Notes under the pieces: generated by a model | What the model saw: the letters and a program-made list of their open reading frames with translations, nothing else | Databases searched by the model: none | What the model was told of the DNA's origin: nothing | Position numbers and translations under genes: made by a program | Part shown: positions 1 to 56,110 of the stretch, piece after piece | Layout of the letters: each line of letters starts with the position of its first letter | Position numbering within the stretch: position 1 is the stretch's first letter | Source: a virus | Lineage: Duplodnaviria > Caudoviricetes | Virus record (IMG/VR): IMGVR_UViG_3300030098_005697 | Span: 1-56,110 of that record | DNA length: 56,110 bases | Strand: one strand, 5' to 3'

Positions 1-92
1 GTGATAGGGAGGCCCACTTCTGCATTGATTGAGAGATCGAATTCTTGTTTGGGCCGCTTTCCTCTGGTCATACTCCATCGTGAGGAATCCCC
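1..92. repeat. Terminal direct repeat, left copy (circular assembly overlap)
   Basis: 1-92 is identical to 56018-56109. The final base 56110 (g) differs from base 93 (a). Confidence 0.97.
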
Positions 93-353
93 ATTAGAAA
101 ACTTCACCTGGGCCTCGGCGGAATCATTCCCAGGGGAAATCAAGGAGGCCAAGTCCTCCCCTTTTTTCACTTCTCCTGGTCGGAGGAGTAGACCAGCTAC
201 AGATCCAGAAAGTGCCAACTGGATTGCCTCTGCAATTGTGGACTTTCCGCTCTCATTCTTCCCTATGAGCAGGGTGTTTTTACCAATATTCCATGTTCGG
301 CTCTCACCATCCAAGCTTTTAATATTAGTTTTAATGTTTACTATGTGTTCCAT
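1..353 (-). CDS. Rad50/SbcC-like ABC ATPase, N-terminal part (continues through the circular junction to 54991; about 459 aa total)
   Basis: ATG at 353 follows GGAG. It translates MEHIVNIKTNIKSLDGESRTWNIGKNTLLIGKNESGKSTIAEAIQLALSG (Walker A GKNESGKST) and is in frame, 94 codons upstream, with the MTRGKRPK ORF at 56088. Missed by the ORF track. Confidence 0.85.
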   Translation of the reverse strand, partial: MEHIVNIKTNIKSLDGESRTWNIGKNTLLIGKNESGKSTIAEAIQLALSGSVAGLLLRPGEVKKGEDLASLISPGNDSAEAQVKFSNGDSSRWSMTRGKRPKQEFDLSINAEVGLPI

Positions 354-615
354 TTTGTTGCTCCAGGTAAAGGATTGCTATGAGTCTTGAGTGCAAGTTG
401 CTTGTGGGTTTTGATTCGCCCTTACGCCAACGGGCAATGCTTCGCGCATTGGGTCCAATAAGGATTCCTGCCCCATCTCCCCATTCAGGGTTTTTGATCT
501 CAATTCCGGCTGTGAGAAAGGCGTTTATTTTTAAGGTTAGCCAATGTGATATTCGGTTGTCTCCCCATCCATTCAGATGGAGCCATTCAAGATATTCTTG
601 GGTACTCTGAGTCAT
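331..615 (-). CDS. Small protein with possible XRE-type HTH helix
   Basis: Start MTQSTQEY at 615 overlaps the upstream stop (ATGA). RSIARWRKGESKP resembles the XRE recognition-helix motif. Confidence 0.5.
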   Translation of the reverse strand: MTQSTQEYLEWLHLNGWGDNRISHWLTLKINAFLTAGIEIKNPEWGDGAGILIGPNARSIARWRKGESKPTSNLHSRLIAILYLEQQNGTHSKH

Positions 616-1064
616 GCCCGCTCCGACTTTCGAGGAGTTTTTGGAGTTGTTGGGGTAGTGAGAACTTTCCATCCCCCCGTCCAGTCCTCTGAATCAATGG
701 TCTGGATGCCAGTGGTCTTGTTTAGAAGATCCTCACCATCCCAGAAAAAAACAGGCCGACCCAAACGGAGCGCTTCTCGGAGGATGGAAGCCGTAGCCCT
801 CCCACAGTCCCTTTGATTCACAACAAAGGCATCATAGACATGTTTGCCAGTAGTAGCATTCTTTCGTGTTGCCACCCCATGCGTCCAAGAGTCCCAGTTG
901 CCTCTCCAGTTTTTCTGATGGTCGAGCCTCCCGGGAACAATCCGAAAAGACGGAGACTCTCCCCCATCCAGAGCGCGCTCAACGAGCACGGACTCCAGCC
1001 GCCTAACCAGAAACTTAATTTCTGGAAGACTACAACTACCCGCATGGGCAAAAAAGATTCGCAT
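612..1064 (-). CDS. Hypothetical protein, possible Rossmannoid (NDT/TIR/SLOG-like) fold
   Basis: N-terminal strand MRIFFAH, then DAFVV and GRATASILREALRLGRPVFFW. RBS GGAG present. Confidence 0.4.
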   Translation of the reverse strand: MRIFFAHAGSCSLPEIKFLVRRLESVLVERALDGGESPSFRIVPGRLDHQKNWRGNWDSWTHGVATRKNATTGKHVYDAFVVNQRDCGRATASILREALRLGRPVFFWDGEDLLNKTTGIQTIDSEDWTGGWKVLTTPTTPKTPRKSERA

Positions 1065-1075
1065 GACGTTCTCTC

Positions 1076-3607
1076 CTATGTTTCGAGCCAGTTCTTTCCA
1101 ATCTCAGCCTCTGCTGTGTATTTGAGGAGAGGATTGGATTTCCGTTCTCGGTTCATTGCGGCTTCAAGAAGCTTTGCAGCCTCTTCCGCATCATCTTCTC
1201 GGACTTCAAAGAGAAGAGAATCGTGGCACTGATTGACCAGTCCCAGCCTCTCTTCGAAGTCAAAAGAAAAAAGGTCACGCCCAGCCAGGGAGGAGTAAGC
1301 AATAGTACCCCAGCCGGGGTGACCCATAACTAATTGAAGCATAGCCTCATGAACAATGGAAGCTCCCCCGGATTGAATGGGGTGGTTCACAAGTTCATTC
1401 AGTTTCTCTTCATTTTTAAAGTCTCTTCGGCGTCCCCATAAAGAATCAACGAGGAACCCCTGTTTTCGATATAACTGCCTTGTCTTCTCCCACCATTTGG
1501 GGATTTCAGGGTTGGCCTTCTTCAATCCCTTGACTACATCCCGAATGTCTCGATGAGTCAGGTGAGCATAGATCAGTTTTCCCTCGTCGTCTTCTACCGA
1601 GACCACTTGTTGGTGGATGGTTGGGACTGAGGCTGCATATTGCCACGCATAGAAGACGTTTTTAGTAATACCTCGTGTCCGCTTAAAGGTTCCTTTTCCT
1701 TTCTTGCGTCGGTCCTCAGGGGCACCATCTAATGACCAGATACTCTTCCCATAAACCGCCTCCATATTCTCATTATGTGGATCGAGACCCTCGTTGATAA
1801 TACGGAGGAGAGACTTAGACTCAGCCTCTTCCGCAATCAGACGAAGCTCCAACTGATCCATATCAGACCCTACGAAGAGATGTCCTTCTTCAGGAATGAA
1901 GATGTCACGTAGGAAGGCGGGAATATTCTGAGCGTTGGGACGAGAAGAAGAGTATCTCCCGGATGCTGGGAGTCGGTTGTAGGCAGGATGAACTCTCCCG
2001 TCTGAAAGAACAAGCTTTCCCTGGAGGGGCCGAATGTAGGTGCTTAGGAGTTTTCGGTACCTTCGGACCATTCGAATAGCCTGGAGAAACTCCACCTTCT
2101 CTGCATCAAGGTTGTGATGGGTAATCATTCTTCGCAGAGAATCATCATCTGTACTGGGCATCCCAGTCTTCTCATTGTACTTTTCTGGAACGAGCTTCCA
2201 TTCCCTAAAGAGTAGATTCGACAACTGCATTGTAGAGTTTGGGTTGAATGTTGTGTCCACAATCTGCTTACAAACCGCAGTGTATTGCCCAAGGAGGACT
2301 TCAAAAGCAAGTCCATGCTCCTCAAGCCGTTCCTGGTCTACGCGCATCCCCAAACGCTGCATCCCACAACCAATATCTTGGAGAAGATGTTCTCTTGAAA
2401 CAAGATGCCATTGGTTGCGAGCCTTCACCTCCTGGGCAAGAGGGCCAGCAATGCTGGCAGTAGATGAAACGTCCTTTGCACAATATATGTGGAGTTCCTC
2501 ATCATCTCGGGTGGTGGTGGCAATGTGATTTGCCTTCCAACCTTCCACAAAGTCTGTGTAGTAACTGGTGATAAAGCCCAGGTTGTGGGGCATCTCGTTA
2601 TTTACGAGGAGATGAAGCAGTAGAGTGTCGGCAGCCAGTTTTGGGGTGACTTGAAGTGCGCGCTCACAAACCAATCGGTCAAACTGACCTGCATTGTGTC
2701 CGATGATTGGGACAGGAGCAGTTTGGAGGAAGGTTCGAACGAGTGTGGTTACTTGAACCTCTTCTTGCCCAGTGAAGAAGTCTGGCTCTGCGGGATTAAT
2801 CCTCCGAAAAGGTACCAGGATGCTCAGGTCTTCGTTCCCAATTCCGATGCAGCGCAGTCGGGCTTCAAGCGGAGACTCCATTCCAGTTTCAACGTCATAG
2901 GCAACTGGTTTCCCCATATCTACCAAACGTTCAAAACAGTCCATCAACTCCTGGGCACTTTTTACGATGATAATCTCTGGTTCTTTCCAGGATAATGCAT
3001 CTCGAAAGTATCTTACCGCTCGGGAGAGATCACTAAGAAAGACTTCCCGCCACTTGGGCACTCGGAGAACAAAGGCCGGGTGAATGGTATAGGCCACTTT
3101 CACCATACCCCAGGGCATCTGGACTTCTTCGCATGTTCCACGAAGCGCCATAATAGAGGCATTCCCCCCTCGAATAGCAGAAGCAGCCTCTTTGCCCAGA
3201 CAGATTACTCTTGTGAATCCCTTCATGTCTTCAAGAAGTCGGCCTCGACAAGCTTTTTGGGGGGTTGGAAGAGTGGGTTTTTTGTCTCGGTTTCTGGCAG
3301 TGTTTATCCGTGAGAGTTTAGATATAAATGCCCCCAAGTTCCCTTTGGGAGGGCAACAAGCCATCACATTATTGATATGGCACTCTCCCCGGGACAAGCC
3401 CAGGAGATCAAGTGCAGCTTGAAGCTCAATCCCAGAAGGCCCTACAAATGGCCGACCCTCATTTACTTCATATGATCCAGGGGCTTCCCCCAGAATAAAT
3501 ATGCGGTCATTTGCGTGGGTCTCTGCCAGGACTGGCGAGAAATTATCTGACTTTCGGAGGAATCTTCCCAGTGAACAATCTTCGCAATTGGCGTGCTCAA
3601 GCGACAT
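1076..3607 (-). CDS. polA: Family A DNA polymerase with N-terminal family-4-type uracil-DNA glycosylase and 3'-5' exonuclease domains
   Basis: UDG motifs CEDC, GEAPG, GRPFVGPSG, NVMACCPP, HPAF. Exonuclease motifs DVETG, GHNAGQFD, YCAKD. Polymerase motifs A DMDQLELR, B RGITKNVFYAWQY, C HDS. Confidence 0.95.
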   Translation of the reverse strand: MSLEHANCEDCSLGRFLRKSDNFSPVLAETHANDRIFILGEAPGSYEVNEGRPFVGPSGIELQAALDLLGLSRGECHINNVMACCPPKGNLGAFISKLSRINTARNRDKKPTLPTPQKACRGRLLEDMKGFTRVICLGKEAASAIRGGNASIMALRGTCEEVQMPWGMVKVAYTIHPAFVLRVPKWREVFLSDLSRAVRYFRDALSWKEPEIIIVKSAQELMDCFERLVDMGKPVAYDVETGMESPLEARLRCIGIGNEDLSILVPFRRINPAEPDFFTGQEEVQVTTLVRTFLQTAPVPIIGHNAGQFDRLVCERALQVTPKLAADTLLLHLLVNNEMPHNLGFITSYYTDFVEGWKANHIATTTRDDEELHIYCAKDVSSTASIAGPLAQEVKARNQWHLVSREHLLQDIGCGMQRLGMRVDQERLEEHGLAFEVLLGQYTAVCKQIVDTTFNPNSTMQLSNLLFREWKLVPEKYNEKTGMPSTDDDSLRRMITHHNLDAEKVEFLQAIRMVRRYRKLLSTYIRPLQGKLVLSDGRVHPAYNRLPASGRYSSSRPNAQNIPAFLRDIFIPEEGHLFVGSDMDQLELRLIAEEAESKSLLRIINEGLDPHNENMEAVYGKSIWSLDGAPEDRRKKGKGTFKRTRGITKNVFYAWQYAASVPTIHQQVVSVEDDEGKLIYAHLTHRDIRDVVKGLKKANPEIPKWWEKTRQLYRKQGFLVDSLWGRRRDFKNEEKLNELVNHPIQSGGASIVHEAMLQLVMGHPGWGTIAYSSLAGRDLFSFDFEERLGLVNQCHDSLLFEVREDDAEEAAKLLEAAMNRERKSNPLLKYTAEAEIGKNWLET

Positions 3608-3620
3608 GACTCAACTCCAT

Positions 3621-3795
3621 AAAAAAAGACGGGCTGCAAAGAGGCCACCGACCAAGGCTACTTCTTTGCTTCTTTACACTCCGCTCGGAGTAATGCTCGG
3701 CACTCCCACCACCAAGACCAGGAGTACTTCACAAGAGCAGAAATATAAATCCCCAGCCCGATATGGGGATCGGCTCTTGCCATCCATCAAGAGCC
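3621..3795 (-). other. Structured intergenic RNA (multiple hairpins, possible terminator/attenuator) between SSB and polymerase
   Basis: Inverted repeats 3772-3779/3788-3795, 3749-3755/3764-3770, 3700-3727, 3678-3691, 3636-3642/3663-3669 and 3630-3636/3754-3760. U-run on the minus strand at 3621-3627. Confidence 0.5.
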
Positions 3796-3805
3796 TATGG
3801 AAACT

Positions 3806-4321
3806 CTACGAGAGGAGGAAGTCGAACTCCCCACCATCTTTAGTACCATTGTTTGATGGTTCTGATGCGACCGGAGCAGAAGGAGCCACCTGCTCTGGGA
3901 CCGCATTCTGATATGACATCATCTTGTTCCACCGAACTTCTGGGTAGAAGATGTATTTAGGGTAAGTCCCAGCCATACGCTTCCCATTCTCATCAACCTT
4001 GGGGGGAGTATAGTTGAAATAGACCTTCTTACCAGTGAACTTGTCAAAGGGGATTTTTGACTTCCCACCAAGCTTGCTCTCTGGAACACCAGCAGACTTA
4101 AGGAATGCTTTAAGGAAAGCGAGTCCGGTGGAAGAATCAAGGCTAAATCGTTCGCGGTGGGTCAAGCCATCCGTGTTGATGTAGGCATAGATAACGTTTC
4201 CGTTATCAGTGTAGTGAACAAATTCTTCAATGATCCCGGTATGAAGTCCAGGATCAAGAATTGCCAACCCACCTGTTGCAGCGGAAATGTCTGTGAAATC
4301 AATCTCAATAGTGAGTGCCAT
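3806..4321 (-). CDS. Probable single-stranded DNA-binding protein (DUF669-like)
   Basis: Follows the Sak4-like ATPase. Beta-rich body, Pro/Ala linker and acidic-aromatic tail DGGEFDFLLS. Start MALTIEID follows AAGGA. Confidence 0.65.
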   Translation of the reverse strand: MALTIEIDFTDISAATGGLAILDPGLHTGIIEEFVHYTDNGNVIYAYINTDGLTHRERFSLDSSTGLAFLKAFLKSAGVPESKLGGKSKIPFDKFTGKKVYFNYTPPKVDENGKRMAGTYPKYIFYPEVRWNKMMSYQNAVPEQVAPSAPVASEPSNNGTKDGGEFDFLLS

Positions 4322-4341
4322 CGTGCTTTTCCTTTTACGTG

Positions 4342-5223
4342 CTACCACGCATCTTCTTGTTTAAACAGATCTTCAAGACTGTTTTGTTTTGCTTGTGCCA
4401 GGACTGCTCGATGGAGACCATCTTGCAAAGCCCACCTGACGTGGGGAATCGAGTATTTACCCGAAAGTGTTTTAGCCGCAGGCTTAAGAACTTCTCTCCA
4501 GTGCTCAAGTCCCGTTTCTTGAATCTTTGTTGCCAACCCATCTACCACTTTCTCCTGCCAAGAAAGTCCTTTGGGTCGAGCAACTTTGTACCCCGCAGCC
4601 CGCATTGCCTCTGCAAGGTTCATTGGAGCTTGTGCAGGGAAAATTGAAAGCCTATCCCCAGCAACATACTGGGCATCAGGCTTTGTACTAAAGACATATT
4701 TCCAAGGCTCCGCAGTGTCTTCATAGACAACCCGAGCCACAATGTCGTTATAGGTGGAAAACTGTTCTGGCAACTGTCCCGGGAGAGCAGGACCACCACG
4801 AACGAACTTTCCTGAGGAAGTTCTGGGGGGCGACTCGTGGCAGTTGAAAAGAACATGGGTTCCCCCAACGGTTACCTCGCGAGCCACATCTCTTATTCTC
4901 ATCACCTGGGCACGAAGAGCGCCCCACATGTCCCACCCACTGTGAACTTTCTCCAACTGCTGGACAGTGCGCTCAACAATCAACGAGAAATCATCGATTA
5001 CAACTGAGGAATGTTTTGGCCCTTGCTCTGCCAATATTTTAGCAGCAGCCTCTACATTAGAGGGATGAACAACTTTGAGCTTGTCCACTCCAAGGAAGGT
5101 TTGAACAGAGAGTAGTCCTCCATGGCCTGCGATAAACAAACCTCCGACTCCGACGGCTCCAGTACAGACCGACTTTCCTGTTTTTGAGGGGCCATAAACG
5201 GTCCCGAATATTCCTGGTTTCAT
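4342..5223 (-). CDS. Sak4-like (AAA_24) P-loop ATPase/recombinase
   Basis: Walker A YGPSKTGKS and Walker B VVIDD. Lies between an exonuclease and an SSB, typical of Sak4 modules. Confidence 0.8.
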   Translation of the reverse strand: MKPGIFGTVYGPSKTGKSVCTGAVGVGGLFIAGHGGLLSVQTFLGVDKLKVVHPSNVEAAAKILAEQGPKHSSVVIDDFSLIVERTVQQLEKVHSGWDMWGALRAQVMRIRDVAREVTVGGTHVLFNCHESPPRTSSGKFVRGGPALPGQLPEQFSTYNDIVARVVYEDTAEPWKYVFSTKPDAQYVAGDRLSIFPAQAPMNLAEAMRAAGYKVARPKGLSWQEKVVDGLATKIQETGLEHWREVLKPAAKTLSGKYSIPHVRWALQDGLHRAVLAQAKQNSLEDLFKQEDAW

Positions 5224-5474
5224 TTTGTCCCTTTCTTTCTATTGGTCTTTCTACTTACGACTCTTTGATTGTTTCTTCCATTTGATCCACCCTTAGAGAG
5301 GGGTGTCTTATGGTCTACTTCTTTCCCATCGCCCTTTGTTACCAGTCCTTCTCGGATGGCTCGTCTTCGAGCATTGTTTCTCATGTTTCTGTGGATCTTT
5401 GCTTCTCGACTGCTGTGATCACGTTCATATTCTTTCTTGTAGTTTCTGGTCTCAGGTTTCTGCGGCATCTTCAT
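5220..5474 (-). CDS. Small HNH endonuclease
   Basis: RNYKKEY...RNNARR...KGDGKEVDHKTPLSKGGSN...NQRVVSRKTNR, a beta-beta-alpha-Me pattern common in podoviruses. Confidence 0.85.
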   Translation of the reverse strand: MKMPQKPETRNYKKEYERDHSSREAKIHRNMRNNARRRAIREGLVTKGDGKEVDHKTPLSKGGSNGRNNQRVVSRKTNRKKGTK

Positions 5475-6327
5475 CTCCCCAACGACAGAGTTCAAAGTAT
5501 GTACATGGTCCATATTTACCGTAGCAGACCTGATCAGACAATACGGGGGGAAAGTCCATTGGGTCTGAGATATGGGCGTGACTTTGAATCCTATCTTCTA
5601 TTTGCCGAAGAGTTCCCACAAACCCAGAAGCAGCTACTGGGGCTGGCTCCAAAACTGAGCGCTCAAAGTCAACAGGAGAAGAAAGCTTTACTCGGTTGAT
5701 TACAACCCCACCAAACTTCCGACCATATATCTTCCGCCCAAACATCTGGTACCCAAGAAACTGACCAGAAAGAATATGTTGTCGAAGAGTCTTAGATGTG
5801 ATTCGGTAGCAGCTTTTGTGATCAACAATCCAGTAGAACCCATGAGGATCTTGGACAATCAAATCAGCACGCTGGGTGAAAAGAAATCTCTCTGACCCTG
5901 AAGGCAGGGACTGGGAACGACTAATATGAGCACGAAGCTCTTGTTCTACAGCAACAACTTTCCAAGAACAACGCGCCCAATGTGACTGGTACTTTTCCAA
6001 AGCAACCAAAACAGGAGTAACACAAGATACCCAAAGAGAAGCTTCATTTCTGTCCCTGGACTTTCGGGCTTCTTGGCGAGACAAGACGAGAACTGATTCC
6101 TCAGGAGCATAGAAAGCATCTGGATCTCTACCCTCTTGTTCTTCAAGCTTTCTCTGATAGTAGTGAGCCAACCCGATGTGGAGAAGACTACCCTTAACAA
6201 GTGGCTCAGTAACAATAAATGGTTTCTTAGCTTTATGATTCCAAGCCCATAGACGAAGACACCGAGATGCCTGCTCAAATTGATGCCAACCTCTTTCAGA
6301 TGGTCCGGCATCCAGTAGACTTTTCAT
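5452..6327 (-). CDS. PD-(D/E)XK exonuclease, Cas4/RecB-like
   Basis: VEQEL...RADLIV...IVDHKS, QFLGY. One N-terminal Cys (RCLR) plus a C-terminal CYGKYGPCTYFELC cluster. Start MKSLLD follows GGAG. Confidence 0.85.
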   Translation of the reverse strand: MKSLLDAGPSERGWHQFEQASRCLRLWAWNHKAKKPFIVTEPLVKGSLLHIGLAHYYQRKLEEQEGRDPDAFYAPEESVLVLSRQEARKSRDRNEASLWVSCVTPVLVALEKYQSHWARCSWKVVAVEQELRAHISRSQSLPSGSERFLFTQRADLIVQDPHGFYWIVDHKSCYRITSKTLRQHILSGQFLGYQMFGRKIYGRKFGGVVINRVKLSSPVDFERSVLEPAPVAASGFVGTLRQIEDRIQSHAHISDPMDFPPVLSDQVCYGKYGPCTYFELCRWGDEDAAET

Positions 6328-6394
6328 GGAAAGCTCCATTGAGTAGGTGACAGAGCACAGCGCCCACACCAGTGTATATAGTAACAGATGTCGG

Positions 6395-7987
6395 TCAGAT
6401 GTCCAGGCCTAATCCAGCAATTCTTGTCAAGAGAGTGTCAGCATCTCCGTCGAACGCTTCAGATATTTCACCTATAACCCCACTTTCGGTGATTGTTCCA
6501 ACTGCGGGTAGTTTGTCCAATAGAATATCGGCAACATGCTCATCGACTGTACCGCGAGCGACAACGTAAGAAATAAGAACGGGACGTACCTGACCCAGAC
6601 GACAGAATCTTCCCTCCCATTGTTCCACTGAACGCGGAGTCCAGGGGAGCATGACAAACAGGGCAAGATCTGTGTCTTGAAGATTAACGCTCTCTCCCCA
6701 AGCATCCCCAGTACCTACGAGAACAGCACCCCCAACGGTGCCCATATATTCATGCCTGACCTTGTCTCGGGCGTCGGTTGTACTTCCACCATGGGCACAC
6801 CAAACTGGAACCTTCACAGCTTTTGTAATGGCCTCTCCGAGCTTATCGCAATCCTTCCTCCGCCCTGTGAAGACCACCACTTTCTGCCCAAAGCTCACAG
6901 CCTCTTTGACTCTTTCCACAACATACTTCCTCTTTCGGGAAGCAGCTTCTTGGAGCATGACCTCAAAAGCCGACTCTCTATCCCCTTGGGCATTTTTGAT
7001 GTCACGGGTGAATCCCCCTGGACGGTTCTGCTCATCACGTTCCAGGTAAACAACTTGCCTCCGTTTCTTTGGGAGGTTCTGGATTACTGCCTTTTCATCT
7101 GTCTTGTATCGAGACCATTCCAATCGAGATAGAAGTTCTTCCTCATGGGAGAGTCCTTCATATTTCCACCCATAGAGATCCTTAAACCCAGCGCAATATC
7201 TCTCTCCAAACTGGTGGAAACTTCCCCATTGCCAAGGTTCAACAAGGTCCAACTGAGTCCAGAGGTCCTTCGTTCTATTGGGCATGGGGGTTGCAGTCAT
7301 CCCGAATCTTCGAGTAGACGCCTGACACAGTGCCTGAATGGCAGCAGCAGTATTGCCCAGTGAGTCATATCGGATTTTCCCATTTTCCTGGAGGACTGCT
7401 TTGCTTCTTTTTGGATTCTTCGCCCAGTGAATCTCATCCATTACCAGTGAGTGGGGCTTCATCCTAATCAGTGTAGGTGCCCACGATATTAGGGTCTCCC
7501 ATGCTGTAATGTATATGGCACGGGGGTCGGGATTAAGATCCCGTGGAGTTTTCCCCGAGAGTACAATGGGCCTAAATCGGGTATATTTTCGGACCTCTTC
7601 TCGCCATGTCCCACGAGCAGCCGCCTTGGTTACCACAACTTTTGGTGCTCGAATAGCCGCAGATACCCAGACCAGACCACAAAGAGTCTTGCCAGATCCA
7701 GGGGGGGACCACGCATGATACCCAGTTTTTCCGCGCGACCCTCGAAGAATTTCCCATTGGTGTTCCATCAAAAAATCATGGACCCAGGGCTGAAATGCTG
7801 GAGACCTCAGAATTTGCTTAAAAGATAGACCAGAGGGCACCTGACATGGACGACTTCCCAATAGGGTATTCGCAACATTAAGTGGAACCCGCCCGCCCCT
7901 GCCGTTTTTATTTGGCCAAACGCCAGGAATCTCTCGGAGATCATTATTGATATCCGAGGAGAAAGTATGTAGTGGAAGCATGGTCAC
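6395..7987 (-). CDS. SF2 helicase, SNF2-like
   Basis: PGSGKT, MDEIH, TATP, GESVNLQ, EQWEGRFCRLGQ motifs. Confidence 0.9.
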   Translation of the reverse strand: MTMLPLHTFSSDINNDLREIPGVWPNKNGRGGRVPLNVANTLLGSRPCQVPSGLSFKQILRSPAFQPWVHDFLMEHQWEILRGSRGKTGYHAWSPPGSGKTLCGLVWVSAAIRAPKVVVTKAAARGTWREEVRKYTRFRPIVLSGKTPRDLNPDPRAIYITAWETLISWAPTLIRMKPHSLVMDEIHWAKNPKRSKAVLQENGKIRYDSLGNTAAAIQALCQASTRRFGMTATPMPNRTKDLWTQLDLVEPWQWGSFHQFGERYCAGFKDLYGWKYEGLSHEEELLSRLEWSRYKTDEKAVIQNLPKKRRQVVYLERDEQNRPGGFTRDIKNAQGDRESAFEVMLQEAASRKRKYVVERVKEAVSFGQKVVVFTGRRKDCDKLGEAITKAVKVPVWCAHGGSTTDARDKVRHEYMGTVGGAVLVGTGDAWGESVNLQDTDLALFVMLPWTPRSVEQWEGRFCRLGQVRPVLISYVVARGTVDEHVADILLDKLPAVGTITESGVIGEISEAFDGDADTLLTRIAGLGLDI

Positions 7988-10164
7988 TCCTGCGTTGGGA
8001 GCGCGACTACTTTGCCAGCCGGTTTCTTCACCTCGGGCACAGGAAGGCCGACATATACGTCAACCTTTCTTCCCGCAATTCGAGCAGGTCGAACATCTGT
8101 TCCATCAATATCTCGAACAGCCAACCTCACCAAAGTCTCACTGCGATAATCAGAACGACCATTCCGCTGACACCATTCACGGTAGCAACCGTAAAGCGTC
8201 TCACAGGGCACACACTTTGAAGCCGCTGAGTCAGAGACTCTAAGATACGAAGGTCCGGGGGGGTAGTTACTGAGCATGGCAACTGCACCATAATTTGCGA
8301 GGTCGCACACAAAGGTATCGACACTTCCCATAGAAGCTCTTTGCAACTCTGCCTTCTTCTGGTTTACCACTGGGGTTGCAATCAACTGCCAATTGACTTG
8401 GACAGTATTCAGATGCCACGCGAAGGCTTCAATCTCCGCGCGAAAACCAGGCATAGGCGTGCTGGACTGAGCATCAAAGCAGTCTCTCAACATTTGGCGA
8501 TAAGCTGGGGAAGCTTTCGCAGGCGACAGGACTGTAAAGCGGCGATCATCTACTTCAAGGACCAAAGGACGCCGTTTGTTGGAAGTCATCCACCATGTCA
8601 TTCGGTTCTTTACTGTAGTTCTGGCCGCATATGGAGCGCTACAATGAATCCGGTCGTCTGTAATGCAGGCCTTTATCTCTGCAATAGAATCACCTTTGCT
8701 GACTCCAACTTCATCGGCCAAGACCAGTAGTTTGGCTACATAGTGAGAGTTGAAATTATCACTCAAAGCTCGGTTGGAAACCACAGCGCTGTTTCCAGTC
8801 CCAATGACATCTGAAAGGATCCTTCCATACATTGACTTTCCAATCCCCTGCTGAGGAGAGAGGACCAAAACTGCAACCATAGCGCGCCGAGCAGGTTCCT
8901 GAACAAGAGCAGCGGACCAATGAATCAACCACTCTTTGGCCTTCGCATCACCAGCACAGAGCAAGTCGATAACTTGCTCAATTCTGTCCCAAGACCCTGG
9001 AGCCGGTTCAAGAGTAGGCCAAGCATATAGGTTCAAGAGCGGAAGCTTATTCACATAAACCACAGGATCCTTCAATGCTTGGCAATCAAACCCATAGACC
9101 TGACGGCTTAGAATATGATCGACCAGAGCTTGAGCATGATTTTTGTCGCACCCGGTTGGAAGCAGACCAATGAAATGATCAATGAGAGTTTCCTTCTTCA
9201 TCGGGCTGGAAATCTGCCAAGCTCCATCAGAATGCCGATAGAAGACCCCTTGCATGGAAGAGTAAACAAGCCGCTTCTCCGCATACTTTTGGATCTTGTC
9301 CGGAACCTCGGCAAGAAGATCCTTCCGAGCTTCAACTGATCTCTGGGCAGACTTCTTCTTAGACGCCTCTGATATCCACCACTGTTTTCCCTCATGGGTA
9401 TGTCGATCGCTGGTGCACTGGATGAAACACCGCCCGTTTTTGGTAACCCGGACAAACGCACTTCCAATAGAAGCATCCTCTTGCATAGGGCATGCGATCT
9501 TGTACTTACCCTCCCCCATTTTTATGATGTCGCCCAGAGACTTCTTAGTTCCATCTCCCAGAACAACTACAAGGTTCTTATCAACCTTGGGCAGAGAGCC
9601 ACTTTTCTTTTCCTGGCTAATCTCATTGGCATCCAGCACAGAACCCTCCATATATACATCAGCAAAATACTCTGCTCCCTTCTTCCGAGCAGGCAAAGCA
9701 TAGTGCCTTGAAATGTTTCTCGCCTGCCGATCAACTCCTTGATCATAACCGATGATCTTAAGGCCATTCTCCCAAGCTCCAGAATATTCGTTGGGTTTAA
9801 GTGGACGCGATACGAAGAGAATCACCCGGTAGCGGGGATTGTTGACATCATGAGACCATGTGGTGTGGATGATAAACGACACCCCCTTCTTTGAAAGGGC
9901 CACACTTACGACCTCGGGCCTCAGGGTTGTGTGGTCGTAGTCGTAGACCAAAGCTGTAACTTCTTTGACGTTCCCGTTAGATCGCTTCTCACCTGGGCCA
10001 TACAAAGAAGGAGACCAGCAAGGAAGGTCCTTTTTAGGGAAGCTCGAAGTCCGTTCAGGTGGGGACTCGAATGTTCGAGTGATATCAGAGGGGGACTTGA
10101 AAGCGGCAAGACGAGAGTATATACTCATCATGCCAGGGAATAGGGATACATTCCACGGTAGCAT
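7984..10164 (-). CDS. Primase-helicase (N-terminal prim-pol, C-terminal SF3/DUF5906-like P-loop)
   Basis: LVYDYD, HTTWSH, PRYRVIL in the N-terminus. QQGIGKS, LADEV, TSN, DDRRF in the C-terminus. Confidence 0.85.
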   Translation of the reverse strand: MLPWNVSLFPGMMSIYSRLAAFKSPSDITRTFESPPERTSSFPKKDLPCWSPSLYGPGEKRSNGNVKEVTALVYDYDHTTLRPEVVSVALSKKGVSFIIHTTWSHDVNNPRYRVILFVSRPLKPNEYSGAWENGLKIIGYDQGVDRQARNISRHYALPARKKGAEYFADVYMEGSVLDANEISQEKKSGSLPKVDKNLVVVLGDGTKKSLGDIIKMGEGKYKIACPMQEDASIGSAFVRVTKNGRCFIQCTSDRHTHEGKQWWISEASKKKSAQRSVEARKDLLAEVPDKIQKYAEKRLVYSSMQGVFYRHSDGAWQISSPMKKETLIDHFIGLLPTGCDKNHAQALVDHILSRQVYGFDCQALKDPVVYVNKLPLLNLYAWPTLEPAPGSWDRIEQVIDLLCAGDAKAKEWLIHWSAALVQEPARRAMVAVLVLSPQQGIGKSMYGRILSDVIGTGNSAVVSNRALSDNFNSHYVAKLLVLADEVGVSKGDSIAEIKACITDDRIHCSAPYAARTTVKNRMTWWMTSNKRRPLVLEVDDRRFTVLSPAKASPAYRQMLRDCFDAQSSTPMPGFRAEIEAFAWHLNTVQVNWQLIATPVVNQKKAELQRASMGSVDTFVCDLANYGAVAMLSNYPPGPSYLRVSDSAASKCVPCETLYGCYREWCQRNGRSDYRSETLVRLAVRDIDGTDVRPARIAGRKVDVYVGLPVPEVKKPAGKVVALPTQE

Positions 10165-10217
10165 AGGTTTAATCCTTTTCGCCTGAGAGACTCGCCCCTC
10201 TCAGGCGATTTTGTTTT

Positions 10218-10475
10218 CTACTCTTCTTCTGAAGAGCTTGTGATTTGAGACAACCCTTCTTGTAGAAGGAATTCGATAGTTGAGTTGGTAGAAATGGAGG
10301 CAGCAGGGAATGACCTTCTAAGCTCCTCTGCCAACCCATCGAGTCTCTCCCAAAATTCTTGGGGCAACCGTAGGGGCCGCCGCTTTCGATCTCGCGCCCT
10401 TGTTGTACCATTCCGGGCAGAGTTCAGGAAGGGGGATTCTTCCGCTTTCAACATCCCGCGTATTGTCAACTTCAT
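10218..10475 (-). CDS. Ribbon-helix-helix (Arc/CopG-like) DNA-binding protein
   Basis: RPLRLPQEFWERLDGLAEE...STNSTIEFLLQEGL strand-helix-helix pattern. Start MKLTIRG with AGGAG and ATGA overlap. Confidence 0.7.
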   Translation of the reverse strand: MKLTIRGMLKAEESPFLNSARNGTTRARDRKRRPLRLPQEFWERLDGLAEELRRSFPAASISTNSTIEFLLQEGLSQITSSSEEE

Positions 10476-10837
10476 ACATTCTCCTGTTTGATCCAAAGTC
10501 TTGGCCGCTTCCCGGCTGTTCTCCAAACTTGCTTCCGAACATACCCCCCAGCCCGAAGTACATTTGCAATTTGAATCTTTGCTTTGTGGTGGCCGAAAAG
10601 TATCTCATTTGGAAATAGGGCAGTAATCATCTCTTCCATTGAGAAGCCCCGTTTCTCATCTTGTAGTCTTTGGGCCACAACCAAGATGGCCTGAGCCGTC
10701 CTTTGAATCTCGGTTGTTCCTTGCGCTCTCTCCTCCAGCATTGAGAGAGCTTCCCCAATGAGAAACTCTGGAGAGGTCCCAAGCTGAGAAGAGAGGGCCG
10801 ACACCCTCTGCTGGAACGTTTCACTTAAAATCATCAT
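10472..10837 (-). CDS. Putative DNA-binding protein (N-terminal RHH-like, C-terminal winged-helix-like)
   Basis: ILSETFQQRVSALSSQLGTSPEFLIGEAL and IANVLRAGGYVRKQVW. Start re-set to 10837 after AGGAGG. Confidence 0.55.
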   Translation of the reverse strand: MMILSETFQQRVSALSSQLGTSPEFLIGEALSMLEERAQGTTEIQRTAQAILVVAQRLQDEKRGFSMEEMITALFPNEILFGHHKAKIQIANVLRAGGYVRKQVWRTAGKRPRLWIKQENV

Positions 10838-10856
10838 GACCTCCTGTGTCTCTAAT

Positions 10857-10885
10857 AAACTACCATATCGGGGGTATGGTGTCAA
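10857..10885 (-). promoter_or_regulatory. Sigma70-type promoter of the replication operon with internal operator-like palindrome
   Basis: TTGACA-N17-TAGTTT with extended -10 TG. ACCATA-N7-TATGGT inverted repeat at 10862-10880. Confidence 0.7.
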
Positions 10886-11323
10886 TGCTTAGACTTGTCA
10901 ATCAGGTGTCAAGGTATCGATGGAACGTTGCAGATACATCCCATAACCTTTAGAGTGTTTTACCCCCTGAAAATGCAGTTAGAACCTACTCTAAAAATGC
11001 TCTAAACCTCGTGAGTGGAGGGGGTCTAAACTGTATGGTATAAACTACCATGTACCACGTAGGTGGTACTTTTAGGTAAAGAGTGTATGATGACCCCCCA
11101 CTCTGGATTGTCTGAGTAGTCAGCGAAAATACCCTTCGGAACTATCATACTCCCAGAACTGGATTGACTTGACTAACGCCACAGGACCTCGTGAGTGTAG
11201 TCCCTACCAGAAAATGGGGTTTCTTTGCCTGATATCTACATCTCTTATAATCGTGTGTAGTGGGTATAAGTTCCGGCGAACGTTCCAGATAAAGTCAATA
11301 CCCTACAACACAGGCAAATTGGG

Positions 11324-11352
11324 TTGCATAAACGTGGCTTTCTCGGTAGTAT
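11324..11352 (+). promoter_or_regulatory. Sigma70-type promoter for the isolated plus-strand gene
   Basis: TTGCAT-N17-TAGTAT about 55 nt upstream of AAGGAG-ATG. Confidence 0.55.
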
Positions 11353-11408
11353 CCTCTTGGCATACCCGGATTCACCGGGCGGGCGATGTCCCGTAAGAGT
11401 CTAAGGAG

Positions 11409-12314
11409 ATGACGATGCCTCATATCAAACCAAAACATTTACATCCTCAACGCGGAACTGGTTACCATGGTGCTCTCCTGGGCATTGCAGAGGAAGCGAT
11501 AGCTGAAAACGACCTCGTAATTGCTATTGGCTACGACGGAGAACGGATCAAATTTCGCCAAGCAGATACTGATGCCGGTGGAAGAGATATTGGGATCATG
11601 GGTGTAGCTGACCATGCTGCTGGTGTTGGAGAATCTCTTCGAGTTGTTTCATACAAGCTCATTAAAAACGTAGACACCAGTGCTGTATTTGCTGCTGGCT
11701 CTCCAGTTTATGTATCTGATACCGCAGGCGGATGGTCTGCGGCTTCCGGTGCAGTTGGAATCGTTGCTGGTCAAGCACTTGAAAAGCATGCTTCTACTGG
11801 CGCTGTCTTGTTGGCTCCTGGTATGACCAACGCTCGGATGCAGAAAAAACGCGTGATTGCTTTGACGAATGCAACAACAACAGCACGCACAATGCTTGCG
11901 GATGAATCTGGCGCACTCGTTACATTGGACCCCAACACCAATACTGCAACTACAATCACTGTGACCTTGCCTGCTATCGCTGGGACTGCTGGTATCTATT
12001 ATGATTTTGCAATCATCAAAGATATGCAACATACCGGAGCCGATATCATTATCAATACAGCCGGAGCGAGTGAAGCCAACTTTGTTGGATTCCTCACTCA
12101 AGGCACTCCCCAGATTGCCGAGGGCGGGAGCGCCACACATGCAGCATCTGTAAACGTTCTTGAGATTGCACATGGAACGATTACCTTTGATGCATCTGTA
12201 AGCCTAACAACTGGGAATACAAAGTTTCAGGTTATCTCTGATGGAGTCCAGTGGATTATCTCTGGAAACAGTACAGCGGTCAGTGGTGTTACAAACCCAG
12301 TTCTGAGTAACTAA
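11409..12314 (+). CDS. Probable virion decoration/head-fibre protein
   Basis: N-terminal cement-like domain (AEEAIAENDLV...IMGVA...AGSPVYVSDTAG), then Thr/Ala/Gly-rich beta domain (LADESGALVTLD...VTLPA...YYDF). Confidence 0.55.
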   Translation: MTMPHIKPKHLHPQRGTGYHGALLGIAEEAIAENDLVIAIGYDGERIKFRQADTDAGGRDIGIMGVADHAAGVGESLRVVSYKLIKNVDTSAVFAAGSPVYVSDTAGGWSAASGAVGIVAGQALEKHASTGAVLLAPGMTNARMQKKRVIALTNATTTARTMLADESGALVTLDPNTNTATTITVTLPAIAGTAGIYYDFAIIKDMQHTGADIIINTAGASEANFVGFLTQGTPQIAEGGSATHAASVNVLEIAHGTITFDASVSLTTGNTKFQVISDGVQWIISGNSTAVSGVTNPVLSN

Positions 12315-12333
12315 GCCAGCGTAAATCGCAGAC

Positions 12334-12368
12334 AAAAAAAAGCCCCTGGCCATTACGACCAGGGGCTT
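12334..12368. terminator. Intrinsic terminator between convergent genes (U-run on minus strand)
   Basis: 10-bp stem AAGCCCCTGG/CCAGGGGCTT with a 9-nt loop, preceded by an A8 run. Confidence 0.85.
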
Positions 12369-12390
12369 ACTTGTTTCTATTGAAACTTAT

Positions 12391-12582
12391 CTATTCTTTT
12401 CTGAACCCATCAAACCACGGACCATACTTCTTCGTCCTCCTCTGGGCTTCCTCTGAGGTCGCGGTTCTGCTGGAGGTCTCGGGATCATTACAATGTTCCC
12501 GCGCTTCTTCCTCGGTGAGTCCCGTTCTCACCACCTCTGCATCTCGGGACCTATTTGCAAAGCACCTAATTATTGTGTACAT
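12391..12582 (-). CDS. Small conserved-looking phage protein
   Basis: MYTIIRCF...TGLTEEEAREHCNDPETSSRT...GPWFDGF. GGAGG RBS. Pattern recalled from small phage early proteins, not verified. Confidence 0.7.
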   Translation of the reverse strand: MYTIIRCFANRSRDAEVVRTGLTEEEAREHCNDPETSSRTATSEEAQRRTKKYGPWFDGFRKE

Positions 12583-12763
12583 TTCGAACCTCCTCCTCCA
12601 GGGCACGAACCAAACCCCAAAACTCAGGGTCTTCCTCAAGGGGAATCGGGGAGTCTCCCCGAGCCGAGATATAAATGGTGAGCCTGTCAGCCTTAATGGC
12701 CAACTCACTGGGCACACGCAACTTGTATTCCCCAAATAGTTGTAGTTGTTTCTTGTCTTTCAT
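12566..12763 (-). CDS. Hypothetical protein
   Basis: 65-aa ORF with GGAG RBS, tightly packed in the operon. Confidence 0.6.
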   Translation of the reverse strand: MKDKKQLQLFGEYKLRVPSELAIKADRLTIYISARGDSPIPLEEDPEFWGLVRALEEEVRNVHNN

Positions 12764-12769
12764 ATTTGA

Positions 12770-13690
12770 TTACTCCATAAGTTGAACGATTGCGGTGGTA
12801 GCAATACCATCAATTTCATCGCATCTTGTTTTGATGCTCTCCAAACCCCCGCCAAAGATTTTAGCGTAGCGTTCTGCACGCTCCTGGAGGCTGATTGCAT
12901 CCTCTCTCCGAGACTCCAGTGCACGCTGGCCTTGAGAACCCGATAGGATTTGAGCTTCCAACTCATCAGCTTTCTGTTGAATCTCCCGCTCTGCTCTTTC
13001 AACAATGGTTCGAACCCCCTTTGGGTCCATTGCTGTCCGAAGCCGGTACAATCGATTACCCTCGTATGCTTTCTCCAGGCAAGCTCCAAGCCACGCCCAG
13101 GTTTTGACATATTTCTCAGGGAGCCAGTAAACTCCTCCACGAGATCGCAGGGAAGTCCCGTCCATCCTCCAGCAAGCATCTGCCAATGCCTTGCTGACCT
13201 TTGCCGATGGCACCTTGCCTAACTCCACATGGTAGAAGGCTCGAAGGGAAACAATGGTTGGGTGCTCCTTCGGAACTGGGTTTCCTGTTTTAACAGAGAA
13301 CAACTCTGGTTCCTGGCCATCCTTTGGTACTGGAACTGAGAACAGCACCTCAGTACCATTTACTGGGAGACCATTTTCCTCAGTAGCGAATCTTCGCGCT
13401 ACTTGGTATCCGCTGTTCTTCTTCTTCTCCAAGGGTTCAATGACTGCTCCCATTGGGGAAAAGACTTTAGCCAGAGCCTTCTTTAACGCGGCTAAACGCG
13501 TGTTCCTTTCAGGCAGGCACTTGATGAAGCCTCCACGAGGGGGAATAACTCCCCGACTTGCAGCATGCGCATCACACGCCTCCAAGTTTCGCTTCAACGT
13601 TTCCCAGTTTGTGCTCTCGGTGAGCGACCATAGGACAACACAGCCCGAAAGGCTGACGCTCTTCTCTTCTACTTTGCCTGTTATAGACAT
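12770..13690 (-). CDS. DUF6744-like protein associated with MoxR/vWA modules
   Basis: GCVVLWSL N-terminus, LRSRGGVYWLP motif and C-terminal coiled coil. Adjacent to the vWA gene. Family name from recollection. Confidence 0.55.
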   Translation of the reverse strand: MSITGKVEEKSVSLSGCVVLWSLTESTNWETLKRNLEACDAHAASRGVIPPRGGFIKCLPERNTRLAALKKALAKVFSPMGAVIEPLEKKKNSGYQVARRFATEENGLPVNGTEVLFSVPVPKDGQEPELFSVKTGNPVPKEHPTIVSLRAFYHVELGKVPSAKVSKALADACWRMDGTSLRSRGGVYWLPEKYVKTWAWLGACLEKAYEGNRLYRLRTAMDPKGVRTIVERAEREIQQKADELEAQILSGSQGQRALESRREDAISLQERAERYAKIFGGGLESIKTRCDEIDGIATTAIVQLME

Positions 13691-13721
13691 TGCTTTCTCC
13701 AGTTGGTTTTCCTACCTCGAA

Positions 13722-13781
13722 ATTGAGTGCAGGCCGAGACCCACCAACATCGCTGCTGGTGGGCCAAGGTCTGAACTCAAT
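13722..13781 (-). ncRNA. Repeated intergenic hairpin, copy 1
   Basis: UUGAGUUCAG...CCCACCA/UGGUGGG...CUGCACUCAA. Starts on the vWA gene UGA. Confidence 0.75.
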
Positions 13782-15111
13782 CGTCAACGACGATTTTCTT
13801 CATCCACACGGGCACTCCTCTTCCACCATTATTGCAGTGTCCCAAAATCACTGCGATTTGTTTGCAACCTTTAGAGGGCTTCAATGGCCACGGGGTATAG
13901 CCATCTGTCAACGTGACAATAATGTTGGGCCGAGGTTTCAGGGCCAGAGCAGCTTCAATTCCAACCGTCATATCAGTACCTCCCCGCCCTGTTATCTTAA
14001 TATCTTGCGCTCTCCGGAACACTTGAGCTTCCCCTGCTCTGGTATCGCAGGGAATAGCTCTTACCTTTGCACGCTTCAGAACCCGCACCGCCTCATCAAT
14101 CTCTGACAAAGCAGCCGAAACGTCGGCATCATTCATGGACCCCGAAGTATCAACCACAAAACACACACTGGGAATAGGACTTACCATCCCAGCCAGAACT
14201 ACACCCTCCTGGGCAGTTGCCTGGAGCATCGAAGGAGACCGGTAACTTTTCTCTGCTCTCCCCTTTACCCAAACTTCCGCCTTCTTTAGTGCAGACTTGA
14301 AGGCGTTCTGCCACTTCACCTTTGGAGGCTTTAATGGAGAGGTGAGACGACTGACCCAGTTTCCGGGGAGGTCTCCCCTTGCCTGGGAAGATGTCGCAAT
14401 AGCCTCAGCCACTTGCCGCTTCATCAATCGGGCTTCCGCCCCAGAGACTCCAGGACTTCCACCTTCATCGGGAGGAGCTTCTTCCCAAGGACGGGGAACA
14501 CCGTCCACGATACTCCCACAGTCACCATTTCCCGGAGATGCACCAGAGGACTCTTCTCCCTCACCCTCCTGGGCATCATCTCCTCCTCCCCCTTCCCCAT
14601 TTTCGTCCCCATCTTCGTCCCCATCTTCTCCATCTCCATCCTCTGGGGGTTCTTCTTTCTGGAGGAGGTCATAGTATTGCTCTGCTGAGAGGTCAGCGGA
14701 CCAACCAAACTTCTCTGGCTGGAGAGCATCGGGAGGAAGCATCCGACGGAGCTTTGGACAGCAGTTTATTTCCAAGTCGCACGCAACGTTCCAAAGTTTG
14801 GGGTCACGGGAACCCCTCCGCTCGTGGTGTTCCAATACACCATGAAAGATTTCATGGCCAATTAGGCCCGTAAACTCTGTCTTGGAAAGCCCCTCAACAA
14901 ATTTGGGGGAAAGATAGACCCTCCAGAACTGATCCATGGCAGCAGTCTGCACTTCATCCGACCAGATAAACTGAACGCGACAAACTGCCGACGGAAGGTA
15001 AGGAAACCCCACCGGAGTATACCGACTCTCCCCCGGCTTGCCAATGGCAACCGGGTTTAGGAGGCGCGCCATAACGCCCTCTAATTTCATGCGTAGTTCA
15101 CTACTAACCAT
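13777..15111 (-). CDS. DUF2201-type metallopeptidase-vWA domain protein
   Basis: HEIFH zincin motif, WNVACDLEIN, acidic linker, MIDAS DTSGS...GGTD...LTDGY. Confidence 0.9.
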   Translation of the reverse strand: MVSSELRMKLEGVMARLLNPVAIGKPGESRYTPVGFPYLPSAVCRVQFIWSDEVQTAAMDQFWRVYLSPKFVEGLSKTEFTGLIGHEIFHGVLEHHERRGSRDPKLWNVACDLEINCCPKLRRMLPPDALQPEKFGWSADLSAEQYYDLLQKEEPPEDGDGEDGDEDGDENGEGGGGDDAQEGEGEESSGASPGNGDCGSIVDGVPRPWEEAPPDEGGSPGVSGAEARLMKRQVAEAIATSSQARGDLPGNWVSRLTSPLKPPKVKWQNAFKSALKKAEVWVKGRAEKSYRSPSMLQATAQEGVVLAGMVSPIPSVCFVVDTSGSMNDADVSAALSEIDEAVRVLKRAKVRAIPCDTRAGEAQVFRRAQDIKITGRGGTDMTVGIEAALALKPRPNIIVTLTDGYTPWPLKPSKGCKQIAVILGHCNNGGRGVPVWMKKIVVDD

Positions 15112-16111
15112 GCTTCACCTCTGTGATTCTCCAACCGAGGACCTCTCCAGACTCTGGGTATCGCCTCCGAAACTGGGCTTCCCCTAAGTACCCCAGTTGG
15201 GTACCTGCCTTGGGCCAGTGCCCACCGTGCTCATAGTTATTTTCAACTGCCACAGAGGCAGGAGTGGGAGTACCAATTTTATACCTCCAGTTGAACACTC
15301 TTCTCCCCGTTCCGGGGTGACGGTACATTCTCTCTACTGGTTCCTTGTATACAACAAGACCCCCGCCAAGCTCTTCCAGCACAACAACTCTTGTGCCCTC
15401 AGTGTTGAAGGCATGAAAGTACTTCTTAACAGTGGGCCAATGGCCACTAACTTCTTTATCAGGAAAGCTTTTATTGGCAGCATCTCGCAGGCCATCTCCT
15501 TGAAAGTTTCCTGGTAGGGAGTAGAGAAAAGTTCTCTTGTGGAATTGAAACTTTCTCTGCCCTTGACTTCGCATCCAGAGAACGCGGGCATGAGCACTTC
15601 CACGTCCATACCTAATACTTGCATAATCACCCCACTTGGGGACAATCGCCTGTGCCGCTTCCCGGTGTGCTTGAAGTTCTTCGCGAAGGACCTTTGCTCC
15701 TCGAATAAGGGGAGCAGGAATATCACTACGTTTTTGGTTGTGTCTCCCGATGCCTGGGTAATTCTTCCCGTTCGGGAAGTGCGCTCTCCAAGCATCCCGA
15801 ATCTGGTAGCACCGGCATATCCCGGTGTTGGTTTCTCCAGCCAAGCCAAGCAGCCCAGCAATCAGGTCCTCTTCGGATACCCCATCTGTGACCTCTTGGT
15901 GGTCATGAAGAAACAAGTCTCCATTCCACCGCAGGGAAATGCGGTGCCTTTTCCCCATGCAGTTAACGTTCGCTGTAACTGGCCCCTCCCAGGGGGAGCC
16001 AACAGCCTTGTGCTTTCGCACAAGCTTCAACTGCTTCTTTCTGTTCGCTCTTGCGCGCCGCTCCTGGCGCTTCCTTAACTTTCGATTTTCTCTTCGTGTT
16101 GCTTTACTCAT
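15104..16111 (-). CDS. Hypothetical basic protein
   Basis: Start MSKATRREN follows AGGAG. Arg/Lys-rich N-terminus. Confidence 0.7.
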   Translation of the reverse strand: MSKATRRENRKLRKRQERRARANRKKQLKLVRKHKAVGSPWEGPVTANVNCMGKRHRISLRWNGDLFLHDHQEVTDGVSEEDLIAGLLGLAGETNTGICRCYQIRDAWRAHFPNGKNYPGIGRHNQKRSDIPAPLIRGAKVLREELQAHREAAQAIVPKWGDYASIRYGRGSAHARVLWMRSQGQRKFQFHKRTFLYSLPGNFQGDGLRDAANKSFPDKEVSGHWPTVKKYFHAFNTEGTRVVVLEELGGGLVVYKEPVERMYRHPGTGRRVFNWRYKIGTPTPASVAVENNYEHGGHWPKAGTQLGYLGEAQFRRRYPESGEVLGWRITEVKHG

Positions 16112-16191
16112 TACTTTGTCTCCTGATTTTGCTTGGTTTTGGTTCTTCTTCCTATTCTTCCTCTTCCTACTCTGAACTTTAGTACAAACAT
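16111..16191 (-). CDS. 26-aa basic micro-protein (unannotated)
   Basis: GGAGAAAGT-ATG leader like other early genes. MFVLKFRVGRGRIGRRTKTKQNQETK. TAATG coupling to the next gene. Confidence 0.5.
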   Translation of the reverse strand: MFVLKFRVGRGRIGRRTKTKQNQETK

Positions 16192-16272
16192 ACTTTCTCC
16201 TTTGGTGTAAACACCACGAGAGGCACCCGCTCCAGAGAACGAGTGCCCCAAGCACTGCCGACACAATCAGAG

Positions 16273-17538
16273 TTAAGCGCCCATGTAGGCCTTAATTACA
16301 GGGGCAAACGCCCTCATGGCCGGGGGAACTTTCCCCTTGAGAGCCTTCTTGATGTGGGGTTTCTGAAACTGACCATCGGACATCAAACTCTTCACAGTCC
16401 GAACAATCATGCCCTCCTTCCCAGTGACCTCTTTGGCATTGAGAAGGAAGTCCCATGCGGCAAGCCACGCGGTTGCATCCTTCTCCTGGGCACTCTTCTC
16501 AAGTGCCAGAGAAACCACGTTCTGGCAAATCACCAAGACTTTGTGGTTATCCTTGGCGTACATTTCAAAGATACCTTTGACGGCATCTTTGTCCCCTGCC
16601 ACCCGGAGGCATTCCCTGGGAGATGGCAAATCCCAGTTGGCCTTGAAGGCCAAAAACTGATTGGTGATATGGCTGCTTATGCAGCCTTGGAGCAACTTCA
16701 TCTCGGCATCTGCCAAGATGGAAGCCGGAACCTTCCCCTCTTTTCGAAGGGCTTCACACGCAGTCAGCAGGAAGATGGCTCCCAGCCAAGAGCGAGAGTT
16801 GGCACAGGGACCAGCCTCTCCTAAGAGAACTCCATCCAGGGCATTCTCTGGAGAAGGTTTCGATAGCATGTACTCTCCATTCTTCTCTAAGAACGCCGAG
16901 ACTAATGTCCTGGTAGACACTGCTTCTCGCCTCCAACCGGGAGGGAGGCTTATGATGGGAGGAGTGGGGGTTGGATTGTCTTCACCTCGGGAGAAGGCTT
17001 CAAAGAAGTCCTCTGTATAAGAATCATATTCCTCCCAACTGGGAGCCTTCATGATTAGCTGGCAAAATCTGCTGGCCATCGGCCCTGAGAATTGTTCCCC
17101 AGTTGTACTGCTCTCTGGAGGGTTCAACATCGCTACAATGGCGGTGTTCTTCGGTAGCCGAACTGTTCCCAGTTGTGCCCCTGTGAGCACGTTCTGGAAT
17201 GCACTCTGAACATGCGTTCCACCCTCCACTGCCTCATCGATTATCAGGCATCCTTCCCCAGGCTTCGCTTCCAAAACAGCATCAAATATTCCACTGGGAA
17301 GGAAGCTTGCAACGTTCGCCCCCGGGCGGATGTATGGAATACCCGCTACCGCCTCGGGAATAATTTGTGAGCAACTAAAGTGTGCCCACGTTCGGAACAT
17401 TGCATTGACAATTGCTTTCACACGAGCGCTCTTGCCGACGCCAGGGTCACCAATCAAGGCGACTCCCAGACCCTCTTCAGTTTCCTGTTGTACTCTAAGG
17501 CCGATTTGAAGGGCCATTATTGTTGCTGACATTTTCAT
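16273..17538 (-). CDS. MoxR-like AAA+ ATPase
   Basis: Walker A GDPGVGKS, Walker B LIIDE, sensor-1 AMLNP, arginine finger MASRF, sensor-2 NSRSW. Confidence 0.88.
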   Translation of the reverse strand: MKMSATIMALQIGLRVQQETEEGLGVALIGDPGVGKSARVKAIVNAMFRTWAHFSCSQIIPEAVAGIPYIRPGANVASFLPSGIFDAVLEAKPGEGCLIIDEAVEGGTHVQSAFQNVLTGAQLGTVRLPKNTAIVAMLNPPESSTTGEQFSGPMASRFCQLIMKAPSWEEYDSYTEDFFEAFSRGEDNPTPTPPIISLPPGWRREAVSTRTLVSAFLEKNGEYMLSKPSPENALDGVLLGEAGPCANSRSWLGAIFLLTACEALRKEGKVPASILADAEMKLLQGCISSHITNQFLAFKANWDLPSPRECLRVAGDKDAVKGIFEMYAKDNHKVLVICQNVVSLALEKSAQEKDATAWLAAWDFLLNAKEVTGKEGMIVRTVKSLMSDGQFQKPHIKKALKGKVPPAMRAFAPVIKAYMGA

Positions 17539-17566
17539 TTTTGCTTTCTCCTATACTGACTCGAAA

Positions 17567-17624
17567 TTGAGTACAGTAAAAGGCCCACCAAGCTTTCGAC
17601 TGGTGAGCGATTTGCTGTACTCAA
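17567..17624 (-). ncRNA. Repeated intergenic hairpin, copy 2
   Basis: UUGAGUACAG...CUCACCA/UGGUGGG...CUGUACUCAA, then UUUCGAG as in copy 1. Starts on the upstream UGA. Confidence 0.75.
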
Positions 17625-17818
17625 GCCCTGAAATACTCTCCAAAGAGGAGCACCAACTTCTTCTCCCCAAAGGAAGCCGCTACTAAGTAGTGCTCCCCCA
17701 AAGACCTTCTTACAGCACTGTCTTCAACTGGAACCCAAACAGGTCCCAAGTTCTCCCAGGTCTCTCCGGAGACCTCCAACACTGTGTCTAAGAAGGATGC
17801 CAATGTTTCATGTTTCAT
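17621..17818 (-). CDS. Hypothetical protein
   Basis: 65-aa ORF in the early array. Confidence 0.6.
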   Translation of the reverse strand: MKHETLASFLDTVLEVSGETWENLGPVWVPVEDSAVRRSLGEHYLVAASFGEKKLVLLFGEYFRA

Positions 17819-17839
17819 GTTTATTCTCTCTTGAAAATC

Positions 17840-17915
17840 GGGGTAAACCTACCAAACCGTGTGAACCTGGCAAACCCCTATCAGTGTTTCTGGAGGTCAC
17901 CCCCCAGAAACTGTC
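17840..17915 (-). other. Second repeated intergenic motif, copy A
   Basis: GACA-[stem-loop]-UGAUAGGGG-UUUGCCA-GGUU...CGGUUUG. Similar to 19642-19711. Confidence 0.6.
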
Positions 17916-17942
17916 TCAATGCAACAAAACTAAGAATTCCTT

Positions 17943-18128
17943 TCACTCATCGGGATTCTCCTCTGCCTTGCTACGGCAAAATACACACTCAAAGTGTTTT
18001 GGGTCGATGAATCTTGGGCTCTCAGCCAACTCACGGTCAGCGCAGACCGTGAGTTTGATTGTAAACAAAACGGCGTCCTTGTATTTATTAGTGCGGGATA
18101 CGCACTTAGGATTACTACACCTAAGCAT
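17943..18128 (-). CDS. Small zinc-finger protein
   Basis: MLRCSNPKC...FECVFC. AAGGAG RBS. Confidence 0.7.
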   Translation of the reverse strand: MLRCSNPKCVSRTNKYKDAVLFTIKLTVCADRELAESPRFIDPKHFECVFCRSKAEENPDE

Positions 18129-18174
18129 GAACCTCTCCTTTTTCGTTTCCAAGGGTTGTTGTTGTTTTGGTCTC

Positions 18175-18339
18175 TCAGGCAAGAAGCCTAAGGACCTCCC
18201 AGACACAAACAGACACTGCTAAAGCATTGACTCCCATCAACACAAGAAGCGCTCGAATCTGAGCACTCCCCGAGGACCAGCAATTGGAGAAAGTTAAGAT
18301 GAGCCAGAACCAAATCGGGAGCATTAGAAGGTAGAACAT
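18175..18339 (-). CDS. 54-aa membrane protein (below ORF-track cutoff)
   Basis: MFYLLMLPIWFWLILTF...ALLVLMGVNALAVSVCVW, two hydrophobic stretches. TAATG coupling. Confidence 0.5.
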   Translation of the reverse strand: MFYLLMLPIWFWLILTFSNCWSSGSAQIRALLVLMGVNALAVSVCVWEVLRLLA

Positions 18340-18506
18340 TAGCTGTTCTCCCGGGGAAGAAGACCGGCCTGAAAGGCTTCAATTAACTGGTCAATATTCC
18401 GGTCTTCCTTTTCCAACTTCTCCAAGCGCTCAGTCTCTGTACTGGGAACGCTCCCAGCACAACCGGTTTGAATCTCCCAAATCATTGCTTCATAATTGCT
18501 TGGCAT
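18339..18506 (-). CDS. 55-aa hypothetical protein (below ORF-track cutoff)
   Basis: AAGGAGCAAGCAAA-ATG leader. MPSNYEAMIWEIQTG...LLPRENS. Confidence 0.6.
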   Translation of the reverse strand: MPSNYEAMIWEIQTGCAGSVPSTETERLEKLEKEDRNIDQLIEAFQAGLLPRENS

Positions 18507-18531
18507 TTTGCTTGCTCCTTTGTTTTCCTGC

Positions 18532-18592
18532 TTGATTACAGGCGAGCAACCACCAGAGAGGAACCCCGCTGGTAGTTACCGATTGTATTCAA
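18532..18592 (-). ncRNA. Repeated intergenic hairpin, copy 3
   Basis: UUGAAUACA...GUAACUACCAG/CUGGUGGUUGC...CUGUAAUCAA. Starts on the upstream UGA. Confidence 0.75.
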
Positions 18593-18861
18593 ACAGCTTT
18601 CACATACTCAGGATGGAGAGAAACTTTGATACCTCCATCTCTATCGAGAGAGAAGGCGTCCCCACGAGGGCCATAACCTTCACATAGGTACGGCAAACCC
18701 TGATGCCAAACCGTGATCTGGCCAGCATACGAAGTTACTCTTCCATTGCTGACCGTGTTGTATGACCGGTCTTCCAGTCCCTGAATCTCATCCCAACGAT
18801 TTGAAGCATTCCGGCGGAATGCCTTGGACTTTGCTTTCTCAATAATCTCTTTCTTATTCAT
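18589..18861 (-). CDS. Hypothetical protein
   Basis: 90-aa ORF with AAGGAG RBS. Confidence 0.7.
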   Translation of the reverse strand: MNKKEIIEKAKSKAFRRNASNRWDEIQGLEDRSYNTVSNGRVTSYAGQITVWHQGLPYLCEGYGPRGDAFSLDRDGGIKVSLHPEYVKAV

Positions 18862-18882
18862 CTTTCTTACTCCTTCCCCTGC

Positions 18883-18942
18883 TTGAGTGCAGGCGAGCAG
18901 CCACTAAAGAGTCTCTCCTTAGTAGCTACCGGCTCCACTCAA
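18883..18942 (-). ncRNA. Repeated intergenic hairpin, copy 4
   Basis: UUGAGUGGAG...GUAGCUACUAA/UUAGUGGCUGC...CUGCACUCAA. Starts on the upstream UGA. Confidence 0.75.
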
Positions 18943-19151
18943 ACAGCTATTTCATTGAAGCTCTTTAGTTTCTTGTTGTGTTCTGAAACTTTCAAGGCCT
19001 GGATGGCCAGTTTCAGGTGGCCTTGAATCCGCCGGATTTGGGGGTTCTCTTGGCATCCAGCATACTCAACCAACTCTTCCAACTCTTCCAGCGCCAATTC
19101 AAGGTGCCGCTGAGTGACCGAGTTGAGAGCTTGTTCTCGAAGATTAGACAT
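18939..19151 (-). CDS. Hypothetical helical protein
   Basis: Start MSNLREQ follows GGAGG and overlaps the upstream stop. Confidence 0.6.
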   Translation of the reverse strand: MSNLREQALNSVTQRHLELALEELEELVEYAGCQENPQIRRIQGHLKLAIQALKVSEHNKKLKSFNEIAV

Positions 19152-19566
19152 TGCCAACCTCCAGCTTCCGTTCGAAGCTTCCATCTTTTCCCGTCCAGGA
19201 GCCAGTTGCGTCGGGACCCCATTGCAGGAAAGTTCCCTTTTCCGTGTTGACAAAGCTTCCCTCGGAACTCCATTCAAATCCCCAGGGGCGCAATTTCTCC
19301 TGGACTTCCAGGAGGTCATCCCCCAAAGAGGACTTCAACATCTCCTCCATCCCCATCTTCTTTGCTTCCTGGAAACAGACAAACATGATTTGCGCCGCAA
19401 ACTTGATGGCTTCTTCTCGGTTTCGGTGGTGTGCCTCCCGAAGAACTTTGTCAATCTCTTCGCGCACGAGGTCCACCACATGCCAGGAGATAATCTCCTC
19501 GGCCATAAGGTTCGAAATGGTTTCTTGAAGTTCTCTCAGTTTTCTTTGCTCTGAATATCGAAGCAT
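19144..19566 (-). CDS. Hypothetical protein
   Basis: 140-aa ORF with AGGAGAAAGCAAG-ATG leader, directly downstream of the hammerhead. Confidence 0.7.
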   Translation of the reverse strand: MLRYSEQRKLRELQETISNLMAEEIISWHVVDLVREEIDKVLREAHHRNREEAIKFAAQIMFVCFQEAKKMGMEEMLKSSLGDDLLEVQEKLRPWGFEWSSEGSFVNTEKGTFLQWGPDATGSWTGKDGSFERKLEVGNV

Positions 19567-19587
19567 CTTGCTTTCTCCTATTTGGTT

Positions 19588-19641
19588 GCTGTTTCATCCT
19601 TCTATGGAATCTTCAGTGACCCAGAATCAGGGCCATACAGC
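19588..19641 (-). ncRNA. Type III hammerhead ribozyme
   Basis: GCUGUA^UGGCCC-UGAUUCU-GGGUCA-CUGAAGA-UUCC-AUAGAA-GGAU-GAAACAGC. Full core, stems I-III, GUA triplet, loop I UUCU complementary to loop II AGAA. Confidence 0.85.
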
Positions 19642-19711
19642 GCAAACTCAACAAACCGCAAAAACGTGGCAGACCCCCTATCACTTCTTCGAGGTAGCCC
19701 CTCGAAGTGTC
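19642..19711 (-). other. Second repeated intergenic motif, copy B
   Basis: GACA-[CUUCGAGG/CCUCGAAG]-UGAUAGGGGG-UCUGCCA-CGUU...CGGUUUG. Abuts the hammerhead. Confidence 0.6.
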
Positions 19712-19796
19712 GTTTGTTTGAGATGTTTCCCCAGGAAGGTCCCGGGTTTGGGTCCCCCTGGGGAGGTCCCCAGGGATGGTCTCGATTTTCAGCCAC

Positions 19797-19825
19797 AAGA
19801 AAGGGGGTCCCGAAATGGGACCCCC
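19797..19825 (-). terminator. Intrinsic terminator after the first early gene
   Basis: 9-bp stem GGGGGUCCC/GGGACCCCC followed by UUUCUU. Confidence 0.7.
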
Positions 19826-19852
19826 AGAGAAGGAAGAGAGAAGAGGGAAGCG

Positions 19853-20722
19853 CTACCCCAGGAGACCCTTCTCTTGCGCGGCATTCTGAGCACCAGCCAG
19901 CGCAGCCCGAGCGGCTGCAAGTTGAGCCTCCAACTTCGCAACGGCACTGCGAGAAGCTTCCAACTTCTCCAGTTCTTCGGCCGGGTTGAGTAGACCAACA
20001 GTACCCCCCAGGACCTCCGCAATATCCGCGTCAAGCAAGTCCCACTCAAGACCGTTGTTATCAGTCAGGTCTCCATCGTTTTGAAGTAGTGACCACAAGA
20101 CCTCCCGACACCGGTTGAGAAGGGAAGCGTAGATTGGGTTCACAGGCACCACTTGAGTGGAACCCTTCAGGGCTGCTTTCATCTCCTCAATGTCTGCGCT
20201 GAGGTCTCCTGAAGCGCCCCCAGGGGAGTGCATGGAGAACGTCACGGGGGAGGTCTTGACGGTACCGCACCACTTCCCGAATCCCATCTTGTCGGGGCTA
20301 GCTGCGTTCAAGTTGAAAGCAGGCATCTCCTGAAGTGGCGAGAACATGTGACCCGTAGGGCTACCGTTCACATACTGACGGAACACCAATGCGGTAGCTC
20401 GTTTTGTCTTCAGGCCAGCGGACCCCTTCCGACGTCCCACTTGAACCAGGGACGTGGGAGTCAATGCCCAACCCGAGAAGTCAGGACCGAAAGTAGTCGT
20501 CACCTTGGAGACCTTGGCTCGATTCGCCTCCTGGAGAGCAGCGTGCGCAGCGGCATCTTCCCATGGGTTTGTGACGTCCTCTTGGAGAGCGTCTTCAGGG
20601 GAAGTCTCTGGGGAGGCCTCGGAAGAGGTCTCTTGGGGGGAGGTCTCTGGGGAGGTCTCCAAGAGAGTGTCAAGAAAGGTCGTCTCGGAAGAGGTCTCTT
20701 GGGCGTTGTTGTTGTTGCTCAT
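19853..20722 (-). CDS. First gene of the leftward unit; acidic protein with ETS(P/S) repeats and C-terminal coiled coil
   Basis: GGAGAAAGCA-ATG leader. MSNNNNAQETSSETT...ETSPETSPQETSSEASPETSPED. Confidence 0.75.
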   Translation of the reverse strand: MSNNNNAQETSSETTFLDTLLETSPETSPQETSSEASPETSPEDALQEDVTNPWEDAAAHAALQEANRAKVSKVTTTFGPDFSGWALTPTSLVQVGRRKGSAGLKTKRATALVFRQYVNGSPTGHMFSPLQEMPAFNLNAASPDKMGFGKWCGTVKTSPVTFSMHSPGGASGDLSADIEEMKAALKGSTQVVPVNPIYASLLNRCREVLWSLLQNDGDLTDNNGLEWDLLDADIAEVLGGTVGLLNPAEELEKLEASRSAVAKLEAQLAAARAALAGAQNAAQEKGLLG

Positions 20723-20770
20723 TGCTTTCTCCATTGTCTGGGACGGGTTTTCTGGAGGTCGTCGCCAAAG

Positions 20771-20982
20771 CCATTTTCGGCGCAGACTCCCCCGTCCCCC
20801 GGTCCCCAACGGTGCACCGGACCCCAACCTTATCACACGTCTATAACCCCGTGTTCATCGGCATCGTAGAGGACCCCCCTGAACAGTTGTACAGTGTTTT
20901 ATCCAGTGATTCTCCCATCTTCGGCGTATATCCTCCACTTTCATCTATTCAGACCCCGTGGTCAATCTCGCCATTTTCGGCG
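20771..20982. repeat. Short direct repeats in the strand-switch region
   Basis: CCATYTTCGGCG at 20771, 20915 and 20971. ACCCCGTGKTCA twice (about 20846 and 20953). Confidence 0.65.
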
Positions 20983-21530
20983 TTCTACCGTAGCCCGTGA
21001 CACCACAAAACACCACATGCACCGCGATATCAACTGCCTTGACCCCTTACTTGTCAGGTAATTGTCAAGCCCTATTCTATAGGAGGAACGCCCGATATCG
21101 AGGACCAGCCCATATCAGGCGTTTGTCGGTGTCTATGGCCCGATTGCTTCTAAGCTCTTCCAGGTGTCAAGGTACCTCCAAGACTGTGCAAGCCGTCCAG
21201 CGTGCTATGAGCCGCCTCCCTGGGGGGAGGGTTGGAGGTCTCCTGGTTCGGTCTTTCAGTGCGTGGATTTCAACGGCCGTCAAACAGTGCACCCAGTGTT
21301 CGGGCGCATCCTGGTTGGAGACAAGGGAAGACTGGGCGCCAAGTCGCGCGCTCTCTCCTGCTCTCCTCCCCCGCGCGCGCTCTCCTTCTCTACAGCAGAG
21401 GAGACAACCCCGCGAAAAGAAGAGACGACTTTCATCCTGGGGAAAGAGGGACGAATGGCCTGCCCCCTATCATCCCGTCGGGTAGGCTGCCCAAGGGCAT
21501 CCCCCCTTTGGGGATGGACCATGCCTTTCT

Positions 21531-22463
21531 TTGGAGTCCCGCTCAACAATGAATCAAGTTTCCCGTTTTCAGAATTGTCGATTACCCCCTTCGAAACTGA
21601 TGCATTTCCTATTTCATAGCAAAACTCTGCGAGAATCTGGACTTCCAAAACGGATGATGCTGGATCAATTATGTGCAACGTTCGGGGTGTATCCTCCGAA
21701 GTTTCAAAAAGAGAAAATGTGGAAGATTTCAGTTATCCCGCAGGTCCGAAGGAACATGGATACTCTTCGTGCGCATCTGATGAAGGCTCCGGTGCTCCTG
21801 TCTGGTCTCCTGGACGAGAGGATGTTTGTAGCCCGCCCGGAGTGGACGGAGGCTCAACGGTATGCGTTCAATCTAAAAGCTCCTCCAAGTCCCTATGAGG
21901 TTGCTTGCGCGCTGCTCCAGGCCCCTACGGCTCAGTTCTGGGGATTGGCGAGGGCCAAGGGGTTCAACCGATGCCGGTATAGTATGTTGTTGTGGTGGGT
22001 GGCTGGATTACCCGAGGAGGCCATGATCCATCACCTGGGCATCTCAAGCGATGAGCTTGATTGGAATCTCGCAAAGTGCATCGAGGACTTGATGGAGACA
22101 GACAACTTCTCCTTCTGGGCATTAAATCCATTGATGGATGTAGTCTGCACCACACAGTCGATGAGAGTCATCCTTCGGAGGATGCGAGAGGGGAGGAAAA
22201 CGGGGACTGGTGCGGGGTTGGGGGAGCGAGAAGCGAAGGACCGACTGTTTGCCCATCCGTATTATCGAGCACAGTTGTATTCGGGGAAGAGCGATAACCC
22301 ACAACCCAGGCCCAACTTCACTCCAGGGATTATTTGGGAAACACTCGACGAGCGCAGGAAATGGGAGAGGACTTGGGATGGGAAAGGGCTGGAGTGGCTG
22401 ATGATTCGGAGAAGGATGGTGAGGACATTGGCACCACAGTGGGCACAACTTCCCATTTATTGA
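21531..22463 (+). CDS. Hypothetical protein with possible sigma70 region-4-like HTH (candidate late regulator)
   Basis: LLWWVAGLPEEAMIHHLGISSDELDWNLAKCIEDL. First gene of the rightward unit. Start codon uncertain. Confidence 0.45.
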   Translation: MESRSTMNQVSRFQNCRLPPSKLMHFLFHSKTLRESGLPKRMMLDQLCATFGVYPPKFQKEKMWKISVIPQVRRNMDTLRAHLMKAPVLLSGLLDERMFVARPEWTEAQRYAFNLKAPPSPYEVACALLQAPTAQFWGLARAKGFNRCRYSMLLWWVAGLPEEAMIHHLGISSDELDWNLAKCIEDLMETDNFSFWALNPLMDVVCTTQSMRVILRRMREGRKTGTGAGLGEREAKDRLFAHPYYRAQLYSGKSDNPQPRPNFTPGIIWETLDERRKWERTWDGKGLEWLMIRRRMVRTLAPQWAQLPIY

Positions 22464-22478
22464 TGTTATAGTCAGGCC

Positions 22479-22886
22479 ATGAGTAAGAAGAAGTCCACCC
22501 CTCAGGTCCAGTCCCCTCCCGTTGCTCTGGATTCTCTGCTCGGTGCAGGGAAGGTGCGGGATTTGTCGAACGTTACAGATATCTGTGCAGAAGCAATGAG
22601 CGCACTGCTGCATAAGCAGTTAGGAACTGCCCAATCGAGAGAACTGAGACAGTGGACAGAGTTGATGTTCACTTGCCTCCAGGTGGAGAAGGGTGTTCAC
22701 AGCGATGGAGATGTGAACTACATCACGCAGCTTGTGAATATTGAGGCTGCGAAGATGGAAGCACCACAGATCGTCCAAGTTGAGCCAGCCCAGATAAAAG
22801 ATGTTGGGACTCCGACTGAAGAAATTGTGGAGGCCGAAGTTTCAGACGATGTAGATTGGGATTCCCTGCTACAAGCGACTGCTTAA
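22479..22886 (+). CDS. Hypothetical protein, positional candidate for terminase small subunit
   Basis: 135 aa, helical, acidic tail, upstream of TerL. Confidence 0.4.
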   Translation: MSKKKSTPQVQSPPVALDSLLGAGKVRDLSNVTDICAEAMSALLHKQLGTAQSRELRQWTELMFTCLQVEKGVHSDGDVNYITQLVNIEAAKMEAPQIVQVEPAQIKDVGTPTEEIVEAEVSDDVDWDSLLQATA

Positions 22887-22898
22887 AAGGAGCACAAA

Positions 22899-23096
22899 AT
22901 GCCTACAGATAAACGGTATGCGGATCACCGATTGAGTGCTGTTCGAGAGGCAATGGGAGCAGAGTTTGAGTCTCCGCCAAAACCCCAGCCCGAACGGCAA
23001 GAAGGAGTTGACCCAGAGCCATTGCGTCCTGGAGAAGGTCACCCTCGGACAACTGCTGCAAGAGAGGCGATACACGCCATCAATGAGGCAGTGTGA
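22899..23096 (+). CDS. Hypothetical protein
   Basis: AAGGAG RBS and GTGA overlap with TerL. Confidence 0.55.
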   Translation: MPTDKRYADHRLSAVREAMGAEFESPPKPQPERQEGVDPEPLRPGEGHPRTTAAREAIHAINEAV

Positions 23097-24760
23097 GCGC
23101 ACAAGCAAGCCAGATCCTCTCCTTTCTCAGGGCACCATCCAAGTCGTTACCGGCATTGGGGCAGGTGCATGACCAGAAAACCGGAACTTTTGTCCAGTAT
23201 GATCCGACACGGCTAACGCACACTTTTCAGCAATGTGTGTTGGATTACATGACGAATCCACCCAGGACGAGTGACGGGCAGACTAAGTTCCTAACAGTGC
23301 TCACGGCTCGCCAGATGGGGAAGAGTTTGACGGCGGAGTATGCCTGTTATCCGAAAGCGGCGTACTCTCCTGGGTGGGACCATGTGTGTATTGCTGATAC
23401 CTCGGATCGTGCCGAGTATCTGCACAAGAGGGTTCATCATCTGCATGGGAAGTGGCCCGAGAAGTATCGGAGTCGAACGGTAACCAGCCGAGAGAGTCGG
23501 CAGTTGACGTTTCGGCCCTTAGAGGGTGGGAAGATGCGTATTCTCAGTGCCGAGAGTGGTGCTGTGGGTATTGGTCAGAGTCCTGACTCTTTTCATGCTT
23601 CAGAATGTGCTTTCTGGGCGGATTTTGCAGGCTCGATGTTCCTAATCTGGCCTTCTCTGGCAAATAGGGACCATGCTCTGGCGATATTTGAGTGTACGCC
23701 TTGGGAGGCAAGGAGCGATTGGCATGAGCACTGCCTTGAAGCCCGAAAAGGGATGGGGAGGCACATGTATAAGTTCTTCCCCTTCTGGGATGGGAAGCTC
23801 AACCAGAGAAAGTGGGATAATTCTTGGAAATTGGAGAATGATGAAGTTGACCTACTCTCTCGTTATGGTAACAAAGGCCTGAAGAAGGAAAATCTCGCGT
23901 TTCGTCGCATGATGCTGTCGATGGACGCTCAGTTGAGGCGAAAGCCAGAGTTTTTCAACGTTTTCTACCCATTTGATGATGTTTCGTGCTGGGTTTCGGC
24001 TGCAAATGCTGCAATTCCCAATCATGCCCTGGAAAAACACATCAACAAGGAGCTTACGGAGTGGCAAGCCCCCTATATGGAGTACGAGCAGCCAGAACCG
24101 GGTGCGGTTTACGTGATTGGGGCGGATCCAAGTGGTCATGCAGCGCGAGATCATGCCAGTTTTCAGGTCTTGAAGGTATATGATGGGGAATGGACCCAAG
24201 TTGCGACGTTTGCCACCCACTGCGACCCGCTGGTCTTTTCGCGGAAGCTTGAGCAGGTGGGGATAAAGTACAATAATGCGAATGTCGTAGTGGAATCAAA
24301 TGGTGTTGGCCAGAGTGTAATATCCTTGCTTCGAGAGTGGGATTATCCAAATATGTACTATGAAAAGAAGCGGAGGCCCGGATTCACCTCCACGGGCAAA
24401 AGCGTGGATATGGCCTTGGGGTGGACTGTCGATGCCCTGCTGGATGATCTCGTTCTGAATGACAAGGACACTCTGGTTCAACTAATGAGCTATAAGAACG
24501 ACAAGCGGATTGAAGAGGGTCCAAATAGCGAGATTGTCAGGGGCAAGGCCAGCAATCGCAGAAGAGACAGGCATCACTGGGACAAAGTGAGCGCCCTTCA
24601 GATGGCGGTTGTCGGCGCGAGGTCTGCACCTCGGAGATATAAGAAAGTTGCGCCAGATGATGAGGAGAATGTGATCGTTCTTCGCCGATATACCTTTAAC
24701 GAGAAGACCGAGCTTTTTAAGGCTCGGGAACGTCAAGACCGAAAGAAGTATTGGCTCTGA
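23093..24760 (+). CDS. terL: Terminase large subunit
   Basis: TARQMGKS Walker A, HASECAFW Walker B, ECTP coupling motif, nuclease IGADPS...VESNGVG...HWDKVSA. Confidence 0.93.
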   Translation: MSAQASQILSFLRAPSKSLPALGQVHDQKTGTFVQYDPTRLTHTFQQCVLDYMTNPPRTSDGQTKFLTVLTARQMGKSLTAEYACYPKAAYSPGWDHVCIADTSDRAEYLHKRVHHLHGKWPEKYRSRTVTSRESRQLTFRPLEGGKMRILSAESGAVGIGQSPDSFHASECAFWADFAGSMFLIWPSLANRDHALAIFECTPWEARSDWHEHCLEARKGMGRHMYKFFPFWDGKLNQRKWDNSWKLENDEVDLLSRYGNKGLKKENLAFRRMMLSMDAQLRRKPEFFNVFYPFDDVSCWVSAANAAIPNHALEKHINKELTEWQAPYMEYEQPEPGAVYVIGADPSGHAARDHASFQVLKVYDGEWTQVATFATHCDPLVFSRKLEQVGIKYNNANVVVESNGVGQSVISLLREWDYPNMYYEKKRRPGFTSTGKSVDMALGWTVDALLDDLVLNDKDTLVQLMSYKNDKRIEEGPNSEIVRGKASNRRRDRHHWDKVSALQMAVVGARSAPRRYKKVAPDDEENVIVLRRYTFNEKTELFKARERQDRKKYWL

Positions 24761-24833
24761 ATCCCGCAATCGATAATATAGCACCGGAAGGGATGCTTCA
24801 CGCAAGCCGCACAACACAAACCACGGGCAAAAA

Positions 24834-25196
24834 ATGGCACTGACAACCACCACCTATTCGATTCCGCTCACCTATAAGGTGACAACGGACACTGCGTTGT
24901 CCAATGCTGCGGTAACAAGTGTAACCGGAACAAGTGGTTCTATTTACCATATAGAGATTGTGAATGGCAATAGTCACAATGTGTATGTAAAGTTTTTCAA
25001 CTCTGCTGTTGTCACAGTAGGGACAACGGTTCCCTATGCGATTTTCCGCGCACGAGCTACTGAGACTTACATTGTTGAGATCCCAGGCGGATTAAACTTT
25101 AGCTCTGCAATCTCAATGGTTTGCACACAGACTTCAGGAGTTCCGGGGACAACGGCTCCAGGATCTGCGATCACTGTTCGACTGATGACTACATAA
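24834..25196 (+). CDS. Beta-rich probable virion protein (paralog 1)
   Basis: Thr-rich. IYHIEIVN...YVKFFN...VTVGTTVP...IPGGLNFSSAI. Confidence 0.6.
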   Translation: MALTTTTYSIPLTYKVTTDTALSNAAVTSVTGTSGSIYHIEIVNGNSHNVYVKFFNSAVVTVGTTVPYAIFRARATETYIVEIPGGLNFSSAISMVCTQTSGVPGTTAPGSAITVRLMTT

Positions 25197-25205
25197 GGAA
25201 GTATC

Positions 25206-25586
25206 ATGGCTATTAATACAACAACGGTTACGGCTACTGGCGCTGCCAAAATGGTGGTGAATACAGATACAGATGAGTCAGAAGATCTGGCTACCAATGC
25301 AGCCGCCAATCTTCAAATGATTGAGATAAACAACACAGCCAATTCGACAGTGTTTTACCTCCAGCTATGGGATGTTAACTCTGCGGGTTCTGTGGCTTGT
25401 GGGACGAATGAACCCGATTACGTGATCCCTTGCCCCGCAAGCGCTAAAATTAACTACGTGATCCCACAAGATATTACCTTTAGTGCTGGAATTGTGATGG
25501 CTGGTACGACCAATCTTGCGGCATGCTCGTACTCTCCCGCTGGTCCTTCTGCCACTGTTCGTGTCACTTTCCTCTTGGCTTCATAA
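25206..25586 (+). CDS. Beta-rich probable virion protein (paralog 2)
   Basis: LQMIEINN...YLQLWD...VACGTNEP...IPQDITFSAGI aligns with the preceding gene. Confidence 0.6.
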   Translation: MAINTTTVTATGAAKMVVNTDTDESEDLATNAAANLQMIEINNTANSTVFYLQLWDVNSAGSVACGTNEPDYVIPCPASAKINYVIPQDITFSAGIVMAGTTNLAACSYSPAGPSATVRVTFLLAS

Positions 25587-27409
25587 TGGCTCTTGACCCC
25601 AAAACTCTGAAATCAATCATCAGTGCCCATGTGACTAAAGCTCAGAAAGAGCACAAAACATGGGACAAATGGCGTGCGTGGTATCGCTCAGAGTTCTGGG
25701 GAGACCACACAACCTCGGATGATTCCCTCCTCATCGAAAACAACTACCTGTATGCGTTCTGCGATACGATGGTTGCCAGCGTTTGTCCACCTAATCCGCG
25801 AGTTACCTGTGTTAGTCGAAGGTCGGATGATGAGGCCAAGCAAGCCGCTAAATATCGGGAAGCTCTGATCAATGATGTCTTGTACCGAACTGAGGCTCAT
25901 AAAATTTTGTGGAAAATGAGCACTCATGCAAGTGTGTATCCACGAGGCGTGATGAAGTCTGTTTGGAACTTCACGAAGAAGCGCCCAGACTTCGTTTTGT
26001 TGGATCCTCGGTACTTCTTTTTTGATCTATCTGTGAGTCGCTGGGAAGATATTCGGTATGCCATCGAGGCGACTACCATCACTAAGGCAGAATTCTTCAG
26101 TCGTTCCGCTACCCGCAAAAAGAAACACTCCCGGTCGATGCAATACGACCCAGGAGTGGCAAAAAAAGCGAAGTTTGGGAGTTTTCCCAAATGGCTGAAG
26201 GACAGTGAAAACACCTCGGCAACGATTACGGAGAAAGTCCGTGAAGTCTTTGAGTGGATCACTGTCTATGAAGTCTATGACTTCACGAATGATATGTATT
26301 ATCATATGCTGGAAGACCAGGAAGATCCTCTATTTGCAGGAGAGCTTCCATATGTCTTTGTGCGCAACCCCTTTACCATCCTCACCTTTAATGAGAATCT
26401 GGCTGACATCGGTGGAATGTCGGACAGCCAGTTGGTGGAACGGCAGCAGCGGAGATTGAATGAGTTGGATACGCTGGAGCTTCGGCACGCCCAGGCAAGT
26501 ATCCCAGTTACTGTGATTAATGAGGGGCTATGCGATGATCCAGAGGATTTCGCAGATCAAGTCTCTACTGCGACCAGCCCAGGCGATGTGGTAAGGCTCC
26601 ACGGGAAGAACGCGGCTCCACTAAATGATATTATTGGAATGACCCCAACTTCTTCTCTAATCCCTGAGTTTGGGATGATTCGGGATCGAATTGAGTCAAC
26701 CGTTCAGTTTGTGTTAGGGATCCCAGAGTACGCTCGCGGTGTGGCTGGTACTTCTGAGGTGGCGACTGAACTTGCTCTTGTAGATGCCGCGATGCGTACC
26801 CGCCTTGGGCGACGAACCAAGATGATCAATAGTGTCATCAAGCATATGGCAGAGAGTATCATTGGACTGTATGAGGAATACCTAACTTCTTCCAAAGAAA
26901 TCCCTGTCCGAGTTTCAGGCACGATGGAAGCCATGACTGTTGCTCGTAAGCATCTGATTGCTCGGAACCCCCAAACAGCCGAGACGATGCTCGCCATGGG
27001 TCAACACCCTGAAGAGCCACTTGAGATTGACTATGAAGTTGTTCCCTATTCACCGACAGAGAACAGCAAGTCTGCCCAAATTAAGAAGCTGACCCAGTTT
27101 ATGGATCTTCTGCTTCAGAATCCCAATATTGACCAACGAAAACTAACTTCACATATGCTGGATGTTTTGGATATCGGTGCTGATGTGATGGTGAGCGAAG
27201 AAGAGGTTGCTGCCCAACAGCAGCAACAGCAAGAAATGGCAATGATGGAGGCCCAAGCAGGACAACAGGCAGGTCCCGCTGTTCCAGGAACTGAGGATAC
27301 AATCGCAACCGGAGGAATGCCCGCCGGAGTGCCCCCCATTGCCACTGGCGCCCAAGGTCCGATGGTCGGGGGTGCTGGAATGGTCTCCCCTGAACCAGGA
27401 TTAATGTAA
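25586..27409 (+). CDS. Portal protein
   Basis: About 607 aa from MALDPK (TAATG overlap). Follows TerL. GVMKSVW, ATE motif, Gln/Pro/Met-rich tail typical of podovirus portals. Confidence 0.85.
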   Translation: MALDPKTLKSIISAHVTKAQKEHKTWDKWRAWYRSEFWGDHTTSDDSLLIENNYLYAFCDTMVASVCPPNPRVTCVSRRSDDEAKQAAKYREALINDVLYRTEAHKILWKMSTHASVYPRGVMKSVWNFTKKRPDFVLLDPRYFFFDLSVSRWEDIRYAIEATTITKAEFFSRSATRKKKHSRSMQYDPGVAKKAKFGSFPKWLKDSENTSATITEKVREVFEWITVYEVYDFTNDMYYHMLEDQEDPLFAGELPYVFVRNPFTILTFNENLADIGGMSDSQLVERQQRRLNELDTLELRHAQASIPVTVINEGLCDDPEDFADQVSTATSPGDVVRLHGKNAAPLNDIIGMTPTSSLIPEFGMIRDRIESTVQFVLGIPEYARGVAGTSEVATELALVDAAMRTRLGRRTKMINSVIKHMAESIIGLYEEYLTSSKEIPVRVSGTMEAMTVARKHLIARNPQTAETMLAMGQHPEEPLEIDYEVVPYSPTENSKSAQIKKLTQFMDLLLQNPNIDQRKLTSHMLDVLDIGADVMVSEEEVAAQQQQQQEMAMMEAQAGQQAGPAVPGTEDTIATGGMPAGVPPIATGAQGPMVGGAGMVSPEPGLM

Positions 27410-27762
27410 TGGCTGATGGCTGGATTGAAGAGGAACGCGCGCGTGTTCAAGGCAGGCTGGATACTCTCCAGGAACGAGACTCAGGATCCTCCGAGGATGC
27501 ATCTGCGGTGTCCCCCAGTGAGGAGGGGCGAGGCTCATTAGGCCGACGAGTGCGAGAGTCTTTTAGGAATAGGGACACAAGGCAAGCCGCGCTAAACAAC
27601 CTCACGGGCAAAGCCAAAAAAGCAGGACGTACTGCGATTTCGACAGCAGAAGGACAAGAGGGTCTTGCAAGGGCTGGCCGGAAACTTAAGGGTGAGAATT
27701 TGGCCCAGCCGCTGACAAGCGGTGGGATTGCTGAGTGGCGAAAACGAATATACGGAGGGTGA
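27409..27762 (+). CDS. Hypothetical protein
   Basis: TAATG-coupled to the portal gene. Confidence 0.6.
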   Translation: MADGWIEEERARVQGRLDTLQERDSGSSEDASAVSPSEEGRGSLGRRVRESFRNRDTRQAALNNLTGKAKKAGRTAISTAEGQEGLARAGRKLKGENLAQPLTSGGIAEWRKRIYGG

Positions 27763-27763
27763 T

Positions 27764-28132
27764 ATGCCCCTTTTTGATCAAGAATGTCCCAACTGTGGTG
27801 TACAAGAAGTGCTTTGCTCGTCTGAACGTGCGGTTATCTGTGAGATTTGTGGTGGGCCAGCCAAAGTGCTCCCCAGCGCATTCAACCTCTCGGGCATTAT
27901 CTGGAGCAACACAGAAAGCTCCAGCCAACTCGGTGTTACCTGGAACACAAACAAAGAAAAGCGCGAATGGTTTAAGAGGCACCCCAACGTGACTCCGGTA
28001 TCTAAAGGCTCCCCAGCAGATACGGATTTCAAGAACAATATTCGACAGAAAGCGGACAATCTTGCTAAGAAAGCAGGATTCCAAAATGTCCAAAAATTCA
28101 TCAAAGAAAAGAAGAAGGCTCTACCTTCGTAG
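27764..28132 (+). CDS. FmdB-like zinc-ribbon protein
   Basis: MPLFDQECPNCG...CEICGG. GGAGG RBS. Confidence 0.8.
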   Translation: MPLFDQECPNCGVQEVLCSSERAVICEICGGPAKVLPSAFNLSGIIWSNTESSSQLGVTWNTNKEKREWFKRHPNVTPVSKGSPADTDFKNNIRQKADNLAKKAGFQNVQKFIKEKKKALPS

Positions 28133-28177
28133 TCAAGTTTCTTGACATCAACCCCATGGAATAGGTAAGAAAGGATC

Positions 28178-28501
28178 ATGCCTGAGTTTGATGAGCAAGC
28201 TTTATTGAATCTTCCTCTTGAGGAACTTAAAGACTTTGTGGTTAAGCACCTTGAGGCCATAGGTTCGGCACCCCCTCAGACAGAAACTTCTCCCCCCTCT
28301 CCCGCCTCCCTGCCAGAGCAAACCGCTGCTCCTGCTCCACCCACTGCCGAAGTTGTTGCGCCCGCAGGAATGGGAGCAGAAAGACAAGAAAGTGGAATGG
28401 CAGAGGACCCCTTCTCCCCTGAATCTCGACTTTCTGCTGCGCGCGCAGCAATCAGCCGTCAGCAGCGAATTCGAGAAAACCCTCCAAAGGATATTTACTA
28501 A
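28178..28501 (+). CDS. Hypothetical Pro/Ala-rich protein
   Basis: AAGGA RBS, in the head operon. Confidence 0.6.
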   Translation: MPEFDEQALLNLPLEELKDFVVKHLEAIGSAPPQTETSPPSPASLPEQTAAPAPPTAEVVAPAGMGAERQESGMAEDPFSPESRLSAARAAISRQQRIRENPPKDIY

Positions 28502-28902
28502 TGCCTGGAACTCCTGAAGAATACAAAGCAAGCCCCGATTACTCGAAGGCGGCGAGCATGATTGATGATCTTATTGCAAGCGGAGAGGCCTCGGGTGATT
28601 CCATTCTTTCTGCTTTGTCGGATTCCGGTCTTCGTGTCTACGCCGAAGGGGCCATGGATGGACCGGAGGAAGAAATGCCTGGAGAAATGTCCGAGGGAGA
28701 GATGGGCATGGATCCTGAGATGTCCACAGAAGGAATGCCCATGGAAGAGCCTCCCGGAGAAGGTCCCGGAGAAGGCCCATCCATGATTGGTGGCCCTGAA
28801 CAAGGGGGCCGAGGAATGCTAATTGAGGCGGTTCGCTTCGGTCTTGCAAAAGACAAAGAGAAGAAGAATAGCCGCAAGAAGCAGGAGGAAGAATACGAAT
28901 GA
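28501..28902 (+). CDS. Hypothetical acidic Met/Gly/Pro-rich protein
   Basis: TAATG coupling. EEMPGEMSEGEMGM low-complexity tract. Confidence 0.6.
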   Translation: MPGTPEEYKASPDYSKAASMIDDLIASGEASGDSILSALSDSGLRVYAEGAMDGPEEEMPGEMSEGEMGMDPEMSTEGMPMEEPPGEGPGEGPSMIGGPEQGGRGMLIEAVRFGLAKDKEKKNSRKKQEEEYE

Positions 28903-29828
28903 GTGAAGTTCAGACCAGCCCTGCCCCTGCTGAGGCCGCTCCAGCGGTTGATGTTGGTGCTGTGGAGTCTCCCGCTCCGTCCGGAGAAATGACGGAACAA
29001 TCCGTGGAAGTTTTGTCTTCCGCCCCAGAAGGAGAATTACTTGATTCTCCAACCGATGAGACACCAGCCCCTTGGGATCACACATCCTGGGATGGCAACC
29101 TTGATAACCTCCCTGATACCTTGCAAGAGCCTGTGCGGTTTCTTCATAAGCAGCTTGAGGGCGGGTATACCAAGAAGTTCCAAAATCTCTCAAATGAGCG
29201 AAAAGCTTTTGATGCTGCGCGCTCTGAATGGGAGAAGAAGAATAGCTCTTGGGAAGACGCCAAAGCTTCTATGGAGAGCGAACTAAAGATCTTGCGTACA
29301 CTTATGGATGGTGGAGAGGACCCGAGACTCAAAGAGTTTCGAGACCAATATCAATCCACTGCCCAAGAGTTGAAGGATCTTCGGGAAGAACATGAGAAGT
29401 TCAAAGCCTTCGTTCAGAAGGATATCGATGCACAGGCTCGAACCTATGCAGAGAACTTTAAAGCGCAGCACAGCGACATCTTCGAGAGTCCTGAAAAGCG
29501 TGAAGAACTTTCCGGGTTGCTTGACCAACGATGGACTCCGGAGGAAGCGGTTAAGCTCATGGGCTTGGACAAGAAGGTGATTGAGCTTGCATCCGAGCTT
29601 AAAGAGAAGGGTGTACCCCCCGAAATAGCAGTTGAACACGCTATTATGAAAACGGGTGCAACCACTCCTCGCAAGCCCCGACCAGGGGCACAACTCACCT
29701 CTGGGGCAAAAAGCCAGAACAACCCAGCGAGCGCTCGCCGCTCAATTAACAATGCCAGTAGCTCTCGTGAAGCCCGTCTTATGGCGGCTCGTGAAGCAGT
29801 TAACTGGCGCTCCAAAAACAAACTCTAA
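28899..29828 (+). CDS. Capsid scaffolding protein
   Basis: Acidic disordered N-terminus, GYTKKFQ motif, coiled coil, immediately before the MCP. Confidence 0.75.
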   Translation: MSEVQTSPAPAEAAPAVDVGAVESPAPSGEMTEQSVEVLSSAPEGELLDSPTDETPAPWDHTSWDGNLDNLPDTLQEPVRFLHKQLEGGYTKKFQNLSNERKAFDAARSEWEKKNSSWEDAKASMESELKILRTLMDGGEDPRLKEFRDQYQSTAQELKDLREEHEKFKAFVQKDIDAQARTYAENFKAQHSDIFESPEKREELSGLLDQRWTPEEAVKLMGLDKKVIELASELKEKGVPPEIAVEHAIMKTGATTPRKPRPGAQLTSGAKSQNNPASARRSINNASSSREARLMAAREAVNWRSKNKL

Positions 29829-29843
29829 AGGCTGGAGACTTAG

Positions 29844-30920
29844 ATGCCTACCAACGCCGACGTTCTCAATTTTGCAACACAGAAACTACTCCCCAAGTGG
29901 ACCGAGCAGTTTTATCAAGCTCACCCTGTCCTGGATAAAATCATCCTTAAGGGCAATATCGAGCGCTCCTCTCACGGTGGACCCTACATCGAGTTCCCGA
30001 TCATCACCAATGGTCCTGGTGCAGTCACTCGCATCGAGACTGGTTCTGAGGTTTACTCTTCAACCCGTCGTACCATCGGTAACCGGGGTAAGGTGTATGC
30101 TCCTCGGATGATCTATTCTTTCATCATCCCGGGCAAAGATCTCGCGGAAGCAAGCGGTGAAACCGCTATTGCTCGCCTCATCAAGATCTATCCAGAAGCT
30201 GCTTTGATGGAATTCCACGAGTACATCGTGAGCCAGATGGTCAATGGTAATGGTGCTACCAACAACGTTCAGGGCTTCATGACCATGAACGGTGACACCA
30301 CTTATGACACGACGGGTTCCAGTGAAGATGGTGTCTTTGACTTTGCTACCTATGGTAGCCAGACAGGCACCGTCTTTGGTCTGGATAAGAACACGGTTAC
30401 TGACTGGCAGAACCAGTATCAGAACGTGACGAGCTTCGCGACCAATGGCCGCTCTCAGATGCGTCGTGTTTATTGGGATGCTTCACTTCAGGGCAAGCAG
30501 GGTGGACCTGTTGATCTGATGCTTGGAGACATCGTTTCTTTCAACAACTACTATGATGATCTTGATGATCAGGTTCGCTACCAAGTGAAGACCAGCGGCG
30601 AAGCTGGCCGCGCTGTTCGTCAGGGACTGATGTTCCAAGAGGCTGAATTCTATGTTGAGCCTTCCCTGGACACCAGCCTTACTGAGTTTGCCTCTGCACG
30701 TCGGAACAAGGGAGTGATCTACTTCCTGAAATCTGACACTTGGCATCTCTACACCATGGGTGAAGACAGCGGCATGGAAACCAAGGGTGACTTCGCAATG
30801 CGCGGCCCTGTTAAGGTTCCTGGCCAAGATGCTTGGGAATGGGAAATCGTTCTCTCCATGCAAGCTTACTGTGATCGGCTTAATGCCAATGGCGTTGTAG
30901 CTGGTACGGCAATCTCTTAA
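29844..30920 (+). CDS. Major capsid protein
   Basis: 358 aa after the scaffold gene. GGPYIEFPII E-loop-like motif and strongly biased codon usage. Confidence 0.85.
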   Translation: MPTNADVLNFATQKLLPKWTEQFYQAHPVLDKIILKGNIERSSHGGPYIEFPIITNGPGAVTRIETGSEVYSSTRRTIGNRGKVYAPRMIYSFIIPGKDLAEASGETAIARLIKIYPEAALMEFHEYIVSQMVNGNGATNNVQGFMTMNGDTTYDTTGSSEDGVFDFATYGSQTGTVFGLDKNTVTDWQNQYQNVTSFATNGRSQMRRVYWDASLQGKQGGPVDLMLGDIVSFNNYYDDLDDQVRYQVKTSGEAGRAVRQGLMFQEAEFYVEPSLDTSLTEFASARRNKGVIYFLKSDTWHLYTMGEDSGMETKGDFAMRGPVKVPGQDAWEWEIVLSMQAYCDRLNANGVVAGTAIS

Positions 30921-30946
30921 TCATCAAGGAATAAAGGAGAAATATT

Positions 30947-31471
30947 ATGTCTTCAACTCGTACTATGGGTATTGCCGTCACTGACGTTAGTACCGAGCAA
31001 AAGTTGCCTCTCGGCTTCAAATATACTGAGGCTGCCTCTGGTGATGATATGGGAGAGCGTACTTGGGTGTATGTTTTCAATGATGGTGGAGCCAGCTTGA
31101 CCGCTGGGTGTGCTGCCTTCCGTGACCCAAGTGCTGCAAATGCATCGGATCCAGCAGGTAAGATGTACGGCGTGTTCATCGCTGCTTCTGGTACAGTCTA
31201 CCCGGCTGTGTCTGTTGTCGGTGTGGCTCAGCATACGATTGCTGCTGGCTCCTATGGCTTTATTCAGTGTAAAGGCAAGGGTCTTGTACTGAATGGTACT
31301 GCTGATATTACCGCAGATACGCCCATTACCACAGGTGGCGACGAGAATGGCGCTTGCATCGACTATGCTGATGGAGCGTCAACGCGGCATGCGGTTATTG
31401 CTTTCTCACTCGAAGCAGAAGCCACTAATGATGTCACGTTTGATGCCTACATCAACTGCCTTGGTGCTTAG
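30947..31471 (+). CDS. Capsid decoration/cement protein
   Basis: Follows MCP with strong RBS. WVYV...VVGVAQHTIAAGSYGFIQCKG pattern. Confidence 0.7.
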   Translation: MSSTRTMGIAVTDVSTEQKLPLGFKYTEAASGDDMGERTWVYVFNDGGASLTAGCAAFRDPSAANASDPAGKMYGVFIAASGTVYPAVSVVGVAQHTIAAGSYGFIQCKGKGLVLNGTADITADTPITTGGDENGACIDYADGASTRHAVIAFSLEAEATNDVTFDAYINCLGA

Positions 31472-31474
31472 TAG

Positions 31475-32959
31475 ATGAATAAAGGTGAAATCCGAACTCG
31501 GATCCTGGAACAGGTAGATTGGAATCCAAGCCAGTCTACCGACTTCAAGGGCAAAGTCGATAGGCTCATTAATCGGGCATATCAGACGTTGTCCTTGGAG
31601 GCTCCATTCCTTTTCTTCGAAGAAGAAGCTCGGATTATCACCCAGCCCGATGTGTCTTCGGACACAGCCATCACTGCTGATCGGTTGGCGGTAAACTCTA
31701 CCGATCAGTATGTTTTGGAGCGGGTATTTGCGACGAGTTTGTCCCCGGCTCCGCAGGCCTGGAATATAACTGGGCAGTGGGATTCTCGAATGATCGAGGT
31801 AACCACTTCAGGGGGCACAGTTTACCGTCGTCGAATCCGTGAGATTTGGCGAGATGAGGGTGGTGGGAACTATTTGGACCGTATCAGTATTGATCGGCCT
31901 TGGCCCAATTCTTCTGATTCTGACATGACATACCGAATTTACACCGCAGCTTACGAGCTTCCAGCGGATGTAGTCGAGCTTCGTTCTGCTCGGTTGTATG
32001 CTGACCAGCACTATGTACTGGAGGTAATGACGCAGCAGGACATGGAGCGCTATGAGTATGTTGATTATCAGGGAGATCAAGTGGGTCGTCCTTCTCGACT
32101 ATTTCGAGGAAGACACTGGCAAATCGACGCTCCGACCCGCGCACCCACAACTTCGATAGCAGACCAGGAACAGACTGTGGCTTGGAAGGGTCCACAACCC
32201 TTGGGCAAGTTCGACTTCTGCTATACATATGTCTGGGGTAAGCGCGAGTCAGAGTTGGCTGCCCCTTCAGGAAATGCAGAGCCACGCTGGGAAAGCGCGC
32301 CTTCTCCTATTAGCTCTACAGTCGAAGTCTCCTCAGACAGCCAGAGCATCACCTTGGGCCTTCCCAATGTTGACCAAGAGTTGAATTTCTACCAGGAGCA
32401 CAGTGGTTCTGCTGTTGTTGACCCTATTCGAAAAGGACGTTCTGGACTTAAAAAGAGGATCTACCTTCGAAGATACACCTCTACTCCGTCCACTTCGGTC
32501 CCAACAATTCCAGATATCGAAACCCCAGAGATCTTCTTCCTCCTTGCCGAGGTAGACGGGGACACACTTTCTTACACAATAGATGGTGCGGTGGTCCCTG
32601 ATTACTATCGAAGACTAAAAGAAACTCATGGGTATCAAGCCATCCGTTTTTGGCCCATGCCCGACAATAGTTTCGATGTAGATTGCCGTGTTTTGCGTCG
32701 GCCCCAACCGCTGGTCCATGATCACGATGCCCCCCGCGTTCATGAGGAGGCTGTGGATGCCCTTATACAGCGCGCTCTCATCTTTTTCTACGAGATGAAT
32801 GGGCAGTATGATGTCTCTCAGATGGCTGATATGCGCTATCGTGAAATGCTCGTTACTCTCACTAAGCGCTATGGACAAATTAAAGGACGACGGACCAGGA
32901 AGCGCTTTGCCCGGGTTGACCGGCCAGTACGTGAAGTCCGCGTTGTCTATAAGCCCTAA
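31475..32959 (+). CDS. Head-tail adaptor (tail tubular A-like) with inserted beta domains
   Basis: N-terminal EIRTRI...RLINRAY, YELPAD, GRPS, C-terminal IRFWPMPD...DALIQRA. Confidence 0.7.
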   Translation: MNKGEIRTRILEQVDWNPSQSTDFKGKVDRLINRAYQTLSLEAPFLFFEEEARIITQPDVSSDTAITADRLAVNSTDQYVLERVFATSLSPAPQAWNITGQWDSRMIEVTTSGGTVYRRRIREIWRDEGGGNYLDRISIDRPWPNSSDSDMTYRIYTAAYELPADVVELRSARLYADQHYVLEVMTQQDMERYEYVDYQGDQVGRPSRLFRGRHWQIDAPTRAPTTSIADQEQTVAWKGPQPLGKFDFCYTYVWGKRESELAAPSGNAEPRWESAPSPISSTVEVSSDSQSITLGLPNVDQELNFYQEHSGSAVVDPIRKGRSGLKKRIYLRRYTSTPSTSVPTIPDIETPEIFFLLAEVDGDTLSYTIDGAVVPDYYRRLKETHGYQAIRFWPMPDNSFDVDCRVLRRPQPLVHDHDAPRVHEEAVDALIQRALIFFYEMNGQYDVSQMADMRYREMLVTLTKRYGQIKGRRTRKRFARVDRPVREVRVVYKP

Positions 32960-32974
32960 TGAGGAGTCTTTCCT

Positions 32975-33439
32975 ATGCAACGTGAAGTTTATCCAGCCCC
33001 AGACCCAAACGTCCTCTTCTACCAGCGAAAACTTGATAATGGACGAACAGAGTTTGCCTCAATGCAATCTCTCCAGAAGTATGAGGGAACGTCTTGGCGA
33101 GGACGATTCTTCATCCCTGGGCAGGCCGCCATCGTCCTCGACCAGTATTCCACTGAGCTTAAGCACTGGGAACCGGTTTACGCTCTCACGCAACAAGACA
33201 TTGAAATGCTCATTGAGCGGGTCGCCCAGCGAGTCACAGATCTTCTCGGTAACCGTGATGTCTCTGCTCCGGAGATTGTGGCCGCGAGTATGGAAGTTGC
33301 TAACTCGAAAGATGTTCCTGCTGCTATCCGTGTGGCTACCAAGAAAACAAAACCAAAAGAAAGACTGACGTGCAAAGTTTGCAACCGAAAGTTTAAGACG
33401 GTTCAAGGTCGAAAAGTCCATGAGGCTCGGTCCCACTAA
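32975..33439 (+). CDS. Protein with C-terminal C2H2 zinc finger
   Basis: LTCKVCNRKFKTVQGRKVHEARSH = C-x2-C-x3-F-x8-H-x4-H. Confidence 0.75.
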   Translation: MQREVYPAPDPNVLFYQRKLDNGRTEFASMQSLQKYEGTSWRGRFFIPGQAAIVLDQYSTELKHWEPVYALTQQDIEMLIERVAQRVTDLLGNRDVSAPEIVAASMEVANSKDVPAAIRVATKKTKPKERLTCKVCNRKFKTVQGRKVHEARSH

Positions 33440-33465
33440 AATGGGAGGGAAACAGGAGGTAATAG

Positions 33466-35619
33466 ATGGCAGACAGTCGTGGGAGGCATACTACTGATCC
33501 CCTCATTCTTCGGAACGAGTCTGACCTTCTTGTATCTGCGGCTGAAATTGCCGGATCGATAGAGAATTTTGTCTCAACTCCTGAAGGTGCTCTTCGGTCT
33601 ATCGAAGGTCCACTGCCCTATGTTCCCCGGGATTCAAGCGATGCATTTTCCTCAGAGTATGGGAAGATGCACGGAGTTTACCATACAACTCTTCGCTCAG
33701 GCAGCATAGACTTGCTCCTTCTCCACACAGGTGAGTACGTCTACCGACATCGAGGATGGCTCCCGGGCAATCCATGGGAAAAGATCATCGGGCCTGCTGA
33801 CGCTTTGATCACAATGGACTTGGTAGACACCGATTCTCCTCAGTTCCCCACCCAGTTTGAATCCACCCCTAAAGGTGTTGTGATCGTTCCCCAGCAAGGA
33901 CGAGCGGTTTTCTATAATGGAGAGATGGCTTGTTCGCTGGGGTATGACTCAGTCCCCCCAGCAATCCTCGGAGAAGGGCCTCAAACTACGGCTCCAGAAA
34001 CAGCCTCGACTCACAACGCAAGTGGTTACGCTGTGAGTCGATCCTCGAAGGGTTTTACTATAAATGCCGATTTTGGGTATGGCCGACTGGGAACAGTTCG
34101 AAATCGACCAGTAGCTGATATCCCCGGAGTGTTGCTGTCGGGGTCGTATCAAGCTTCATACCAATGGCTGGATTTTTTTGGGAATCTCTCTCCGCTGTCC
34201 TCACGCTCAAACGAGATCAACTTTGTTTCTCAAGAATGCGATTCAGATGATGCTTCGCCCGAACAGGTAAGAAAGCAGGTCTTGTGGACAAATATCACTC
34301 CTGGTCCCGAAGGCACTATAGGCCGAGTCCTTAGCCGAACCAAAGATGTCCGGAATGCTGGAACCACAGACCTCTTCCTTGTTCCTGGAAATGTGGGTTA
34401 TGGAACTTTCGGAGCTTTTGCTACGCTTCCGGACAACACTTCGACAGTGTGGCCTGATAATGTACCTGACAATTGGATTTTAGCTCGTCCACACGATGTT
34501 ATGCCTGTCCCGACTTTCAAGCTTTGTCGGCTGGCTTTTGGTCGATTGTGGATTGCTAACACAGAGGGTGATCCTGGAGTCCTGATTCCCTCAATGATTG
34601 GACGCTATGGGACATTTATGGCTCACAGCCAGATATACCCAGATCCGAGCGGCGGGGAAATAACAGGATTGTGGTCTACTCAGGGAGGCCTCTTAGTCTT
34701 TACCTCCTCCTCCACCTTCCTTCTTGTTCAGTCAGATGATGGTAAGGGCTTTCGAGTGGTAACTGTTAATGCCACCGTCGGATGCGTTGCCCCATCAAGT
34801 CTCGCAAATATGCCCAATGGTGAGGTGGTTTGGTTGGGCCGCGAAGGATTCTATATTTTCAATGGGCAAGCCGTACAACTCATCTCTGGGCACATCCAGC
34901 GGAAAACCAACAAGATTAACTGGTCTCGGGCCAAGCAGGCTTGTGCAGCTTTCGATACACATTCGAAAGAATATCGGTGCTGGGTTCCACTGGAAGGTTC
35001 TCGGAGGAACGATGCTTGTTTTATCTTCGATGGTAGTGGTTGGCGTCGAAGGCTCCATGAGACTCTCCAATCGGTTTGCGTAACGAAGGACCACCGAAGG
35101 TACATGATTGGTGCAGGACAAGCTCCAGAGGCCCCTGTGCCGCTCTCAACCGATGGTAAAGTGACAAACCATCAGGGAGTATGGGTCTTAGATCGTTCTC
35201 TGGGGAGCTTTATTCCTGAGTCGCCCCAAGCCACAATCGAAACCAGTTGGATTTCTTGGGGTCAATCCCAGCACCGAAGATCTGGTAAGACTGTTTATCT
35301 TGCCTTTAGAGAATCATATCTGGGATCAGCCACGATAAAGGTGTACCGAGATTGGAGAAAGACGGCATCGGTCTACACCGACACCTCCAACGCCACTCTG
35401 TATACCCCTGAGGATGTACCTCCAACCTGGGCCACCACCACATTTGATTCAGACTCCTATTGGGTCAAATCTCGACCTTACTGGAAGCGTGTGGATATTT
35501 CTATCCCAAGCTGCGAGGTCTTTAAGATCGTCATCCAAACCAACCATCCTATTGAATTCATCGGGATGAGCATTGATGTCGAACCAAAAGCCGGTGGATT
35601 TTCAACGAGGATTCCCTAA
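33466..35619 (+). CDS. Tail nozzle/stabilization protein (tubular B / P22 gp10-like)
   Basis: 717 aa, beta-propeller-like. GEITGL, VGCVAPSS, WLGREGFYIFNG, ISGHIQ patterns. Follows the adaptor. Confidence 0.75.
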   Translation: MADSRGRHTTDPLILRNESDLLVSAAEIAGSIENFVSTPEGALRSIEGPLPYVPRDSSDAFSSEYGKMHGVYHTTLRSGSIDLLLLHTGEYVYRHRGWLPGNPWEKIIGPADALITMDLVDTDSPQFPTQFESTPKGVVIVPQQGRAVFYNGEMACSLGYDSVPPAILGEGPQTTAPETASTHNASGYAVSRSSKGFTINADFGYGRLGTVRNRPVADIPGVLLSGSYQASYQWLDFFGNLSPLSSRSNEINFVSQECDSDDASPEQVRKQVLWTNITPGPEGTIGRVLSRTKDVRNAGTTDLFLVPGNVGYGTFGAFATLPDNTSTVWPDNVPDNWILARPHDVMPVPTFKLCRLAFGRLWIANTEGDPGVLIPSMIGRYGTFMAHSQIYPDPSGGEITGLWSTQGGLLVFTSSSTFLLVQSDDGKGFRVVTVNATVGCVAPSSLANMPNGEVVWLGREGFYIFNGQAVQLISGHIQRKTNKINWSRAKQACAAFDTHSKEYRCWVPLEGSRRNDACFIFDGSGWRRRLHETLQSVCVTKDHRRYMIGAGQAPEAPVPLSTDGKVTNHQGVWVLDRSLGSFIPESPQATIETSWISWGQSQHRRSGKTVYLAFRESYLGSATIKVYRDWRKTASVYTDTSNATLYTPEDVPPTWATTTFDSDSYWVKSRPYWKRVDISIPSCEVFKIVIQTNHPIEFIGMSIDVEPKAGGFSTRIP

Positions 35620-36356
35620 TGGCTATTGTATTTCCAAAAGCAGCGATCAAAAGTGGTACGCCTGTTGAGATAGACAAAATTAATGAGAACTTTCGAGACA
35701 TAATCGAAGAAACCCAAGGATCATTGGGCGAGCACAACTGGGCCAAAGATGCTTTTTCGCAAACAGCAGATGTCACAGAAGGCGCGATTGTTCGGAGCTA
35801 TCGGACTTCCCAATCAGTAGAGTGGTATGAGGTTGCTTCCACCTATTCTGGGTCGGTCTTGCAGCAGGATTCTACGTCTGGACCCAGAACACTTCCAACA
35901 AATGCTTACAAAGTCTCGAACAGCCATTTTTGGGAGGTGATAAAGTCTGCGGGAACTGGAACCAATCCCATGGAGATTACGCTGACCACGGGCCACGCTG
36001 CTCTGTGGATTGTCTTCTCGTGTCAGATGGAGTTTTCCTCTTCTACAGATTTGGGTTCTGGCTTCGGCTTGGGCACCAATCTCCCAGGGTTTCAAATCGC
36101 AATAGCTGTTGATGGTGCTGTTGTTCCAGAAACCACAACTGGCTCCTTGGACCCAGGCAATGAAGTCACGGGCGAAGGCATCGGCTACCTCCGAACCCCA
36201 TTAGCGATAGATTGCGTATATCCAGTTCTTCCCGGGAGGCATACTATCTCTGTACAAGCCAGGATGGTTTTCGATAAAGACCGGACGCGGTATAACTCTG
36301 ATGATGACTTCTACGCAGTGTTTAACTCCGAGATGTTCATTATGGAGATGAGGTAA
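35619..36356 (+). CDS. Short tail fibre/spike-like protein 1
   Basis: N-terminal SG...KINENF anchor and beta-rich C-terminus. Confidence 0.55.
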   Translation: MAIVFPKAAIKSGTPVEIDKINENFRDIIEETQGSLGEHNWAKDAFSQTADVTEGAIVRSYRTSQSVEWYEVASTYSGSVLQQDSTSGPRTLPTNAYKVSNSHFWEVIKSAGTGTNPMEITLTTGHAALWIVFSCQMEFSSSTDLGSGFGLGTNLPGFQIAIAVDGAVVPETTTGSLDPGNEVTGEGIGYLRTPLAIDCVYPVLPGRHTISVQARMVFDKDRTRYNSDDDFYAVFNSEMFIMEMR

Positions 36357-37168
36357 TGCCTTACGATTGGACAGGATTAGCGGAGGGATCTGCGCTCACG
36401 GCAGACAGTCTCAATAGTAGATTCACCTCTGTTAAAGAAGAGATTAATGATCTTCCAGAGCTTTCAGTCCAGCCACATTCTCTCCACTCTGTCCATATCG
36501 GATCTCCGGTTGCGATTAAAGGGAAAGCTGCGGTAGGAATCACTACCCATAATTATCGTAATCATTACCCTGGATGGGATAATGATTCCGCCAACTCTTC
36601 CTTTGGGGCCGCTGGTCGTCCGTATGGTACCGGCTGGAATGTCATTTTTGACTCTTCTGGGGCTGAGTTAGCAGTCAATCATACTGCTCTGGCCACCCTC
36701 TCTACCTCCCCAAACTTTGCTTATGTAGTAATGGCAAATATTACTATGCAAGACCTAAGGCACAAATCTACAGTTGCCAACGGGGCTTCGGGAAATCCAG
36801 ACTATGGGTTATTCCAATATGGTGTGTTCAAAATCCAGATCACATCTGATGGTTCAAGTTGGGTTGGGATCCCGGTCTCTGAGCGCTATGCAATGGCAGA
36901 AACAGAAAGTGGACGAGAAGCAGCACCAAGTGCTTATGACTCCGCCACCGACGCCTATAATATGGTGCAGGTTTGGAAAGATATCCCGCTAAGGTTGATG
37001 TTGACCCGTGATCGAATTCGAGAGTTGGGCCTCACTACAGAAATAACCGGAGTACGTGTCGTTACTTCAGTTTCAGAAAGGCATGGAATAGCAGATGAAA
37101 TAAAGCTGGTTTTAGGGCGCTCCAATATTTCAGTCTTCGCGATCTATTGCGCGACAACGGAGGTTTAA
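36356..37168 (+). CDS. Short tail fibre/spike-like protein 2
   Basis: EG...SLNSRF...EIN anchor. Confidence 0.55.
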   Translation: MPYDWTGLAEGSALTADSLNSRFTSVKEEINDLPELSVQPHSLHSVHIGSPVAIKGKAAVGITTHNYRNHYPGWDNDSANSSFGAAGRPYGTGWNVIFDSSGAELAVNHTALATLSTSPNFAYVVMANITMQDLRHKSTVANGASGNPDYGLFQYGVFKIQITSDGSSWVGIPVSERYAMAETESGREAAPSAYDSATDAYNMVQVWKDIPLRLMLTRDRIRELGLTTEITGVRVVTSVSERHGIADEIKLVLGRSNISVFAIYCATTEV

Positions 37169-37169
37169 A

Positions 37170-37814
37170 ATGGGAGATATTACCGGATTAAATACCTTCA
37201 CCTCGGGCACCACTCTGGACGAAGGTCCAGTGAACGACAACTTTTATTCAGAATCAGCTACGAGTTTTCGAGCAATTAATGGCTATTTAGACTCTGATAA
37301 TATGGACGCCTCATGGTCAGTAACTACCGATCAGGTCCGAAATCAAAATTTGGCTAATGGTAAAATGGTAGGACTAACAGGGAATCTGGACTACATCGGA
37401 GAACTTTTTTCTGCTGATGAGACGGACTCCACTACATATGTTCCCATCCCTGGGGCTTCGATCTCGTTCCATTTGCCCTATGCCCCTTCGTTGGTCATCC
37501 TTTCCTGGATGGTTGTGATTACCAACTCGTCTCAAATCAGTGCCTATACTACGGCAGAAAAAGCTAATCTTAGGTTCTATCTTAACAATGAACAAGTTTC
37601 ATTCCAGATAAGAGGCTGTCCTCCTACGTATGATGCCATTACATCGAATGCTCGGCTTCTTTTCCGGGACCGCATTTGGAGTGGACATTCTACGCAGACT
37701 GATTTGGCAAAAGGATTCCACACCGCCAGCATTCGAATCCATTTTCCAGATTCAACAGCAGAGAAAATGGCTCGGGTTCGAGTTCGAAATATAAAAGTTA
37801 TCTATTTTAAGTAA
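37170..37814 (+). CDS. Short tail fibre/spike-like protein 3
   Basis: FTSGT...VNDNF...AINGYLDSDN anchor. Confidence 0.55.
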   Translation: MGDITGLNTFTSGTTLDEGPVNDNFYSESATSFRAINGYLDSDNMDASWSVTTDQVRNQNLANGKMVGLTGNLDYIGELFSADETDSTTYVPIPGASISFHLPYAPSLVILSWMVVITNSSQISAYTTAEKANLRFYLNNEQVSFQIRGCPPTYDAITSNARLLFRDRIWSGHSTQTDLAKGFHTASIRIHFPDSTAEKMARVRVRNIKVIYFK

Positions 37815-37823
37815 GGAGGAGTC

Positions 37824-38264
37824 ATGGGCCTTAGAAGAAAAGTTCGTAGAGCAGCCAAACGAGAAGCAGATGCTGCGGAAAAATATGCCCTCGGACCCTC
37901 TGAGGCCGAGGTTGAACAAGAGGCAGGCAGAGCAGCCACTCAAGCAGGAGCTATTGCTCAGGCAGGAGCGATGGAGCTTCAGCAGGGCCTGATGGGGGGT
38001 AGTTCAGCCCAACAACCCGGCCAGACACAAAAAGCTTTATCTGGGTTTCAGAAAGGTGTTGCTCAGGCTGGTGCAGGGGCACGGCTTGGTGCCCGTGATC
38101 TTTTTGAGAAGATATACATGCAAAAGAGGCAAAATGCCTTGGATCGAGCTTTTCAAGAATCCCAGTTTGCTCGATCAAATGCTGCTAATCTTGCGGGGTC
38201 TGCTTTAGAGGCTGCCGGAGGGATCGCACAGGGAGCCGCCTCTCTGGGCATGGGTGTATCGTAG
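37824..38264 (+). CDS. Small internal virion (ejection) protein
   Basis: Ala/Gly/Gln-rich with amphipathic C-terminus. First of three genes of increasing size, as for podovirus ejection proteins. Confidence 0.55.
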   Translation: MGLRRKVRRAAKREADAAEKYALGPSEAEVEQEAGRAATQAGAIAQAGAMELQQGLMGGSSAQQPGQTQKALSGFQKGVAQAGAGARLGARDLFEKIYMQKRQNALDRAFQESQFARSNAANLAGSALEAAGGIAQGAASLGMGVS

Positions 38265-38273
38265 GAGTCTATA

Positions 38274-40688
<2,415 letters not shown>

Positions 40689-40691
40689 ACT

Positions 40692-43600
40692 ATGGCCAAC
40701 GGAGATCCTATCCCTCGGATTACAGACGAGGATCGCGAAGCGCTGAAGCGTGCCCGCCAACCCACAGCCCCAGCAATAGGTGCGCCAACTCCAGAGCCAA
40801 CAGAACCAGAAACTCAACCAGAAATCCGCACAATCCCCCGGGCAATCCCTACTCCGGAGCCTCGCCCGGGACAACTTCCTTCCCCCGCCAGACGCCTTTC
40901 AATCGAGGATCGTATCTCTCGACAGCGAGAGATGCGTGGCCTAATGCAGGGAACGCAGCCTGAAAAGCCTCTGGAACCGGCAGAACCTACGGGACCCACA
41001 GAAGAGCAAATTGCGGAGTTTCGACAGCACTTTACCAATATAGCTACCAATCAGAACTTCACAGAAAGTGAAAGCCAACTCCTGAATAAATGGCTTGATG
41101 CCTCCACCGGGCAAGGACAGTTTGCTTCCATCCCAAGTTTGGCGCATCTTCAAGATCGCTTGGGGGAAGAGCTTCTTCCGCTCCACGAGCTTCCCGATGG
41201 CTTCCTCTTTGGGCTTCGCCAGGAACAGGTTGCTCGTCATGGTCGCCGACTTCTATCTGGTGATCCAATTGGTTCTACCCAATCTAACTATTATGGTGGA
41301 GCACCTGATGGATATTCAGAGGAAGCCCTTGCATCTCTAAGAGAGAACGAAGCTCCAGAAGCAGTAGCTCTCCTAAAGACCATGTTCCCAGAGGGCGAAG
41401 AGGCTCCACGACCTGGAAGTCCTCAGTGGGAGCAAAAGTTTAATCAGTGGGTGAGTGACTATCTCCGCAACGAGGCTAACGAGGGAAGACTTTATGCAGG
41501 AACCACTCGGGCCGGAACTCGGCTTGCTGCCCTGGAGGAGCAAGGAGCGATAACTCCAGAAGTTATTCTGAAGTCTGGCGCTCCCATTGCTGAAGAGCTT
41601 TTCTTTACTGAGATTGCAAGACCCAGAGAAGAGGACTGGGCAGAAGCGCAGGAGCGGCCTGCTGCCCGAGCGGGGGCACGACTTCGAGAGCGTGAAGCTC
41701 GAATTGAGCAGCTATCTGCGGACCCCCGATACCAAAGAAGAAGGGGAGATCTTCAGGGCTGGCTGGATAAGAACAACTACACTTTGGAGGACATTCAAGC
41801 CGAGCTTGAAGAATACTTTGTCCGTCCGGGAGCCACAGAATCGGTCCGTGTAGGTGAAGTTGTCCTCAGGGACCCAGAAAAGACTCCTCCGATTCTCACT
41901 CAATATGCTCGTGAGCAGTATCTTTCAGCGATGGCAGCCTCTGAGGGCGAACTTCCTGAGTACCTGCCTCAGATTCCAGGTTCTGTCTCCAACCTCCCAG
42001 CTTTCCAGGAAGGGGAGGCTCGCTTCAATACTCCTCCGGGAGAGGTTGCAACTGGAATCTCGCCCGCTCCAGAGGATGCGTCCTCCTGGGAGTATAGGCC
42101 CACACAGCTACAAGTTGAAGGGACTGCTACTGGTCCAGACTATTATGGAGACCGGGCAAGAGAAGCTGGGTTTGATATCGAGGCTGGTATTCTTGACCGC
42201 TTCCAGTCAGAAGAAGCCAAAGACATCGCTCGTCGATCCTTTAATCGGATCTTGGACATCGAGGACCGAGACAAGCGAGCAGAATATATTCGCCGCTTTC
42301 GAGAGGACATCAACTGGCAGAGCGAGTGGATCCAGGAAACAGCCCAGGAGGTCGCGGAATCGCGAGCCTCGGTCGCAGCACAACTACCACGGGCAATTGA
42401 AGTTTCTCTCCCCCTTCGTCCGGAAGATGTTCGTTTAAATATCGATATGCGAGGGCAGATAGATATTGGAACCCTTCGAAGAGATCTTGTTACCTACCAT
42501 AGCGACAAGATTCTGAAAGACCGGTATGAAAATGCTCAGTTTGGTTCTCTGAGTGTCGAAGACAGGGACCTTGTCCTCAAAGATGCAACCTATGCAGCCA
42601 ATGCCGACATCTCGACTTTCACCAGTATTATGGTGGGTTCGGGCGCGCTTATTCTGGATCCTGATCCGCTACAACTAACACGGGATTTAGCCAATCTTCC
42701 TGCTGGACTTAATGTTGCGATGGCGGCGCTGGCCCCAACTCCAACTCATGTTTATTCGCGAGAACATATCACTCAAGGGCCAACAGAAGAGGAGTTTGGA
42801 ACCCGCTACCAAGATGACCAAAGCTTGGTCTCAGTACAGCAGTTCAATAATCGTGGCTTCGTAGACTGGCTCCACCGAGCAAATCCCACCGCTTGGGCTG
42901 CGGCAGTTTTGAATCACTACACATCTGAAGTTGAACTGGGCGAGGCCACAACTGGACGTGTAGCCGATCAGATGTTCATAGATGGACTTACAGAGCAGGA
43001 TACAGAGGTTTCAGTTGCAGACTTAAGCCCTGCGGTGGTTGGAACAAAGTTATTGGCTCGCCACTTGGGCCTTGCATTCGCGCCTGAATCCCAAGACGAT
43101 CTGGCGACTCGAATGCGTCTGATCACTGAAGCACGTAGTGCTCCTGTCCTTTTCAACACCACCTCAGATGCTTTTGGTGACCTTGCTGTCTATAATGATT
43201 TTAGTCCAGCAGCAGAAAAAGCCGCTCGGATTGTGGGCGGCTTCGTTGGGTTCCTCCCAGAGCTTAAATCCCCAGACCCAATCATTGGACTATTGGCTGG
43301 TTTCCGCGTTGCAAACACGGGACGAAAGACCTGGAAAGCGTGGGTAGAAAATACGCCCCGCGTTCTTGAAGAAACCTCCGCTCGATATTTTAAGCAGTGG
43401 GATGAAGCTCGCAGAGCAGATGATTTTCAGGGGATGAATGAGGCAATCACATCCCTTAGGGGAGAGTTGGAACAAGGAAGGTTCTCACTTCTTTCTGTAG
43501 ATTTACCCTACGTGGGGAGAGTCGGGTTCCGCGCTGCGGGTGCTCAGAATGCTGCTCTGCGTCTTGCTGATGTTATCACTGCACAAAGAGCACGCCTTTC

Positions 43601-46600
43601 TCCTGCCTACCAAACACATATGGCAAAGCTTCAAGGAGAAGCAATTCGCGCTCGACAGGCACTTGCCCGTGCATCTCGACGAGCGGGAAGTGAGGCCCCC
43701 GTCCTTCCAGGGGCTGGAGTTAGTCTTCCTGTCCGAAGAGGAATCGCAGTCAGTCAACGTATGCGACAACTTCGGGGAGAGGGTCACTCTCGGGAAGCTG
43801 CGTGGCAGATTGCTAAAGATGAAGTTGCAGAGCAAGTCAACTCTGCCAATGAGGCAATTCGAACTGCAACAAAACCCGGCGCTGTCTTTGCTCGAACCGG
43901 CGATGATGGGCTTGTCTCTTACTATCTCCGAGGAGAAGATGACAAGTGGTATGCCCTGGCGAATCAAACAGATGTTGGGGAAATAGTCGCGGCAGGCCAA
44001 GGCACCATCACCCTGGGCATGCCCGCTGCGGGTGTGCGGGGCTTTGTTGGAAAAGAAGAGATCGCTGGGGTCTTTCGTGGGGTTGGAGACGAGGTTCCAG
44101 TAGAAAACCTACATGGTGCTGTTGAGATTAGTCTTGCCCCAGAGCGGGGGATATGGGGCGCTCTTCGCGAAGCCGACCCAGCGATCCCAGCCCGATTGGA
44201 ATACACGGCTGGTCAGCTTCGTCCTGATCCATTCTTCCGCTACTTGGACAGAGACGAAGGGTTCAGATGGAAAGTAGGGGAAGCTGAATATGCTCCGGGA
44301 ATGGCTGATCTTCCCCTCGTGGGTAAAGAAGCAGTCTCTCGTACAGCTTACAATCAGTACCTGAAATCGCTTGAAGCACGCGCAAAAGCTCTCTCTGCGC
44401 AGTATGAAGAAGCTCTCATAGAGCATGAAAGAATTTCTCGCATAGCAAAAGATTTTGCAGATGAACGCTCTGCGATGCAAAATCAATACCGGGCAGCCGA
44501 GAAAGAAATCCGCCCCATCTATGATCGCATCTCTGAGATTGATGTGACCCTGGCAAGGGCAGAAGAGGCTTTTGCAGCTATTGTAGCTAAAATTGGAAAA
44601 GCAAAACAAGAGCTTCCAACTCTGCGAACAGCCCAAGAAAAGGTCATCCGAGAGTTGGAAAACACTGCAAGAAACATTGCTAAAAACGCAGCGGATCTCC
44701 AGAAGGCCACAACAAAACAGTCTGCGCTCTCAACTAAGAAGGGAGTCACTAAAGACGACTATGTCAAAATAGAGAACACGATACGAAGGCGTCGAGCGGA
44801 CGAGTTCAATCTTGATCTACAGCAGAAGTCCCGACAACAACGCCGGGATCGGATTAACGCTAAAATTGCATCAAACAATCGTAGTGCCGAAGATGGCCTT
44901 AAAGAGATTCAGAGGCTTGTTAATCAAGAAGCTACTCTTCTTGCTGAGAGATTAAAGCTCACAACTCGGGCAGATGGACTTCTATTTTCCATGCGCCTGA
45001 CAGAGACCCGACTCCCAAAGATCGATCCCCAAGCCGAGCTTGCTCTGGCTGATGACTTGGTCTATCCCCCAACAGCTAAAGCACCCGCTCGGGAGTCTAT
45101 AGAAGATGCTGCTCGGAAAGCAGAGCCTATCAGTGATTACGATGTCAATGTTGAAATGGGGTATCCTGGCCGAAATCCGCCTCCTATGCGCCCGCCCACG
45201 CACCAGCTTCGACCTCCAAAGAATGATGCCACAAATCCGGTACGAGGGGAGATGTGGGAAAAATTAAAGGGAAGGTTACTGGACCCTCAAAAGGAGGTGG
45301 ATGACTTGGGAGGGCGTCCGATCACCCGGAGCCGATGGAATCCAGACTCCCAAGCCACGTTTGATCAAGCAAAAGACCTGGCTTTAGGACTGAGGGATGA
45401 TGAAATAATTGTGGCAGTAGACAGTTATCTCCATGCCAATAAATCTTTTTGGGACACCGTCCATACGATGCCTAAGCCTTTTACGGACGATGCATATAAG
45501 GCTTGGCCAGCAAGCCCCGAGGTCATCCCCGATCCCCAGGTTCGGGCAATCTGGAACCACCTTCACAACAACATCGATCACCTCGAAGATGTCGGTAATA
45601 GTAAGAGTGGCACAATAAATTGGAAATGGAACCAAGAAGAATGGTCAGAAATAGCTCAGACCATTAGCAAAGAGGACTATATTTTTGACGCTGCTGATGG
45701 AATGAAGCCGCAAGACGAAGTCTGGAGAGAAGCATTAGAAAACATTAGAGAGTGGCGTAATATAATTGCGGAAAAACATAATATCCCTGATTATACGCCT
45801 TATACTCCCGATGCCTGGGACGAGGCAGCAATCGCAGCCCGAAAAGCAATAGCGGAGAAGGAAGCGGGCAGAGAGGCCACTCGCCTTGAGGCTCTTGACA
45901 CTCGTGTTCAGGAACGCCTACAGCGTCAACCTCCCGCCCCGGGAGCAGCAGATGATGTACCACTTGAGATGTCAGATGCTGGAATTACGATTCCACCAGA
46001 GGTTCGACTCAGAGAGTTGGAAGAGGCAATAGAGGCCCTCCCACGACGCGGAACTCTTGGGCCAACAGAGGCTCCGATTGGAAGAACCAAAATCCCAGGG
46101 ATCAAAGAGGACATTTTTGAGCCTCCTCGGGTTCCTCGAAAGGTCAGTGATCGAAAGGTTAAGGCAGCAGAAAAGAAACTCGAAGAACTTTGGTCGGAGC
46201 GTGAAGCTCTTCATGCAGAGCGCAAAGCTATAACTCAATCAATAGTCGATGGCCGCGCCAGTTGGGCAACCCATAGTGGGCCGGGTTCTCGACGCTTTGC
46301 CATAGGTGAGCGGCTTAAGGAACTTGAGGACCTGAAGAAGGCCGCAGAGAAGGAAGTGAGGGCTGCTAAGGCGGCTCGGAGTGAGGCACAAAGTAAGATT
46401 GAGGCTCTACCGGATAGACCTGTCCGGAGAAAGCGCAGCGATACCGAACCAATTCCTCCGCATCGTCTTGAGCGTGCCTTGGAAGATCAGCCCTCTCCTC
46501 CAGTCCCCACCGCCGAGATGGTAAAACGCCTAAAGGATTCAGCCAAGGCCTCGAAGAAAGATTTAAATCTGATTCGAAGAGAGCTTCGAGATGTTTCTCA

Positions 46601-49600
46601 GGAACTAAAAGGAGTTTCTAAGTACGAGCCAGAGAGAGTAGAAAAGGCAGCCAGAGCGTTTTACGAAGCTCATCACTCAAAGGAGAGGGCAGCTACACTG
46701 TTCCGTGTACTGGATGAGTTGGCCGCTGATATCCGAGTAGGCGAGAAAGCACTAAGAGACGCTCCAATTGTGGGGGAGAAGTTTGATGATATTCTTGCCC
46801 CCTTCACGCGAAAGGTTGAAGTTGATGGAGTTACCGCAGAGGAACTTGTCAGCGTAATCAAAACTGATTCAAATGGTAAACCCCTAAAACCCCCAACCCA
46901 GAACGCTTTTCAGCGCATTCTTTCTATGGCCACACGGAGGGGCGGCCCCAGAGATGGTGAACATAAATGGGTAATTAACCCCTCTTTACTGGCTGAGAAG
47001 ATAGTTGAGAAGTGGGGTCAGCGTGCAGTAGACAGGCTCATGGAGCCTGTCGCAATGACAGTAAAGGATAAAAAAGTTGTCCAACCTGTCCGTGCTGGAG
47101 CCTATGGGGGTGACCTTCTCGAAGATATCCTGACCAGAGCCAAGAATGGTGACCAGGAAATGACTCTGCTCCCACAGCAGGTATCAGATCTCCAAGAAAT
47201 GAATGCCGCTTTGAGTCGAGCTTGGAAAGCCTCTCATGAGAAGGCGGGAGAAATCGCAATCGCGGAAGCATTGGATATTGCCAAAAGCGATATCTGGAGC
47301 AATGTCCTCACCACGGGCAGAATCCAAACTGATGTCGCCATTTCGGCTCGTAGGCTTTTAGCCCAGATGGATCCAGTGAGGAAAGAGATTGGAGAAGTGT
47401 CTCGTGAGATGTCCACAGTTTTCCGTGGAGCAACTCACTATGTAGACAACTTCAAGAATGAGATGTCCGCTCTCCTCCGAGTTGCAGAGAGTAAAGCCAA
47501 GGTTCGGTGGAAGCAGGAAGCAAGAGGCCTCCCCAAAGCAGAGGAGGCCAGGAAGCGCAAAGAGATTTTCCTGGAAGAGGTAAGAGGAACACTCATTGCT
47601 TTCATGGATGAAACAAATCCTATTGAGCTTCCCTTTACAATGCCCATCGCTCCTGGGATTCGGCCTGAACTTCTCCGCTCCACATGGACAAATGCATCTA
47701 TTCGAAACGGAGAGACTCTCTTCAAGGAGATGCGGAATTGGCTTATTACCAACCCAAATGTTCACCCGAAGGGGATTGATCACTATAAAGAAGTCTATAA
47801 TACCAGTTTAGAGAATGGCCGCGAAGTCATGGGTCGGTTTGTCGAGGACTTTGCAGCCGCAGTCGAAGATGGTGAGAGAGTAAGAACAGTCCGCGCACGG
47901 GGAGGCGTGGCAGATGATGTTGAGTTGCCCAAGATGGGTAAGGTCAAAGAAGATCCGATCATGACACATCTTGTTCGGGGAGCGGAGGATCGTCTCCGAG
48001 AAATCGCTGAACGCTTGGGGGCCAAGCGTGTGGAATCCCGAGAAGCTGCTCTGGAGCAGGCGCGCGTTTTCGAAGTTCCGTCCCACGTACCTGGGCAGAC
48101 ACGACTTGCTGCTATCTCTGAAAAAGAGATCTCAAAGATCTACCAAGACACCATTACTCGTGCTCGTAGATCCGGTAAGAATTGGAAAGAGTCCAAACGA
48201 CTTGCCCGGGATGCTGTGCGAGCAGCCGAGGAGAAAGTAATCAATACAGCTTATGCCAAGCTGATGCGACAGCATGAATATGCTGCGGAAAAAGCTGTAG
48301 GTAGGATCGAAGCCGACATTACCCAAAAATTGAGGCAAGCTGGGAAAGATCCTTCAACCTGGGCATATCCCGAAGGAAGAGTTGGCTCTGCCCGAGAAGT
48401 CATGTCGGCACTTGCTCGGTCTCCTCTTCCTCATGGGATTCGGGCTGCGGGAGTAGGGTCTGCGATAGATGTCAAGCTTTACGAGGTTGCCTATGAGTTG
48501 CTTGAAAGGAACACTACTTTCAAGGGCTTTATGGAAGATCTCATTAAGACTTATAAGGGTGTCCACGAGGGGGACCTTGCACATCTAAATGTACTCCCGC
48601 ATGGAATCTCAGAAGTCCATACAGTCAACCCACGTATGTACACTGTTGCTGCTTTGGCCACAGGCTATGGGGCAATTGGGGAGAGAGTAAATAGGCTCAC
48701 AACAAAAGCCATTGGAGGGCATTTATCCCCGGATGAGGTTTCAGCCTCTGCCAAGCTTCTTTCTGAGAATGGAGAGTCCTGGAACAGGTTTTTCGCCAAG
48801 GATGAAGTTACCGTTAAAGCATTGGCAGGAGTGATTAATCCTTATCAACGTCCGTTTACGACAACATACATAAGGCATTCCCAGGAAGCATCACGCTCTA
48901 CTGTTAATCTTGTAAACCTTGTTCGGACTGGCGAGGATGTTTCTGGACGAGCTTACCATCAAGCTCGGAATATTGCTGATTCGATTGATGGATACCTTGC
49001 TCCTATAATCAAAGAGCTTCAAATTGATGCCCAGGTGAGTCGTAATCTGAAGCAAAATATGGTTAGTGCAGGGAGAATCTGGAGGACCTCGGTTGTTACT
49101 GGGCTAATAATTCCTCGCCCAATGTACTATATGACCAACTACGCTGGTGATTTTTCCCAGATCTTCTTAGAGCGAGGCCTTGCTCAAGCTGCTCGAACCA
49201 ACTTCCAATTTACAACTGGTGTTCCTTGGTGGAGCAGAGCAATGTACAATTGGCGGAAGAGGAGAATGGAAACTTTGGGGACAGATAATGTCCTGCCAGA
49301 CCTGGGCAATTCCCTCTTTAATCCAACGATTGCAAGGATCTTTGCTGGAGAAGACTTCTTTATCCATACTCAAAGTGGCCGCGTGATGCACAGCAGGAAG
49401 GTCTTGAACAGCGCCATTGAGCAGGGTGTTCTGGACAGTCATGCTAATGCGGATCTTCTTCGTCAGGTTGGAGATGCGATTGCGAATAGTCCACTACGAA
49501 AGTTGAAAATCCTGGGGAATTGGACTGACGATATTACAGAGCTTGCTTCATATTCCCAGCAACGACAACGATTTGCTCTCTACACAGATTTGATTCGTCA

Positions 49601-50861
49601 GGGATATACCGAACAGGCTGCGGGCAAAAAGGTCCTGGAAGCATTGTACGATTGGAAGCATGGGATTGGAAAAGCCGAAGCGAATTTCATGACAAGCATC
49701 ATTCCCTTCTACCGCTTTTGGCGTGTGGCGTTGGGACAGATGTACAGGAAGTTCTCTGAGCCATTCACACTTCCCACAAAGGAATTGATGACGCGGATGA
49801 TGGGTCAGACCGTTGGAGCGCGGATCAATCAGCAGTACATATTTAAACAGATGCTCTCAGACTTCATGGATCCTAAAACCGCAGAAGAAATGAGAGACAC
49901 AGACGTGATGCTTGATGAGGCTGCTCAGGCATTGGGGATCCCGAAGTGGGCAAGAGATGCACGAGCAAGTCGGTATTGGGGCGAAGTTGCTGGAACTGGT
50001 GCAGGAGACTGGTATACACAAATGGGTCACGGGACCGGACCTGGACAGATAACCCACCAACTTTCTGTCTCGGGTCCTTGGACTGCACTGGAGACCGGGA
50101 ACCTCTTTGGGACTTACATGTTTGGAATGCTTCATGCACTCATCAAACACGGGCCTGAACTGAATGTCCCTTACCAGGAAGAGCTTAGAGCGCACCTCAA
50201 TCCTGAGTATGGGGTTGGGGAAGGGACGTTTGTGAAGCCTCTCCTAAATATGATTGGACCAATCCAAAAAGAGTTAGTCCAGACATATCTACTAAGGCAG
50301 GGAGTAAGGGGAAAACTTCGACTCCGAGGCCATGAGCTTCGAGCAATGCAAAATATGATTAATATGGGTTGGCTGGATAATTCCGCGATTAGCACTGACG
50401 AGTATGGGCGGGCAGTTGGCCCAGCCCAGGCCCTTACAGCCATAAGGATGGTCCCAGGTCTGCTTGAAGTTACAGGTTTGATGGACCGGGGCTATTTTGA
50501 AAATGCAGAGCTTCATGCAAATGGTCCGATAGCAGGACTCCAGTCTTTCTTCGGAAGACACACAGGGATTTCTCTCCCCGGAGACTTCCACGAAGTCAAG
50601 GGACAGCGCTATCCCATCCACGCACCCATCCAAGCTACAACCCTCCAGGGCACCTACCCCCTACCAGAAGAGTTGGATCTTCTTCCCAGCGAAACTCGCT
50701 GGAGAGTTAATCGGTCTATCGAGAGGGTTAAGGCCCTAAGAGATCGAGCACGAGCAAAGCCCGCAGATCTTGTGACGGCAGAGGAGCTTCAAGATATCTA
50801 TGAATTCAGCAATGATATCGATGGTGCCCAAGATGTGATCTATCAAGCTGAACCCGAGTAA
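40692..50861 (+). CDS. Giant internal virion/ejection protein (3389 aa)
   Basis: Uninterrupted 10.2-kb ORF with long coiled coils. C-terminal PMYYMTNYAGD...RFALY...ALYDW...IPFYRFW pattern seen in large podovirus ejection/polyvalent proteins. Confidence 0.7.
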   Translation: MANGDPIPRITDEDREALKRARQPTAPAIGAPTPEPTEPETQPEIRTIPRAIPTPEPRPGQLPSPARRLSIEDRISRQREMRGLMQGTQPEKPLEPAEPTGPTEEQIAEFRQHFTNIATNQNFTESESQLLNKWLDASTGQGQFASIPSLAHLQDRLGEELLPLHELPDGFLFGLRQEQVARHGRRLLSGDPIGSTQSNYYGGAPDGYSEEALASLRENEAPEAVALLKTMFPEGEEAPRPGSPQWEQKFNQWVSDYLRNEANEGRLYAGTTRAGTRLAALEEQGAITPEVILKSGAPIAEELFFTEIARPREEDWAEAQERPAARAGARLREREARIEQLSADPRYQRRRGDLQGWLDKNNYTLEDIQAELEEYFVRPGATESVRVGEVVLRDPEKTPPILTQYAREQYLSAMAASEGELPEYLPQIPGSVSNLPAFQEGEARFNTPPGEVATGISPAPEDASSWEYRPTQLQVEGTATGPDYYGDRAREAGFDIEAGILDRFQSEEAKDIARRSFNRILDIEDRDKRAEYIRRFREDINWQSEWIQETAQEVAESRASVAAQLPRAIEVSLPLRPEDVRLNIDMRGQIDIGTLRRDLVTYHSDKILKDRYENAQFGSLSVEDRDLVLKDATYAANADISTFTSIMVGSGALILDPDPLQLTRDLANLPAGLNVAMAALAPTPTHVYSREHITQGPTEEEFGTRYQDDQSLVSVQQFNNRGFVDWLHRANPTAWAAAVLNHYTSEVELGEATTGRVADQMFIDGLTEQDTEVSVADLSPAVVGTKLLARHLGLAFAPESQDDLATRMRLITEARSAPVLFNTTSDAFGDLAVYNDFSPAAEKAARIVGGFVGFLPELKSPDPIIGLLAGFRVANTGRKTWKAWVENTPRVLEETSARYFKQWDEARRADDFQGMNEAITSLRGELEQGRFSLLSVDLPYVGRVGFRAAGAQNAALRLADVITAQRARLSPAYQTHMAKLQGEAIRARQALARASRRAGSEAPVLPGAGVSLPVRRGIAVSQRMRQLRGEGHSREAAWQIAKDEVAEQVNSANEAIRTATKPGAVFARTGDDGLVSYYLRGEDDKWYALANQTDVGEIVAAGQGTITLGMPAAGVRGFVGKEEIAGVFRGVGDEVPVENLHGAVEISLAPERGIWGALREADPAIPARLEYTAGQLRPDPFFRYLDRDEGFRWKVGEAEYAPGMADLPLVGKEAVSRTAYNQYLKSLEARAKALSAQYEEALIEHERISRIAKDFADERSAMQNQYRAAEKEIRPIYDRISEIDVTLARAEEAFAAIVAKIGKAKQELPTLRTAQEKVIRELENTARNIAKNAADLQKATTKQSALSTKKGVTKDDYVKIENTIRRRRADEFNLDLQQKSRQQRRDRINAKIASNNRSAEDGLKEIQRLVNQEATLLAERLKLTTRADGLLFSMRLTETRLPKIDPQAELALADDLVYPPTAKAPARESIEDAARKAEPISDYDVNVEMGYPGRNPPPMRPPTHQLRPPKNDATNPVRGEMWEKLKGRLLDPQKEVDDLGGRPITRSRWNPDSQATFDQAKDLALGLRDDEIIVAVDSYLHANKSFWDTVHTMPKPFTDDAYKAWPASPEVIPDPQVRAIWNHLHNNIDHLEDVGNSKSGTINWKWNQEEWSEIAQTISKEDYIFDAADGMKPQDEVWREALENIREWRNIIAEKHNIPDYTPYTPDAWDEAAIAARKAIAEKEAGREATRLEALDTRVQERLQRQPPAPGAADDVPLEMSDAGITIPPEVRLRELEEAIEALPRRGTLGPTEAPIGRTKIPGIKEDIFEPPRVPRKVSDRKVKAAEKKLEELWSEREALHAERKAITQSIVDGRASWATHSGPGSRRFAIGERLKELEDLKKAAEKEVRAAKAARSEAQSKIEALPDRPVRRKRSDTEPIPPHRLERALEDQPSPPVPTAEMVKRLKDSAKASKKDLNLIRRELRDVSQELKGVSKYEPERVEKAARAFYEAHHSKERAATLFRVLDELAADIRVGEKALRDAPIVGEKFDDILAPFTRKVEVDGVTAEELVSVIKTDSNGKPLKPPTQNAFQRILSMATRRGGPRDGEHKWVINPSLLAEKIVEKWGQRAVDRLMEPVAMTVKDKKVVQPVRAGAYGGDLLEDILTRAKNGDQEMTLLPQQVSDLQEMNAALSRAWKASHEKAGEIAIAEALDIAKSDIWSNVLTTGRIQTDVAISARRLLAQMDPVRKEIGEVSREMSTVFRGATHYVDNFKNEMSALLRVAESKAKVRWKQEARGLPKAEEARKRKEIFLEEVRGTLIAFMDETNPIELPFTMPIAPGIRPELLRSTWTNASIRNGETLFKEMRNWLITNPNVHPKGIDHYKEVYNTSLENGREVMGRFVEDFAAAVEDGERVRTVRARGGVADDVELPKMGKVKEDPIMTHLVRGAEDRLREIAERLGAKRVESREAALEQARVFEVPSHVPGQTRLAAISEKEISKIYQDTITRARRSGKNWKESKRLARDAVRAAEEKVINTAYAKLMRQHEYAAEKAVGRIEADITQKLRQAGKDPSTWAYPEGRVGSAREVMSALARSPLPHGIRAAGVGSAIDVKLYEVAYELLERNTTFKGFMEDLIKTYKGVHEGDLAHLNVLPHGISEVHTVNPRMYTVAALATGYGAIGERVNRLTTKAIGGHLSPDEVSASAKLLSENGESWNRFFAKDEVTVKALAGVINPYQRPFTTTYIRHSQEASRSTVNLVNLVRTGEDVSGRAYHQARNIADSIDGYLAPIIKELQIDAQVSRNLKQNMVSAGRIWRTSVVTGLIIPRPMYYMTNYAGDFSQIFLERGLAQAARTNFQFTTGVPWWSRAMYNWRKRRMETLGTDNVLPDLGNSLFNPTIARIFAGEDFFIHTQSGRVMHSRKVLNSAIEQGVLDSHANADLLRQVGDAIANSPLRKLKILGNWTDDITELASYSQQRQRFALYTDLIRQGYTEQAAGKKVLEALYDWKHGIGKAEANFMTSIIPFYRFWRVALGQMYRKFSEPFTLPTKELMTRMMGQTVGARINQQYIFKQMLSDFMDPKTAEEMRDTDVMLDEAAQALGIPKWARDARASRYWGEVAGTGAGDWYTQMGHGTGPGQITHQLSVSGPWTALETGNLFGTYMFGMLHALIKHGPELNVPYQEELRAHLNPEYGVGEGTFVKPLLNMIGPIQKELVQTYLLRQGVRGKLRLRGHELRAMQNMINMGWLDNSAISTDEYGRAVGPAQALTAIRMVPGLLEVTGLMDRGYFENAELHANGPIAGLQSFFGRHTGISLPGDFHEVKGQRYPIHAPIQATTLQGTYPLPEELDLLPSETRWRVNRSIERVKALRDRARAKPADLVTAEELQDIYEFSNDIDGAQDVIYQAEPE

Positions 50862-50864
50862 GTC

Positions 50865-50893
50865 TTGATGTCCTTTCCCCAAAACAGTATTGT
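50865..50893 (+). promoter_or_regulatory. Possible sigma70-type promoter for distal tail/lysis genes
   Basis: TTGATG-N17-TATTGT upstream of GAGGT-ATG. Confidence 0.4.
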
Positions 50894-50912
50894 AGAACCA
50901 ATGAGGTGAACC

Positions 50913-51323
50913 ATGTCCCGAGAAGGAACATATCTTAGAATTTCTGGCACCCACACGGGTGTTAATGGCGCAGGCCACGGAACCCCAGAAGAAACAACAC
51001 TCCAGTTCCCACAGGATGGTGGAGCATTTAAGTCTTCTATCTGGCTCTTGGTATCTTTCCACTATGTAAGAACTGACGGGACAGCAACCGATTACATTCC
51101 TCGGCTTGGCCAAGCTGCGGGATGGTCGGATAATGACATTAATGAACGAGCCACTTACTCATCTACAGCGGTGGGCACCCCAATCAATGATGTTTATGCC
51201 CAGCCAATCCCATGTTTGGTTGATTCGAACGGAAGGTTGTATTTTCGTCCGGGCTTTGTTGGGGCAAGTACAGACAATGATGGTGCTTACGAGTTCTGGT
51301 TTAAGAAAGCCAAAGGAAGCTGA
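50913..51323 (+). CDS. Hypothetical beta-rich (probably structural) protein
   Basis: GAGGT RBS. Composition and position. Confidence 0.6.
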   Translation: MSREGTYLRISGTHTGVNGAGHGTPEETTLQFPQDGGAFKSSIWLLVSFHYVRTDGTATDYIPRLGQAAGWSDNDINERATYSSTAVGTPINDVYAQPIPCLVDSNGRLYFRPGFVGASTDNDGAYEFWFKKAKGS

Positions 51324-51325
51324 TC

Positions 51326-51694
51326 ATGGCCTTTACATCTCCAAACTTTCCTGGTGGAACCTCTGGTCAAGTTGGCCAGCTTTCTGACCTTCAAGTTGAC
51401 GGAACCACGGTTGTGGTTGATGAGGCGAACAATAGATTGGGTGTTGGATTGGCAGCCCCCAAGACAGCCTTCACAGTAGAAGGAACGGTCACGCTAAAAG
51501 AGCAGGCCAACGCCGATGCCGACACAGCAGCCTATGGGCAACTCTGGGTGAAGACCGCCACTCCAAATGAACTCTACTTTACAACCGACGCCGGGAACGA
51601 CATCCAACTCACCTCGGGCACTTCAGCCGCAGGTGGTGGTGGAGTTGCTGCTGACGACGTTAATCTTCATCTTCATATTGCAGTTTTTTCATAG
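51326..51694 (+). CDS. Tail-fibre-like protein
   Basis: VDEANNRLGVG...GQLWVKTATPNELYFTTDAG fibre-shaft motifs. Confidence 0.6.
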   Translation: MAFTSPNFPGGTSGQVGQLSDLQVDGTTVVVDEANNRLGVGLAAPKTAFTVEGTVTLKEQANADADTAAYGQLWVKTATPNELYFTTDAGNDIQLTSGTSAAGGGGVAADDVNLHLHIAVFS

Positions 51695-51703
51695 GATAAT
51701 CAA

Positions 51704-52063
51704 ATGGCAACCATTGAGAAAAAATCCCTGGCGCCCGGAGGGTCTTCTGTCAATTGTCAGGGGATCAAAGTCGCAGCGACCTCGACCACAGGAACGGCTA
51801 TCCATCAAGCATGTTCTGGCACAACTGATTTTGACGAAGTGTGGCTCTGGGCATGCAATACAGATTCCCAGGCTCGACTACTGACAATTGAATTCGGTGG
51901 CACGACATCACCAGATGATTTGATTCAGGTCACAGTCGCGGCTAACTCAACTGAGTTGGTAGTCCCCGGACTGATCATGCAGAACGGCGCTAACATTAAT
52001 GCATTCGCTGCGGCTGCAAACGTGATTATTATCCACGGCTATGTCAACCACCTTAACTATTAG
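51704..52063 (+). CDS. Probable structural (fibre-associated) protein
   Basis: GTAIH...DEVWLWACN...LVVPGL...AFAAAANVI beta-sandwich pattern. Confidence 0.55.
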   Translation: MATIEKKSLAPGGSSVNCQGIKVAATSTTGTAIHQACSGTTDFDEVWLWACNTDSQARLLTIEFGGTTSPDDLIQVTVAANSTELVVPGLIMQNGANINAFAAAANVIIIHGYVNHLNY

Positions 52064-52071
52064 GTAGATTA

Positions 52072-52899
52072 ATGGGTCGCTCAAGAATCCCAGGTAAATT
52101 CAACAAGCAGTTTGCTCCGCCTGTTGAGAAACGGTCGAAGAAACCTGCTGGGTGGAAGCGGTTCTACCTAAACAGCGCAACTCGTGTTGACCCGTCAGGT
52201 GGAGCGAATCTCACGATCAACAGTGAGTCCAGTGGCGCATACACCGACGTCACTCGAAATGCGGTGAACCTCAAGAAGCCATGCACTGAAAACAGTGCTT
52301 TCTTCTACACTCTGCGTAACCCGGACAACAACAATATCCTGAAATGGGGCGACGAGTGGACCATCCATGTTCATATCGTGACGAATCAGTACAGCGATAG
52401 TTCTGGGGGTAATGGTCGTGGTCAGAGTCTCTGCGCAATCGTGACAAACTCGACGGCTCTGGATGGTAGTGACCACCACTATTTCGGATGCGGTACATAC
52501 AATCTGGACGATACCAAGATTCGTGTTGTGCTGACACTGAGTGGGAACTGCTCAAACGCGCCAACGTTCAACACAAAGAACTTGTCAAACTCTGGGTTTA
52601 CCCAGCAGTCTCGGCACCTAATCACCTTGGAGAATACCAAGGCTCTGGGGATGAAAAATGCCTGGATTGAGTATCGTGATTTTGACAATACGATCGAGAA
52701 TGGTGGTGTTGATGATATCGATGGTTTCGCTTACGATGACTCAGCCCTGGCATGTGCTGCATCAGATACAGCCTATCTGTGCCTCTTCTTCCCGGGCATC
52801 AACTCATCAAGCGCAATGCACCTGACGAACCATCAGTTCAAAGCTTACTTTAAAGTTACAATGCGGGATTCAGATCCTGTGGTGGCTCTGGGGGAATAA
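52072..52899 (+). CDS. Hypothetical beta-rich protein, candidate receptor-binding domain
   Basis: 275 aa, Asn/Ser/Thr/Cys-rich, last of the fibre cluster. Confidence 0.45.
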   Translation: MGRSRIPGKFNKQFAPPVEKRSKKPAGWKRFYLNSATRVDPSGGANLTINSESSGAYTDVTRNAVNLKKPCTENSAFFYTLRNPDNNNILKWGDEWTIHVHIVTNQYSDSSGGNGRGQSLCAIVTNSTALDGSDHHYFGCGTYNLDDTKIRVVLTLSGNCSNAPTFNTKNLSNSGFTQQSRHLITLENTKALGMKNAWIEYRDFDNTIENGGVDDIDGFAYDDSALACAASDTAYLCLFFPGINSSSAMHLTNHQFKAYFKVTMRDSDPVVALGE

Positions 52900-53102
52900 T
52901 GGCAACAATAGATGACCTACAAGAGCAGGCTATAGTTAAAGTCCGGCTTGGTACAGACTACTCGACAGAATCTCCTGTAGACATTGCATCGATTACAATC
53001 GAGATTCCTCGGGATTTGCTTAATACTATCTCTGGTGGTGATACCCGTTCTCGCGTAATGGTCCGAGATTGGATAAAGCCTGCTATAGATGCAAAGGACT
53101 AA
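52899..53102 (+). CDS. Hypothetical protein
   Basis: TAATG-coupled 67-aa ORF. Confidence 0.6.
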   Translation: MATIDDLQEQAIVKVRLGTDYSTESPVDIASITIEIPRDLLNTISGGDTRSRVMVRDWIKPAIDAKD

Positions 53103-53105
53103 AGA

Positions 53106-53687
53106 ATGTTCCCCCCCATTCTCCAGCGTGTCAAAGATTTAGGGTACGCCGTTTTTGAAAATGGCGACTACGACCTGAATCTTGTGGGCATTCGGTCTAA
53201 AAATCCTGTCGCAAACTCTTTCGACGACTGGATGACCTGCACCTATAAAAAAGATGGACGGTGGGTAACTCACTGGTGGCAATGCACCACGGACCCAGGC
53301 ACCTACTGGCTTGAAGGCTATGATTCATCGCGCGTTGCGGGCACAGCCATCCTCCAACCTGGGCAATATCGCGGAGTCTATAAAATAGACTTACACGGTG
53401 GGAAATACGAAGCCCTATGTCAGCGTAATGGCCCAGTGAAGGTTTGGCGTGACTCTAATAGGGACAACACACTTGATTGGGAAGGCGAAACATTCGAAGG
53501 AATGTATGGAATTAACATTCACCACGCCTCCTACACGGGCACTTCTACTCAGGTAGACAAGTGGAGCGCTGGATGCCAAGTCATTGCGAACATTGATGAC
53601 TTCAATGATCTTATGTCAATCGCTAAACTTCAAGTATCAAAACGCGGTTGGTCAAGTTTTACCTATACATTAATCGAAGGAGAATAA
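53106..53687 (+). CDS. Putative endolysin, YkuD/L,D-transpeptidase-like Cys enzyme
   Basis: GINIHHA-x9-DKWSAGCQV resembles the His...S-x-G-C catalytic motif. Precedes holin-like genes. Confidence 0.65.
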   Translation: MFPPILQRVKDLGYAVFENGDYDLNLVGIRSKNPVANSFDDWMTCTYKKDGRWVTHWWQCTTDPGTYWLEGYDSSRVAGTAILQPGQYRGVYKIDLHGGKYEALCQRNGPVKVWRDSNRDNTLDWEGETFEGMYGINIHHASYTGTSTQVDKWSAGCQVIANIDDFNDLMSIAKLQVSKRGWSSFTYTLIEGE

Positions 53688-53688
53688 A

Positions 53689-53916
53689 ATGGGTCGCAGA
53701 AAGGTTGATTGGAAGAAGATTGGTTCCGTTATTAAGAATGCAGTCCTTCTCGCGGAAGATCTCTTCCCCGACTCAGGCTCAGGTGCAACGAAGAAAAAGT
53801 TCGTCATTGATCTCATCAATGATCGAGTTGACATTCCCATTCTTAACGAGGGCCAAGAGGAAGCAATCATCAGTGTACTCATTGATGTAATCTGTACTCT
53901 GGTATTAGACAGATGA
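53689..53916 (+). CDS. Small holin-like/lysis-associated protein
   Basis: AVLLAEDLF..SGSGATKKKFV motif reminiscent of LL-H-type holins. Lysis cassette position. Confidence 0.4.
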   Translation: MGRRKVDWKKIGSVIKNAVLLAEDLFPDSGSGATKKKFVIDLINDRVDIPILNEGQEEAIISVLIDVICTLVLDR

Positions 53917-54185
53917 AATCTGATACGATCCTTTCTGTTCTTATGTGGGGTCTTCCCATTGTTTTCGCTTCTGGTGCTCTGTACCGCTCAGTCACAGCGA
54001 CTGCTGATGCAATCGAGATTGCCGAGATCTCTTTAGAAGAGCATGAAAATCTCTCGGGTCATCCGATCACTGAGATAAGAATTGAAAAGATCCAAGAGGA
54101 TCAGCAAGAAATGATGGAAGAGCAGAAGAAGATCATGCTCAATGTCAGTGCAATCTGCCAAGCAACAGGAGCAGACTGTAGGTAA
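53913..54185 (+). CDS. Membrane-anchored coiled-coil protein
   Basis: N-terminal TM segment ILSVLMWGLPIVFASGALY. Confidence 0.55.
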   Translation: MKSDTILSVLMWGLPIVFASGALYRSVTATADAIEIAEISLEEHENLSGHPITEIRIEKIQEDQQEMMEEQKKIMLNVSAICQATGADCR

Positions 54186-54193
54186 GGAGGAGC

Positions 54194-54649
54194 ATGGAAA
54201 CCGAAATCGCACAGACGGCTGTTGTGGCTGGCCCCACTATGGTCGAGATGCTTATCGACTATGGTGCCCTTGGTATTATGGTCGTTTTTCTTGCATGGCA
54301 GCATCTCCAGATGACCAAGCGGCAACGAGAGGATCACCAGTCAAGTCAACTTCGGGGTGATAATCTCGTGGAGCGTTTCGAGGCTCAACTTGGCGAACTC
54401 CAGAAGAAGTATGAGGAACGCGAAGATGCTCTTCGTACTCGATATGATACCGTTATCGCAGATTTAAACTTAAATAGAGATACCCTGAAGAATGAAATTC
54501 ATACAGGGCTTCAGCAGAATCAGAATATGCTTAGAGAGATAAAGCTCAAAGTAGACGAGGGGCTTACTGAAATCCGCGAAATGAAACAGCAGGAAGTAAT
54601 CCGCCGTATCCAACGCGAAGCCAGCGGCCCCTCTATTACGAACTCTTAA
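54194..54649 (+). CDS. Holin-like (BhlA-like) membrane protein
   Basis: YGALGIMVVFLAW TM segment, then coiled coil with EERED. AAGGAGG RBS. Confidence 0.5.
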   Translation: METEIAQTAVVAGPTMVEMLIDYGALGIMVVFLAWQHLQMTKRQREDHQSSQLRGDNLVERFEAQLGELQKKYEEREDALRTRYDTVIADLNLNRDTLKNEIHTGLQQNQNMLREIKLKVDEGLTEIREMKQQEVIRRIQREASGPSITNS

Positions 54650-54921
54650 GCCTCAGGTCTTGATCCGGGCAATGTTCCCATCCCAAGAATGTGGCCACTG
54701 TGCCGGAAAAGCCAGCACAGCCAATCATGCAGACGATCTATATCATCCAGTAGATCGTCAGTTAGTTCAGTCAATCCTACAAGTCGGTTGTTTATGTAGA
54801 AGGTCAGCCATTTTCCATCTTGACTCTCTACAACAAGACCATCCCCACCTGTGAACTGCATTATGGTCTTAACTTGCTCCTTGGCAAGTTGCGCCTTCCA
54901 ACTTGTTCCTACTGTACTCAT
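54646..54921 (-). CDS. Hypothetical protein
   Basis: 91-aa ORF ending the leftward unit. Confidence 0.6.
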   Translation of the reverse strand: MSTVGTSWKAQLAKEQVKTIMQFTGGDGLVVESQDGKWLTFYINNRLVGLTELTDDLLDDIDRLHDWLCWLFRHSGHILGMGTLPGSRPEA

Positions 54922-55010
54922 TGTCTATTTGAGTAGAGAGATTCAAGAATAACAGCAGCGAAGGCGCAAACACCCACCGCAAGAACAAGCTCAAGTAGCG
55001 TCATCGACAT
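54918..55010 (-). CDS. 30-aa membrane peptide with type IV pilin-like N-terminus (unannotated)
   Basis: GAGGA-N5-ATG. MSMTLLELVLAVGVCAFAAVILESLYSNRQ. ATGA overlap with the downstream gene. Confidence 0.5.
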   Translation of the reverse strand: MSMTLLELVLAVGVCAFAAVILESLYSNRQ

Positions 55011-56109
55011 AATGGTCCTCTGCCACATTGACATAACTCCACTTCTTCCTGGGCTTTCCCTTTGGTCGAAAAGTGCTCATTATGATTACCTGACACGGGG
55101 CATCCTCCAGCGCGCACATAGTTTCCCTAAGAGTATCCATATCCCACATCCTGTCGTCAAGGACAAGAACAGATAGACCCTCTGTTGGAAGCACCAATGC
55201 CGCAGCCATCGCAGCCAAGACTCGTACCTCAGTACTCCCTGACATTGCCCGATGAATGACCCCACATGGCCAAGAAACTCCCCGATCTTCTTGTCGGAGA
55301 ATCCCATAGTAAAACTTTCCAGATTCTATACTACAAAAGAGGGATTCCCCCTCGGGCAAGAAACGAGAAGCTCGGGCACAGTAGGCAGGAAGAAGGTCTT
55401 TGGTGGTCTCTCGAATTGCACCATTTATTATAGCCTCTGCCGCCTGGAACATTGCTCCCCAACGAACAGCTTCTCGGGCATCAATCCGGACTCTACCTGC
55501 CATTTCAGCCATGAGCTTCTGCTCCAGGAGAGCTTGGACTTCTTCTGAAGCCTCTACGCTGTTGTTCAGAGCCTTCAATTCTTGTGGCGAGCCGAGACCT
55601 TCCAACTCCTGGGCACAAAAGGAACGAAGTCCTTCATTGTTGCGGTAAATCTTTCTTAGCTGTTCAAAGTGCAATGAACGAAAAAGGTCTTTCCATGCTG
55701 TGTAGATTTCACTTTTATCTACTGATTGCGCTCCAGAGAAATGAGTGAGAGTTTGTTCCAAAGCTTTTGCCTTTGCTCTGGAGTTCCTCTTCTTTGAGGC
55801 GATTTTCTCCAGGATGTCCAGGAGGGATTGTGGAGAGTGTTTGAAGTCTCTTGGGGTTTCCTCTGTTGTGAAGGTTTCCAATATTTCAGGGGGGAACTCC
55901 CCAGCAGATGGTGGAGCCAATTTTGTCAATTCCTTCAAGGTCATTTTCTGTCCGAAGGCCTCAAAGAAAAAACGGATGGCTTTGTCTGAAGACCCAGACA
56001 GTTTTGCTTTCAGAGCCGTGATAGGGAGGCCCACTTCTGCATTGATTGAGAGATCGAATTCTTGTTTGGGCCGCTTTCCTCTGGTCATACTCCATCGTGA
56101 GGAATCCCC
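54991..56109 (-). CDS. Rad50/SbcC-like ABC ATPase, C-terminal part
   Basis: Signature AMSGS, Walker B LVLDD, central helical region. Joins 1-353 across the junction. Confidence 0.85.
   Translation of the reverse strand, partial: GDSSRWSMTRGKRPKQEFDLSINAEVGLPITALKAKLSGSSDKAIRFFFEAFGQKMTLKELTKLAPPSAGEFPPEILETFTTEETPRDFKHSPQSLLDILEKIASKKRNSRAKAKALEQTLTHFSGAQSVDKSEIYTAWKDLFRSLHFEQLRKIYRNNEGLRSFCAQELEGLGSPQELKALNNSVEASEEVQALLEQKLMAEMAGRVRIDAREAVRWGAMFQAAEAIINGAIRETTKDLLPAYCARASRFLPEGESLFCSIESGKFYYGILRQEDRGVSWPCGVIHRAMSGSTEVRVLAAMAAALVLPTEGLSVLVLDDRMWDMDTLRETMCALEDAPCQVIIMSTFRPKGKPRKKWSYVNVAEDHYVDDAT
56018..56109. repeat. Terminal direct repeat, right copy
   Basis: Identical to 1-92. Confidence 0.97.
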
Positions 56110-56110
56110 G

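Follow-up and report, generated by a model that had tools for sequence, protein, structure and literature searches.

What are the four hairpin-forming elements of about 60 nt that punctuate the early operon of this phage? The window analyzed here, 56,110 bases long, is the whole of a 56-kb marine virus record. In the initial annotation, the elements were described as stop-codon-anchored RNA hairpins with an outer and an inner stem, and they were taken for an undescribed processing or stability element or for a recombination landmark. We searched the window with the pattern TTGART..CTGYAMTCAA and recovered the same four loci and no others. There were five matches, copy 2 (c2) matching on both strands, and 100 shuffles gave 0.00.

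13716..13789, minus strand: copy 1 (c1), a two-storey hairpin (core 13723-13780)
17560..17632, minus strand: copy 2 (c2; core 17567-17624)
18525..18600, minus strand: copy 3 (c3; core 18532-18592)
18876..18950, minus strand: copy 4 (c4; core 18883-18942)

As had been claimed, the UGA of the 5' arm is the stop codon of the upstream gene in 4/4 copies, judged from the ORF ends. In c1, the UGA at 13779-13777 ends a DUF2201 metallopeptidase/VWA gene (ORF 13777..15111), and the next ATG is at 13690. In c2, the UGA at 17623-17621 ends a 65-aa ORF (17621..17818) and is followed by the ATPase gene, with its ATG at 17538. The corresponding ORF of c3 encodes 90 aa (18589..18861; UGA 18591-18589; next ATG 18506). 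That of c4 extends over 18939..19319 (UGA 18941-18939; next ATG 18861), but it most likely starts at the ATG at 19151, behind a GGAGG, which would give a protein of 70 aa (19151..18939). A GGAG follows every element, the spacing from TCAA being 22, 15, 13, and 9 nt in c1, c2, c3, and c4, respectively. Copies 1 and 2 are direct repeats on either side of the ATPase-DUF2201 module, and the two proteins that end at c3 and c4 are unrelated (BLASTP E 1.3) but have ..AGCUGUUUGA in common at their ends.

The predicted RNA folds of c1 to c4 have energies of -41.9, -31.3, -36.8, and -45.8 kcal/mol and z scores of -6.5, -5.5, -6.4, and -6.1; for each copy, 0/200 shuffles folded as well. Of the 43 windows on the minus strand with an energy of -30 kcal/mol or lower, c4 ranked 1st, c1 3rd, and c3 9th, c2 being weaker. 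The outer helix of c3 reaches CUGUUUGA/UCAAGCAG (18527-18596), and that of c4 spans 18878-18946. The compensatory changes reported between these two copies are real: in the inner stem, A-U is replaced by G-C, C-G by U-A, and G-C by A-U.

A covariance model with a search of phage records, as proposed in the initial annotation, showed that the family extends beyond this genome. In the 56,110 bases of the window, the model matched exactly the four copies, at 76 to 85 bits; their reverse strands scored 20 to 28 bits, and the next best match was at 12.5 bits (E 0.25). Nineteen further copies came from 4 of 14 related phage records, bringing the family to 23 copies across five related marine phage genomes, window included. 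The family is thus patchy (5/15 related records), with copy numbers of 1, 4, 5, 6, and 7, the window having 4 and genome G003 having 7. The record with the closest terminase and a long upstream flank (L016, 76% identity) contained 0 copies. All 23 copies lie in sense orientation in early operons, and one copy is found directly 3' of the DUF2201 gene in each of the window (c1), G002, and G010. A further extended intercistronic hairpin has a similar architecture, yet it was not detected as a family member by any model:

16196..16272, minus strand: hairpin of -39.3 kcal/mol, just past the ATPase stop codon

The family lies outside Rfam. Scanning the window gave 0 matches at gathering score, and the sole match at E ≤ 1 in 13600-19100 was mir-2756, which scored 21.2 bits (gathering score, 61). 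Exact scanning of IMG/VR with the window-type pattern yielded 8 loci, every one of them AT-rich, devoid of a hairpin, and matched by chance, and scanning with CCTGYAMTCAAGCAGG yielded 105 stretches, none of the 80 fetched being confirmed by model R3. The relatives' 3' motif gave 8 loci, including G001, G003, and the new genome G010; L101 and L102 were unconfirmed. Queries with the ATPase and the DUF2201 protein against viral contigs found no close relatives, a word search with the ATPase found no homologue at E ≤ 1e-5, and the ATPase query against metagenome contigs returned only the same phage (1 mismatch in 7,942 bases). The region had no blastn match among GenBank phages, and the terminase is at most 29% identical to that of any cultured phage. 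In contigs from four DNA runs, 16653-16750 and 18265-18349 were variable patches, and no difference was listed inside the four elements. No RNA run was listed among those that contain the phage.

Pairing statistics were computed on 15 aligned copies with 24 modelled pairs (360 cells). Standard pairs occupied 90.6% of the pair cells, compared to 66.1% after shuffling (0/500 shuffles as high) and 34.5 to 45.6% after sliding the alignment. Changes on both sides were found in 20/24 pairs, and the covariation score was 0.721 versus 0.280. G.U cells were far more numerous than A.C cells (56 versus 2 of the 360), which indicates that selection acts on the structure in the mRNA-sense strand. In agreement with this, the sense fold was better than the antisense fold in 22/23 copies, by a mean of 9.7 kcal/mol, and reverse-strand scores of the covariance models were much lower. 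The elements are a real, covarying hairpin family at the RNA level, placed on stop codons.

The relatives revealed a feature that the initial annotation had missed, namely, a terminator-like form. In most of them, a U-run comes immediately after the inner GC stem, as in an intrinsic terminator, which is described in PMC3993855 as a GC-rich hairpin followed at once by a U-tract of 7 to 9 nt. The GC-rich hairpin is present throughout, with an inner-stem GC content of 0.45 to 0.70 in 15 copies (10 columns on each side, columns 28-37 and 47-56 of alignment A5). As for the U-tract, c2 and the relatives have it, and c1, c3, and c4 do not: of the eight columns after the inner stem, 4 to 6 are U in the 11 aligned copies of the relatives and 5 in c2, compared to 2 apiece in c1, c3, and c4. 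The G010 copies, for instance, have CUUUUACUG, GUUUUACUG, CUUUUUACUG, and similar sequences. Overall, a GC stem with a U-run is present in 19/23 copies. In the window, c2 is the sole copy that retains the U-run (CUUUUACUGU) behind its inner stem, and a simple terminator scan picks up this inner hairpin. The window also harbors two canonical terminator-like hairpins, the first of which, in the same operon, suggests that this genome makes use of ordinary U-tract terminators:

19803..19825, minus strand: terminator-like hairpin with a T-run, within the operon of the four elements
12340..12368, minus strand: terminator-like hairpin with 13 pairs and then T8, downstream of the region

The elements are anchored to the stop codon as well. 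This codon lies inside or touches the hairpin in 14/23 copies, 2 to 5 nt before it in 5/23, and 16 to 24 nt before it in 4/23, so that in 19/23 copies it is at the 5' base, within 5 nt. The codon itself varies (TGA 13, TAG 7, TAA 3). PMC4824070 describes, in E. coli, almost complete repression of the lambda tR2 terminator at distances of a few to about 17 bp downstream of a translated stop codon, with maximal termination at more than 30 bp. We rejected recoding of the UGA, whether by selenocysteine insertion or by read-through, as relatives use TAG or TAA, in some cases upstream of the helix, and as the covariation is that of paired RNA and not that of coding sequence. Hairpin promoters of a virion RNA polymerase, considered in view of a 3,389-aa ORF, were likewise rejected: this ORF has no Pfam or PHROG match, and the relatives' copies bear terminator-type U-runs.

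The claim of a recombination landmark found comparative support. Between G001 and G003, gene content varies by presence/absence and by replacement. A 233-bp indel terminates at the 5' edge of element E1, a non-homologous replacement extends from 17 nt past E2 to the middle of E3, and a 985-bp insertion with an element of its own begins 11 nt past E4. The boundaries in this one genome pair (1594|1595, 2351, 2845, and 3878) are at or inside elements, although they may simply mirror breakpoints at gene boundaries, because the elements fill most of the longer intergenic gaps. Between the more distantly related G003 and G010, E3 and E4 are islands of 82.7 to 87.5% identity with little homology between them. 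Since the copies provide 60- to 100-nt patches of homology between unrelated genes, they could also be sites at which cassettes are gained, lost, or swapped, and we infer that the elements also act as recombination joints.

Taken together, our best explanation, to which we assign a probability of roughly 0.5, is that the elements are terminator-derived intercistronic hairpins, probably ribosome-gated, that double as recombination joints. Each copy forms a two-storey hairpin in the early mRNA, in which the outer helix clasps the inner GC-rich stem-loop; the 5' strand of this outer helix starts on or beside the upstream stop codon and its 3' strand finishes 9 to 22 nt ahead of the next ribosome-binding site (RBS). 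The elements would act as ribosome-gated attenuators. With the stop codon some 7 to 12 nt ahead of the inner stem, a terminating ribosome would cover the outer 5' strand and crowd the terminator hairpin, and RNA polymerase would therefore read on, while untranslated or uncoupled transcripts would end at the element. In the read-through mRNA, the whole helix would close and bury the A- and U-rich strands; the closed helix would punctuate and stabilize the message and could offer a site for a double-strand RNase. In c1, c3, and c4, G-C pairs have been substituted for the A-U part of the helix, and these copies probably no longer terminate, being retained as structured punctuation. The outer helix cannot influence whether RNA polymerase terminates, since the U-run is transcribed before the 3' strand of this helix, and the function that we ascribe to the helix is conjectural.

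An unlikely alternative is that the elements are RNase III-type processing sites. In T7 early mRNA, such sites are interrupted hairpins of about 60 nt that recur as a repeated family between successive early genes. By analogy, a host double-strand RNase would cut the interrupted helix of about 25 to 30 bp and convert the early polycistron into single-gene mRNAs with protective 3' hairpins, the U-runs of the relatives being incidental. Selection is indeed seen along the entire helix, including the outer stem that termination does not need; c1, c3, and c4 have lost the U-run but keep the helix, in which G-C has replaced A-U; and elements occur at many successive gaps of the early operon (4 in the window and 7 in G003). 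The intercistronic hairpins contain at least about two turns of interrupted double-stranded RNA, and this length and the small internal loops would fit those of the T7 R sites. However, the GC stem with its U-run, found in 19/23 copies, is a specific terminator signature that RNase III would not need, and Pfam identified no RNase III gene among 62 ORFs of the window. A translational coupling device strikes us as less probable still. Here, the hairpin would juxtapose the stop codon at its 5' base with the RBS beyond its 3' base, and ribosomes that terminate would pass on to the next gene; alternatively, initiation would be controlled by another fold. The constant geometry suits this idea (stop codon within 5 nt of the 5' base in 19/23 copies, RBS 9 to 22 nt past the 3' base), as does a possible mini-hairpin of 4 bp that would leave the outer 3' arm looped out; this mini-hairpin can pair in 86.7% of cells and appeared in 4/4 window copies when the 5' arm was blocked during folding. 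Nevertheless, this signal is mostly sequence conservation, with 80% in shuffled controls and 1/4 pairs covarying, and placing a ribosome on the stop codon changed the predicted RBS accessibility in no consistent direction (0.66 to 0.73, 0.55 to 0.72, 0.63 to 0.46, and 0.99 to 0.94).

It also seems very improbable that the elements are mobile or recombinogenic palindromes at the DNA level (MITE/SPRITE-like or attC-like), spreading between and within phage genomes, with the RNA fold as a by-product. The patchy distribution in 5/15 related records, the breakpoints at element edges, the c1/c2 direct-repeat pair flanking the ATPase-DUF2201 module, and the identical last codons and stop that c3 and c4 give to unrelated genes would all suit such elements. 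On the other hand, the excess of G.U over A.C cells and the strand-biased stability point to selection on the sense transcript, the orientation is the same in 23/23 copies, and the outer arms covary, leaving no fixed terminal sequence for a transposase or integrase. A Pfam scan found no integrase, transposase, or other recombinase domain in 62 distinct ORFs (65 queries, three ORFs being entered twice with different starts). The analogy with integron attC sites, drawn in the initial annotation, fails on the lack of such an integrase and on the polarity of the arms. An attC site is an imperfect palindrome that bounds cassettes, with conserved outer parts and a variable but structurally conserved middle, and its R''/R' core consensus is RYYYAAC...GTTRRRY. 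The arms of the elements, TTGAGT...ACTCAA, are opposite in polarity to this consensus.

The reading as terminator-derived, ribosome-gated hairpins could be carried further, into a model that we consider doubtful. The element would be a portable stop-terminator-restart module, a two-state RNA that links three events at one gene junction. A ribosome at the stop codon would open the clasp and suppress the nested terminator, which would make transcription of the next gene depend on translation of the previous one, and the freed 3' strand would snap into the mini-hairpin beside the next RBS. As the module carries the upstream stop codon and the downstream RBS, an ORF placed between two modules would be expressed at once, and the module would therefore be the unit of early-gene cassette exchange in a marine phage lineage that is abundant and uncultured.

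The early regions of phages are rich in small genes that lack a known function and have a rapid turnover, and how inserted early genes are immediately expressed is known in detail only for T4-like phages, which use promoter-early stem-loops (PeSLs). If our reading is correct, the family would give an uncultured marine lineage a solution of its own, the second one and independent of PeSLs, in the form of a junction module without a promoter that supplies a stop codon, a terminator-type hairpin, and the next RBS. The copies also form a natural series, in which one helix occurs in versions that have or lack a U-run and the stop codon lies at varied distances; this series could be used to probe the ribosome gating of intrinsic terminators and the added effect of an outer clasp helix. 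In annotation, the covariance model would flag gene boundaries and cassette joints in these phages.

The elements share features with several known systems. Like T7 RNase III sites, they are interrupted hairpins of about 60 nt between early genes, repeated within one phage; unlike them, they have the stop codon in their 5' arm and bear terminator-type U-runs in the relatives. Like the elements, integron attC sites are imperfect palindromes whose outer parts are conserved and whose middle varies but keeps its structure, and they too delimit gene cassettes and overlap the 3' end of the preceding ORF. However, the arms of the elements (nTTGAGT...ACTCAAn) are in inverse order compared to R''/R', no integrase was found with the elements, and their strand asymmetry fits mRNA. 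With intrinsic terminators and attenuators, they share the inner GC-rich stem and, in c2 and the relatives, the U-run, and their distance to the stop codon falls within the range that represses lambda tR2, a precedent from E. coli. They differ from terminators in adding an outer helix with its 3' strand beyond the U-run, in lacking the U-run in c1, c3, and c4, and in occurring serially, up to seven copies in one operon. The pneumococcal Rho-independent-terminator-like repeat SPRITE, as described in PMC3049150, is similarly a dispersed repeat in which a U-rich tract follows a long duplex, located near gene 3' ends and possibly co-opted as a terminator. SPRITE is, however, chromosomal, AT-rich, bounded by AAAA/TTTT ends, and enriched between convergent genes, whereas the elements lie in phage genomes between co-directional operon genes, always in sense orientation, with covarying arms.

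The elements also resemble the PeSLs of T4-like myoviruses. According to passages of PMC2839356 and PMC4122927, these, too, have a stem-loop resembling or functioning as a terminator or attenuator, flank small ORFan genes, and lie at breakpoints of insertion, deletion, and replacement between close relatives. Here, too, a stem-loop is found between the upstream stop codon and the downstream SD/ATG, repeated between ORFans, and breakpoints fall in the motifs between G001 and G003, one pair in which they are confounded with gene boundaries. Unlike the elements, PeSLs are defined in the same passages by a strong sigma-70-like early promoter beside the stem-loop. No adjoining early promoter was seen at the elements: a consensus scan of 10000-23500 placed minus-strand promoter-like sites at 15044, 21101, 12283, and 12055 and none in or beside the four copies, although the promoters of the host could differ, and reading the copies gave no -35/-10 pair. 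The elements further differ in their long two-storey helix with covarying arms and in their phages, uncultured marine viruses of about 56 kb without a T4-like relative. The claim of an undescribed element thus stands in part: the family is real, covarying, and outside Rfam, but the relatives' form, a terminator-like hairpin nested in an outer helix, makes it a variant of known terminator-like punctuation. In our best reading, the elements would represent a PeSL-like variant without a promoter.

On the sequence evidence assembled here, the best reading of the four roughly 60-nt hairpins of the minus strand is that they are intercistronic RNA hairpins derived from terminators and anchored on stop codons, and that they would double as recombination joints. 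The 56,110-base virus record in which they lie comes from marine metagenomes and is complete (CheckV 99%). No close relative was found among cultured phages, whose terminases are at most 29% identical to that of the window over part of its length. A Pfam search of the 62 distinct window ORFs gave no domain of an RNA polymerase, RNase III, integrase or transposase.

Elements, gene groups and other notable features of the window
13723-13780, minus strand: element, copy 1
17567-17624, minus strand: element, copy 2
18532-18592, minus strand: element, copy 3
18883-18942, minus strand: element, copy 4
From about 20.8 kb to 0.6 kb, minus strand: DNA polymerase A with UDG-like domain, primase, SNF2 helicase, Sak4-like protein, PD-(D/E)XK exonuclease, AAA ATPase, DUF2201 metallopeptidase/VWA protein
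1076-3607, minus strand: 843-aa protein joining DNA polymerase A, an N-terminal uracil-DNA-glycosylase-superfamily domain and a 3'-5' exonuclease domain in a single chain
13777-17538, minus strand: three-gene module of AAA ATPase, unknown protein (335-386 aa) and DUF2201 metallopeptidase/VWA protein
17880-17930, minus strand: further intercistronic hairpin, CAGUUUCUGG...CCAGAAACACUG, lacking a U-run; in two runs the Logan contigs break off and resume at 17880-17896
20583-20662, plus strand: strongest local fold of the genome (-50.1 kcal/mol), with repeated GGGGAGGTCTC-like words, within a 327-codon minus-strand ORF
Plus strand: terminase, portal and structural genes
40692-50861, plus strand: ORF of 3,389 aa downstream of the tail genes, with neither Pfam nor PHROG match; possibly a giant protein of the virion, or an injected one

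All four elements were found where the initial annotation had placed them. They fold as long hairpins (-31 to -46 kcal/mol, z-scores between -5.5 and -6.5), and for no copy did any of 200 shuffles fold as well as the real element. When the 43 minus-strand windows with a fold of -30 kcal/mol or lower are ranked, three of the copies come 1st, 3rd and 9th. As had been claimed, each of the four upstream ORFs ends on the TGA within the 5' TTGA of its element, the one at copy 4 most plausibly starting at ATG 19151 behind GGAGG. A GGAG indeed follows 22, 15, 13 and 9 nt after the elements, and comparison of the folds bore out the compensatory differences that had been described for copies 3 and 4. 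Trained on the four copies, a covariance model scored 76-85 bits on the elements versus 20-28 bits on their reverse strands, and returned no fifth copy in the whole window. No RNA run contained the phage; the DNA contigs from four runs point to a nearly clonal population, and no difference is listed within the elements. Dense alternative letters occur in the contigs of runs X6 and X4 at 16653-16750, within the ATPase gene, and at 18265-18349, in small ORFs after copy 3, the remainder of the surrounding 5.5 kb being nearly invariant.

A terminase query recovered 72 related IMG/VR loci (46-78% identity), several of which retain the order ATPase-x-DUF2201-DUF6744; the gene order of the three-gene module is conserved across distant relatives at a protein identity of just 20-35%. 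Reading the intergenic gaps of one locus (L048, in phage record G001), we found a hairpin family of its own with the same architecture as that of the window and outer arms that are recognisably the same (UUUGAUUACAA...CUGUGCAAUCAAGCA in G001 versus UUUGAAUACAA...CUGUAAUCAAGCA in the window). Covariance models R2 and R3, built from the window and G001 sets, were then run on the related records and gave 6 copies in G001, 7 in G003, 1 in G002 and 5 in G010; ten other related records, searched whole, had none. With the window included, 5 of 15 records carry the family, with 23 copies altogether, every one in sense orientation within the early operon. The DUF2201 gene is directly followed by a copy in the window (copy 1), G002 and G010. 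A metagenome scan gave no match besides the same phage. In L017 (6989-7072) and L084 (6898-7022, both on the minus strand of these loci), where the family is absent, a different small hairpin encloses the stop codons (GCUGAGUAAUCAGC versus GCCGAGUAAUCGGC, a compensatory U-A to C-G change), and a GC-rich hairpin follows it.

Pairing was tested on a MAFFT alignment of 15 copies in a single register of 24 pairs. Standard pairs reached 90.6%, compared to 66.1% with shuffled partners (0 of 500 as high), and dropped to 34.5-45.6% when partners were slid by 1-3 columns. Both sides change in 20 of the 24 pairs. Because of a bulged U, the inner stems of copies 3 and 4 are shifted by one column, and the 90.6% therefore understates their pairing. 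The outer arm, though "conserved", is also swapped compensatorily (e.g., UUGAUU/AAUCAA to AAAAGC/GCUUUU), and the orthologous first elements (E1) of G001 and G003 differ by a compensatory C-G to U-A change. Furthermore, G.U cells outnumber A.C cells by 56 to 2, and the sense fold beats the antisense fold in 22 of 23 copies by a mean of 9.7 kcal/mol, these copies being non-independent and including two identical pairs. Selection on the mRNA-sense strand produces just such an asymmetry, which argues against both a double-stranded DNA cruciform and an antisense RNA.

In G001, G003 and G010, a GC-rich inner stem is immediately followed by CUUUUUACUGUG, GUUUUAUUGUG and similar, and this U-run pairs with an A-rich stretch on the 5' side. 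Inner stem and U-run have the shape of an intrinsic terminator, set inside an extra outer helix of 8-11 bp. The 8 alignment columns past the inner stem hold 4-6 U in the 11 aligned relatives' copies and 5 in copy 2 (CUUUUACUGU), which a simple terminator scan picked up. Copies 1, 3 and 4 have just 2 U each; there, G-C pairs replace the A-U part of the helix (e.g., GGAGCCGG/..CUCGCCUG), and the full-length helix is therefore retained while the terminator signature is lost. Overall, 19 of the 23 copies carry a terminator-type U-run. The same scan placed ordinary U-tract terminators elsewhere in the genome, at 12340-12368 and 19803-19825.

For all 23 copies, we placed the stop codon of the longest open frame upstream relative to the base at which pairing of the fold begins. 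In 14 copies the stop falls within the hairpin or abuts it, in 5 it ends 2-5 nt upstream and in 4 it lies 16-24 nt upstream (TGA 13, TAG 7, TAA 3); the frame upstream of E1 in G003 is just 33 codons long. Anchoring is therefore a trait of the family, not necessarily the UGA of a fixed motif. One study in E. coli reports that a terminator located a few to about 17 bp past a translated stop is almost fully repressed by ribosomes and attains full strength more than 30 bp past it (PMC4824070). The inner stems start about 7-12 nt past the in-arm stop codons. Each hairpin would thus act only on transcripts whose upstream cistron goes untranslated, and up to seven terminator-like hairpins in series could be tolerable in one operon because ribosomes would repress each behind a translated stop.

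Phage T7 transcripts are processed by RNase III at intercistronic hairpins, and such processing would fit the interrupted, full-length helix and its survival without a U-run. It nevertheless leaves the U-run of those 19 copies unexplained. In predicted folds with the 5' arm blocked, mimicking a ribosome at the stop, the inner hairpin stays intact and the 3' arm makes a small hairpin (alignment columns 63-66 with 73-76; CCUGY-AMUCAA-GCAGG in copies 3 and 4) that loops out the outer 3' arm. This mini-hairpin can form in most copies (GUGC..GCAC, CUGC..GCAG) and would account for the conserved mismatch columns 18/66 and wobble 11/73 in the long helix. However, its covariation is weak, the 86.7% pairing of its 4 bp being mostly sequence conservation, and blocking shifts RBS accessibility in no consistent direction, so that these models do not support a translational switch. 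The patchy distribution would suit a mobile or attC-like element acting at the DNA level, but the strand asymmetry, the covariation of the arms, the one orientation shared by all copies and the lack of a recombinase domain among the 62 window ORFs (Pfam) contradict it.

The hairpins coincide with changes in gene content. The DNA shared by G001 and G003 in this region is 82-98% identical, with three events separating them. G001 alone has a 233-bp segment, comprising most of an 84-codon ORF, whose end coincides exactly with the 5' edge of E1; E2 and E3 enclose non-homologous genes, homology breaking off 17 nt past E2 and returning mid-E3; and G003 has an insertion of 985 bp (ORF, its own element E5, ORF) 11 nt past E4. 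Between G003 and the more distant G010, E3 (87.5%) and E4 (82.7%) are islands of identity with little detectable DNA homology between them. In the window, copies 3 and 4 give two unrelated proteins the same last codons and stop (..AGCUGUUUGA), and copies 2 and 1 are direct repeats bracketing the ATPase-DUF2201 module. The proposed role as a recombination landmark gains from the G001/G003 breakpoints; these come from the one genome pair analysed in detail, and breakpoints tend to favour gene boundaries anyway.

The initial annotation regarded the element as undescribed. This holds in that Rfam gave no match at gathering score, the best being a chance microRNA look-alike (E 0.53). However, this breakpoint behaviour is known from the PeSL motifs found in T4-like phages (PMC2839356; PMC4122927), whose defining sigma-70-like promoter is absent from our elements in a promoter scan. 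On this reading, the elements are a variant of kinds already known, intrinsic attenuators and PeSL-like cassettes, rather than a new category.

Follow-up and report, generated by a model that had tools for sequence, protein, structure and literature searches.

In T7-like phages, hairpins located between the early genes are processed by RNase III, a route that relies on an enzyme of the host and on a long duplex. The synthetic insulator RiboJ, which is placed between a promoter and a ribosome-binding site, was derived from the hammerhead ribozyme of a plant satellite RNA, to which a hairpin was added. In E. coli, RiboJ raised protein levels 2- to 10-fold and transcript levels about 2-fold in the experiments summarised in PMC6206723. 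Bacteria and prophages commonly contain natural hammerheads of all three types, which often flank genes, as set out in the passages of Perreault et al. 2011 (PMC3088659) on which we draw here. The same passages describe HHphage, a hammerhead of the haloviruses HF1 and HF2 that lies 13 nt before the start of an early helicase gene, with a transcript 5′ end mapped to within 3 nt of the cut. What hammerheads do in prokaryotes was presented as an open question, and one tied to phages, in the relevant part of a 2017 review (PMC6155905).

Here we describe a candidate type III hammerhead in the 5′ leader of a gene from an uncultured marine phage, and we consider it likely that this candidate is active and processes the leader. 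It shares with the type III hammerheads of phages and prophages (RF00008, clan CL00010) the core, the three helices with an open stem III, a non-G nucleotide at H17 and an intergenic position on the coding strand, and its U10.1-U11.1 mismatch is a variant already described in PMC3088659; it differs from them in scoring below what RF00008 reports, in having unusual loops and in being a single copy and not a cluster. Like HHphage, with which it is compared here from the description in PMC3088659 and not by sequence, it stands a few nucleotides before a start codon (21 against 13) in a region of a lytic phage genome devoted to early functions or replication, and the 5′ end mapped near the HHphage cut corresponds to the role that we propose for the candidate. 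HHphage, however, is a variant in the core, described as similar to a form dependent on very high Mg2+, comes from an archaeal virus of extreme halophiles and precedes a helicase gene, whereas our candidate has a canonical core, is marine and precedes an ORFan of 140 aa. RiboJ works as the candidate would, by stripping variable upstream RNA, but it is engineered, while the candidate occurs naturally and lacks an added hairpin. The outcome proposed for the candidate is also that of the T7-like RNase III hairpins, namely a cut in the leader of a polycistronic or read-through transcript and structured ends, except that the candidate would cut itself and leave 5′-OH and cyclic-phosphate ends.

The window analysed is the whole stretch of an IMG/VR virus record of 56,110 bases, which originates from marine metagenomes and has a completeness rating of 99%. 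No related phage was found with blastn among 50,697 phage records, and no related locus in back-translated searches with the two flanking genes and a nearby ATPase gene; a protein search with the 140-aa downstream product returned a single match, its own entry (99% identical). Contigs of the locus from three DNA sequencing runs were identical to the window, with zero variants, and the one RNA run examined yielded no sequence over the locus. Both genes flanking the hammerhead are on the minus strand, as is the element itself, and this arm of the genome encodes a DNA polymerase, a helicase, a primase, an exonuclease and a Sak4-like protein; structural genes occupy the opposite strand from about 23 kb on. 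We infer that the downstream gene is early, which is a reasonable label. It has no family in PHROGs or Pfam, and these two collections likewise gave nothing for the upstream gene, for three small neighbouring genes or for a 64-codon ORF in the gap. The structural arm also contains an ORF of 3389 codons (40692-50861, plus strand), for which PHROGs and Pfam were blank at the thresholds used. The upstream gene (327 codons, minus strand) probably starts at the ATG at 20723, behind a ribosome-binding box, rather than at the GTG at 20836, and it carries short tandem-like DNA repeats at 20592-20703 that encode a repeat rich in Glu, Thr, Ser and Pro near the N-terminus. The gap of 286 nt that separates this gene from the 140-aa gene holds a terminator-like hairpin, further hairpins and a repeated element in addition to the candidate. 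The features of the locus are the following, in the order of transcription:

19803-19825, minus: terminator-like hairpin with a T run, downstream of the upstream gene's stop at 19853 (called from a consensus scan only, which gave 8 sites against 6.7 expected)
19642-19712, minus: repeated upstream element, with a hairpin at 19707-19687, a TGATAGGGGG box at 19683-19674 and about 30 conserved nt
19588-19641, minus: whole type III hammerhead candidate, with stem III open (from sequence, fold, descriptor and model R1)
19564-19587, minus: leader after the ribozyme, with an 8-nt spacer, the Shine-Dalgarno AGGAG at 19579-19575 inside a ATAGGAGAAAGCAA box and the ATG at 19566-19564
19144-19566, minus: downstream gene of 140 aa, with its ATG at 19566-19564

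The initial annotation had proposed a type III hammerhead at 19641-19588 on the minus strand, and every part that it listed is present there. The parts can be laid out as follows:

19641-19637 with 19592-19588, minus: stem III, GCUGU with ACAGC, read from the sequence
19636-19638, minus: cleavage triplet G16.2 U16.1 A17, with the predicted cut between 19636 and 19635
19635-19630 with 19622-19617, minus: stem I, UGGCCC with GGGUCA, 6 pairs of which one is G-U
19629-19623, minus: loop I, UGAUUCU, 7 nt
19610-19616, minus: catalytic core strand C3-A9, CUGAAGA, read from the sequence
19609-19606 with 19599-19596, minus: stem II, UUCC with GGAU, a U.U mismatch and 3 pairs
19605-19600, minus: loop II, AUAGAA, 6 nt
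19592-19595, minus: G12 A13 A14 and A15.1 (GAAA), with GAA at 19595-19593 and A15.1 at 19592

The strand CUGAAGA agrees with the core C3 U4 G5 A6 N7 G8 A9, G12, A13 and A14 are all present, the A15.1-U16.1 pair is formed by A 19592 with U 19637, and H17, which has to be a nucleotide other than G after U16.1, is the A at 19636. Folding of the 54 nt with ViennaRNA gave the three-way junction as both the minimum-energy and the centroid structure (-14.7 kcal/mol), with three helices arranged round the core, of which stems I and II end in loops and stem III is open. In a context of 181 nt, the junction is retained in the minimum-energy fold, while the centroid has stems I and II and not stem III.

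A departure from the canonical elements lies in stem II, in which U 19609 faces U 19596 and the G10.1-C11.1 pair is absent. This mismatch had been noted from the start as a deviation; its presence stands, and it is not new. Section 8 of PMC3088659 describes natural stem II helices that may begin with U10.1-U11.1, the most active and best tolerated of the mismatches, and others that are active in nature with only two pairs. Furthermore, when we searched IMG/VR with the candidate's core and stem II (CTGANGA, UUCC, 3-10 nt, GGAU, GAAAC), the pattern, mismatch included, was found in at least 119 viral contigs, a population whose counts, here and below, are not de-replicated and include close relatives that are not independent. 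A strict descriptor applied to the 119 listed loci (1,038,462 bases) identified 168 complete type III hammerheads; one or more are present in 97 of these loci, two or more in 44 and three or more in 20, and in all of the 44 multi-copy loci among the 119 listed the copies share one strand. By comparison, the candidate is a single copy in its own genome. Examples of loci with U.U members are L024:6219-6269, L039:11270-11320, L035:3171-3221 and L035:5952-6002. Loci L002 to L139 supplied 138 unique hammerhead sequences, 71 with the searched stem II and 67 without it, and in the latter positions 10.1 and 11.1 are G-C in 44, U.U in 16, A.A in 6 and G.U in 1. Given these counts, the candidate's U10.1-U11.1 is a common state in this large population of phage hammerheads, and the missing G10.1-C11.1 pair does not disqualify the candidate as a type III hammerhead.

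The mismatch also tends to come with a particular nucleotide at the cleavage site. Among 54 bystander hammerheads, that is, neighbours of the pattern matches (L021 onward), 15 have U.U, and 13 of these 15 have A17, like the candidate; the G-C bystanders (n = 32) have C17 in 21 cases and A17 in 11. A literature search on the mismatch led only to PMC3088659 and to no mention of a link between U.U and A17; the supplement of that paper (Dataset S1, Figures S4-S8) may list such hammerheads together with their placements. Other searches added few sequences close to the candidate. A pattern built from its stem I and stem III flanks matched 19 loci, mostly with canonical G-C hammerheads and with only L009 close, and the stem II pattern with loops of 5-7 nt gave 10 loci, all of them among those already found. 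The stem III pair GCUGU/ACAGC is identical in the candidate and in L009, L059, L083, L090 and L032. As judged from sequence, no relationship links the candidate's phage to the other carriers of such hammerheads, with which it shares only a terminase of 22-23% identity and an HNH domain.

A search with Infernal against the Rfam hammerhead models, which the initial annotation had put forward as a check, gave no match. Rfam at its gathering threshold reported no hammerhead in the whole window, stretches of 281 nt and 62 nt around the candidate returned nothing even at E up to 10, no hammerhead or other ribozyme appeared at E up to 5 in 10000-24000, and a separate search with the RF00008 model, whose gathering cut-off is 48.5 bits, did not report the candidate. 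The same model, however, also scores the relatives too low. In loci L024, L039 and L034, it reported 9 of the 13 hammerheads found by the descriptor, of which only one reached 48.5 bits; only 2 of the 5 U.U members of these loci were reported, at 31-32 bits. The blank Rfam result is thus weak evidence against the candidate, since RF00008 penalises U.U heavily and since the candidate's loops differ.

A dedicated covariance model, R1, has the hammerhead structure and was built from the 54 bystander hammerheads (alignment A1). None of its training sequences was picked by the candidate's stem II pattern, and the 19 loci of the stem I/stem III flank pattern were excluded from it. In A1, the core columns are invariant except for N7 and the GAAA is invariant; 13 of the 16 stem pairs vary on both sides with 95% of cells paired, which is covariation across the family and not among orthologues of this locus, in sequences for which pairing was a criterion of selection. 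Run over the whole window with filters off, R1 gave the candidate 38.4 bits over model positions 1-51 of 51, with an E-value of about 3e-9 that is rough owing to a short calibration, and gave the runner-up 10.1 bits, a gap of 28 bits that the calibration does not affect. On 100 family loci, R1 produced 177 matches, mostly of 60-73 bits, among which the candidate would rank about 158th. This places it in the lowest ninth by score, beside members with unusual loops (L091, L070, L101 and L042). Individual loci illustrate how far the two models diverge: R1 scored L009 at 58.9, L091 at 35.1 and L098 at 45.8 bits, and Rfam reports the hammerheads of none of the three. The full-length match to R1 bears out the assignment to type III, and the candidate is very probably a genuine yet divergent type III hammerhead of the U.U/A17 sort found in phages.

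The position of the candidate is also that of the family. The AGGAG begins 9 nt past the hammerhead, as first noted, and the ATG lies 21 nt past it. An ORF of at least 50 codons led by a Shine-Dalgarno sequence starts 10-39 nt downstream of 56 of the 138 family members, compared with 159 of 2760 random positions on the same strand. The candidate's 21 nt fall within the main mode of distances in the family, and L009 has the same layout at 22 nt. Within the window, the ATAGGAGAAAGCAA ribosome-binding box precedes four minus-strand genes, with exact copies at 19568-19581 and 17541-17554 and copies that are 86% alike at 18508-18521 and 20722-20735.

If the proposal of an active, leader-processing ribozyme is correct, the hammerhead would be transcribed along with the minus-strand genes, in the 5′ leader of the 140-aa gene, and the RNA would form the three-way junction and cleave itself 3′ of A17 (between 19636 and 19635). 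A 2′,3′-cyclic phosphate would stay on the upstream RNA, and the downstream mRNA would have a 5′-OH directly at the base of stem I, retaining the other 48 nt of the ribozyme with the ribosome-binding site 9 nt further on. Such a cut would separate the mRNA of the gene from whatever RNA lies upstream, be it RNA read through from the 327-codon gene or a short leader close to the promoter, and the mRNA would gain a 5′ end that is defined, base-paired and free of phosphate.

Upstream of the hammerhead lies the repeated element at 19642-19712. Its conserved nucleotides read TTGCCA...CGGTTTG...GTTT, and it ends exactly where stem III begins. The gene with its start at 17818 is preceded by a further copy (about 17905-17850), and a partial one occupies 21463-21472. 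The element may be a phage or host promoter; a scan of 17000-23000 with the sigma-70 consensus found nothing near it or near the hammerhead. Should it act as a promoter, the site at which transcription begins would decide whether the promoter-derived RNA holds the whole ribozyme, because an RNA that starts within or past 19641-19637 would be without the 5′ strand of stem III. The neighbouring genes offer another point of comparison. Their leaders carry plain hairpins in the corresponding position, followed by the same ribosome-binding box. These leader hairpins may be processing or stabilising elements, and they fit the idea of a slot that is shared by hammerhead and hairpins. Two repeats are found in these leaders: an inverted repeat with 24-nt arms in the leader of the ATPase gene (17567-17624), and a repeated 34-nt unit with a short hairpin at 18527-18560 and 18878-18911, upstream of the gene starts at 18506 and 18861.

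These elements can be combined into a bolder proposal, which we put forward tentatively and hold to be rather unlikely as a whole. The candidate would be a natural insulator of the RiboJ type set right after a promoter-like repeat, where it would remove the first nucleotides and the 5′-triphosphate or equalise the 5′ ends of promoter-derived and read-through transcripts. A Watson-Crick kiss between UUCU and AGAA would replace the loops usual in the family, and the ribozyme would be the answer of one phage at a place where the neighbouring genes use leader hairpins.

The proposed kiss leads to the question of how well the candidate would cut. UUCU in loop I (19626-19623) can pair with AGAA in loop II (19603-19600), and this complementarity, already pointed out in the initial annotation, holds; its interpretation as a tertiary contact does not have statistical support, given that 20% of composition-preserving shuffles of the loops equal it. 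The candidate is without the family's usual loops, of the GNGU type for loop I and AAAA or GAAA for loop II, and for this reason a tertiary contact of the kind that allows fast cutting at low Mg2+ is uncertain. Section 7 of PMC3088659 describes a loop pseudoknot as being used by about 40% of hammerheads, and the candidate's stem lengths, six positions for stem I and four for stem II, are suggestive only when set against the passages of that paper on loop pseudoknots.

It is here that the strongest rival explanation arises, in which the candidate is a decayed or weak hammerhead, whether by descent or by convergence, whose stems I and II make no working tertiary contact and which, at cellular Mg2+, is cut only slightly and serves mainly as a structured leader like the hairpins of its neighbours. 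The departure of the loops from the family consensus, the R1 score in the lowest ninth, the insignificant loop complementarity and a stem II of just three pairs and a U.U mismatch all agree with such a state, as do the hairpins that precede, by an equal distance, the ribosome-binding sites of three neighbouring genes with starts at 17538, 18506 and 18861. A good match to the consensus is also no guarantee of activity, as 14 of 18 matching candidates cleaved in vitro and 4 were inactive in the tests described in PMC3088659. Nevertheless, all the core positions are intact, which would not be expected after a loss of function; the passages of PMC3088659 cited above report natural activity for stem II helices with two pairs and for those that start with U.U, as well as the frequent use of loop pseudoknots; and L091, another member of the family, has the identical UUCU/AGAA loop pair. 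On balance, we regard a decayed or weak ribozyme as unlikely.

A further possibility is that an intergenic sequence happens to fit a small consensus, with neither ribozyme ancestry nor activity. The consensus is indeed small: the core alone (CTGANGA, 6-30 nt, GAAAC) has an expectation of 1.42 per window and was matched at least once in 73 of 100 shuffles, and the stability of the fold is ordinary (z = -1.38, with 17 of 200 shuffles folding equally well). The full descriptor, which demands the core, GAAA, U16.1, a non-G H17 and three stems, is far more selective, and the candidate is its sole match in 56 kb on both strands. Among 1500 dinucleotide-preserving shuffles of the window, 26 contained a loose match, 5 a match with at least 14 stem pairs and 1 a match equal to the candidate in every stem. 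Such rarity is convincing for one window, but it is insufficient alone across a scan of very many windows, in which a match of the 1-in-300 to 1-in-1500 class recurs often, and the passages of PMC3088659 on consensus searches do warn of chance matches in large databases. Taken with the blank Rfam result and with no relatives found for the locus, this would leave room for coincidence. Coincidence, however, does not account for the R1 result (E about 3e-9 and 28 bits above the next match in the window), nor for the traits of the family that go beyond the core, namely the UUCC/GGAU stem II, U.U combined with A17 and the stem III pair GCUGU/ACAGC, nor for an intergenic position on the coding strand with a start codon 21 nt downstream, the modal placement in the family. 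We thus consider a chance match to be very improbable.

Least credible of all is that the region is a small protein-coding gene, the 64-codon ORF at 19796-19602 on the minus strand, whose open frame spans the larger part of the gap and, from its 5′ side, two-thirds of the element, but which would start at a GTG within the T run of the terminator without the Shine-Dalgarno box that its neighbours have, would run through three hairpins to yield a product rich in Pro, Gly and Arg that is blank in Pfam, and would leave the score of the hammerhead model unexplained.

Returning to an active ribozyme that processes its leader, which is the reading that we favour, this type of hammerhead is already known to be common in phages and its placement in a gene leader has a published precedent, so that one more case alone changes little. 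The wider comparison says more. Many phage hammerheads have a stem II that begins with U10.1-U11.1, mostly together with an A at the cleavage site, and annotation pipelines probably under-count phage hammerheads, given that Rfam missed the candidate and that 12 of 13 relatives fall below its cut-off. As an argument from position, the placement of about four in ten family members at 10-39 nt before a start codon supports the view that these ribozymes may set the 5′ ends of mRNAs. For this idea of mRNA 5′ ends set by ribozymes, the candidate, being a single copy, would provide a clean construct.
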